Origin: Myxococcales bacterium | Lineage (GTDB): Bacteria; Myxococcota_A; UBA9160; SMWR01 | Reading direction: 5' to 3' | DNA: 34,357 bases | Assembly: GCA_029863845.1 (NCBI GenBank) | Contig: JAOTUO010000003.1 | Span: 1 to 34,357, forward strand | In this document: positions 1 through 34,357 of the stretch, in pieces | How positions within the stretch are numbered: position 1 is the stretch's first letter | Layout: the number at the start of each line of letters is the position of its first letter | Notes under the pieces: model-generated | Seen by the model: only the letters and a program-made list of their open reading frames with translations | Told to the model about the DNA's origin: nothing | The model's database searches: none | Made by a program: the position numbers and the translations under genes

Positions 1-171
1 TCATGACTCTGTGCGACGTAGCGAGCCGCGCCTCCCCAGGCCTGCCACACCGACCACGCCGCGCCGAAACCGTCGGGGCAGCCCGCGTGGTAGAAACAGC
101 GCCGCTTCACGGCTGGGAGCTTAGCCCATCGATTCGCGTCCGCGGGCGCGGAGTCTGACGCAAGCGGGTGC

Positions 172-1668
172 GTGGGGTACGCTCGCGCGCCTCTGGAGAC
201 CCCGATCGTGCTCGACCTCCCGGGACGCAGCGTCCTCGCCTGTCGTGAACTCCCGTGGCCGGCCGGTCCGCTTGCCGCATTCGAGCGACTGCGCGAAGAC
301 CCCTACCCCTGGCTGCTGGACAGCGCGCTCAGCGGCGGGCGCATCGGACGTTTCTCCTTCGCCGGCGCCGATCCCTACGCCGTGCTGCGCGCCCGAGGAA
401 CGCGCGTCGAGATCGAGTGTCGCCGCGCCGTCCGCCCGGGTCTTCGGCCGGGGCGGACGGCCGCGGACGGCGATCCGCTGGAGTGGCTGCGGTCGCTGCT
501 GCCGCCCCGCCCGTCGGCCGCGTGCGACGTTCCCTTCCCGTTCGCGGGCGGCGCCGTCGGCTACCTGGGCTACGAGCTCGCCGAGTGCATCGAACCGGTC
601 GGCCTGCGCGGTCGCGACGATCTCGGCCTGCCCGACCTGGTGCTCCTGTTCGTGGACCGGCTGCTCGCCTTCGACCACGGGCAGGGGCGGCTCTGCGCGA
701 TTGGACTCGGCTTCGGCGAAAACGAGCGCCTTGCGCGCGCAGCCGCTGCCCGGGCCTCGGAGGGGCTGTGCCGTCGGATCCTGGCGCCGCCGCTCTCGCG
801 CCGGGTTTCGCGGGCGCGGCGCGCGGCGGAGCCGCGATGCGGAGCGGCCCCGCTCGATGTCGTCGACCGGAGCACGTACCTCAAGGCCGTCGATCGCGCG
901 AAGGAGGAGATCGAAGCCGGCAACGCGTACCAGGTCTGCCTCACCCACCGCATCGGCCGGGAGGCGCACGCCGACCCCTGGAGCCTCTACCGGCGCGTGC
1001 GCCGGTCGAACCCGGCGCCCTTCGCGAGCTACTTCGAGTTGCCCGAGGTCGCCATCGTAGGCAGCTCGCCGGAGCGCTTCTTGCGCCTGGTTGCGGACCG
1101 CCGCGTCGAGAGCCGTCCGATCAAGGGCACGAGACCTCGCGGCCGACACGAGGCCGAAGACGCGCTGCTGCGGCGCGAGCTCGAGCTCTCGGGGAAGGAT
1201 CGGGCGGAGAACGTGATGATCGTCGACCTCGTACGCAACGACCTCGGGCGCGTGTGCGAGACGGGCAGCGTGGAGGTGTCGGAGCTCTTCGCGGTCGAGG
1301 CCTATGCCTCGGTGTTTCAGATGGTATCGACGATCCGCGGGCGGCTGCGCGCCGACCGCGACGTCGTGGACCTCCTGCGCGCGACCTTTCCGCCAGGTTC
1401 AATGACCGGGGCCCCCAAGCTGGCCGCGATGCGGATCCTGGACGGGCTCGAGCCGGTGCGACGCGGCGTCTACTCCGGCGCGATCGGGTACCTCGACGCG
1501 CGTGGGGGAGCCGATCTCTGCGTCGTCATCCGCACGATCCTGCTGGCCGGAGGCCGCGCCTACGTGCACACGGGCGGCGGAGTCGTCGCCGACTCCGATC
1601 CCGTCGCCGAGTGGCGCGAGACACTGGACAAGGCGCGCCCGCTGCTGGCGGCGTTGACCGCGGGCTGA
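172..1668 (+). CDS. pabB: Aminodeoxychorismate synthase component I (chorismate-binding, PabB/TrpE family)
   Basis: Motifs WLLDS, GGAVGYLGYE, GNAYQVCL, SSPERFL, RPIKGTRPRG, KDRAENVMIVDLVRNDLGRVC, TFPPGSMTGAPK, YSGAIGY, GGGVVADS. PIKGT favours PabB over TrpE (PIAGT). GTG start uncertain. Confidence 0.85.
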   Translation: MGYARAPLETPIVLDLPGRSVLACRELPWPAGPLAAFERLREDPYPWLLDSALSGGRIGRFSFAGADPYAVLRARGTRVEIECRRAVRPGLRPGRTAADGDPLEWLRSLLPPRPSAACDVPFPFAGGAVGYLGYELAECIEPVGLRGRDDLGLPDLVLLFVDRLLAFDHGQGRLCAIGLGFGENERLARAAAARASEGLCRRILAPPLSRRVSRARRAAEPRCGAAPLDVVDRSTYLKAVDRAKEEIEAGNAYQVCLTHRIGREAHADPWSLYRRVRRSNPAPFASYFELPEVAIVGSSPERFLRLVADRRVESRPIKGTRPRGRHEAEDALLRRELELSGKDRAENVMIVDLVRNDLGRVCETGSVEVSELFAVEAYASVFQMVSTIRGRLRADRDVVDLLRATFPPGSMTGAPKLAAMRILDGLEPVRRGVYSGAIGYLDARGGADLCVVIRTILLAGGRAYVHTGGGVVADSDPVAEWRETLDKARPLLAALTAG

Positions 1669-1689
1669 ACGGCGCTGCCGCCGGGCCGG

Positions 1690-2463
1690 TCACGCCACCT
1701 GGCCGCCGTCGATCGAGAAGGCGGCGCCGTTGACGTAACGGGCTTCGTCGGACGCGAGGTAGGCGATCGCCGCGGCGATCTCCCACGGCTCGGCGAGGCG
1801 CGGCACGAGCTGCATGCGCTGCAGCAGGAACGGGTCGGGATCCTCGGGCGGAAGGAAGCCCTGGGCGAGCGGCGTGTCGACGCCGCCGGGGCAGACGCAG
1901 TTGACGCGCAGGTCGCGGCGACCGTACTCGACGGCGAGCGCCTTCGTGAGCATCACGACCCCGCCCTTCGAGGCGGCATAGGCCGACGTGTACGCGATGC
2001 CCATGAGCCCGGCCGCGGAGGCGGTGTTGACGATGTTGCCCTTCGTCTCCAGCAGGTGGGGAATCGCCGCCTGGCACGTGAAGAAGGTGCCCGAGAGGTT
2101 GATCGCGATCACGCGCTGCCACTGCTCGATCCCGATCTCCGTCGCGTGCGCGCTGATCCCCACGCCGGCCACGTTGCACAGCACGTCGAGGCGGCCGAAG
2201 GCCTCCAGCGCGGCGGCGACGGCGGACCGACAGGCCGCGGGATCCGCCACGTCGCAGACCCGGGCGACGGCTTCGCCGCCCGCCGTCTGGATCGCGGCGG
2301 CGGTCTCCTTGACGCCCGCTGCGTTCACGTCGGCGCACAGCACGCGCGCGCCCTCCGCAGCGAGCCGTTCGGCCGCGGCCCGGCCGATGCCCGAAGCGGC
2401 TCCCGTCACGAGCGCGGCCTTGCCGGCGAAGCGCCCACCCCCGTTCCCGTCGTCGTATCGCAT
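1690..2463 (-). CDS. Short-chain dehydrogenase/reductase (SDR)
   Basis: TGAASGIG Rossmann motif, NVAG, catalytic YAASK, VNCVCPGGVDT, IDGG C-terminus. Confidence 0.93.
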   Translation of the reverse strand: MRYDDGNGGGRFAGKAALVTGAASGIGRAAAERLAAEGARVLCADVNAAGVKETAAAIQTAGGEAVARVCDVADPAACRSAVAAALEAFGRLDVLCNVAGVGISAHATEIGIEQWQRVIAINLSGTFFTCQAAIPHLLETKGNIVNTASAAGLMGIAYTSAYAASKGGVVMLTKALAVEYGRRDLRVNCVCPGGVDTPLAQGFLPPEDPDPFLLQRMQLVPRLAEPWEIAAAIAYLASDEARYVNGAAFSIDGGQVA

Positions 2464-2547
2464 GGCGGCAGTCTACCGGAACCGGCCCACCGAGCGACTG
2501 CGTTATGCTCCCGCCGTCGCGGATCTGTTGGAGATGAAGGAGAACCC

Positions 2548-3690
2548 GTGGGTCCCCTCGCAGGCGTGAAGATGATCGAGTTCGCGGGCATCGGGCCCGG
2601 ACCCTTCGCGGCCATGATGCTCGCGGACATGGGGGCCGAGATCCTGCGGATCGACCGGTCGCAGAACGCGATCGGGCTCGACCCCGCGAATCCATCGCTC
2701 GACCTGCTGGCGCGCGGTCGCCGCAGCGTCGCCGTCGACCTCAAGCAGCCGGCGGCTCTCGCCGCCGTGCTGCGCCTGGTCGATCGGGCCGATGCCCTGC
2801 TCGAGGGATTCCGACCGGGCGTGATGGAGCGGCTGGGGCTGGGGCCCGACGTCTGCCTCGAACGCAACCCGCGCCTCGTCTACGGGCGCATGACCGGCTG
2901 GGGGCAGGAGGGGCCGCTCGCCCAGGCCGCCGGCCACGACATCAACTACATCGCGCTGGCGGGCGCCCTCGAATCGATCGGACGCCGCGGCGAGGCGCCG
3001 ATGCCCCCGCTCAACCTGGTCGGGGACTTCGGCGGCGGCGGGATGCTGCTGGCCTTCGGCATCGTGTGCGCGCTGTTCGAGCGCGAGCAATCGGGTCTCG
3101 GCCAGGTCGTCGACGCAGCCATGGTGGACGGGGCGGCGGTGCTCATGACGATCTTCCACGGCGCGCTGCAGAGCGGATGGTGGAAGCCCGAGCGCGGCAC
3201 GAACATGCTGGACACCGGCTCCCACTTCTACGACGTCTACGAGACCCGTGACGGCGGCTATGTCTCGATCGGCTCGATCGAGCCGCAGTTCTACGCGGAG
3301 CTGCTGGAAAAGACGGGTCTGGCCGGCGAAGACCTGCCGCCCCAGATGAGCCGCTCGCATTGGGCCGGCATGAAGGAGCGCCTGGCGGCGATCTTCAAGG
3401 AGAAGACGCGCGACGAGTGGTGCGAGATCATGGAGGGGAGCGAAGTCTGCTTCGCCCCCGTGCTCTCGATGACCGAGTGCCAGGAGCACCCGCACATCCG
3501 CGCGCGCGGGACCTTCGTCGAGGTTGCCGGCGCGAGCCAGCCGGCGCCGGCTCCCCGCTTCGGCCGCTCGAAGCCGCAGATCTCGCGTCCGCCCCCTCAC
3601 GCCGGACAGCACAGCGACGAGGCGCTCGCCGACTGGGGCTTCAGCGGCCAGGAGATCGCCGCGCTACGCGAGGCGAAGGCAGTCGCGTAG
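2548..3690 (+). CDS. CaiB/BaiF class III CoA-transferase family, alpha-methylacyl-CoA racemase-like
   Basis: GPLAGVKMIEFAGIGPGPFAAMMLADMGAE, EGFRPGVMERLGLGP, GHDINY, NLVGDFGGG, PAPAPRF. GTG at 2548 preceded by AAGGAG. Confidence 0.92.
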   Translation: MGPLAGVKMIEFAGIGPGPFAAMMLADMGAEILRIDRSQNAIGLDPANPSLDLLARGRRSVAVDLKQPAALAAVLRLVDRADALLEGFRPGVMERLGLGPDVCLERNPRLVYGRMTGWGQEGPLAQAAGHDINYIALAGALESIGRRGEAPMPPLNLVGDFGGGGMLLAFGIVCALFEREQSGLGQVVDAAMVDGAAVLMTIFHGALQSGWWKPERGTNMLDTGSHFYDVYETRDGGYVSIGSIEPQFYAELLEKTGLAGEDLPPQMSRSHWAGMKERLAAIFKEKTRDEWCEIMEGSEVCFAPVLSMTECQEHPHIRARGTFVEVAGASQPAPAPRFGRSKPQISRPPPHAGQHSDEALADWGFSGQEIAALREAKAVA

Positions 3691-3866
3691 CAGGCCGACG
3701 CTGACCCCGATGCCGACGCCGACCGGCGGGGTTGCGCACGGGCTGCGCGAGACCTGCGCGCGCTTCGCCGCAGTCGTCACCAACCGTTGGCGGCGGTCAC
3801 TCACCAGAGAAGGAGCACGCCCGCGAAACGGCGCGAGTGCGTTGCGGTGGGCGAGCGGGTTCACGA

Positions 3867-5243
3867 ATGCGCACCTACGAGGCACCTCGCAAGCTCGATA
3901 GCGCGCGACGCTGCCAGGCGTCCCCAGCCGCGGCGCCCTGTGTCTGGGCCGTCGGCGGAGGCAAGGGCGGCGTCGGCAAGACGGTGGTGACGGCCAATCT
4001 GGCCATCGCCCTCGCCGCCCGCGGTCCGCGCTGCATCGTCGTCGATGCCGACCTCGGCGGCGCGAATCTCCACACGGTGCTGGGCGTGCCGAACCCCCCG
4101 CGCACCCTCTCGCACTTCCTGAGCGGCGAGGTGGCGAGCCTCGAAGACGTGGTCAGTCGCACCTCGATCCCCGGGGTCTCGCTGATCAGCGGGGCGCACG
4201 GCATGCTCGACGCCGCGAATCCCCACCACTCGCAGAAGCAGAAGCTGCTGCGCCACGTTCGGCGCCTCGGCGTCGCCCACGTGCTGCTGGACCTCGGGGC
4301 CGGCAGCGCCTACAACGTTCTCGACCTCTTCCTGGCGGCACGGCGCGGGATCCTCGTGGTCGTGCCCGAGCCCACCTCGATCGAGAACGCGTACCACTTC
4401 CTGAAGGCCGCCTTCTACCGATCGCTGCGCGCGGTGGCCCGCGATCCGTCGGTCCGGCCGGTGCTCGAGCACGTGCTGGCCGGGAAAACGAGACGGCGAA
4501 TGCAGTCGCCCCGCGAGCTGATCGCGGCCGTGTCGGAGATCGACCGCGGGGTCGGGCGGCAGCTCGCGGAGCGAGCCCGGGCCTTCCGGCCGATGCTGAT
4601 CGTCAACCAGGTCGACAAGCTCGAGCACCACAAGGTCGGATTGGAGGTTGCGGCCGCCTGCGATCTCTACCTGGGCACCCCGATCGACTATCTGGGCGCC
4701 CTCGAGCTGGATGCCAGCGTTCCCGTGGCGGTGAGCCGGCGGCAGCCCGTGCTCCAGCTCTTCCCGGGCTGCTCCTTCGCGAAGAGCCTCGGAACGATCG
4801 CCGATCGCCTGGTGGAGGCGGAGTTCGTCGTGCGCCACGCGTCGGCGCGGGAGCGAGCCGAGGCGCGCGACGGGCCGCCGCTCGCGACCCACGGACTGCT
4901 GGCCTGGGAGGAGCCCGCCGGGCGGGCGGTCCGGGCGGCCCGTCCGTCCCGCCCTGCGACCGTCGACCCGCGCCCGGCGCTGCCGCCGCTGGACATCTCG
5001 CAACCGGGTGGCTACCTGCGACAGTGTCGCGAGCACCTGGGGATTCCGCTGGCGGAGCTCAGCCACCGCACCCGGATCCGCCGCCTCGACCGCATCGAGG
5101 ACGAGCGCTTCGACGAGCTGCCGCCCGAGCCCTACCTGGGGGCCTACGTGCTGCAGTACGCCCAGGCCCTCGGCATCGGCGAGGCCGAGGCCCTGGCCGC
5201 GAGCTTCCTCGAACGCAGCCGCCGCATCGCTCCCCCGCACTGA
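3867..5243 (+). CDS. MinD/FlhG(FleN)-family P-loop ATPase with C-terminal RodZ-like helix-turn-helix
   Basis: Deviant Walker A GGKGGVGKT, DADLGGANLH, LLDLGAG, PEPTSIENAY. C-terminal PGGYLRQCREHLGIPLAELSHRTRI...IEDERFDELP...YAQALG. Start at ATG 3867 is a best guess. Confidence 0.85.
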   Translation: MRTYEAPRKLDSARRCQASPAAAPCVWAVGGGKGGVGKTVVTANLAIALAARGPRCIVVDADLGGANLHTVLGVPNPPRTLSHFLSGEVASLEDVVSRTSIPGVSLISGAHGMLDAANPHHSQKQKLLRHVRRLGVAHVLLDLGAGSAYNVLDLFLAARRGILVVVPEPTSIENAYHFLKAAFYRSLRAVARDPSVRPVLEHVLAGKTRRRMQSPRELIAAVSEIDRGVGRQLAERARAFRPMLIVNQVDKLEHHKVGLEVAAACDLYLGTPIDYLGALELDASVPVAVSRRQPVLQLFPGCSFAKSLGTIADRLVEAEFVVRHASARERAEARDGPPLATHGLLAWEEPAGRAVRAARPSRPATVDPRPALPPLDISQPGGYLRQCREHLGIPLAELSHRTRIRRLDRIEDERFDELPPEPYLGAYVLQYAQALGIGEAEALAASFLERSRRIAPPH

Positions 5244-5270
5244 GCGCGATCCCCCGACGAAGAGCCTCGC

Positions 5271-6506
5271 CTACGCCCGGGAAAGCCGCCGTGTCGCCCC
5301 GGTGTCCGGCGTCAACGCGACACCCGCCTGGACCAGGGCCATGAGCCGCTCGCGGGTGAGGGCGCCCACGAGGCGCCCCTCCGCCACGACCGGGAGCTGA
5401 TTCACGTTGTGATCCGCCATGCGCCGAAACGCGGTCCAGCCACTCTCGACGGGGGCGAGCACCGCGAGGCTCGCGGCCGGCAGCATGACCGCATCGACGC
5501 GGGTATGTGCGCGCGCTTCCGGTGGGATTCCCGCGAGCTCGCGCAGCGTGACGAGCCCGAGCAGCCGCCCCTCCCGGTCCACCACGTAGAAGGTTCGCAG
5601 CCCGGTGCGCAGCACCAGCTCGGCGACGAGGTCGGCGATGCTCTCCGATCCCGAGACGCAGGCGTCGCGGACGGACTCCATCGCGTCCCTCGCGAGCACC
5701 CGCGCGAGCATCCTCTCGATCAGCATCTGCCCGACGGTGGCGCGCGCCGCCGTCAGCAGGAACCACCCGATGAACACGAACCAGAGCCCACCCACGATCT
5801 GACCGCCGAAGAGCGCGGCCACCGCGCCCGTGGCCATCAGGAAGTACGCGAAGATCGAACCGGAGGCGGCGGCGATCCGGGTCGCCTGGGCGAAGTCGCC
5901 CGTGAGGCCCCACACCGCGCCGCGCAGGACGCGGCCGCCGTCCAGGGGGAAGCCCGGGACGACGTTGAACGCCGCCAGGATCAGGTTGATCCGCCCGAGC
6001 CAACCGAGCACGGCCCCGGCGACGCCGCCCCAACCCGCGGCGTCGTTCAGGGGGGCCGCGGCGGCGCTGAACCCGAGCCCCAGCCCCACGCTCACCAGGG
6101 GCCCCGCCACGGCGATCAGCACCTCGTCGCGCGGGCGCCGGGGCTCCGAGTCGAGCCGCGCCATGCCCCCGAACACGAACAGCGTGATCGAACGGACGCG
6201 CACGCCGAGGCGCTGCGCCGTGAGACTGTGGCCGAGCTCGTGCAAGACGATCGAGGCGAAGAAGAGGGGGCTCGTCACGAGTGCCGCGCCCCAGGACGCG
6301 ACGCTGCTCCACTCCGGGTGCGCGTTCCCGAACTGGCTGCCCAGCGAGAACGTGATCAGCATGAAGATCAGAAGCCAGCTGTGGTCGATCGCCAGCTCGA
6401 TTCCGCGGATGCGCCCCACCGACCACGCGGTTCCGCCGAAGACACCGCGGGGTTGGCTCTGCGCGGACTCGCGCGCGCGGTCGCGGTTCGGTTCGGGCGT
6501 CGCCAT
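5271..6506 (-). CDS. Site-2 protease (M50 family) with C-terminal CBS pair
   Basis: HELGH zinc motif, IAVAGPLVS, FNVVPGFPLDGGRVLR, several TM segments, C-terminal CBS-like repeats (VVDREGRLLGLVT; LPVVAEGRLVGALT). Confidence 0.93.
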   Translation of the reverse strand: MATPEPNRDRARESAQSQPRGVFGGTAWSVGRIRGIELAIDHSWLLIFMLITFSLGSQFGNAHPEWSSVASWGAALVTSPLFFASIVLHELGHSLTAQRLGVRVRSITLFVFGGMARLDSEPRRPRDEVLIAVAGPLVSVGLGLGFSAAAAPLNDAAGWGGVAGAVLGWLGRINLILAAFNVVPGFPLDGGRVLRGAVWGLTGDFAQATRIAAASGSIFAYFLMATGAVAALFGGQIVGGLWFVFIGWFLLTAARATVGQMLIERMLARVLARDAMESVRDACVSGSESIADLVAELVLRTGLRTFYVVDREGRLLGLVTLRELAGIPPEARAHTRVDAVMLPAASLAVLAPVESGWTAFRRMADHNVNQLPVVAEGRLVGALTRERLMALVQAGVALTPDTGATRRLSRA

Positions 6507-6568
6507 GGAGTTCCCTCGTAGGCCGGGCGTCTCAGTCTATCACCCGCGGCGAGGCGCCTCGAATCGCG

Positions 6569-7903
6569 CTACGCAATCGGCGCCCAGCGCAGCGGTGCGA
6601 CGGCCACCTCACCGGCGGTGAGGGTGGCGGCCCAAGGCCAGCCGGCGGTCGTGATGAACCAGGCGTCGCTCTCCGGGTCGTGGATGTACGCCGGCGCGTG
6701 CGTGCGCAGCCGCGCCACGAGGTTGGGCGTGCGGTCGCGTCCGCGGTAGGTCCCGAAGCGGTAGGGGTTGTCGGCGTGCACGACGAGCGTCTCCTCGTAG
6801 GATTCCCGCCCGGGCCAGACGTGCAGGAGCAGCAGCAGCCCCGGCCAGAAGCAGGAGCCGTTGTTGTACGTGAACGAGAGGTAGTAGCGGCCCGCCCGGT
6901 TCAGCACGACCGGGGACTCCATCGAGGCGAAGGGGGAATTGCGCTCGCTTCCCCACGACGAATCCAGGGCCGCCCCGATGTACTGCCAGCGCTCGAGATC
7001 GAAGCTCTGGTAGGTGTCGATGCGCGAGAAGTAGCGACCGCGCGCCGTCGCGTAGAGCAGCCACTGACCGTCGGCGACCTCGACGACGGCCGGGTCGCGG
7101 AAGAAGCGGTGGAAGGGCGCGGACATCACCACCCGGGGATTCCCCCAGTGGATCCCGTCCGCGGAATCCATGCGCGACAGTCGGTGGGGCGACCAGAAGA
7201 GCGCGTAGCCCTCGCCGGCGGCGTTCGGTTCCACGACCTCCGGCGCCCAGGCCAGCTCACCGAAGTCGGCCACCGGCGCCTCCTCGCGCATCTCGACGTC
7301 GGGCGGAAAGGTCTCGCTCACGCCGACGCCGAAATAGCGCTCGGCGCCGAAGTCGCCGTCGGTCCGGCTCGTGATGCCGATCAGCCTCCAGCGTCCCGCA
7401 CTGTCGCGATAGACGTCGTGGTCATTCACGTAGCGACCGTGTCGGCTCGGCCGGAACAGCGGGCGCCAGCCGCCGGCGATTTCCGGTCGCTGCAGCGGCG
7501 GCGGCGCCGCGCCTCCGGGCGCCGCTTCGGCGGACGCCTCACCGATCAGTCGCTCGTCGCCGCCGCCCGCCTTCGGCCGCGCCCACACGCGGAAGGCGTC
7601 TCCGGCCCCGCGGACCAGGCAGGAGCCGTAGCGGGTCCGGCCGACGTTTTGCCAGACTTCGCCCGTCCGCCGCTCGATGCGGTAGGCCTCGCGTTCCGGA
7701 TCGGCGATCCAGCCGAGGTGCAGCCAGCCGGGCCCGGCGGCGACCTTCACGCCGTGCAGCGCCTGCCACGAACGGACTGCGTCTCGCGAGACCGAGCCGT
7801 AGAAGTCTACCCGCAGCGGAAACTCGAGGACGGCTCGCGTCACGGCCTCGGCGACGAGCCACAGGGCGAGCAGCGCGAGGGGGAGCGCCCAGAGCAGGTC
7901 CAC
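6569..7903 (-). CDS. Membrane-anchored five-bladed beta-propeller glycoside hydrolase (GH32/GH43-like)
   Basis: N-terminal hydrophobic anchor. YVNDH, WAP, FRDP and MESP resemble the NDP/RDP/EC catalytic motifs of clan GH-J enzymes. Confidence 0.65.
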   Translation of the reverse strand: MDLLWALPLALLALWLVAEAVTRAVLEFPLRVDFYGSVSRDAVRSWQALHGVKVAAGPGWLHLGWIADPEREAYRIERRTGEVWQNVGRTRYGSCLVRGAGDAFRVWARPKAGGGDERLIGEASAEAAPGGAAPPPLQRPEIAGGWRPLFRPSRHGRYVNDHDVYRDSAGRWRLIGITSRTDGDFGAERYFGVGVSETFPPDVEMREEAPVADFGELAWAPEVVEPNAAGEGYALFWSPHRLSRMDSADGIHWGNPRVVMSAPFHRFFRDPAVVEVADGQWLLYATARGRYFSRIDTYQSFDLERWQYIGAALDSSWGSERNSPFASMESPVVLNRAGRYYLSFTYNNGSCFWPGLLLLLHVWPGRESYEETLVVHADNPYRFGTYRGRDRTPNLVARLRTHAPAYIHDPESDAWFITTAGWPWAATLTAGEVAVAPLRWAPIA

Positions 7904-7910
7904 CGGTGGC

Positions 7911-8999
7911 TTATCCGCCCAGGATCTCGGACACCGCCACCTCGCGCCCTTCGGCGTCGCTGCGCGCGGCGGCGAGGGCGAAGGCGAGTGTCTTGCGCGC
8001 TTCGGCCGCGCTCTGCTCGGGCGCGCGTCCCTCGATCAGCGCGTCGACGAAATCGCGTCCGCCGCGTCGGAACGACTCCGCCCAGTCCGCGGGGAGGTCG
8101 TGGAAGGCACGTGTCTCGCCCTCGCGATAGAGCACGACGGACGGCTCCTCGAGGAGCTTTCCCGTGCAGCGATTCACCCAGACGATGCCCTCGCTACCGT
8201 GGATCTCGAGGCGGTCGTCGCTCGCGTAGTAGTCCGAGCGCACGCGCATGCCCAAGGAGGCGATCACCTCCCAGGACCCGAAGCGGGGCGGGTCGCCGGC
8301 GTACTTCCACGAGATCAGCGCCGGTCCGTCGATGCGATCCCGGTCTCCGAGCCGCGTCCAGTGGATGAAGGCGTGTACCCGCTCGACCTCGGACGGGACG
8401 AACCAGCGGGCCATCTGGAAGCAGTGATAGCCGTGGTCGAAGGTCGTGAGGCCACCGCCGCAGAGCGTCGGGTCCATGCGCCATGCCTGGCTCTCCGGAC
8501 CGACCGTCCAGCCGTCCGCGAAGCGCCCGACGGCCGTCTTGACCCGCACCGAGAGCGGCGTTCCGATCTCGCCGGCATCGACCAGCGCCTTGGCCCGTCG
8601 GTGCGGCGGGTAGTGGCCGAAGTTCTCGAAGACCCGCAGCACCCGCCCGCTGCGGGCGGCCGCGCGGGCGACGCGGTCGAGCTCCTCGAGGGTGCGGGTC
8701 GGGGGCTTCTGGAGCGAGACGTGCTTGCCGGCCTCGAGCGCGCCGACGGCGTGAGCTGCGTGCAGGTGGTGGGGCGTCAGGATCTCGACCGCGTCCACCT
8801 CGGGATCGGCGAACAGCTTCTCCGCGTCGGTGTAGACGCGCCGCGCGCCCCACGCCTGGGCGCGGGCTCGCGCCCGCGACTCGTCGCGGTCGCAGACCGC
8901 GACGATCTCGGCGCGCGGGTGATCGAGGTAGCCGAGGCACTGGAGATCGGCGATGCGGCCGCAGCCCAGCCAACCCAGGCGAATCGTTTCCGGCGCCAT
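7911..8999 (-). CDS. Gfo/Idh/MocA family NAD(P)-dependent oxidoreductase
   Basis: LGWLGCGRIA, DPEVDAVEILTPHHLH, GKHVSLQKP (EKP variant), GGG..FDHGYH. Strong SD GGAGGAGG upstream. Confidence 0.9.
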   Translation of the reverse strand: MAPETIRLGWLGCGRIADLQCLGYLDHPRAEIVAVCDRDESRARARAQAWGARRVYTDAEKLFADPEVDAVEILTPHHLHAAHAVGALEAGKHVSLQKPPTRTLEELDRVARAAARSGRVLRVFENFGHYPPHRRAKALVDAGEIGTPLSVRVKTAVGRFADGWTVGPESQAWRMDPTLCGGGLTTFDHGYHCFQMARWFVPSEVERVHAFIHWTRLGDRDRIDGPALISWKYAGDPPRFGSWEVIASLGMRVRSDYYASDDRLEIHGSEGIVWVNRCTGKLLEEPSVVLYREGETRAFHDLPADWAESFRRGGRDFVDALIEGRAPEQSAAEARKTLAFALAAARSDAEGREVAVSEILGG

Positions 9000-9026
9000 C
9001 CGCCTCCTCCGCGGCCGCCCGGGCTG

Positions 9027-9209
9027 GCCCAGCCGGGCCTCGCACTCGCTGATCGCTCGCGCTCGGGCTCCGGCCTTCGCTCGCCTCCGGCTCGCTGCGC
9101 GTCGGCCGACTCTCGAGTCGGCCTCCTAGCCCAGCCGGGCCTCGCACTCGCTGATCGCTCGCGCTCGGGCTCCGGCCTTCGCTCGCCTCCGGCTCGCTGC
9201 GCGTCGGCC
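9027..9209. repeat. Two identical 81-bp direct repeats (9027-9107, 9129-9209) separated by a hairpin
   Basis: GCCCAGCCGGGCCTCGCACTCGCTGATCGCTCGC...GCTGCGCGTCGGCC occurs twice at a 102-bp offset. Inverted repeat GGCCGACTC-TC-GAGTCGGCC at 9104-9123. TCGGCCTCCTAGC at 9118-9130 recurs at 9242-9254. Confidence 0.95.
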
Positions 9210-9249
9210 CGTAAGGCCGAAGGCCGCGCGAGTCGGAAAGATCGGCCTC

Positions 9250-10077
9250 CTAGCTCATCTCGGTCCCGCCGGCGACGTTGAGCGCGACGCCCGTCACGTT
9301 GTCGGCGCGCGCGAGGTAGAGCGCCGCCTCCGCGATGTCGTCGGGAGTCTGCTCCCGACCCAGCGGCGTATTCTGGCGCACGTACTCCTCGAACGCCTCG
9401 CGCCCGGCGGGCTTGCCGACGAGCCCGCTGATCCCGACGGAGAGGTGATCGATCCACATCGCCGTCGCCAGCAGACCCGGGCAGATGGCGTTCACGCGGA
9501 TCGACGCCCCGCCGAGCTCCTGGGCCATCACCTGGGTGAGGCCGATCACGGCGAACTTCGAGGCGCAGTAGGCGCCGAGGCCCGCATAGCCGCGCTTCCC
9601 GGCAATGGAGGAGATGTTGACGATCGCGCCGCCCCCGCCTTCGCGAAGGGCGGGGATCGCGGCGCGGGACCCGAGGAAGACCCCCTTCACGTTGACGGCG
9701 AAGAGCCGATCCCAGTCCTTTTCGTCGTAGCTCTCGATCGCGCCCATCTGGACGAGGCCGGCGTTGTTCACGAGGACGTCGAGTCCGCCGAAGCGCTCCC
9801 GCGCCGCATCCACCAGGTTCCGGCAGGAGTCGGCGTCGCTGACGTCCGCCTCCACGGCGAGGGCCGCTCCGCCCCGGCTGCGAATGCCGTCCGCGACCAT
9901 CTGGAGGTCGTCCTTGGACGCGAGTCGGTACGACCAGGCCCCGGAGGCCCCCGCCGCCAACGATCCCAGGTCGGCGACGACCACGCGCGCGCCCTCGCGG
10001 CCGAACGCCTCGGCGATGCCCCGACCGATACCCCGCGCCGCGCCCGTCACGATGACGGTTCGATCCTTCAGCTCCAT
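9250..10077 (-). CDS. Short-chain dehydrogenase/reductase (SDR)
   Basis: TGAARGIG, LVNNAG, catalytic YCASK, VNAICPG. SD AGGAGG upstream. Confidence 0.93.
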   Translation of the reverse strand: MELKDRTVIVTGAARGIGRGIAEAFGREGARVVVADLGSLAAGASGAWSYRLASKDDLQMVADGIRSRGGAALAVEADVSDADSCRNLVDAARERFGGLDVLVNNAGLVQMGAIESYDEKDWDRLFAVNVKGVFLGSRAAIPALREGGGGAIVNISSIAGKRGYAGLGAYCASKFAVIGLTQVMAQELGGASIRVNAICPGLLATAMWIDHLSVGISGLVGKPAGREAFEEYVRQNTPLGREQTPDDIAEAALYLARADNVTGVALNVAGGTEMS

Positions 10078-10149
10078 GGATGCCTCCTGATGATTGCCCC
10101 CATCCTACACCGAGACGGTGATCTCCGGCGGGGCCTCCGCCGCCGCCGC

Positions 10150-11655
10150 TCAGCGTTCGCGAGCCTCCGCGAGGCGCTGCGCGATCCGGGTGGCCATCGC
10201 CATGATCGTGACCTGCGGGTTCACGCGGGTCGAGGTCGGAAACACGCTCGCGTCCGCGACCCACACTCCCGACGCGCCGTACAGGCGGCCCGTCGGGTCG
10301 ACGGCGGACCGCGCCGGGTCGCTCCCCATGCGGGCGGTGCCCATGGGATGGAACGCCATCAGGTCGAGGTCGGAGGCGCGGACCGCGAGGTGCTCGAGCG
10401 CCTCGGCCTCTGCCATCGAGCGCAGCACGGGCCGCTGGCGGACGCCGGGATGGACCTCGCGGGCGCCGGCGGCGAAGAACACCCGCGCCACGATCGCGAT
10501 GCCGCGCAGCAGACGCCGCGCGTCGTCGCGGTTCATCCGGTACCAGGCCAGCGGGCGGCCGCCCAGCGAGAGGACGCGCCCGCTGGAGGTGTCGCTGATG
10601 AGCGCGCCGAACGAGGCGAGGCGATCGTAAGCGGCCATGCGTTCCTTGTGCACACGCCCGACCCCGGGGACGGCCGGCGCCTGCAGCTCCGGCGGCAGCC
10701 ACATCCCCTGCAGGAAGATGCCCTCCGACTCGAACTCGTGGATGTGGTAGCTCTGGGGAACGCCGGCCCAGGCGCGCACCGGCTCGTCGAAGCGGGCGAG
10801 CACGCGGGTCGCGGGATGGATGCGCAGATGGCGGCCGACGGCGGATCTGCGCCGGGCGAGGCCGCTGCGCGCCAGGAGGACCGGGGTGAGCAGCGCGCCG
10901 GCTGCGACGACGACGCGGGGTGCGCGCACCTCGAACGTCCCCGCCGCTCGCCCGCGCGCGTCGCGTCGCGTCGCGAGCACGCCGCGCACGCGCCGCCCGT
11001 CCATGGCGATCCGATCGACGCGGCAGCGGGCGTAGAGACGCGCGCCGGCGGCTCGCGCCCGCGGCACGTAGGAGACGTTCGTCGACTGCTTGGCGTCGCG
11101 CGGGCACCCGAAGATGCAGACCCCGGTCCCGCGGCAGCCGACCGCGTTGCGCGGGATCGCCTCGCCGCGCAGGCCCAGCGCCTCGGCGCCCCGCCGGATC
11201 CGCTCGTCCCCGGGCCCCCGCAGCGACTCGGGAACCGGAGCGACGCCGATCGCGCTCTCGACGCGTTCGTACTCGACCGCCAGACCCCGATCCACGAGAT
11301 CCGGGATCCCGAACTCGCGCTCCCAGCGGGACAGCACCTCCTGCGGAGCCCGCCAACAGGTTCCCGAGTTGATGACCGTCGTGCCGCCGACGGCGCAGCC
11401 GAGCGGAATCGGGATGTAGGTGTTGCCGATCGTGCCCGTGAGGCCCCGCTGGCGGTAGAGCCGGCGCACCTGCGCGAGGGCGTCCGCCGTGAAGTCGCGA
11501 CGGCCGACGTCTTCGCCCTCCTCGAGCAGCACGACGTCGAGGCCGGCCTCCGCCAGCTCCGCGGCAACGACGGCGCCCCCGGCTCCGGTCCCCACGACCA
11601 CCACCTCCGCGCTATCGCGGAGGATCTCCGGGTCGCGCGCTGCGCTCGCGGTCAC
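10150..11655 (-). CDS. GMC family FAD oxidoreductase
   Basis: VVVVGTGAGG, LLEEG, GCAVGGTTVINSG, RNAVGCRGTGVCIFGCP, HPMGTARMG, VADASVFPT..VNPQVTIMA. GTG at 11655 overlaps the upstream stop (GTGA). Confidence 0.92.
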   Translation of the reverse strand: MTASAARDPEILRDSAEVVVVGTGAGGAVVAAELAEAGLDVVLLEEGEDVGRRDFTADALAQVRRLYRQRGLTGTIGNTYIPIPLGCAVGGTTVINSGTCWRAPQEVLSRWEREFGIPDLVDRGLAVEYERVESAIGVAPVPESLRGPGDERIRRGAEALGLRGEAIPRNAVGCRGTGVCIFGCPRDAKQSTNVSYVPRARAAGARLYARCRVDRIAMDGRRVRGVLATRRDARGRAAGTFEVRAPRVVVAAGALLTPVLLARSGLARRRSAVGRHLRIHPATRVLARFDEPVRAWAGVPQSYHIHEFESEGIFLQGMWLPPELQAPAVPGVGRVHKERMAAYDRLASFGALISDTSSGRVLSLGGRPLAWYRMNRDDARRLLRGIAIVARVFFAAGAREVHPGVRQRPVLRSMAEAEALEHLAVRASDLDLMAFHPMGTARMGSDPARSAVDPTGRLYGASGVWVADASVFPTSTRVNPQVTIMAMATRIAQRLAEARER

Positions 11656-12074
11656 GGCGTCTCTCGCGGCGCCGGCAGGTCGTCGATCGGCACCCGGGCC
11701 AGTGGGTGCGGATAGCCGAGCCGGGCGTGGATCTCGGGCTGCCCGTAGAACTGCGAGAGGACGATCATCTTGAGCGCGTGCAGTGCCTGCCGCCGGGGCC
11801 AGAACCGCGACGCCTCCCACGCCGCCAGTACCCGCTCGCGTTTCTCGAGCGGGAGCCGCGAGAAGCGCCGCCGCCCGAGACGCGGCAGGAGCAGCGGATA
11901 CAGCTCGATCCCGTAGAGCAGCAACCGGAAGGCCGTGCCGGCGCCGGCGCCGCGAACGAACTCCTCGACCCGCTCCGCCAGCGGAAACGTCGGCGCTCCC
12001 TCCGGAAACGCGCCTCCCTCCGGAACCAGCGTCTCGAGCACGGCGTCGAGCACGCGGCGCCCCCCCCCGCTCAT
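11652..12074 (-). CDS. Small GMC-associated protein (gluconate 2-dehydrogenase subunit 3-like)
   Basis: 140 aa from MSGGGRRVLDAVLETLVP. RRFSRLPLEKRERVLAAWEAS and FYGQPEIHARLGY are typical of GMC partner subunits. Overlaps both neighbours by 4 nt. Confidence 0.7.
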   Translation of the reverse strand: MSGGGRRVLDAVLETLVPEGGAFPEGAPTFPLAERVEEFVRGAGAGTAFRLLLYGIELYPLLLPRLGRRRFSRLPLEKRERVLAAWEASRFWPRRQALHALKMIVLSQFYGQPEIHARLGYPHPLARVPIDDLPAPRETP

Positions 12075-13072
12075 CGCGCCGCCTCGCTGCTCGGGCCCGC
12101 TCGGCCGTCGAGCGGCCCCGAGAGCCAGTGCAGCACGTTGAGCAGCAACCGGGGGTTCTGGGCGGCCGCGGGTGCGTTCATCCCGACCGGCTCGCCCTCC
12201 GCGCTGGTCTGGACGCCGAAGAGCCCCGCCTCCGCGAACACCGCGACGCGCCCGCGGCCGAAGGTCAGCGCCGCCCCCTGGAGCCAGCCGGCTGCGGAGC
12301 CGCGCGGCGTGTCGGGCCGGAAGTCCCAGGCCACGTTCGGGAACAGCGAGACCGCCGTGGAACCGAAGACGAGCAGTGGCGCCGCGTCCTTCCCGCTGCG
12401 AAAGGCGTGCCCCCCGAAGGTCGCGACCGCGTCGACTCGCTCGTCCGCGCCGCGGCCGTCCGTGACGGGATGGGAGGCGATCCCGCCGTCCGCGCGGCGA
12501 AACACCGTCACCTGCGAGACCGCTGCGGCGGCATCGCCGACGGAGCGCTCGACCTCCTCGTCGATGACGAAGCCGTTGTCGAAGCCGACGCCGAAAACCG
12601 CCGCGAGGGCGGCGGCCGCTCCCGCGAAGGGCATGTGGTCGGCGGCGAGCAGCAGGCCGCCGCCGTCGTCGACCCAGTCCCGAACGGCGCCGATCTCGTC
12701 GGGGGTGAAGGCCGACGGCGTGGGGAGCGACCAGTCGGTCGCCATCGGGGGCGGCTTCACGCGGTTGCGCTCGTGGAGCGCGTTGACAACCACGAGGATG
12801 CGCGCGGGCGCCAGGGAAGTGCGGGAGAAGGGTGCGGTCGAGGACTGAACGCGGTAGCCGTCGAGTCGCGCGATCTTCGCGAGTGGCCGGTAGCGCTGCT
12901 CCAGCGTGTGGGTGTTGAAGTGGGCGGCGTCGACCAGGATCAGCGGCCCGCCGTAGTAGGGGAAGCTGGGCTCCGCGATCGGCGGCGGGAACCACACCTC
13001 CTCGGGGGCCGGACCGGCGTCGCAGGCCAGCCACAAGACACCCAGGAGGGCGAGGCGAACGGCCGACTTCAT
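12071..13072 (-). CDS. Putative lipoprotein, DUF4350/class I glutamine amidotransferase-like fold
   Basis: MKSAVRLALLGVLWLAC lipobox; ILVDAAHFNTHT, AFTPDEIGAVRDWVDDGGGLLLAADHMPF, GRGRVAVFAEAGLF, NVLHWL. Confidence 0.7.
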   Translation of the reverse strand: MKSAVRLALLGVLWLACDAGPAPEEVWFPPPIAEPSFPYYGGPLILVDAAHFNTHTLEQRYRPLAKIARLDGYRVQSSTAPFSRTSLAPARILVVVNALHERNRVKPPPMATDWSLPTPSAFTPDEIGAVRDWVDDGGGLLLAADHMPFAGAAAALAAVFGVGFDNGFVIDEEVERSVGDAAAAVSQVTVFRRADGGIASHPVTDGRGADERVDAVATFGGHAFRSGKDAAPLLVFGSTAVSLFPNVAWDFRPDTPRGSAAGWLQGAALTFGRGRVAVFAEAGLFGVQTSAEGEPVGMNAPAAAQNPRLLLNVLHWLSGPLDGRAGPSSEAAR

Positions 13073-13155
13073 GTGCCGATGCGCCCCCTCTCGTGAGCCG
13101 GCCCGAACCTCGCCGGAGCGAGGACGATAGCGCGCGCTACCGTGTGCAGGGCGAC

Positions 13156-14439
13156 ATGGACCCCAGCGACGATTCGTTACCGCTTCTCGAAGAGCCGGCG
13201 CGCCGCACACCCGTCCGGTACGAGACCGAGGTGCTGGTGGTGGGAGGTGGATCGGCAGGGGTCGCCGCGGCCGTCGCGGCCGCGCGCAACGGCGCCGACG
13301 TCCTGCTCGTCGAGCGGTACGGCTACCTCGGGGGGCTGGCCACCGGCGGACTCATCATCCTCCTGCTCACGCTGGACGACGGTCGCGGCCGTCAGGTCGT
13401 GGGCGGCCTCTGCCAGGAGGTGACCGACCGCCTGGCGCGCCGCGGGGAGGCCTACTTTCCGCCGCGCGCGGAGTGGGGAAGCAGCGACGAGGAGCGGGTT
13501 CGGCGCGACTTCCGCTGGGGTCTGCTGTGGGGACACGGGCCACACCGGGTGCGCTACTCCGTCGCCTTCGACCCCGAGGGCATGAAGTTTGCGCTGAGCG
13601 AGATGCTGGAGGAATCGGCGGCGAGGCTGCTCTTCCACGCCTGGGCCTGCGATGCGATCGTCGAGGACGGCCGCCTGGCGGGGGTGACCTTTCAGGGGAA
13701 GTCGGGGCGCTTCGCCGTGCGCGCCCGGGCGGTGATCGACGCGACGGGCGACGGCGATGTCTTTGCGGGCGCCGGCTGCGGCCACGAGCGCGAGGATGTC
13801 CTGCCCTGGCTCTGGTTCACGATGGGCGGCGTGGACGACGTGAGCGCGGCAATCGACGCCGGCGCCGGCTGCTTCCGCGCGATCGGCGAGGGCAAGGTCT
13901 TGTTTCCCTGGGGTGCCACCGACAAGGTCTCGCGCCGGATCGACGCCACCTCGCCCGAGGACCTCACCTACGCGGAGATCGAATGCCGCAAGCGCGTGAT
14001 GGCGGAGGTCGAGCGCGTGCGCCGCGAGCTTCCCGGCTTCTCGAAGGCGCACCTGTGCCGGATCGCCGATCAGCTGGGCATCACCGAGAGCCGGCGCCTG
14101 CACGGGCGCCGCGTGCTGGGGCGGCAGGACATGGACCGTGCGCTCGACGACGCCGTGGCGGTGACCGGTCACTGGACCCGGTACGGCGCGGTCTACCACA
14201 TTCCCTACGGCTGCCTGCTGGCGAAAGAGCTGCCGAACCTGCTGGTGGCGGGCCGCTGCATTTCGGTGGATCACCGCGTGCACCACGCCACCAAGGAGAT
14301 CCCCGCCTGCATGGCGACCGGCGAGGCGGCGGGGACCGCTGCAGCGCTCGCGGTTCGGGCGGGCATCGACCCCGCCGACCTCGACGTGCGCGGACTGCGC
14401 GCGCGGCTCGAGGAGAAGGGGGCGATCGTGGTGCTCTAG
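13156..14439 (+). CDS. FAD-dependent oxidoreductase
   Basis: VLVVGGGSAGVAAAVAAARNG, VERYGYLGGLATGG, IDATGDGDV, ESRRL, YHIPYGCL, NLLVAGRCIS, MATGEAAGTAAAL. Alternative GTG start at 13093. Confidence 0.9.
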   Translation: MDPSDDSLPLLEEPARRTPVRYETEVLVVGGGSAGVAAAVAAARNGADVLLVERYGYLGGLATGGLIILLLTLDDGRGRQVVGGLCQEVTDRLARRGEAYFPPRAEWGSSDEERVRRDFRWGLLWGHGPHRVRYSVAFDPEGMKFALSEMLEESAARLLFHAWACDAIVEDGRLAGVTFQGKSGRFAVRARAVIDATGDGDVFAGAGCGHEREDVLPWLWFTMGGVDDVSAAIDAGAGCFRAIGEGKVLFPWGATDKVSRRIDATSPEDLTYAEIECRKRVMAEVERVRRELPGFSKAHLCRIADQLGITESRRLHGRRVLGRQDMDRALDDAVAVTGHWTRYGAVYHIPYGCLLAKELPNLLVAGRCISVDHRVHHATKEIPACMATGEAAGTAAALAVRAGIDPADLDVRGLRARLEEKGAIVVL

Positions 14440-14453
14440 GGGGGCGGCTGCGC

Positions 14454-15251
14454 ATGCAGTACGCTCTCTGCGTGCTCACCGGGGGTCGCATCGACACGTT
14501 TCTGCGCACCGCCGTTGCGCTGCTCGTGCTTCCGGCGGCGGTGGTCTTCTACAGCGCCGTCGTCCTGGTGATCGCCCTCGCCGGCGCCTCGACGGCGACC
14601 CAGCATGGGTTCTTCGTCTCCTTCGCCCGGACCTGCCTCCGGGTCGGAGGCACGCGGCTCGAGGTGCGCGGCGTCGAGCACGTCGAGAAGGGCCGGCCCT
14701 GCGTCGTCGTCTCGAACCACGCGAGCGATTGGGATCCGGTCTGCATTCTCGCCGCGTTGCCAAGCTTGTTCATCCGCTTCGTCGCCAAGCAGCAGATCAT
14801 GCGCATCCCGATCTTCGGGCATGCGCTGCGGCTCTCGGGAAACCTGCGGGTGGTGCGGACGCGGACGGCGGCGGACGTGGACCGCATCCGCGAGGGGATG
14901 GACCGGCGCGTCCCGGACGTCTCCATGCTCTTCTTCGCCGAAGGCACCCGCTCGCGCGACGGAAGCCTGCTGCCGTTCAAGATGGGGGCGTTTGCCGCCG
15001 CCCTCGCGTTCGGCCTCCCGGTCCTGCCGGTCGCGCACGCGGGCACCGACGCGATCTGGCCCAAGGGCCGGCTGCGTCTGCGGCGCGGGGTCGTGGCCGT
15101 CGAGGTGGGGGAGCCGATTCCGACCGACGGGCTCGGGTTCGAGGATCGCGCGGCCCTTCGCGACCGGACCCGCGCGGCGGTGGCGGTCCTGCGGTCGCGC
15201 GCGGGTCGGCGCCTGCGCGAGCAGGGCTGCGACCCCGGAGGGTTCGACTGA
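14454..15251 (+). CDS. plsC: 1-acyl-sn-glycerol-3-phosphate (lysophospholipid) acyltransferase
   Basis: NHASDWD (HX4D), FVAK, FFAEGTRS, PFKMGAF; N-terminal TM segment. Confidence 0.85.
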   Translation: MQYALCVLTGGRIDTFLRTAVALLVLPAAVVFYSAVVLVIALAGASTATQHGFFVSFARTCLRVGGTRLEVRGVEHVEKGRPCVVVSNHASDWDPVCILAALPSLFIRFVAKQQIMRIPIFGHALRLSGNLRVVRTRTAADVDRIREGMDRRVPDVSMLFFAEGTRSRDGSLLPFKMGAFAAALAFGLPVLPVAHAGTDAIWPKGRLRLRRGVVAVEVGEPIPTDGLGFEDRAALRDRTRAAVAVLRSRAGRRLREQGCDPGGFD

Positions 15252-15418
15252 GCGTCCTGGCACGCCGACTCCACCTCGGCCGGGCCGCGCCGTGGCGCGC
15301 GGCGCTGGCGGCGCCGGCGCTGCTGCTCGCCTGTGGCGATCCGAACACCTCGTCGCTCGGCTTTGCTGCGTCCGGGGCCCCTGCCCCCCGCGGTGCGTAC
15401 CAGGCCGAGCGCCGGCGC

Positions 15419-16033
15419 ATGGTCACGCATCAGATCGAGGCGCGCGGTGTTGCGGATGAGCGCGTTCTGGCGGCCATGCGCAAGGTGCCGCGCCACGAGT
15501 TCGTGCCGCCGAGCCGGCGCGAGTCGGCGTACGAGGATCGGCCCCTTCCCATCGGGAGCAGTCAGACGATCAGCCAACCGTACGTCGTGGCCGTGATGAC
15601 GGAGCTGGCAAAGGTCGACGCGAAGTCGCGCGTCCTCGAGGTCGGGACGGGCTCGGGCTATCAGGCGGCGGTGCTGGCCGAGCTGGTGGCGGAGGTCTAC
15701 ACGATCGAGATCATCGAGTCGCTTGCGACCGGGGCCGCACGGACCCTCGAGCACCTCGGCTACGGGTCGGTCCGAGTGCGACACGGCGACGGCTACCGCG
15801 GCTGGCCCGAGGCGGCTCCCTTCGACGCGATCCTCGTGACGGCTGCGGCGCCGATCGTTCCACCGGCGCTCCTGGAGCAGCTGGTGGTCGGCGGCCGCCT
15901 CGTGATTCCGGTGGGCGACGGCATCCAGCAGCTCGAGGTCCACACGCGAACGTCGACCGGCAGCCGCGTCGAACGCGTGTTCCCCGTCCGCTTCGTCCCC
16001 ATGACGGGCGAGGTGCGCCAGTCGCCGCGCTGA
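15419..16033 (+). CDS. pcm: Protein-L-isoaspartate(D-aspartate) O-methyltransferase
   Basis: VPRHEFV, AYEDRPLPIG, QTISQPY, VLEVGTGSGYQAAVLAEL, GDGYRGWPEAAPFDAILVTAA, VRFVPM. May start upstream at CTG 15248 (see findings). Confidence 0.93.
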   Translation: MVTHQIEARGVADERVLAAMRKVPRHEFVPPSRRESAYEDRPLPIGSSQTISQPYVVAVMTELAKVDAKSRVLEVGTGSGYQAAVLAELVAEVYTIEIIESLATGAARTLEHLGYGSVRVRHGDGYRGWPEAAPFDAILVTAAAPIVPPALLEQLVVGGRLVIPVGDGIQQLEVHTRTSTGSRVERVFPVRFVPMTGEVRQSPR

Positions 16034-16259
16034 GCGCTGCCCAGCACGCGTCGGCGCGGATCGGGCGCCGGGTTTCACGCGGCGGGGGAGGGGGCGCGTC
16101 CGGCCGCAGCCGGACGCGGGCTCGAGCCGTCAACCTCCCACCCCCCAGCAACGATCCGGGCGGTTGTCCCTCGAGAGCCTGACTATGCCAGAGCCCCCGG
16201 AGCTGTGGAGTGATGCGGATCACCAACGCAACGGCCGCGCCGCGCCGGGAAGGTCCCGG

Positions 16260-16295
16260 TTGACAGCGCACTTTATTTCGACAATACTGTCGAAA
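16260..16295 (+). promoter_or_regulatory. Sigma70-type promoter overlapped by a palindromic operator (likely TetR site)
   Basis: TTGACA at 16260-16265, 17-nt spacer, AATACT at 16283-16288. Perfect inverted repeat TTTCGACA-ATAC-TGTCGAAA at 16276-16295 covers the -10. AT-rich island in GC-rich DNA. Confidence 0.8.
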
Positions 16296-16317
16296 ACGAC
16301 GGGCCCGGAGAGGAAGG

Positions 16318-16899
16318 ATGCCCAAGCTCGTGGACGCCGCCGCACAGCGGCGGGAGATCCGGCGCGCCGCCCAGCGCGTGTTCGCGCGCTGTGGCGTTGC
16401 GGGCACCGGCCTGGCCCACGTGGCCGACGCGGCGGGCATGGGCCGCTCGAGCCTGTACCACTACTACCCCGACAAGCAAGCGCTGCTTCGCGACCTGGTG
16501 CGCGACCTCCTCGCCGAAGAGGAGCGCCTCTTCGACGCGGCGATCGACGGCGAAGGGAGTGCGCTCGCGCGCATCGATCGGCTCACCGCGCAGCTCGCGG
16601 GCGTCTTCGACGGGTGGGCGACGGCGGGCCGCCTGCTCACCGAGCTGCGCACGCAGTGGGCGGGCCTGTTCCGGCCCTTCTTCCGCCGCGCGCGCCGCCG
16701 CCTGGCCGAGCTCGTCGCGGAGGGGCAGCGCGCCGGAGAGATCGACGCCACCCTCGATCCCGGGCTCGCCGCCGCCGTCGCCATCGGCGCCGTCGACGGG
16801 CTGCTGCTGCAGGTGCTCGTCGACCCGCGCGCCTTCGGCGATTCCGGAGCTCTGAGCGACGCGCTGGTGCGGGTGGTGCACAAGGCGCTCGCCCCGTGA
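16318..16899 (+). CDS. TetR/AcrR family transcriptional regulator
   Basis: MPKLVDAAAQRREIRRAAQRVFARCG...VADAAGMGRSSLYHYYPDKQAL HTH; C-terminal EGQRAGEID. SD GGAGAGGAAGG. Confidence 0.93.
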   Translation: MPKLVDAAAQRREIRRAAQRVFARCGVAGTGLAHVADAAGMGRSSLYHYYPDKQALLRDLVRDLLAEEERLFDAAIDGEGSALARIDRLTAQLAGVFDGWATAGRLLTELRTQWAGLFRPFFRRARRRLAELVAEGQRAGEIDATLDPGLAAAVAIGAVDGLLLQVLVDPRAFGDSGALSDALVRVVHKALAP

Positions 16900-17555
16900 G
16901 TTCGCTGGCCCTCATGCGCTGGCTCGAGTCCGCGCCCCACCGCTACGACGCGGGCATGCGCTGGCTGACGCTGGGGCGGGTTTCCCGCGTGCACGCGGCC
17001 GTCGCCGAGGCCGCGGCGGCGAAGCCCGAAGTCCGGATCCTGGAGATCGGCTGCGGAACCGGTGCGATCACCGCCCTCCTCGTCGAGCGGGGCGCGCGCG
17101 TCACGGCGCTCGACCAGAACCCGGAGATGCTCGAGCAGGCTCGCGCCCGCCTCGCGGCCGCGCCGCCCGGGGCGGTCACCTGGATCGAGCGCACGGCGTC
17201 CGAGATCGACGCGCTGCCCGCCGCGGGCTTCGACGCGGCCGTCGCCGGCCTGTGTCTGTCGGAGATGTCCGCCGGCGAGCGCGCGTTCGTGCTGCGCGAG
17301 CTGGCCCTCCGCCTGCGTCCGGGGGGAGCGCTCGTGGCGGCGGACGAGGTCCAACCGCGCTCCACCGGGCAGCGGCTGCTGCACGCGCTGCTGCGCGGGC
17401 CCCAGGCCGCCCTGGCCTGGTTGATCGCGGGCTCCACCTCGCACCCGATCCGCGATCTCGCCGGGGAGGTCGCCGCCGCGGGCTTCGAGGTCCGGAGCGA
17501 GCGGCGCTGGCTGCTCGGTCGTCTGGCGGTCGTCGTTGCGGAGCGCCCGCGATGA
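16896..17555 (+). CDS. Class I SAM-dependent methyltransferase (UbiE/MenG-like N-terminus; corrinoid-protein-associated)
   Basis: ESAPHRYDAGMRWLTLG, ILEIGCGTG motif I, ALDQNPEML, LRPGGALVAADE. GTGA overlap with tetR and ATGA overlap with the next gene. Confidence 0.88.
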   Translation: MSSLALMRWLESAPHRYDAGMRWLTLGRVSRVHAAVAEAAAAKPEVRILEIGCGTGAITALLVERGARVTALDQNPEMLEQARARLAAAPPGAVTWIERTASEIDALPAAGFDAAVAGLCLSEMSAGERAFVLRELALRLRPGGALVAADEVQPRSTGQRLLHALLRGPQAALAWLIAGSTSHPIRDLAGEVAAAGFEVRSERRWLLGRLAVVVAERPR

Positions 17556-18655
17556 GGGTCCGCGACGTCGCGCTCGAGATCCTGCAGACGGCGTTTCGGC
17601 TGATTCCGTGGCCCACGGAGCCGGGGCTGCGCCCGGTGGGCGAGCCCGGGCCCTTCAGTCCGGTGCTCGTCACCGGGAACTACGACCTCACCGTGCGGCG
17701 CGTGCTGCGCGCGCTCCGCGGCGTGGACGCGTGGCTCGTGGTGGCCCCGGCGGGCGGCATCAACGTCTGGTGCGCGGCCGCTGGAGGCCACCTCTCGACC
17801 CACCAGGTGGTGACCGCCCTCAAGACCTCGGGCGTCGAGGATCGCGTTCGTCACCGCCGGGCGATCCTCCCGCAGCTCGCCGCCACGGGGGTGGAGGCGC
17901 GCGAGGTGTCGCGGCGCTGCCGGTGGCGGGTGCGCTTCGGGCCCGTCTACGCGAAGGACATTCCCGGCTACCTCGCCGGTGGCGAGCGCAAGACCGACGC
18001 CATGCGTCACGTTCGCTTCGGTCTCGTCGAGCGGCTCGAGATGGCGGCCGCCTGGGCCGCGCCGACAGCGATCGTAACGGGCGCCGTCGGGGCGCTGCTG
18101 CGGCCGTCCTTCGCCCCGCCGCTGGTCGCCCTGTCGCTGCTGCTGGCCGTCGCGCTGTTCTTCGTGTACGACCGGCTGCCCGGGCCCCGGCGTCTGCTCT
18201 TCGGCGGGGCGGCGCTCGCGGTCTCGCTGGCGGCGGTTGCACTCGCCGGGGGCGGCCTCCTGGCGTTCGCGATGGCGGCGGTCGCGGTCGTACTGCTCGT
18301 GGCGGTGCTGACCTTCGACTACCCGGGGACGACGCCCATCGAAGGCGCGAGCTTCTTCGAGCAGCGCCACTGGCGCATCACCCTCGACCGCGAGCGCTGC
18401 AAGGGCGTGTACTCCTGCTGGGAGGTGTGTCCCGAGGCCTGCTACGAGAAGCGCGAGGGGGTCCGCCAGGTCGACCTGGCCCACGACCAGCGCTGCGTTC
18501 GCTGCGGGGCCTGCGTCGTGCAGTGCCCGATGGACGCCCTGTCCTTCGAGGACGAGCAGGGCCGCCGCGTGGAACCGGCGACGATTCGCCGCTACAAGCT
18601 CAATATGATGGGACGTCGCGCGGTGGAGGCGGACGGCGAGCGCCCCCCGGCTTGA
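17552..18655 (+). CDS. Fused HgcAB-like protein: corrinoid-binding domain + ~4 TM helices + ferredoxin dicluster domain
   Basis: SPVLVTGNYDLT, GINVWCAAAGG (cap-helix-like, Cys at 17771-17773), ILPQLAATGV, RFGPVYAKDIPGYL, MRHVRFGLVERLE; four hydrophobic segments; CKGVYSCWEVCP and CVRCGACVVQCP. Confidence 0.88.
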   Translation: MRVRDVALEILQTAFRLIPWPTEPGLRPVGEPGPFSPVLVTGNYDLTVRRVLRALRGVDAWLVVAPAGGINVWCAAAGGHLSTHQVVTALKTSGVEDRVRHRRAILPQLAATGVEAREVSRRCRWRVRFGPVYAKDIPGYLAGGERKTDAMRHVRFGLVERLEMAAAWAAPTAIVTGAVGALLRPSFAPPLVALSLLLAVALFFVYDRLPGPRRLLFGGAALAVSLAAVALAGGGLLAFAMAAVAVVLLVAVLTFDYPGTTPIEGASFFEQRHWRITLDRERCKGVYSCWEVCPEACYEKREGVRQVDLAHDQRCVRCGACVVQCPMDALSFEDEQGRRVEPATIRRYKLNMMGRRAVEADGERPPA

Positions 18656-18701
18656 GCCGGGCGCTCGCCGCACCCCCGCCGCAGCGATCGGGAAAACGGC
18701 C

Positions 18702-20051
18702 GTGAAAGCGCCGCGCCGACAGACGCGGGTGCCCTCGGGACGGCTGGAGCGGCTCCTCCGCATCGGGTGGATGGCCGGCGAGTTCGCCGCCGGCGGCCTG
18801 GCGGCGGGCACCCGGCGGCTGGCCGGGTCGGCACCCGCGAATGCGGCCAGCGTCTTTCTCTCGGGAGCCCGCGGGGCGAGGCTCGCGCGCCGGCTCGCGC
18901 GCATGCGCGGGGCCGCCATGAAGCTGGGACAGCTGCTCTCGCTCGAAGGCGCGGACCTCCTCCCCCCGGAGTTCGCCGATGCCCTGGCCGTCCTGCGAGC
19001 CAGCGCGGACGCGATGCCGGTCTCCCAGGTGCGACGCATCCTGGGCCGCGAGTACGGCACGGGCTGGGAGTCGCGCTTCCGGGAATTCGACTTCGAGCCG
19101 ATCGCCTCGGCTTCGATCGGCCAGGTGCACGCCGCCGTCACCTCCGACGGCCGCGCCCTCGCCCTCAAGGTCCAGTATCCCGGCGTCGCCCGCAGCATCG
19201 ACAGCGACGTGAACAACCTGGCCAGCCTGCTGCGCCTGACGCGGATCGTGCCGGTGGAGCTCGACGTCACGCAGCTCATTCGCGAGGCGAAGCGTCAGCT
19301 CCGCCAGGAGGCCGACTACCGGCTCGAGGCCGAGCACCTGCGCCGATACCGCCGGCTGGTGGCGGACGATCCCGGCGTGAGTGTTCCCCGCGTGCACGAC
19401 GACTACACGACGACGCGGATCCTGGCGATGGACCGCGCCGACGGGCGCCCGATCGAAGACCTGCGCGGCCCGGAGCACCGGCAGAGCCTGAGGGACGACG
19501 CGGGGCTGCGACTGCAGCGGCTCGTGTTCCGCGAGCTCTTCGAGTTCGCCTTCATGCAGACCGACCCGAACTTCGCCAACTACCTCATCGAGCCCGATAC
19601 AAATCGCATCGTGCTGCTGGACTTCGGCTCGGCGCGCGAGTTCCACGCGGAGTTCGTGGAGCGCTACGCCCGGATCTGCCGCGGCATGATCTCGGCGGAT
19701 CTCGAAGAGGTGAGGCGCATCGCCGTCGAGATCGGGTACCTGGCCGGCGACGAGCGGGAGGACCGCGCCCGGGCCGTCGCCGAGCTGATCCTGCTGGTCG
19801 GGGAGCCTCTTCGGCACGAAGGTGTGTATGATTTCGGAGCCTCGGGCCTGGCGGCCCGCGCCCGGGAAGCCGGCTTCGACCTGGCGTTCCGCCGCGGCTT
19901 CCTGCGCGCCCCGCCGCCCGAGACCATCTTCCTGCACCGCAAGCTCGCGGGCACCTTCCTGCTGTGCGCCCGCATCCGCGCGCGCATCGACACGCGCGCC
20001 CTGATCGTCCCCTACCTGGACGCCGTGCTCGGCCCTTCCGGCCGCGCCTGA
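18702..20051 (+). CDS. ABC1/AarF/UbiB (COQ8-like) atypical kinase
   Basis: MRGAAMKLGQLLS (KxGQ), PIASASIGQVH, LKVQYPGVARSIDSD, EADYRLEA, MQTDPNFANY, LLDFG, FLHRKLAG. Confidence 0.93.
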   Translation: MKAPRRQTRVPSGRLERLLRIGWMAGEFAAGGLAAGTRRLAGSAPANAASVFLSGARGARLARRLARMRGAAMKLGQLLSLEGADLLPPEFADALAVLRASADAMPVSQVRRILGREYGTGWESRFREFDFEPIASASIGQVHAAVTSDGRALALKVQYPGVARSIDSDVNNLASLLRLTRIVPVELDVTQLIREAKRQLRQEADYRLEAEHLRRYRRLVADDPGVSVPRVHDDYTTTRILAMDRADGRPIEDLRGPEHRQSLRDDAGLRLQRLVFRELFEFAFMQTDPNFANYLIEPDTNRIVLLDFGSAREFHAEFVERYARICRGMISADLEEVRRIAVEIGYLAGDEREDRARAVAELILLVGEPLRHEGVYDFGASGLAARAREAGFDLAFRRGFLRAPPPETIFLHRKLAGTFLLCARIRARIDTRALIVPYLDAVLGPSGRA

Positions 20052-21080
20052 TCAGTGCCGGTGCCGGTGGTGCAGGTCGGGCCAGTGCGGGTGGGCGTGC
20101 GCGAACGGCGCGTGGCGATGCCGGTGCGTGTGGCGCGTCGAAGCGGGCAGGTCGGAGTGCGCGTGGCCGTGGTGGCCGTCGTCGTGGCGGTGGCTGTGGA
20201 TGTGCACGGCCGCCTCGTGGGTGTGCTCGTGGCCGTGCTGCGAACGAAACAGGAGCAGCACCGAGAGCGCCAGGAGGGCGCCCGCGGCGGCGTGGACGGG
20301 CGCCGGCGTCTCGCCCAGCACCGCGAAGGAGAGCGCCGCTCCGAAGAAGGGCGCGCTCGCGAACAGCCCCTGGGCCCGTGTCGCCCCGAGCTGCTGCGCC
20401 GAGGCGATGTAGAGCGAGATGCTCGCGCCGTAGCAGATCGCTCCCACGGCGAGCGCTGCGCCCGCGGTCGGCCACGACGCCTGGACCGGCGCGAGCGCGG
20501 CGCCGATGCAGAGATTCGTCGTTCCGGCCGCGACCCCCTTGACCAGGGTACTCGTCGCAGGCGTGATGCCGTCGATGAGCGCCGTGAGGTGGTTGTCGAA
20601 GCCCCAGCATACGCAGGCCGCCGCCACGAGCAGGCCGCTGGCGACGCCGGGCCAGCCGGCTTCGCCGGAGAGCAGCGCCCCGGCGGCGACGATGCCCGTC
20701 ACGCCGATCCAGCCCGCGCGGTGGAGCGGCTCCCGGAACACAAAGGCGCCGAGAGCGGCCGTCGCCGCCATCTCGAGGTTCAGGATCAGGGATACCGACG
20801 CAGCGGCCGCCGTGCGGAGCCCCATCAGCAGGAGCACCGGGCCGAGGACGCCGCCGAAGAACACGGCTCCGGCGAGGCGGGCGCGGTTGCGAGCGTCGAG
20901 CCGAACCCGGAGCGCGCGCCGGCGCTCGAGCGCGACGGGCAGCGCCACGCCGAGGGCCGCGCCGAGATAGAGCAGGCCGGCCAGCTGAAACGGCGTGAGA
21001 TCGGCCAGCAGGACCTTGCTCGCCGGCGTGGACGCCCCGAACAGGAGGGCCGAAACCAGGCCCAGCACCAGGCCGTTCAT
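20052..21080 (-). CDS. DMT/EamA family transporter with His-rich C-terminal tail
   Basis: ~10 hydrophobic segments (ALLFGASTPASK, LAGLLYLGA, WGFDNHLT, LGATR...APFFGA). Tail HGHEHTHEAAVHIHSHRHDDGHHGHAH...HAHPHWPDLHHRHRH. Confidence 0.9.
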   Translation of the reverse strand: MNGLVLGLVSALLFGASTPASKVLLADLTPFQLAGLLYLGAALGVALPVALERRRALRVRLDARNRARLAGAVFFGGVLGPVLLLMGLRTAAAASVSLILNLEMAATAALGAFVFREPLHRAGWIGVTGIVAAGALLSGEAGWPGVASGLLVAAACVCWGFDNHLTALIDGITPATSTLVKGVAAGTTNLCIGAALAPVQASWPTAGAALAVGAICYGASISLYIASAQQLGATRAQGLFASAPFFGAALSFAVLGETPAPVHAAAGALLALSVLLLFRSQHGHEHTHEAAVHIHSHRHDDGHHGHAHSDLPASTRHTHRHRHAPFAHAHPHWPDLHHRHRH

Positions 21081-21187
21081 CGCGTTCCCCTCAGGCCTTG
21101 GCCCGTGAATATGCGGTGGCGCTCGCCGTGGCGCACACACGCGGCGGGCACCTCGGGTAGGCTCGCGGAGAGGAGGCTCACGGGACC

Positions 21188-22858
21188 ATGGACGACGACG
21201 TCGCGATTGCGCGCTCCGTCACGCCGCTGCCCATCGGCGACGTGGCGGCCGGGCTCGGTCTGGCTGCGGAAGACCTGCATCTCTACGGGCGCGAGATGGC
21301 CAAGGTCGACCTCTCGGTGCTCGAGCGACCGCGCTCGCGCCCGGGCGAGCCGCGGCTGGTGCTGGTCTCCGCCATCACGCCCACGCCCGCCGGCGAGGGA
21401 AAGACCACGACCAGCATCGGACTCGCCCAGGCCATGGCGAAGCTGGGCGAGTCGGTCTGCCTGGCGCTGCGAGAGCCGTCGCTCGGGCCGTGTATGGGCG
21501 TGAAGGGAGGAGCAACGGGGGGCGGCTACAGCCAGATCGTTCCGGCGGACCGCATCAACCTGCACTTCACCGGGGACTTCCACGCGATCACCTCGGCCCA
21601 CAATCTGCTGGCGGCGCTGCTCGACAACCACCTCTACTTCGGAAACGCGCTGCGCATCGACCCCCGGCGCATCCTCTGGCGGCGCGTGCTCGACATGAAC
21701 GACCGCGCGCTCCGCAACGCGATCGTCGGCCTCGGCGGCGCGAAGGAGGGGGTTCCGCGCGAGACGGGCTTCGACATCACCGCGGCTTCGGAGGTCATGG
21801 CGATGCTGTGCCTGGCGACCGGCGCCGAGGATCTCCGGGCCCGCATCGAGCGCACGCTGCTCGCCTTCACCTACGACGGCGAGCCGGTGACCGCCGAGGC
21901 GCTCTCGGCCACGGGCGCGATGCTCGCCCTCCTGCGCGACGCGCTGCTTCCCAACCTGGTGCAGACGCTGGAGGGAACGCCCGCCCTGGTGCACGGCGGC
22001 CCCTTCGCGAACATCGCTCACGGCTGCAGCAGCGTGCTGGCCACGCGCATGGCGCTGCATCTCGCGGACTGGGCCGTCACCGAGGCCGGCTTCGGGTTCG
22101 ACCTCGGCGCGGAGAAGTTCTTCGACATCAAGTGCCGGAGCGCGGGCCTCGACACGGCTGCGGTCGTGCTCGTGGCCACCGTGCGCGCGCTCAAGCTCCA
22201 CGGGGGCGCCCCGCGGCGCGCGCTCGCCGCGCCCGACGCCGACGCCGTGCGCCGCGGCCTGCCCAATCTGGAGAAGCACGTGGAGAACATCCGTCATTTC
22301 GGCGAGTCGCCGGTGGTCGCGCTCAACCGCTTCGCGGGCGACGAGGAGGCGGAGATCGAGATCGTGCGCCGGCGCTGCGACGAACTGGGGGTTCCCTTCG
22401 CCGTCTCCGACCACCACGCCCGCGGTGGCGAGGGCGCCCTCGACCTCGCGCGGACGCTCTTCGTGCATACCGAGAGGCGCAGCCGTCCCTTCCGGCCCCT
22501 CTACGACTGGAGCGATCCCGTTCCCGAGAAGGTCCTGGCGGTGGCTCGCAGCATGTACGGCGCCGGCGACGTCCACTTCGCGAGGGCGGCGAAGCGCGAC
22601 CTCGAGGACGTCGAGCGCCTGGGCTACGCGGGTCTCCCCGTATGCATCGCCAAGACGCCCAACTCGCTTTCGGACGACCCGAGCCTGCGGGGGCGCCCGG
22701 AGGGCTTCGACCTGACCGTGCGCCGGGTGCTGGTCAACGCCGGGGCCGGGTTCCTCGTGGTGCTGACCGGCGACATCCTGCGCATGCCGGGGCTGCCGCG
22801 CCGGCCGCTGGCGGAGTCGATCGATCTCGACGACGGCGTCGTCGTCGGGCTGCGCTGA
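21188..22858 (+). CDS. fhs: Formate--tetrahydrofolate ligase
   Basis: AITPTPAGEGKTTT, LREPSLGP, KGGATGGGYSQ, INLHFTGDFHAIT, HGGPFANIAHG, TEAGFGFDLGAEKF, CIAKTPNSLSDDP, MPGLP. SD AGGAGG. Confidence 0.97.
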   Translation: MDDDVAIARSVTPLPIGDVAAGLGLAAEDLHLYGREMAKVDLSVLERPRSRPGEPRLVLVSAITPTPAGEGKTTTSIGLAQAMAKLGESVCLALREPSLGPCMGVKGGATGGGYSQIVPADRINLHFTGDFHAITSAHNLLAALLDNHLYFGNALRIDPRRILWRRVLDMNDRALRNAIVGLGGAKEGVPRETGFDITAASEVMAMLCLATGAEDLRARIERTLLAFTYDGEPVTAEALSATGAMLALLRDALLPNLVQTLEGTPALVHGGPFANIAHGCSSVLATRMALHLADWAVTEAGFGFDLGAEKFFDIKCRSAGLDTAAVVLVATVRALKLHGGAPRRALAAPDADAVRRGLPNLEKHVENIRHFGESPVVALNRFAGDEEAEIEIVRRRCDELGVPFAVSDHHARGGEGALDLARTLFVHTERRSRPFRPLYDWSDPVPEKVLAVARSMYGAGDVHFARAAKRDLEDVERLGYAGLPVCIAKTPNSLSDDPSLRGRPEGFDLTVRRVLVNAGAGFLVVLTGDILRMPGLPRRPLAESIDLDDGVVVGLR

Positions 22859-22963
22859 GGCAGCGGACGTGGAAATCCGCCGCTCGGGGGAGAGCGCTGG
22901 CACGCGCGCCGCGGCCTCGCGGCCCGCCCGAAGTCCCTGACCGGATCCCCGCGCCGCGCCGGC

Positions 22964-24154
22964 TCAGCGGCGGTCGGCGCAGCGCGCGGCGGCGCTTCCG
23001 ATCCGCACCATCCGCACGTCGCCGAAGGGCGTCCCCGTTCCGCTGTTCAGCACCATCGCCACGGACAAGTTGCGGTCGGGGTCCGCCCACCCTCCCGACC
23101 CGCCGAAGCCGAAGTGACCGAAGCCGCGGGGCACCTTGACGCGCAGGGTGGGGACGCGGTGGTAGCCGAGTCGCCAGTGCATGGGGAAGGGGATCACGCG
23201 GCCGATGCCCCGGTTCTGCACCTCGGCGGCGCGGCGAAGCGTCGCCCGCGAGATCAGGCGCTGGCCCTGCCACTCGCCCCCGTTGGCGAGGGTGGCGTAG
23301 AGCTTCGCCAGGGATCGCGCCGTGAACATGCCGTTGGCCGACGGGATCGGGACGGCGGCGAAGCCCTCCGAGTTGAAGTCGACCTCGTCCATGCCCCGCG
23401 GAACCATGGCCGAGGCGGCCTCGGACAGGTTGATGGGCAGCCGCGTCAGGCGCAGGGCGCGGTGTAGGGGCAGCCCGATGCGGGCGATCCGCCGCTCCGA
23501 GGGAGCCCAGCGCGAGATCGCCGCAGGGATCAGCTGGGCTCTTCGGTGCATCTGGTCCCCGGGCAGCCCGATGTGGAGCCCGTCGAGCTCGAGCGGCTGC
23601 GCGATCTCGGTCTGCAGCAGCTCGGTGAACGAGCCGCCCGCGACCCGCTGGATCAGCTCGCCCACGAGCCAGCCGAAGGTGAGGGCGTGGTAGCCGTGTG
23701 CCTCTCCCGGCGCGTGGGCGGGAATGCTGTCGGCGAGCGCCTCGACCATGTAGTCCCATTCGAGCATCCGGCGGCCGTGGTCGACGAGGGACCGGATCCC
23801 GTACAGGCCGGCCTCGTGACACAGGATGTGGCGGAGGGTGATCCCTTCCTTCCCGCACTGCGCGAACTCGGGCCAGTGGTTCACGACGGGGTCGTCGTAG
23901 TCGAGCAGACCGCGATCGACCATCAAATGGAGCAGCGTGGAGGTCACGCCCTTCGTCGTGGAGTAGGACAGGGCGAGCGTATCGGGCTCCCAGGGGCGCC
24001 CGGACTCGTCCCGGCTACCGCCCCACAGGTCCACCACCACCTCGCCCCGGTGATAGACGCATACGGCCGCCCCGCCGGGGCGGGAGCGCGGGATCTGCCG
24101 ACCGAGCAGCTTGGCGACAGCCCAGAAGTCCGGGTGCACGTATCCTTGCAGCAT
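22964..24154 (-). CDS. Serine hydrolase, beta-lactamase-related (family VIII esterase-like)
   Basis: VDLWGG, YSTTKG (SxxK), WPEFAQCGK, HGYHALTFG, FGHFGFGGSGGWADP. Confidence 0.9.
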   Translation of the reverse strand: MLQGYVHPDFWAVAKLLGRQIPRSRPGGAAVCVYHRGEVVVDLWGGSRDESGRPWEPDTLALSYSTTKGVTSTLLHLMVDRGLLDYDDPVVNHWPEFAQCGKEGITLRHILCHEAGLYGIRSLVDHGRRMLEWDYMVEALADSIPAHAPGEAHGYHALTFGWLVGELIQRVAGGSFTELLQTEIAQPLELDGLHIGLPGDQMHRRAQLIPAAISRWAPSERRIARIGLPLHRALRLTRLPINLSEAASAMVPRGMDEVDFNSEGFAAVPIPSANGMFTARSLAKLYATLANGGEWQGQRLISRATLRRAAEVQNRGIGRVIPFPMHWRLGYHRVPTLRVKVPRGFGHFGFGGSGGWADPDRNLSVAMVLNSGTGTPFGDVRMVRIGSAAARCADRR

Positions 24155-24241
24155 GGGACGGCCTGGAGTCCCCCCCTTCCCCGCATCGGAGTGTAGCGCC
24201 CACGACGGCGGATCGCGTACCCGCGGCGCGGGCGATCCGGG

Positions 24242-24961
24242 CTAGGAGCCCACCACCTTCTTGCGCGCGGCTCGCAGGACCGGCATGCGCAGGCTCGACC
24301 CCCTGGCGAGCCGACGCAGGTCGTTCGGCGCGACGAAGTCGAGCATCCGGATCGCGAGGGGCACCGGCGTCCGGGGGTTGCGGACCAACGCGAGCGCCAC
24401 CTCCGGCCGCTGCGCCCACTCGCGCCGGTCGACGATCGCCTTCAGGAGGTCCGGCGCCAGCGTCGCCATCCGGGCGATGGTCGCAACCTCGTCGAGCTTG
24501 AGACCCGGGTTCTGGAGGACGTACTGTTGGAGCGAGTGGTTGGTTCCCCGCATGATCTGCATGCGTTCGTCGCGGTTGCCGTGGCGGGCCCGATGGATCA
24601 TCTGGGCGGGGTTGTCCCCCGCCTCGTGCGGACCGGCGCCCGCCGGCGCGGCGTCCGTCGCGATCGAGTGCGCGGCGGTTCCGGCGGGGGCGCCGCCCGC
24701 CGCGCGCGCGGACGCGACGACGGCGGCGAGCTCGGGGTCGTCTGCGGCGAAGGCGATCGCCACGCCGACGCCGGGCACCGTCTGCACGACCTGCCCCGGC
24801 AGGGAGACGCTCGCCTCCGCGGTCGCGATCTCGAGCTCGACCGCCGCGTAGAGCTCCAGGCCCGGCGGCGCTTCGACGCGGACGAGGAACCCGCCCGCGG
24901 CGAACTGCTCGCTGTCGGCGACCAGATCCGCGGGACAGTCGTACCGGACTCGAAAGCGCAC
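24242..24961 (-). CDS. Hypothetical protein: PilZ-like N-terminal barrel + helical repeat C-terminal domain
   Basis: RFRVRY...AGGFLVR...VELEI...GQVVQ..PGVGVAIAF resembles myxobacterial PilZ-like domains. C-terminal VLQNPGL / ALVRNPRTP helical repeats. Confidence 0.6.
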   Translation of the reverse strand: MRFRVRYDCPADLVADSEQFAAGGFLVRVEAPPGLELYAAVELEIATAEASVSLPGQVVQTVPGVGVAIAFAADDPELAAVVASARAAGGAPAGTAAHSIATDAAPAGAGPHEAGDNPAQMIHRARHGNRDERMQIMRGTNHSLQQYVLQNPGLKLDEVATIARMATLAPDLLKAIVDRREWAQRPEVALALVRNPRTPVPLAIRMLDFVAPNDLRRLARGSSLRMPVLRAARKKVVGS

Positions 24962-25309
24962 GGGGACGTCAGGCCTGCGATCCGAGCCGTGGGCGTGGTG
25001 GTAGGGGAGGGCGCTGCCGTGCGAGCCCGTCGCAGATCGCCGAGTGGAGGAACGCGAGATTCCCGGCGAGATACGCTGCCACCGGTCCCACGCTATCTCG
25101 GACCCGATGCGCGTGCACGGAGCGGCGCCCGCGTCGTACCCCCCGAGCCGGAGCGAAGCCGGCTTGGGGTTTCTTGCCCCAGGGTGTCCGGGGTGCGTGG
25201 CGGGCTGTCCCAGGCCGATCCCCGCCGCCGGCGGTCGAGGCGCGCACCCGATCCGCTAACGCCCCGTGGCGCAGCGGCTTTTCGTCGCTTCGGGCGGCCG
25301 TGCCCCAGT

Positions 25310-25326
25310 CTGGCACAGAGCTTGCG
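25310..25326 (+). promoter_or_regulatory. Sigma54 (-24/-12) promoter upstream of the cytochrome cluster
   Basis: CTGGCACAGAGCTTGCG is an exact TGGCAC-N5-TTGC match (GG 25312-13, GC 25324-25), in a 600-bp intergenic region and oriented toward 25570. Confidence 0.85.
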
Positions 25327-25569
25327 ATGCCACCCCGGGGACCCGAGGGTCCGAGCCGACCCATCGGGCGCGTGACCGTCGCTCCGCTGCGACCGGACAC
25401 GAGGGCCTCGAGGTTCTCGGGGCGCTGCTCGTGACGTGGGGCCCGGGGTGCGCGTGCGCGGCTCGAGGGGAGAGACCTGCATCGACCGGGCGCGCTCCCC
25501 CCAGCGCAGCGAGCCTGCGCGCGGCAGCCCATAGTGACAGGGCTCCAGCGTAGCGGGAGGAGACGGTTC

Positions 25570-27735
25570 ATGTCGCATCGGCCAAGGATCGCATTCCCGC
25601 TCGTCGTGCTCGCCTTGCTCGCCGGCGCATCCGTTGCCGCCGCCGCGATCGAGGAGCCCGTCTACACCGAGGACGACTACCAGGAGTTCGACAACGCCGA
25701 CTGCCTGGGCTGTCACGAGGACGAAGAGCTGGAGGCGGACACCGAACGCGGCGAAGGGCTCGAGCTCTACGTGGACGAAGCGATCCTGCGGCACTCGGTT
25801 CACAAGGAGCAGAACTGCACCGGCTGTCACCGGGGCGCGCAGGACTTCGAGGACTCCCCCCACAACGAGGGCGAGCCGCTCGCGCTGAACTGCGCGGGCT
25901 CCGAGTGCCACACCGACGTCGTGTCGGAGTACGACAAGAGCATCCACGGGAAATGGCACGCGAAGGGAGACGAGGAAGCCGCGACCTGCAAGGACTGCCA
26001 CGGCAACCACGCAATCCTGCCTTCTTCGGATCGAAAGTCCAGAACCAACAAGTTCAACCTCCACAAGACCTGCGCCGAGTGTCACGAGAGCGAAGTCGTC
26101 CTCGATTCCCGCCCCATCGATTACGACGCGGCGGTGTCCGACTTCGTCGACTCGATCCACGGGAAGGCGCTGCTGGTGGACGGACTGATCGTGGCTCCGA
26201 CCTGCAATGACTGCCACGGCGTCCACAACATCCTGTCCAAGGAAGACCCGGATTCCAGGGTCAGCAGAGAGATGGTGCCGAAGACCTGCGGCGAGTGTCA
26301 CGTCCTGGTGGAGGGCGTCTTCAACGCGAGCGTCCACGGAATGACCCTCAACTCCCACGACGTCAGCGCCCCGGTCTGCACCACCTGCCATCCCTCGCAC
26401 GTCTCCGAGCTGCCCTCGGGTCTGGAGTTCCGCCTGCACGCGGACCGGATGTGCGGCGATTGTCACGCAGAGCAGCTCGCCGGCTACCGCGACACCTTCC
26501 ACGGCAAGGCGATTGCGCTGGGTCGCCAGGACGTCGCGGCCTGTTACGACTGCCACGGCCACCACGACATCGCCGAGACCCACGATCCAGTCTCGTACAT
26601 CAGCGACGAACGACGGGTGGAGACCTGCAAGAAGTGTCACCCGGCCGCCAACGCGAACTTCGCCCGCTACATGGTCCACGCCAACCACTCCGACCGGGAA
26701 GCCTATCCCCAGCTCTACTACGTCTTCTGGGGCATGACCTGGCTTCTGATCGGAACCTTCGCCTTCTTCGCACTGCACACTCTCCTGTGGCTCTATCGCT
26801 CCATGGCTCTCTACATGAGCGATTCGAGGGAGTGGCGCGACGTGAAGAACCAGGTCCGGGAAGACACCGAAGAGTTCACCCGCTTCACGCCGCTGGACCG
26901 CTTCCTGCACGGCCTGGTCATCGTCAGCTTCCTGCTTCTGGTCATGACGGGAATGCCGCTCAAGTTCTACTACACGGACTGGGCCAAGGTGCTGCTCGGC
27001 GTCATGGGCGGCCAGGCCGTCGCGGCCGTCCTCCACCGCGTGGGAGCCCTGGTCACGATCTTCTACTTCACGGTCCACGTCAGCGCCGTTCTCTACGCGC
27101 TCTTCCAGGGGCGGCGGCGCTTCTTGAATTCGGAGACCGGAAGAATCGACCTCAAGAAGATCGGCGCGGCGCTCACCGGCCCGGATTCTCCGATGCCCGG
27201 CATCCAGGACTTCAAGGACGTCATCGCCCACAACAAGTGGTTCTTCGGGATGGGACCCAAGCCGCAGTTCGACCGCTGGACCTACTGGGAGAAGTTCGAC
27301 TACATGGCGGTCTTCTGGGGCGTGGCGATGATCGGTGCGAGCGGACTGATCATGTGGTTCCCCGAATTCTTCACCCTGCTCCTGCCGGGCTGGTCGATCA
27401 ATGTGGCTCACATCATCCATTCCGACGAGGCGCTGCTGGCGGCCGGCTTCATCTTCACCTTCCATTTCTTCAACGTGCACTTCCGACCCGACAAGTTCCC
27501 GATGGATCCCGTGATGTTCTCCGGCCGAATGTCCAAGTCGGAGCTGATGCACGAGCGCGGGAAGCTGTACGAGCGCTGGGTCGCCGACGGGACACTGGAC
27601 CAGCACCGTGCGGGTCACGAGTGGGATGCCTGGAAGAAGATCGCGCTGCCCGCCGGCTTCATCGCGTTCCTGATCGGCGTCGGCCTGATGATCCTGATCT
27701 ACGTCGCCATGGCGAGCCGCCTTACCGGAGAGTAG
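25570..27735 (+). CDS. Multiheme cytochrome c (10 CxxCH + 1 CX4CH) fused to FdnI/HydC-type cytochrome b (CbcL-like)
   Basis: Sec-type signal. CLGCH, CTGCH, CAGSECH, CKDCH, CAECH, CNDCH, CGECH, CTTCH, CGDCH, CYDCH, CKKCH. TM domain RFTPLDRFLH, VLHRVG, FDRWTYWEKFDY, IIHSDEALLA, TFHFFNVH. SD GGGAGG. Confidence 0.92.
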   Translation: MSHRPRIAFPLVVLALLAGASVAAAAIEEPVYTEDDYQEFDNADCLGCHEDEELEADTERGEGLELYVDEAILRHSVHKEQNCTGCHRGAQDFEDSPHNEGEPLALNCAGSECHTDVVSEYDKSIHGKWHAKGDEEAATCKDCHGNHAILPSSDRKSRTNKFNLHKTCAECHESEVVLDSRPIDYDAAVSDFVDSIHGKALLVDGLIVAPTCNDCHGVHNILSKEDPDSRVSREMVPKTCGECHVLVEGVFNASVHGMTLNSHDVSAPVCTTCHPSHVSELPSGLEFRLHADRMCGDCHAEQLAGYRDTFHGKAIALGRQDVAACYDCHGHHDIAETHDPVSYISDERRVETCKKCHPAANANFARYMVHANHSDREAYPQLYYVFWGMTWLLIGTFAFFALHTLLWLYRSMALYMSDSREWRDVKNQVREDTEEFTRFTPLDRFLHGLVIVSFLLLVMTGMPLKFYYTDWAKVLLGVMGGQAVAAVLHRVGALVTIFYFTVHVSAVLYALFQGRRRFLNSETGRIDLKKIGAALTGPDSPMPGIQDFKDVIAHNKWFFGMGPKPQFDRWTYWEKFDYMAVFWGVAMIGASGLIMWFPEFFTLLLPGWSINVAHIIHSDEALLAAGFIFTFHFFNVHFRPDKFPMDPVMFSGRMSKSELMHERGKLYERWVADGTLDQHRAGHEWDAWKKIALPAGFIAFLIGVGLMILIYVAMASRLTGE

Positions 27736-27740
27736 TCGCC

Positions 27741-29687
27741 ATGTCGGGCATCGCAGCGCGCAGCAGCACGAGCTTCCTCGAGCCGCGAGTCGCTCTGGCG
27801 GTCTCCGTCCTGCTGCTGCTGGGATGGGTGGGCTTCGCAAAGGCCGCCCAAGCGGATCTCGAAGACGCAGCTCCCGAGGAGGAGATCGAGGCCGAGTCCT
27901 GCGGAGACTGTCACGACGAAGGTCGCGAGGACGCGCCGATCGTCACCCCGGACTTGATCGAGAGCTCCGTACACGAGGACCTGGAGTGTGAAGACTGTCA
28001 CGCCGACGCAGAGGTCGACCTACACGAGCAGCAACTCGATCTCGTCGCGTGCGAAGACTGCCACGAGGACGAAGCGGAGGTCTACGTAAAACACGGAAGG
28101 CTGGCGGTCGGAACGGACGTAGACCTCCCCAGCTGTTCCGACTGCCACGGCACGCACGAAATCCTCGTATCCGACGACGAGGCTTCGCGGGTCCATCCCC
28201 TGAATCTGCCCGATACGTGCGGAAGCTGCCACGAGGACTATGCCCTCACACTGAACCACAAATTCCTCCCGAAGCATCCGGTCGAGACGTACAGGGAGAG
28301 CGTGCACGGCAAGGCGACCTCTGGCGGTCGCTACAAGGCCGCGACCTGCAACGATTGTCATTCCACCGACAATACGGCGCACCGGATCCTCTCTCCGGGT
28401 GATCCGGAATCCACGATCAATCACTTCGCCATTCCCCGGACATGCGGTCGGTGCCACGAAGCCATCGAAAAAGACTACTGGGACGGAATTCATGGGCAGC
28501 TGACTGCGAGGGGGGAGACCGAGTCGCCCGTGTGCACCCACTGTCACGGCGAGCACCGGATCATTTCGCCCGACGATCCGCGCTCGCCCGTCAGCCCCAG
28601 CCACGTGGCGGAGGCGACCTGCGCCCCCTGCCACGAGTCGGCCACACTCAACGAGAAATACGGGATTCCGGCGGGACGCCTGGCTTCCTTCATCGATTCC
28701 TATCACGGATTGAAGAGCAAGGCGGGTGACGTCTCGGTTGCGAATTGCGCCTCGTGTCATGGTGCACACCGGATACTGCCGCATACGGATGAAACCTCGT
28801 CGATCTATGTCGACAATTTGCAGCAGACCTGCGGCGAATGTCATCCGGGCATTTCCGAAGAAATGGCTCAGTCGAAGATCCACGAAATCGGCTGGACGCG
28901 TATGAGCGGCTGGCCCGACTTCTTTGCGGTCATGTACATGATCATGATCACGGTCACCCTCTTCGGGATGCTCCTCTACATCGCTATGGACTTCCGACGG
29001 CAGCTCGGGAAGGTGCTGCGCGCAGAGCAGGTCCGACGCATGACGCGATGGGAGCTCTTGCAGCACACCGGGCTGATGATCGCGTTCCTCGTCATGGTCG
29101 TTACGGGCTTCGCGCTTCGGTTCTCGGACGCGTGGTGGGCGACGCTGCTGTTCGGCAGGGAAGGCGGGTTCCCGCTGCGCAACACGATTCACCGGGCCAC
29201 GGGGGTGATTCTGGTACTGCTGTCGCTGGCGCACCTCTTCTACCTGCGCGGCACCCGAGGACGCGAATTCCTCAGGGATGTCTTTCCTTCGCTGAGCGAT
29301 CTCGTTCAGCTTCGTCAGATGCTCCGGTACAACCTGGGGCTTTCGGACGAGAGGCCGCGCTTTGGCAGGTTCGGCTTCGGTGAGAAGTTCGAGTACTGGG
29401 CGCTGGTGTGGGGAATGGTCATCATGACCGTGACCGGCACGATGCTGTGGTTCGACAACTACTTCGTGAGGATCGTGCCCAAGGGCGTGCTCGACGTGAT
29501 GTTGGTGATCCACTATTACGAGGCGTGGCTGGCGACCATCTCGATCCTGATCTGGCACATGTATTCGACGATCTTCAATCCGGCCGTGTATCCGATGAAT
29601 CCTTCCTGGCTCACCGGCAAGATGCCGGTCGAGCAGTACCGGCATGAGCACCTGGGTGACGAAGTGGACGCCGGATGGCACCTGTGA
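27741..29687 (+). CDS. Second multiheme cytochrome c (11 CxxCH) fused to cytochrome b (CbcL-like paralog)
   Basis: Signal peptide. CGDCH, CEDCH, CEDCH, CSDCH, CGSCH, CNDCH, CGRCH, CTHCH, CAPCH, CASCH, CGECH. ELLQH, TIHR, FGRFGFGEKFEYWA, VIHYYEAWLA, IWHMY, MNPSWLTG. Confidence 0.92.
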   Translation: MSGIAARSSTSFLEPRVALAVSVLLLLGWVGFAKAAQADLEDAAPEEEIEAESCGDCHDEGREDAPIVTPDLIESSVHEDLECEDCHADAEVDLHEQQLDLVACEDCHEDEAEVYVKHGRLAVGTDVDLPSCSDCHGTHEILVSDDEASRVHPLNLPDTCGSCHEDYALTLNHKFLPKHPVETYRESVHGKATSGGRYKAATCNDCHSTDNTAHRILSPGDPESTINHFAIPRTCGRCHEAIEKDYWDGIHGQLTARGETESPVCTHCHGEHRIISPDDPRSPVSPSHVAEATCAPCHESATLNEKYGIPAGRLASFIDSYHGLKSKAGDVSVANCASCHGAHRILPHTDETSSIYVDNLQQTCGECHPGISEEMAQSKIHEIGWTRMSGWPDFFAVMYMIMITVTLFGMLLYIAMDFRRQLGKVLRAEQVRRMTRWELLQHTGLMIAFLVMVVTGFALRFSDAWWATLLFGREGGFPLRNTIHRATGVILVLLSLAHLFYLRGTRGREFLRDVFPSLSDLVQLRQMLRYNLGLSDERPRFGRFGFGEKFEYWALVWGMVIMTVTGTMLWFDNYFVRIVPKGVLDVMLVIHYYEAWLATISILIWHMYSTIFNPAVYPMNPSWLTGKMPVEQYRHEHLGDEVDAGWHL

Positions 29688-29986
29688 CCGGGACGCTGGC
29701 ACGCGACCTCGAATAGCCGAGGCCAACGAGGTGTCCGCGAGCAGCCGTGTCCCACGCGCGGCCGAGGACCTACACCGGAACAGCAGTCTGCGGGCTCCCT
29801 GGGATGAGGGGTGGCTCGCTCGGGGCGAGCGCCCGACGCAGTCGCGGACTGTGTCGATTCGCCCGCCGGACTGTAGAGGCACACCCCAGGCAGCGCCCCT
29901 GCGGTGCAGGCCCGGCAGCCTGCGCGCACCGTCCCGTAGCACTGTGTTTTCAGGCAGTTAGAGATTCGATGCGATGGGTACGAGCG

Positions 29987-30003
29987 GTGGTATGGCTCTT
30001 GCA
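29987..30003 (+). promoter_or_regulatory. Second sigma54 (-24/-12) promoter
   Basis: GTGGTATGGCTCTTGCA: GG(29989-90)-N10-GC(30001-02) with TTGCA. IHF-like TTTCAGGCAGTTA at 29948-29960. Confidence 0.75.
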
Positions 30004-30081
30004 ATACGCGAAGGACGGCTGGCGGCGGGCGATGGCGCTCGTCCGTGCGGGCCGGTGCGGGTCTTCCACGAGGCACGCCTC

Positions 30082-30204
30082 ATGGTTGCCATCTTCGTCG
30101 TCCTGTTGATCCTCGGGCTGGTCGCCATCGACGCGGCTCTCCAGCTGAGAAAGCGGCGTCGGGAGCAGCGGGCGATTTCGCCCGATCTCTCTCGAGACCG
30201 CTAG
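30082..30204 (+). CDS. 40-aa single-TM small protein
   Basis: MVAIFVVLLILGLVAIDAALQLRKRRREQRAISPDLSRDR: hydrophobic helix followed by a basic cluster. GAGG 8 nt upstream of the ATG. First ORF after the sigma54 promoter. Confidence 0.6.
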   Translation: MVAIFVVLLILGLVAIDAALQLRKRRREQRAISPDLSRDR

Positions 30205-30262
30205 CCGGGCCCGCAAGCGTCCCCGCCGTCCGCGAGCCGGGCGGGAGTACGACACGTCCCGG

Positions 30263-30287
30263 CCGCTCCCGTCGACGACGGGAGCGG
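30263..30287 (+). other. Perfect 11-bp GC-rich stem-loop in the intercistronic region
   Basis: CCGCTCCCGTC-GAC-GACGGGAGCGG; no U-tract follows. Confidence 0.6.
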
Positions 30288-30354
30288 ACGCGTCCATGCG
30301 TACGTGCGGAGCCGCATCGCAGGCCTGTGACGGACGCGGGAGGAGGCGAGTGCG

Positions 30355-31176
30355 ATGGCCCTGGGCATCTTGACCGACATCACCCGGTGCGTCGGCTGCA
30401 GAGCCTGTGTCTACGCCTGCAAGGAGATCAACGATCTGCCGAGGGACGAGGCGCGCCATCTCAACTCCGAGACCTGGACGTGCGTCGAAGAGCGGGCCGG
30501 ATTGAACGTCCGCAGGCAGTGCATGCACTGCCTGGATCCGGCCTGCGTCTCCGTCTGCCCGGTGGGCGCTCTCCGGAAGACCTCGGAGGGGCCGGTCGTG
30601 TACGACGAGTCCGCCTGCATGGGTTGCCGCTACTGCATGCTGGCCTGCCCGTACCGGGTGCCCAAGTACGAGTGGCAGAGCGCCCTGCCCCGCATGCAGA
30701 AGTGCATCATGTGCTTCCACCAACGGGTCGAGCAGGGCCAGCAGCCCGCCTGCACCGAGGCCTGCCCGGCTCAGGCCACCATGTTCGGCGAGCGGAACGA
30801 CCTGATCCGCGAGGCACGCGCGCGCATCCGGCGGAGCCCGGAGCGCTACGTGGACCACATCTATGGACTGAAGGAGGCAGGCGGAACCTCCGTCCTCTAC
30901 CTCTCCAGCCTGCCTTTCGAGCGGCTGGGTTTCCCGATGAAGCTGGACGTCGAGGCCTACCCGCGGCTGATCTGGAACATCCTGTCGACCATCCCCAACG
31001 TCGTGCTCACCGGTGGAGTGTTCATGTTCGGGCTCTGGTGGCTCATCAACCGCCGCGAGACGCTGAGCGGCACGCCCAGATCGCCGGCGGACGCCCAGAG
31101 CATCGCATCGTCGTCGCAGGACGAAGGCCCGGAGCCCGGAGCGGGTGGAGACCGCACGCGCGCCGAAGAGGAGTGA
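30355..31176 (+). CDS. 4x[4Fe-4S] ferredoxin-like subunit (HybA/HmcB/FdnH-like) with C-terminal TM helix
   Basis: CVGCRACVYAC, CMHCLDPACVSVCP, CMGCRYCMLACP, CIMC...PACTEACP; YVDHIYGLKEAGGTSVLYL; C-terminal TM then INRR. SD GGAGGAGG. Confidence 0.93.
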   Translation: MALGILTDITRCVGCRACVYACKEINDLPRDEARHLNSETWTCVEERAGLNVRRQCMHCLDPACVSVCPVGALRKTSEGPVVYDESACMGCRYCMLACPYRVPKYEWQSALPRMQKCIMCFHQRVEQGQQPACTEACPAQATMFGERNDLIREARARIRRSPERYVDHIYGLKEAGGTSVLYLSSLPFERLGFPMKLDVEAYPRLIWNILSTIPNVVLTGGVFMFGLWWLINRRETLSGTPRSPADAQSIASSSQDEGPEPGAGGDRTRAEEE

Positions 31177-31181
31177 CGACC

Positions 31182-32801
31182 ATGAAGCGGCTCTGGTCTG
31201 TCCTGAGCTTCTGGAGGGTGCTGGCCGCCGCGGTCGCGGGCATCGGGATCTGGGCCACGGTGGTCCGCTTCACCCAGGGACTGGGAGCGGCCACGAACCT
31301 GTCGGATCAGTTCCCCTGGGGCCTCTGGATCGGCTTCGACCTGCTGGTGGGAGTGGCGCTGGCCGCCGGCGGATTCACCATCACCGCGACGGTCTACATC
31401 TTCAATCTAGAGCGCTTCAGGCCCATCGTCCGTCCTACGGTGCTGACGGCATTCCTCGGGTACCTGCTGGTCATCTTCGCCCTGCTGTTCGACCTGGGCC
31501 GTCCCTACCGGATCTGGCATCCGCTGATCATGTGGAATACCCGCTCGGCGCTGTTCGAGGTGGCCTGGTGCGTAATGCTCTACACGACGGTCCTGGCCCT
31601 CGAGTTCAGCCCCATGCTGCTGGAGCGCCTGAGGTTGGAGAAGCCCGCGCGGATCATCCGGGGGCTTTCGGTTCCGCTCGTCATCGTGGGGGTGCTGCTT
31701 TCCACCCTGCATCAGTCCTCGTTGGGCACGCTGTTCGTGATCGTCCCCGAGAAGATGCACGGCCTCTGGTACACGCCCATGCTGCCCGTGGCCTTCTTCG
31801 TGAGCGCCATCGCCGCCGGCCTGAGCATGGTCATCGTGGAGTCCTTCATCAGCGCGCGAGCTTTCGGCCGGCGGCTCGAACACGATCTACTGGAGGACGT
31901 GGGTCGGGCGATCGTGGTGGTGCTGGCGCTCTACTCGATCATCAAGCTACAGGATCTGCTCATCCGGGGGGTCGCTGATCTCCTCTTCGTGCGGTCTCCC
32001 GAGTCGCTCCTGTTCCAGGTAGAGCTGGTCTTCGGGGTCGTGCTGCCCATGATCATGTTCTCCGTGCCCATGGTGCGGCGAAACCGTGGCGGTCTGTTCG
32101 TCGCAGCCCTACTGGTCGTTGTGGGACTCATCCTGAATCGGCTCAACGTGTGCATCACCGGCATGCAGGGTGCCATGGGGCAGGACTATTTCCTGGAGCC
32201 CGGCATGGAAACGGCTTATTTCCCCTCCCTGCTGGAGCTGTCCGTGACGGGATTCCTGGTGGTCATGGGCTGCGTGGGCTTCACGCTGGCCGCCAGGTTC
32301 CTGGAGGTCTTCCCGGAATCCCCTGGTCTGGATGGCGATTACGAGGCGGCGCGGATCGAAGTGCAGACCCATCCGTGGGTGCGCTGGGTCTCCAGGGGCG
32401 TACTCGTAGCCCTGGCGATCGTGTTGGTCGAGGGTGCCGTCACCTTCGACTTCAGCAGCTTCGGTGGGGAGCGCGCCGGGCCCGCGATGCTCATGTCCGC
32501 ACCGACGAACCGGCTGGTGCTTCGGCTACCGCCGGACATGTCGTACCCACCGGGCGAAGAGAGTCCCGGCGTGGTCGAGTTCAGCCATGCGATGCACGTC
32601 GATGCGGAAGAGCCCGACTGTGCCGCGTGTCACCGAGAGGCCTTTCCGCTGGTGCGGCGGGCGGGCATGATCGTGCCGCGGATGACCTGGTCGGGCGAGC
32701 AGCTTCACGAGCAGGGCTGGTGCGGAATGTGCCATGACGGAGACGAGTCCTTTTCCGTCGAGGACGAGGAAGAGTGCGGCAGCTGCCACTTCGAGCCATG
32801 A
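31182..32801 (+). CDS. NrfD/PsrC-family (HybB/HmcC-like) membrane protein fused to a C-terminal triheme c7-type cytochrome
   Basis: GLGAATNLSDQFPWGLWIGFDLL, DLGRPYRIWHP, WNTRSALFEVAWC, LSTLHQSSLG, ILNRLNV; then VEFSHAMH, CAACH, CGMCH, CGSCH. Confidence 0.92.
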   Translation: MKRLWSVLSFWRVLAAAVAGIGIWATVVRFTQGLGAATNLSDQFPWGLWIGFDLLVGVALAAGGFTITATVYIFNLERFRPIVRPTVLTAFLGYLLVIFALLFDLGRPYRIWHPLIMWNTRSALFEVAWCVMLYTTVLALEFSPMLLERLRLEKPARIIRGLSVPLVIVGVLLSTLHQSSLGTLFVIVPEKMHGLWYTPMLPVAFFVSAIAAGLSMVIVESFISARAFGRRLEHDLLEDVGRAIVVVLALYSIIKLQDLLIRGVADLLFVRSPESLLFQVELVFGVVLPMIMFSVPMVRRNRGGLFVAALLVVVGLILNRLNVCITGMQGAMGQDYFLEPGMETAYFPSLLELSVTGFLVVMGCVGFTLAARFLEVFPESPGLDGDYEAARIEVQTHPWVRWVSRGVLVALAIVLVEGAVTFDFSSFGGERAGPAMLMSAPTNRLVLRLPPDMSYPPGEESPGVVEFSHAMHVDAEEPDCAACHREAFPLVRRAGMIVPRMTWSGEQLHEQGWCGMCHDGDESFSVEDEEECGSCHFEP

Positions 32802-34357
32802 GCGCGGTCATCCAGATCTCGAACGTACTGCTCGTTGCAGCACGGCTGGGTCGCATCATCCTCGCGGTCGTTGCGGCGGTCGTGGGGCTCGGCGTCGCGC
32901 CGTCGTCCTCTCTCGGAGAGCTGCCGCCGGAACCTGGCGATGGCCACGTCACCCGTCGCGATGAGCAGACGGCATCCGTGGCGCGTGACGACGTGCGGCG
33001 GCGCGCGCCGATCACCGCGGATGACCGCGTGACCACCGACGAAGGCAGGGTCGTCGACATCGCCGTGCTGGCCAATGACCGCGATCCCGACGGCGGTGTC
33101 CTGAGGGTGGTGGGCGTAACGAAGGCCGTGAACGGCTGGGTGCTGGTCAACGGAGATCACACGCTCCGGTACCAGCCCAACACCGGGTTCACCGGCCTGG
33201 ACGGCTTCGCCTACACGGTTGCTGACGAGCACGGAGGGAAGGCGACTGCGACGGTTCGCGTCGAGGTGAACGACGTCGCCGACGCCCCGGTCGCCGAGAA
33301 TCAGGTCGTCGAGACGGACGAGGACACGCCGCTGGCGATTGCGTTGGTGGCGAGCGACGCGGATGGCGATCGGCTGACGTTCACGATCGAGAGAGCACCG
33401 GAGCACGGCTCGCTGATCGGAATGCCTCCCGACTGGTCCTACGTCCCGGATGCCGAATACAGCGGGCCGGACAGATTCGTGTTCGCGGTGGACGATGGGC
33501 ACGGCGGGAGCGACACCGGCACGGTGTCGATCACGATCGATGCCGTCGATGACGTGCCCGAGGCAGTGGACGACGAGGCGGTGACGCGCGAAGGCATGGT
33601 CGTCGACATCGCCGTGCTGGCCAACGACCGCGACCCCGATGGCGGTGTCCTGAGAGTGGTGGGCGTAACAAAGGCCGTGAACGGCTGGGTGCTGGTCAAC
33701 GGAGATCACACGCTCCGGTACCAGCCCAACACCGGGTTCACCGGCCGGGACGGCTTCGCCTACACGGTGGATGACGGCCACGGCGGGAAGGCGACTGCGA
33801 GCGTCAGCGTCGAGGTGAACGACGTCGCCGACGCCCCGGTCGCCGAGAACCAGGCCGTCGCAACGGATGAGGACACGGCGCTGACGATTGCGTTGGTGGC
33901 GAGCGACGCGGATGGCGATCGGCTGACATTCACGATCGAGAGACCCCCGGCGCACGGCTCGCTGATCGGAGCGCCTCCGGACTTGTCCTACGTCCCGGAG
34001 GCCGACTACAGCGGGCCGGACAGATTCGTCTTCGCGGTGGACGATGGGCACGGCGGGAGCGACACGGGGACGGTGTCGATCGCGATCGATGCCGTCGATG
34101 ACGCGCCCGAGGCGGTGGACGACGAGGCGGTGACGAGAGAAGGCATGGTCGTCGACATCGCCGTGCTGGCGAATGACCGCGATCCCGACGGCGGTGTCCT
34201 GAGGGTGGTGGGCGTCACCCAGGCCGTGAACGGTTGGGTGGTGGTCAACGGCGATCACACGCTTCGATACCAGCCCAACACCGGGTTCACCGGCCTGGAC
34301 GGCTTCGCCTACAGGATTGCTGACGTCGATGGCGGGATGGACACGGCGGCGGTCGGC
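32798..34357 (+). CDS. Secreted/surface protein with tandem bacterial Ig-like (cadherin-like) domains; partial, runs off the window
   Basis: Absent from the ORF track because there is no stop in the window. ATG 32798 overlaps the upstream TGA. Manual translation: MSAVIQISNVLLVAARLGRIILAVVAAVVGLGVAP...APITADDRVTTDEGRVVDIAVLANDRDPDGGVLRVV...YQPNTGFTGLDGFAYTVADEHGG...APVAENQVVETDEDTPLAIALVASDADGDRLTF...YVPDAEYSGPDRFVFAVDDGHGG. Confidence 0.9.
   Translation, partial: MSAVIQISNVLLVAARLGRIILAVVAAVVGLGVAPSSSLGELPPEPGDGHVTRRDEQTASVARDDVRRRAPITADDRVTTDEGRVVDIAVLANDRDPDGGVLRVVGVTKAVNGWVLVNGDHTLRYQPNTGFTGLDGFAYTVADEHGGKATATVRVEVNDVADAPVAENQVVETDEDTPLAIALVASDADGDRLTFTIERAPEHGSLIGMPPDWSYVPDAEYSGPDRFVFAVDDGHGGSDTGTVSITIDAVDDVPEAVDDEAVTREGMVVDIAVLANDRDPDGGVLRVVGVTKAVNGWVLVNGDHTLRYQPNTGFTGRDGFAYTVDDGHGGKATASVSVEVNDVADAPVAENQAVATDEDTALTIALVASDADGDRLTFTIERPPAHGSLIGAPPDLSYVPEADYSGPDRFVFAVDDGHGGSDTGTVSIAIDAVDDAPEAVDDEAVTREGMVVDIAVLANDRDPDGGVLRVVGVTQAVNGWVVVNGDHTLRYQPNTGFTGLDGFAYRIADVDGGMDTAAVG
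33041..34357 (+). repeat. 549-bp intragenic tandem repeat (two Ig-like domains per unit), 2 full copies + 1 partial
   Basis: GAAGGCA.GGTCGTCGACATCGCCGTGCTGGC starts at 33041, 33590 and 34139 (period 549 nt = 183 aa). The copies are near-identical in nucleotide sequence. Confidence 0.95.

Follow-up and report, generated by a model that had tools for sequence, protein, structure and literature searches.

The genes cpaM and hgcAB-like, which lie in tandem in the window (the whole stretch of 34,357 nucleotides that was analysed), probably constitute a two-protein, SAM-fed corrinoid methyl-transfer cassette that in this Myxococcota lineage would be repressed by its own TetR protein via a palindrome over the -10 element; we favour this reading with moderate confidence. 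Comparison of related loci supports the view that the methyltransferase and the HgcAB-like fusion protein form a conserved, co-inherited unit. In this respect the original prediction, a TetR-controlled four-gene operon constituting a candidate uncharacterised methyl-transfer system, has held, while membership of the ABC1 kinase, general control by TetR and novelty have not. Names for both proteins already exist in a public annotation library: NCBIfam contains the curated models NF043039 ('HgcAB-like fusion protein') and NF043040 ('corrinoid protein-associated methyltransferase CpaM'), whose cut-offs of 285 and 180 bits are exceeded by the two window proteins with 399.1 and 268.6 bits, respectively.

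Organization and transcription of the locus

The features of the locus are compiled in Table 1. Re-reading of coordinates and bases confirmed the predicted order of tetR, methyltransferase and fusion gene, the stop of tetR and the start of cpaM sharing GTGA (16896-16899) and the stop of cpaM and the start of the fusion gene sharing ATGA (17552-17555). The N-terminus of CpaM, MSSLALMRWLES, lines up with its homologues from residue 1. The promoter and operator expected in front of the operon were also present: the sigma-70-like element is the single promoter-like site between 15900 and 20300 (mean of 0.1 in shuffled sequences), and its -10 region is covered by the palindrome.

Table 1. Features of the cpaM/hgcAB-like locus (positions refer to the window).
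Feature	Position	Strand	Description
Sigma-70-like promoter	16260..16288	+	TTGACA-17 nt-AATACT; 10/12 consensus positions
TetR operator candidate	16276..16295	.	TTTCGACA-ATAC-TGTCGAAA; perfect palindrome overlapping -10
tetR	16318..16899	+	TetR-family repressor, 193 aa
cpaM	16896..17555	+	Class I SAM-dependent methyltransferase, 219 aa, GTG start
HgcAB-like fusion gene	17552..18655	+	367 aa, ATG start
Corrinoid-binding domain, residues 19-139	17606..17968	+	CFeSP large-subunit C-terminal fold; PF03599 (CdhD-type), E 6.7e-14
Cap-helix motif G69-INVWCAAAG-G79	17756..17788	+	Cys74, candidate lower axial Co ligand
Membrane domain, four predicted helices, residues 158-183, 185-208, 213-231, 236-255	18023..18316	+	DSSP on AlphaFold2 model
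Ferredoxin domain C283-x5-C289-x3-C293-P-x2-C297 and C315-x2-C318-x2-C321-x3-C325-P	18377..18556	+	Fer4 Pfam hits
GC-rich hairpin	18628..18680	+	Straddles fusion-gene stop codon, no T-tract
ABC1-domain atypical kinase gene	18702..20051	+	GTG start; neighbour outside conserved cassette

All four genes had been placed behind one promoter. The ABC1 gene is indeed on the same strand, with its start codon 46 nt past the stop of the fusion gene, and the scan of 15900-20300 detected no promoter-like site between the two. However, a strong hairpin precedes the ABC1 gene (-38.7 kcal/mol compared with -25.6 ± 2.7 in shuffled sequences; z -4.85; none of 200 shuffles as good), which makes its co-transcription less certain than assumed. 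The hairpin is possibly a terminator or attenuator.

The candidate operator is an inverted repeat of 8+8 nt with 100% complementarity. Of 32 related loci, 28 had the same palindrome, T[TA]TCGACA-N4-TGTCGA[AT]A, in front of tetR with at least 13 of its 16 positions matching, and in 17 of these 28 it was perfect. The TetR protein matches PF00440 (E 6.2e-12) and TetR_C_6 (E 1.3e-08) and reached the cut-off of no NCBIfam equivalog. Orthologues with 48-65% identity abut cpaM in nine of 20 loci according to tblastn, to which a Pfam search added L024. While the predicted control by TetR is backed by the gene, the promoter and a conserved candidate operator, it is clade-specific: tetR was present in 33 of 80 related loci, all within the Myxococcota-type group, and judging by these sequences TetR and its operator are conserved mainly in Myxococcota.

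Coupling of CpaM and the fusion protein across genomes

Among 20 loci from the same taxonomic order, cpaM was located directly upstream of the fusion gene on the same strand in 19, the twentieth stopping at a contig edge. The same arrangement was seen in 77 of 80 genome loci from Myxococcota, Binatota, Acidobacteriota, Chloroflexota, Aminicenantes and three archaeal MAGs; of the three exceptions, two were at contig ends. In metagenomes, CpaM was encoded upstream or within the same ORF at 40 of 49 fused-type loci, which corresponds to 40 of 42 testable ones, as seven of the nine misses had less than 650 nt of upstream sequence (L174 and L141 are the two testable loci devoid of CpaM). By contrast, CpaM was absent from all 31 metagenome loci of the canonical HgcA type and from all nine canonical hgcA loci in Myxococcota; a separate SAM methyltransferase is obligate in the window system.

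The survey of neighbourhoods hence bore out the predicted pairing, and co-occurrence of the two genes was equally strict. In 61 genomes the fusion was detected in 21, of which 20 also had CpaM while in the remaining one CpaM is cut by the contig end. Of 301 Myxococcota genomes, 34 contained CpaM over cut-off, all within the 38 that had a match in the HgcAB-like range; none was found in the other 263. Four genomes (G326, G271, G184 and G301) had an intermediate HgcA-like match without CpaM. In 13 of 32 long representatives scanned, one polypeptide combined the corrinoid protein with a full CpaM domain on its N-terminal side, so that at least 13 cluster representatives are natural fusions; four further same-ORF cases were found in metagenomes, and the tree required at least three origins. 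In most loci cpaM and the fusion gene are translationally coupled. Distance matrices of CpaM and the fusion protein were correlated (r = 0.886; 0 of 2000 permutations as high), yet adjacency, co-occurrence and this correlation are non-independent observations from related genomes and would also arise for two sequential enzymes without contact. Clustering of the flanks of the 80 loci yielded the fusion 80 times, CpaM 76 times and TetR 33 times, with the next real family in at most six loci and no third conserved gene in the cassette.

Domain structure of the fusion protein

The AlphaFold2 model of the fusion protein had a pLDDT of 88 and a pTM of 0.84. Its corrinoid-binding domain resembles that of the CFeSP large subunit (AcsC/CdhE), with Foldseek matches to 2ycl, 2h9a and 4djd (rmsd 1.7-1.9 over approximately 140 columns). 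The cap helix, given as N[V/I]WCA[A/G]GK in the original prediction, actually reads NVWCAAAGG. The form G-[IV]-NVWCAA-[AST]-GG was invariant across 20 relatives, and N71, W73, C74, G78 and G79 did not vary in sets of 32 and of 35 sequences. Local pLDDT of this helix was low in the model, which was calculated without cofactor, while the membrane-helix blocks reached 92-98. With four helices, as modelled, the two soluble domains would face the same side of the membrane, as electron transfer inside a single polypeptide demands. The 4Fe-4S motifs span residues 276-344 (Pfam); seven of the cysteines in the ferredoxin domain were invariant in 32 sequences and C297 was conserved in at least 90%. In CpaM, the SAM motif GCGTG was invariant in 32 sequences.

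Relationship to known systems

The NF043039/NF043040 pair corresponds to the 'fused HgcAB' of the mercury literature (Podar 2015; Gilmour 2018; Capo 2022; Lin 2023), from which the window system does not differ in essence: a single chain unites corrinoid, transmembrane and ferredoxin domains, and the methyltransferase gene lies immediately ahead of the fusion gene. Such fusions were first reported by Podar et al. in the OP8 genome of Candidatus Aminicenans sakinawicola (PMC4646819), whose cpaM-fusion arrangement is the same as that in the window (locus L119). For the methyltransferase partner no literature text was found; there CpaM is known as a database model only. Particular to the Myxococcota clade of the window are TetR with its conserved operator and the short four-helix membrane domain; the ABC1 neighbour is a particular of the window.

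In CFeSP and MeTr of the Wood-Ljungdahl pathway, too, a separate methyltransferase loads a Co(I) protein, as CpaM may do. The window protein differs from CFeSP in being membrane-bound and in lacking both the TIM barrel and the N-terminal cluster domain, and it scored 72.9 bits with the CFeSP model NF003195 (cut-off 306). The donor enzyme is of the methyl-tetrahydrofolate type for CFeSP and a class I SAM methyltransferase in the window. In the tree, CFeSP formed a long separate branch (100/100); the fusion protein did not group with ordinary CFeSP subunits, in keeping with its predicted affiliation.

The discussion of PMC11588087 draws a comparison with cobalamin-dependent SAM methylases that work via methylcobalamin. 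In outline, class B radical SAM enzymes and TsrM follow the route proposed here, in which the methyl group passes from SAM to Co(I) and from methylcobalamin to a site not open to direct attack by SAM. The window protein does not belong to these families; a radical SAM domain, a CxxxCxxC cluster and a Rossmann-type B12-binding domain are all absent, and SAM binding resides in the separate class I methyltransferase.

Proposed mechanism

In the proposed cycle, the C-terminal ferredoxin domain would take up low-potential electrons and bring the corrinoid in the CFeSP-like domain at the N-terminus to the Co(I) state, as suggested by the domain content and by canonical HgcAB. SAM-bound CpaM would then offer its methyl group to Co(I), giving rise to CH3-Co(III) and SAH. 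This step is postulated because of the obligate adjacency, the co-occurrence, the repeated natural fusion and the SAM-to-Cob(I) precedent in canonical HgcAB. Cys74 of the cap helix, invariant and assigned by homology, would serve as lower axial ligand. Finally, the methyl group might leave as a carbanion or radical towards a soft electrophile beyond the reach of direct methylation by SAM. Which way the methyl group flows and which substrate receives it are both inferred; the acceptor would probably be a thiophilic metal(loid) or another electrophile at the membrane face. The original idea that the methyltransferase loads the corrinoid gains a precedent from purified canonical HgcAB, which in the Cob(I) state is reported to be methylated by SAM with formation of stoichiometric SAH and to have a Co-thiolate from the conserved Cys (PMC11588087). 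The host genome uses B12, with nine matches to B12-binding domains over cut-off. CobS was not found in this 91%-complete genome, hence the cofactor would have to be salvaged.

Alternative interpretations

It is improbable, in our estimate, that the fusion protein works as a mercury methylase, i.e. a single-chain orthologue of HgcA plus HgcB for which CpaM merely boosts SAM delivery. Both systems have in common a CFeSP-derived corrinoid domain, an invariant cap-helix Cys, a membrane domain and a ferredoxin module. Foldseek ranked the deposited HgcAB model 9a0b_A first (E 1.7e-11), the tree placed the fusion protein nearer to HgcA than to CFeSP, and SAM is the reported donor in canonical HgcAB (PMC11588087) and possibly the ultimate methyl source here. 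Against this stand HMM scores below both cut-offs (HgcA 159.8 bits, cut-off 275; HgcB 47 bits, cut-off 99), a separate clade of canonical HgcA (100/100) and the cap NVWCAAAGG, which fits none of the GK-ending motifs accepted for HgcA in PMC10087281. Cysteines C73, C94 and C95 of HgcB are reported to be crucial (PMC11588087), whereas none of 32 aligned sequences of the fusion family had a cysteine after C325, past the second Fe-S motif. Canonical HgcAB consists of two chains, with five transmembrane helices and a first Fe-S motif of the type CxxCxxCxxxCP (PMC11588087); the window protein is one chain with four modelled helices and C-x5-C-x3-CP-x2-C. Assignment as canonical HgcA/HgcB was rejected on the basis of scores, cap, helix number and missing HgcB-type C-terminal cysteines. 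Methylmercury did not exceed controls in the assays reported for two cultured organisms with fused genes, possibly of a different fused sub-clade (PMC4646819, PMC5893877), although Podar et al. point out that a negative assay in culture does not disprove catalysis by the fused protein (PMC4646819).

A somewhat stronger competitor, if still rather unlikely, is a system whose main chemistry is reductive, such as halomethane dehalogenation, or which uses another methyl donor, with CpaM responsible only for SAM-dependent reductive reactivation of oxidised Co(II) or for methylation of a downstream product. Ferredoxin and SAM are just what a reductive methylation calls for, comparable to that in the methionine synthase activation module. 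Heterologously expressed HgcAB is reported to dechlorinate CCl4 (2026 preprint, 10.64898/2026.04.26.720869). Since canonical HgcAB takes SAM without a separate methyltransferase (PMC11588087), loading does not obviously call for a dedicated SAM enzyme, and CpaM might have its role elsewhere, e.g. on the product or in reactivation alone. However, no other methyltransferase, dehalogenase-type or donor-activating gene was conserved beside the pair in 80 loci, so that the cassette encodes no donor route other than SAM via CpaM. Nor would an enzyme of occasional repair be expected to fuse at least three times with its partner or to be translationally coupled to it in most loci. That the four genes work together and the ABC1 kinase has an integral role, regulatory or linked to lipids or quinones, we regard as highly improbable. 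The position of the ABC1 gene would agree with it, as would a weak UbiE/MenG-type similarity of CpaM (TIGR01934, 50.7 bits; cut-off 158). The kinase itself (PF03109, E 2e-63) scored 178 bits with the UbiB model TIGR01982, far from the cut-off of 487.55, and in addition to the intervening hairpin, homologues were absent from all 20 and all 80 related loci. Contrary to the original prediction, it is thus, judging by gene neighbourhoods, an unrelated neighbour outside the system; at L034, a syntenic locus, an EamA-family transporter gene comes directly after the fusion gene, with no ABC1 gene between them.

Organization of the cassette

The window is contig C412 of a metagenome-assembled genome (4.14 Mb, 91% complete) whose closest relatives are labelled Myxococcota or 'Deltaproteobacteria bacterium'. 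Its GC content is 72%, and ORFs were called in this DNA with a codon log-odds caller. The GTGA and ATGA overlaps by which the original prediction joined tetR, cpaM and the gene for the HgcAB-like fusion protein were both confirmed to the base. As predicted, the cassette is preceded by one putative promoter with a candidate operator: a single sigma-70-like site was found in 15900-20300 (0.1 expected), and a palindrome covers its -10.

Features of the cassette and its promoter region
Feature	Position	Strand	Remarks
Sigma-70-like promoter	16260-16288	+	TTGACA-17-AATACT; single site of its kind in 15900-20300
Candidate TetR operator	16276-16295		Perfect 8+8 palindrome TTTCGACA-ATAC-TGTCGAAA over the promoter -10
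tetR	16318-16899	+	PF00440, N-terminal TetR HTH
cpaM	16896-17555	+	Class I methyltransferase, 219 aa; GTG start, GTGA overlap with tetR
HgcAB-like fusion	17552-18655	+	Corrinoid/TM/ferredoxin protein, 367 aa; ATGA overlap (4 nt) with cpaM
ABC1-domain gene	18702 (start)	+	PF03109

CpaM and the fusion protein are members of curated families

CpaM scored 268.6 bits against NF043040 ('corrinoid protein-associated methyltransferase CpaM'; cut-off 180), with residues 3-217 aligned to model positions 1-216. The fusion protein scored 399.1 bits against NF043039 ('HgcAB-like fusion protein'; curated equivalog cut-off 285), with residues 9-331 aligned to positions 3-350, and it combines the elements of that family, i.e. 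a CFeSP-type corrinoid domain (PF03599), the cap-helix Cys, a TM domain and Fer4, in one polypeptide. As both proteins exceed curated NCBIfam cut-offs, the pairing is already recognised by database curators, and the cassette adds a further example of a pair that is curated but uncharacterised. Of the novel system initially proposed, the uncharacterised status thus stood and the novelty of the pairing did not, since NCBIfam has models for both proteins. A literature search over article text returned nothing relevant on the pairing.

CpaM is predicted to bind SAM through a class I fold (Methyltransf_25, E 1.2e-18), and its glycine-rich motif I (G52-C-G-T-G56) is invariant in 32 sequences. When the CpaM profile was compared with solved structures, only generic class I methyltransferases were retrieved, matching over the SAM core (residues ~20-155), and these gave no hint of a substrate. 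The segment at residues ~160-185 was considered as a membrane anchor and dropped, as it does not rank with the most hydrophobic windows of this CpaM.

In the fusion protein, eight cysteines (C74, C283, C289, C293, C315, C318, C321 and C325) are invariant in 32 sequences from several phyla and C297 is conserved in at least 90% of them, which defines the first cluster motif as C-x5-C-x3-CP-x2-C. An AlphaFold2 model built from the 32-row alignment (pLDDT 88, pTM 0.84) consists of an alpha/beta corrinoid domain and a small ferredoxin domain with four TM helices (158-183, 185-208, 213-231 and 236-255) between them. The tail is disordered from residue 350, and the cap region is of low confidence, as is to be expected of a model that contains no cofactor. 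In the model, the even number of TM helices would place both soluble domains on the same side of the membrane, an arrangement that a single-chain electron path would presumably need. Foldseek searches with the model returned first the deposited HgcAB model 9a0b_A (E 1.7e-11), followed by CFeSP large subunits (rmsd 1.7-1.9 over ~140 columns); a PDB sequence search had no solved HgcA chain among its matches.

Differences from HgcA, HgcB and CFeSP

When scored with HgcA/HgcB HMMs, as the original prediction suggested, the fusion protein remained below the cut-off of both models, with 159.8 bits against 275 for canonical HgcA (NF040863; match limited to residues 22-165) and 47 bits against 99 for HgcB (NF040864). 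High-stringency calls of canonical HgcA use the cap motif N[VI]WC[AS][AGS]GK (accepted motifs are listed in PMC10087281), whereas the protein of the window reads NVWCAAAGG. Canonical HgcA has five TM helices and a separate hgcB, whereas the fusion has four modelled helices and its ferredoxin is fused. The first cluster motif also deviates from the CxxCxxCxxxCP of HgcB, and equivalents of HgcB C73 and C94/C95 are missing, there being no Cys after C325 in 32 of 32 sequences. None of the features listed in the introduction of PMC11588087 (five TM helices in HgcA, two canonical motifs in HgcB and the crucial HgcB residues C73, C94 and C95) holds for the fusion protein. The lack of HgcB-type cysteines speaks against delivery of Hg(II) by the route that HgcB uses. 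The published negative results on Hg methylation concern two other organisms with fused genes (PMC4646819, PMC5893877). For the large CFeSP subunit AcsC/CdhE (NF003195), the score was 72.9 bits with a cut-off of 306, and only the last ~125 of the 450 model positions were covered.

CpaM accompanies the fusion protein across genomes

Among 61 same-order genomes including that of the window, the fusion exceeded the cut-off in 21 and CpaM in 20. These were the same genomes with the exception of one (G054), in which CpaM is cut by a contig end. CpaM lies directly upstream of the fusion in 19 of 20 fetched loci, in most of them with the 4-nt overlap; in the 20th, the contig ends at that point. A scan of one genome per species, from which the best 80 loci were taken, extended the survey to Myxococcota-type MAGs, Binatota, one Pirellulales MAG, Acidobacteriota, Chloroflexota, Aminicenantes and three archaeal MAGs. 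The proposed conservation of the methyltransferase beside homologs of the fusion was borne out here, as in 77 of these 80 loci the gene immediately preceding the fusion, on the same strand, is cpaM; two of the misses (L054, L081) start at a contig edge, and in the third (L090) the fusion gene is truncated at its 5' end. Of the 20 same-order loci, at least 13 recur among the 80, such that the two counts overlap and are not independent; likewise, related genomes in all these counts are not independent samples.

In 301 Myxococcota genomes CpaM exceeded the cut-off in 34, all of them among the 38 with a match in the HgcAB-like range, and in none of the remaining 263; the four genomes with such a match and no CpaM are G326, G271, G184 and G301. 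Further, 80 metagenome loci were split by a profile made in this analysis into 49 of fused type and 31 of canonical HgcA type. CpaM is encoded in 40 of the 49 fused-type loci; a further seven, with under 650 nt of upstream sequence, are too short to judge, and two (L141, L174) are true negatives. It was found in none of the 31 canonical-type loci, and in Myxococcota each of nine canonical hgcA loci encodes its ferredoxin as a separate ORF and lacks CpaM within 1.5 kb. cpaM is therefore a clean marker that separates fused paralogues from canonical hgcA (0/31, 0/9). The distance matrices of CpaM and the fusion correlate with r = 0.886 (0/2000 permutations), a result expected for any two linked genes. 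CpaM and the fusion protein very probably form one functional unit.

One Myxococcota genome (G312) contains two complete cpaM-fusion pairs on separate contigs (C68, C3) and, on C102, a third HgcA-like gene that lacks CpaM. In the fusion gene at L041:5986-7191 (same record as L087), a 12-residue unit, AALEGLDAWLVV, is repeated three times in frame just before the cap helix, which may reflect either a genuine tandem duplication or an artefact of assembly.

Natural fusions of CpaM with the corrinoid protein

A search of 1.84 billion cluster representatives yielded 1447 relatives at E <=0.001 (207 at <=1e-30). Among 150 listed of the 1447, the 32 proteins whose match starts well inside the sequence were scanned for domains. 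At least eight of these (P0033, P0034, P0053, P0067, P0074, P0087, P0093 and P0111) consist of a full CpaM and, after it, a full HgcAB-like protein, and at least five (P0058, P0081, P0116, P0124 and P0125) of CpaM and then an HgcA-like protein without ferredoxin tail. Two carry C-terminal CpaM fragments that probably come from truncated ORFs. Most of the other 17 have an N-terminal extension of ~100-190 residues matched by no family model, and in the three inspected as sequence the extension contains hydrophobic, TM-like stretches. Metagenome contigs added four more cases of CpaM and the corrinoid protein within one ORF. Such fusions cannot arise by simple read-through, since the 4-nt overlap of the usual layout places the two genes in different frames. 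According to well-supported branches of a corrinoid-domain tree, they have at least three origins. Repeated natural fusion is the strongest computational evidence that CpaM and the corrinoid protein act on each other.

The tree is small (81 rows, 146 columns), and many of its forks lack resolution for this reason. CFeSP is set apart as a 100/100 clade on a long branch (length 2.4), and the fusion protein does not group with ordinary CFeSP subunits, in agreement with the original prediction. Canonical HgcA forms a 100/100 clade as well, and the protein of the window is placed within the fused group; published trees likewise separate fused hgcAB from hgcA (10.1101/2022.11.21.517362). Of the single chains without ferredoxin tail, P0116 reaches 220 bits on the canonical HgcA model (positions 30-319) and falls within the main fused group, and the other four branch at the base of the HgcA/HgcAB-like clade without resolution. 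A metagenome scan aimed at a second fused sub-family retrieved one clear member (L141:3872-6027). This protein has a TM extension of ~145 aa at its N-terminus and canonical CxxCxxCxxxCP motifs, and CpaM is absent. A different class I SAM methyltransferase (Methyltransf_11, 211 aa) is encoded 21 nt downstream and another two genes upstream.

Regulation and flanking genes

The regulator carries the PF00440 HTH of the TetR family at its N-terminus and has a putative palindromic operator at its own promoter. In 28 of 32 TetR-bearing loci, at least 13 of the 16 positions agree with the operator T[TA]TCGACA-N4-TGTCGA[AT]A (all of them in 17), and the remaining four have a related CGTCGAC...GTCGAAA form instead. 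By rough arithmetic, the chance of such a match per 165-nt window is ~1e-3 or less. Control by TetR, as originally proposed, is thus supported for this cassette by a conserved candidate operator but is not general: tetR is a clade-level addition found in 33 of the 80 loci, every one in the Myxococcota-type group. The well-kept candidate operator of the window is a possible tool for ligand screening. Upstream of the tetR promoter, 62 nt past the stop codon of a PCMT gene, there is a perfect 10+10 GC-rich inverted repeat with a 4-nt loop (16095-16118), probably a terminator that parts the PCMT gene from the promoter. In one relative (L024:8556-8894), the single case of its kind, an ArsR-family regulator is encoded divergently beside the tetR-cpaM-fusion unit; ArsR-like regulators are reported alongside canonical hgcAB in PMC7438021.

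The ABC1 kinase had been counted as a component of the system and is not retained here. No ABC1 homologue was found near the cassette in 20 and in 80 related loci, and a hairpin (-38.7 kcal/mol, z -4.85) across the fusion stop codon precedes the ABC1 gene. In a syntenic locus (L034), the order is acyltransferase, cpaM, fusion, EamA-family transporter gene and beta-lactamase, with no ABC1 gene after the fusion. The kinase matched only the generic ABC1 domain PF03109; against UbiB (TIGR01982) it scored 178 bits, with a cut-off of 487.55. When flank ORFs of the 80 loci were clustered all-against-all, the fusion (80 loci), CpaM (76) and TetR (33) were recovered along with their alternative-frame shadows. 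There was no third conserved partner beyond TetR, the next family being present in six loci, and a Pfam scan of 87 neighbour genes revealed unrelated functions.

Farther downstream, 1.1 kb past the ABC1 gene, a formate-tetrahydrofolate ligase is encoded (21188-22858; PF01268, E 4.5e-243). As a homologue is beside the cassette in none of 20 loci, no link to a C1 pathway is indicated. In 25606-34357 the GC content falls to 0.60-0.68. This part encodes two multihaem cytochrome c proteins fused to cytochrome b561-type domains, a 4Fe-4S dicluster protein, an NrfD-like membrane protein with a cytochrome c7 domain and a large cadherin/Big_9 repeat protein, and appears to be a cluster for respiration or extracellular electron transfer that differs in composition.

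Proposed reaction and function

In its Cob(I) state, purified canonical HgcAB accepts a methyl group from SAM and not from methyl-tetrahydrofolate, with stoichiometric SAH and a Co-thiolate from the conserved Cys, and a role in mediating electron transfer is proposed for its ferredoxin clusters (PMC11588087). In the fused paralogue, the SAM-binding role would be filled by CpaM, Cys74 would ligate CH3-Co(III), the methyl group would depart with inverted polarity to an electrophile, and the ferredoxin domain would restore Co(I). SAM by itself methylates nucleophiles only, which provides the rationale for a corrinoid relay. Methyl transfer from CpaM to cobalt is, on balance, the reaction we favour as the core of the system. 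A task of CpaM other than loading a methyl group on the corrinoid is kept as an alternative; it gains from the fact that canonical HgcAB does not require a separate methyltransferase (PMC11588087), and has to be weighed together with the recurrent fusion of the two proteins.

The favoured transfer can be extended to a wider reading, which we regard as rather improbable: CpaM and the HgcAB-like protein would form a polarity-inverting methylase, and a dedicated CpaM-type SAM module would be ancestral in the HgcA superfamily as a whole. CH3+ would pass from SAM to the Cys-ligated corrinoid and reach, as CH3- or CH3 radical, an electrophile close to the membrane, for example a toxic metal(loid), and canonical HgcAB, with its direct use of SAM, would be derived. 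The evolutionary part is suggested by the tail-less CpaM-HgcA-like single chains near the base of the tree. If true, the cassette would show what the mercury-methylation machinery evolved to do. Regarding its physiological role, the patchy distribution (21/61; ~38/301), the spread over phyla and domains and the TetR control fit an accessory, inducible function, which may be one such as detoxification.

In mercury biogeochemistry, the question of what HgcA-family proteins natively do still stands. Surveys routinely leave aside fused HgcAB genes because their carriers were never shown to methylate mercury, as stated in PMC10087281. The fused paralogue is nearly always accompanied by, and sometimes fused to, a dedicated SAM methyltransferase, and no third conserved gene is needed. 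With SAM as donor of canonical HgcAB (2024), the pair offers a compact two-gene system to express and assay. In the genome of the window, CobS (PF02654) was not found in the 91%-complete assembly and nine matches to the B12-binding domain (PF02310) exceeded the cut-off; the organism may depend on corrinoid salvage.

Follow-up and report, generated by a model that had tools for sequence, protein, structure and literature searches.

Gene organization and predicted promoter

The window, which is the whole 34,357-nucleotide stretch of DNA analysed here, carries two adjacent genes for multihaem membrane proteins. Gene 1 (25570..27735, + strand) encodes a 721-aa six-helix protein of the CbcL/MtrH/MtoC family, and gene 2 (27741..29687, + strand), separated from it by 5 bp, encodes a 648-aa protein of a five-helix sister type. 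The two proteins shared 29% identity over 641 columns (BLASTP), and the C-terminal domains of both matched Pfam PF01292. Signal-peptide-like hydrophobic segments were located at residues 7-25 of gene 1 and 17-35 of gene 2. Residues 26-125 contained 29 D/E versus 5 K/R in gene 1 and 31 versus 4 in gene 2; such N-terminal acidity was common to close homologues (net 0.24 and 0.26 per residue for gene 1 and gene 2, respectively) and lower in distant ones (0.03 and 0.13). The first-pass annotation had described neighbouring genes 5 bp apart with very acidic N-termini, strongly diverged sequences and one common architecture (signal peptide, 11 c-haem sites, FdnI-type cytochrome b with His ligands), and all of this agrees with the coordinates, the residue counts, the low identity and the motifs reported below.

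A sigma-54-type -24/-12 promoter motif was found at 25311..25325 (+), 245 bp upstream of gene 1. It was the sole strict match in the window, and one match was also obtained in 10 of 100 shuffles, so the motif is weak when taken alone. A relaxed motif was present about 215-250 bp upstream in 5/6 close-orthologue loci and in 0/39 distant loci. The motif is predicted to drive both genes, and its conservation ahead of the pair is new here. With one shared sigma-54 promoter, any tuning of the two proteins to different potentials would not be made by separate transcription. The sigma-70 scan gave 0 promoters, and terminators were not in excess (6 versus 3.5 ± 2.3). A search of sequencing runs listed no RNA data carrying the sequence, which says nothing either way.

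Downstream of the pair, a second sigma-54-like motif (29988..30002, +) precedes a module of accessory neighbours, and the identical 15-mer occurs in the closest relative (locus L003). The module contains a 40-aa single-helix peptide (30082..30204, +), which has no Pfam match and whose reading frame is kept in L003. It is followed by an HmcB/HybA-like 4Fe-4S protein (30355..31176, +) with a C-terminal hydrophobic stretch, which matched NF045715 below cut-off (E 3.5e-75, covering only model positions 36-304) and has no Tat signal, because an upstream in-frame stop leaves no room for the leader. The next gene (31173..32801, +) encodes an HmcC/HybB-like NrfD protein that carries a c7-type trihaem domain as a fusion (PF03916, PF14522; NF045714 E 3.8e-106, below cut-off), and among close relatives it lies 3' of the pair only in L003.

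Gene 1 protein

Gene 1 carries ten CXXCH motifs and one CX4CH (C108-H114). The latter is taken as a real haem site, because CXXCH stands at this position in 79 of 100 aligned sequences and 11 sites occur in all 100. The predicted structure (pLDDT 86.8) showed six helices at 380-417, 441-465, 482-513, 572-596, 608-637 and 685-718, in agreement with hydropathy, and its top fold match was FdnI (1kqf_C; TM-score 0.74 on target, E 1e-3). The anchor helix carries His403, and the FdnI-type b domain contains His447, 489, 617 and 632, together with the conserved His503 and His637. His403, 447, 489, 617 and 632 were kept in 84-85 of 85 gene-1-type rows. Conservation also raised the possibility of an additional, third b haem with His403 and His503 on its two sides. 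Among non-motif residues, 11 His were conserved (≥90%) as distal-ligand candidates, and conserved Met was absent, a pattern consistent with bis-His coordination of all c haems. Gene 1 has the family layout, namely an exported N-terminal multihaem c domain (3-23 CXXCH in the family), six helices in the C-terminal half, and a b domain resembling FdnI, in which helices 1, 2 and 3 each carry a His and helix 5 carries two.

A long loop and a C-terminal helix had been noted in gene 1 as extra elements. Both are present, but they are subfamily traits rather than additions: the loop is found in 43/85 gene-1-type rows, and the sixth helix, which is the norm in the CbcL/MtrH/MtoC layout, in 82/82 untruncated ones.

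Gene 2 protein

All 11 haem motifs of gene 2 are CXXCH. The model has five helices including the anchor helix; the sixth is absent here and in all untruncated gene-2-type rows (0/33). At the position of gene 1 His403 the anchor helix has Tyr413, while His is kept there in 28/37 gene-2-type rows. The b domain contains His442, 484, 591 and 606, which align to FdnI His18, 57, 155 and 169 (1kqf_C, E 1e-6), plus His498, and 13 candidate positions for distal His were conserved at ≥90%. Gene 2 therefore has a multihaem c domain fused to a four-His FdnI-like b domain, without the six helices and helix-1 His of CbcL/MtrH/MtoC. Since CbcL itself has six helices, it is gene 2 and not gene 1 that departs from CbcL. 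Judged by these features, gene 2 is a sister type distinct from CbcL, which likely works in a CbcL-like way.

The four FdnI-equivalent His were kept in 190-191 of 191 rows. By its predicted ligands, that is four FdnI-equivalent His and enough conserved distal His, each protein is complete alone.

Distribution and pairing of two types

In a quick tree, a long branch separated the six-helix and five-helix types (SH-aLRT 100). Recent tandem duplication as origin of the pair was ruled out by this deep split and the 29% identity; on the phylogenetic evidence, the pair is composed of two old, deep and widespread subfamilies.

Partners were counted at loci having at least 3 kb on both sides. Of 49 gene-1-type loci, 27 were without partner, six had the five-helix type and 16 had a second six-helix protein. 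Among 31 gene-2-type loci, 30 were without partner and all 31 had an ImcH-like gene; these solo loci mostly belong to one redundant clade with about 40% identity, and so are of little informative value for the host lineage. Because both types occur alone (27/49 and 30/31), an obligate heterodimer is unlikely in the wider family.

For the host lineage, a heterodimer was also weighed, in which a single complex would hold 22 c haems and offer two sites for quinone; we regard it as unlikely. The 5-bp gap and single promoter would fit such a complex, as would the retention of the five-helix partner at 7/8 close gene-1 orthologues having downstream sequence. Six-plus-five-helix pairs recur in unrelated branches (L007, L036/L037, L061, L071, L135), and L037 joins both types in one 1702-aa open frame, although this is one MAG and might be an assembly deletion. 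However, both types are mostly found alone, the partner varies (the second six-helix proteins above; at L006 an ImcH-like gene lies directly 3' of gene 1), the partners diverge unevenly (gene 1/gene 2 identity 77/56 at L004 and 62/33 at L007), and each chain has a full ligand set. A complex prediction using gene 1 320-721, gene 2 330-640 and four haems scored 0.13 and 0.00 (mark 0.32), which counts neither for nor against the complex. The first-pass annotation had offered either a heterodimer or two conduits; the former is weakened by subfamilies that usually occur apart, while the latter fits.

Electron transfer genes in the host genome

The host genome (91% complete) had menD and menB over cut-off for classical menaquinone synthesis, while the futalosine family PF02621 was not found. 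Four cytochrome c assembly matches were detected, and an ImcH-like protein adjoins a c554-like tetrahaem. One cluster encodes an OmcA/MtrC-family decahaem (over cut-off), an MtrA-like decahaem, an MtrB-family porin and a GspD-like secretin. The porin reached 21.8 against the Pfam cut-off of 23 bits when the gene after the decahaem was scored directly, and the genome-wide PF11854 search recovered no porin. The search for porin-cytochrome conduits proposed earlier was thus answered by a single cluster, in which the porin match is weak. It is on a separate contig from the pair.

In five genomes tested, three of which are 78-87% complete, an MtrC-family protein over cut-off was found only in the host and a porin of this family in two. 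Relatives physically link pair-type genes with ImcH-like and porin/decahaem genes. One contig (G120:C4) has the order ImcH-like, gene 2, gene 1, tetrahaem, sigma-54-activator-like gene, 13-haem, porin and decahaem; at L012 the pair is directly followed by a PF11854 porin (E 9e-122) together with a decahaem; and in genome G050 two decahaems, a porin-like gene and an ImcH-like gene accompany a lone gene-1-type protein.

The host genome also encodes a haem-copper oxidase, and the organism looks facultatively aerobic. There were 23 molybdopterin-family matches, of which seven had a twin-arginine motif by strict pattern, six of them outside the ACIII locus. The one member tested (on contig C180), which is without this motif, scored best with the type II DMSO-reductase model. 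The sole formate dehydrogenase over cut-off is of TIGR01591 type with a NuoG-like N-terminus, lies beside a NuoF-like gene, and scores far below the FdnG cut-off; NiFe hydrogenase (PF00374) was not found.

Proposed function

With moderate confidence, we propose that the two proteins are separate, co-expressed menaquinol oxidases, each feeding its own 11 periplasmic haems, with electrons likely passed on to an MtrC/MtrA/porin conduit. Homology to FdnI and published work on CbcL suggest that quinol would be oxidised at the cytoplasm-side b haem with protons released inside, and that electrons would pass two b haems into the c-haem chain. The periplasmic chain would then likely deliver them to the Mtr-like outer-membrane conduit encoded elsewhere in the genome. 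Such a route would be of low yield and able to reach low-potential acceptors, and a sigma-54 activator might turn the pair on once better acceptors run short. The earlier description as CbcL-like quinol:cytochrome c oxidoreductases is supported, with candidate cytochrome partners in the genome, and neither of the outcomes named beforehand as speaking against it was seen.

It is also conceivable, if rather doubtful, that one or both proteins work inward as quinone reductases, fed by periplasmic molybdoenzymes or by extracellular donors via the Mtr-like conduit, and conserve energy like FdnI. Proteins with the FdnI fold normally work as quinone reductases, Fe(II) oxidisers have homologues of MtoC, and the last four haem spacings of gene 1 are closer to MtrH than to CbcL; the molybdopterin-family matches, with the C180 member, and the haem-copper oxidase would suit this direction as well. 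But no molybdoenzyme gene was seen beside the pair in the close-relative loci inspected (by inspection, not by profile), and the genes that do recur there are of the ImcH-like and porin/decahaem kinds, ImcH being reported only in Fe(III) reducers.

A bolder proposal may be made, which we regard as unlikely. The five-helix ImcH-linked type would be an undescribed CbcL sister subfamily with a different quinone site. Here it would be locked to its six-helix partner, either in a heterodimer of 22 c haems or in a fixed two-step ladder. One sigma-54 operon would then give a facultative aerobe potential-switched extracellular respiration, and the L037 join would be a natural fusion.

Quinol oxidation feeding periplasmic acceptors or a haem electron store in oxygen dips, without an extracellular step, is quite improbable. 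The separate contigs in the host, the absence of MtrC over cut-off from the four relatives tested and the apparently facultative aerobic life would be in line with it, but a porin and decahaem stand beside the pair in L012 and share a contig region with it in G120.

A role as membrane anchors for a hydrogenase or formate dehydrogenase whose genes lie elsewhere is largely refuted and very improbable. Sub-threshold matches to FdnI-type models might suggest it, as might names given in databases, for example "formate dehydrogenase gamma subunit". But each protein has its own 11-haem domain, the formate dehydrogenase with its NuoF-like neighbour is of TIGR01591 type, and NiFe hydrogenase was not found in the 91% complete genome.

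Significance

The pair bears on the question, posed even in Geobacter, of how a cell chooses among inner-membrane quinol oxidases by redox potential. It makes a natural comparison for working potential and direction, having equal haem counts with differing membrane domains and quinone-site residues, and the host is an added candidate for extracellular respiration, as an uncultured Myxococcota-like heterotroph. The genes are real yet fairly ordinary members of two old subfamilies of known kind, and the gain is an incremental one, since publications already cover the family, its distribution and its connection with Mtr genes. The novelty of the lineage had been overstated: CbcL together with MtrC has been reported from Myxococcota MAGs, and family members with 3-23 haems have been catalogued from 15 phyla. 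The accessible part of the literature on UBA9160, the presumed class of the host, contained nothing on electron transfer.

Comparison with known systems

Members of the family are reported from Fe(III) reducers as well as from Fe(II) oxidisers, and no sequence feature marks the direction. CbcL of Geobacter sulfurreducens (GSU0274) is a genetically shown route for acceptors at -100 to -210 mV; it was compared here via published haem and helix positions (an alignment is given as a figure in the supplement of PMC9129911). Like the pair, CbcL joins a periplasmic multihaem c domain, bis-His in CbcL and putatively so in the pair, to a cytochrome b of FdnI type, and gene 1 shares its six helices and His placement, whereas gene 2 is a five-helix protein that lacks the His of helix 1. 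Both differ from CbcL proper in having 11 haems instead of nine, with different spacing. Surplus His in CbcL have already been discussed in print. Geobacter cbcL is constitutive, in contrast to the pair with its sigma-54 motif.

Zhong and Shi 2018 (PMC6295460) list 11-haem, six-helix members of 706-729 aa, such as OGQ81067.1 and Opitutus terrae Oter_2603. The haem spacing of OGQ81067.1 equals that of gene 1 in 9/10 intervals, and the tenth is off by 2 at the CX4CH of gene 1; the layout of gene 1 is near-identical to one already catalogued. In Table S2 of that paper no 11-haem, five-helix row with gene 2 spacing was seen, and tandem six-plus-five-helix pairs are not described in the text consulted. 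Nor did we find an account of such pairs in the wider literature searched, which left most subscription journals and all bioRxiv supplements uncovered.

CbcBA (GSU0593-0594, G. sulfurreducens) resembles the pair in combining a b-type quinol oxidase with a multihaem c part that is anchored; it is controlled by sigma-54 and used at low potential, and its anchor helix plus four helices equal the helix count of gene 2. However, CbcB contributes three His and CbcA supplies the fourth ligand, while gene 1 and gene 2 have four His within their own b domains; CbcB is stated to have no sequence homology with CbcL.

Among solved structures, no full-length b/c fusion of the CbcL family was found. FdnI, the formate dehydrogenase-N gamma subunit (PDB 1kqf chain C), is like both proteins in fold and four His positions, but lacks the fused c-haem domain. 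Where FdnI has Asn110/Gln113, which we take to be part of its quinone site, gene 1 has Thr/Glu and gene 2 has Gly/Glu.

The gene pair and its haem ligands

Genome G000 (4.14 Mb, 70% G+C, 91% complete) carries on contig C412, which is the window, two open frames in the same orientation, gene 1 (25570-27735, +, 721 aa) and gene 2 (27741-29687, +, 648 aa), separated by 5 bp. Gene 1 has ten CXXCH motifs and one CX4CH, and gene 2 has eleven CXXCH. Eleven sites occur in all 100 sequences of the gene 1 alignment, and site 3 is plain CXXCH in 79 of them. The first-pass annotation had described two adjacent, strongly divergent 11-haem genes with very acidic N-termini, and this is correct: both genes are real, their identity is 29%, and the acidic N-terminus is common to close relatives. 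The extra loop it assigned to gene 1 is present but not peculiar to that gene, being long in 43 of 85 gene-1-type rows.

The best structural match of the gene 1 model was FdnI, the gamma subunit of formate dehydrogenase-N (PDB 1kqf chain C). FdnI His18, 57, 155 and 169, its haem ligands, align with gene 2 His442, 484, 591 and 606. Gene 1 His447, 489, 617 and 632 share these columns, where 190-191 of 191 rows have His.

A quick IQ-TREE tree, midpoint-rooted with no outgroup, took 122 of 183 collected membrane domains, redundant soil and Bacteroidota rows being thinned. A long branch (SH-aLRT 100) split 85 gene-1-type from 37 gene-2-type rows. The sixth helix was present in 82/82 untruncated gene-1-type rows and absent in 33/33 gene-2-type rows, and His403 and His637 were each found in 84 of the 85. 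At the position of the FdnI quinone site, gene-1 types have Thr-Tyr-Trp-Glu-Lys, while gene-2 types have Asn in 26/37 and gene 2 itself has Gly. Because quinone-site residues and helix sets differ, it is plausible that the two proteins would work at different potentials.

Distribution of the pair

Homologue searches gave 2245 matches for gene 1 and 3441 for gene 2, with about 8000 candidates each. Among the best 80 of 388 gene 1 loci, 49 had 3 kb on both sides: 27 stood alone, 6 were with a five-helix type and 16 with a second six-helix type. The best 80 of 452 gene 2 loci left 31 qualifying by 3-kb flanks, redundant and mostly from one clade, with 30 alone and 1 paired; an ImcH-like gene was present in all 31. 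Among close gene 1 orthologues having downstream DNA, 7/8 kept the five-helix partner, and locus L006 has an ImcH-like gene in its place. Orthologues at 76-81% identity occurred in 4 of 150 other genomes of the order, each with a second match adjoining; these four may overlap the named loci and were counted separately. The gene 2 membrane domain was matched at E 1e-10 or better in 51 of 301 genomes of the phylum. The distribution is thus patchy: one small clade keeps the pair stably, and the family as a whole does not require it. Literature searches found no paper on six-plus-five-helix pairs, and bioRxiv supplements, outside their scope, may list such proteins.

The first-pass annotation had left open a heterodimer or two conduits. 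We lean slightly towards two independent, co-expressed oxidases, and consider a heterodimer unlikely.

Other arrangements were also seen. In metagenome loci L140-L214 an ImcH-like gene directly follows the five-helix 11-haem type in nearly all that reach far enough. L037:5658-10766 is one 1702-aa open frame joining a 13-haem five-helix and a 19-haem six-helix protein (32 CXXCH), encoded by separate genes in its relative L036; the second signal peptide would suit the role of linking helix, and the frame is either a natural fusion or an assembly deletion. In Phycisphaerales loci (L008-L028) the pair is made of two different six-helix types, accompanied by two further proteins bearing 13 CXXCH and 1-2 longer motifs. 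Polyangiaceae-like loci (L026, L029-L035, L040, L045) have a ~730-aa frame with 33-34 CXXCH beside the six-helix gene.

Candidate partners for electron transfer

G000 carries menD, menB and cytochrome c assembly genes. Its contig C39 has an ImcH-like protein and a c554-like tetrahaem, and C460 has a Cbc-like tetrahaem/FeS/NrfD cluster. Contig C180 encodes a member of the OmcA/MtrC family scoring 403 bits against a cut-off of 209. It also has an MtrA-like decahaem and a porin-like frame of 717 codons (PF11854, E 8e-5), both below cut-off, as well as a GspD-like secretin. As a point against an extracellular role, MtrC exceeded the cut-off in only 1 of 5 genomes tested. In the relative G120 the pair shares one region with ImcH-like, tetrahaem, 13-haem, porin (48% to that of C180) and decahaem genes; in L012 the pair is followed by a porin clearly of the MtrB family, and by a decahaem; and G050 has Mtr-like genes and ImcH, but a single gene-1-type protein. 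CbcL and MtrC are present in Myxococcota MAGs, with four CbcL in one OTU (10.1101/2022.03.26.485925), and expressed ImcH and CbcL homologues have consecutive accessions (PMC12133095). It is credible to place the pair in extracellular electron transfer.

By homology with FdnI, quinol chemistry is predicted at the cytoplasmic face, with protons set free inside the cell and no energy conserved upon oxidation, as was argued for CbcL (10.1101/2022.08.31.506072). The predicted electron path leads over two b haems to the chain of 11 haems, and small periplasmic cytochromes would carry the electrons on to the decahaem conduit. G000 also has a haem-copper oxidase. Electron flow in the inward direction seems about as unlikely as the heterodimer, and use confined to the periplasm is slightly less probable still. 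An anchor of a formate dehydrogenase or hydrogenase is very improbable, as no NiFe hydrogenase was found in G000 (91% complete) and its formate dehydrogenase is NuoF-linked.

G000 further contains a cytochrome b6-like gene with a membrane-anchored cytochrome of 9 haems encoded after it (C325:659-4134), and about 14 long molybdoenzyme frames (C78, C86, C16, C127, C166, C180, C256, C276, C416, C420) resembling the type II DMSO-reductase family, some with twin-arginine leaders and others without. The one frame tested matched TIGR03479 and the alpha subunit of ethylbenzene dehydrogenase most closely.

Regulation

A sigma-54 motif upstream of gene 1 (25311-25325), weak taken alone, recurs at similar distance in 5/6 close-orthologue loci and 0/39 distant loci. 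One reading frame of G000 matched an RpoN-box motif and 13 an activator motif. In published work cbcBA is under sigma-54 control (10.1101/2021.04.15.440034) and cbcL is constitutive (10.1101/2022.08.31.506072). A strict motif also precedes the tetrahaem/FeS/NrfD cluster (C460:2121), which hints at a regulon that may be shared with the pair.

Positions 29988-30002 form another such motif, with the identical sequence in locus L003. It precedes an FeS/NrfD-c7 module, which is probably a separate accessory unit because it has this motif of its own. About 100 bp before the motif lies a 40-bp block (29850-29889, 83% identity with L003), a candidate activator binding site. The module (30355-32801), whose layout is repeated in L003, has an HmcB-like FeS protein without Tat leader and, adjoining it, an NrfD protein with a fused c7 trihaem; in a related module of L021 the NrfD frame has 12 haem motifs. 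Directly after the NrfD gene is a surface protein with bacterial Ig (Big_9) repeats (32799-34357), cut by the contig end.

Comparison with CbcL

CbcL has six helices, with His in helices 1, 2 and 3 and two in helix 5 (PMC6295460; 10.1101/2021.04.15.440034), and gene 1 has the same helix count and His placement. Table S2 of PMC6295460 includes 11-haem six-helix members, one of which, OGQ81067.1, equals gene 1 in 9 of 10 haem-spacing intervals. Since both the layout and the spacing fit gene 1, it is an ordinary, catalogued member of the family; the variant is gene 2, which belongs to a common and apparently undescribed sister type.
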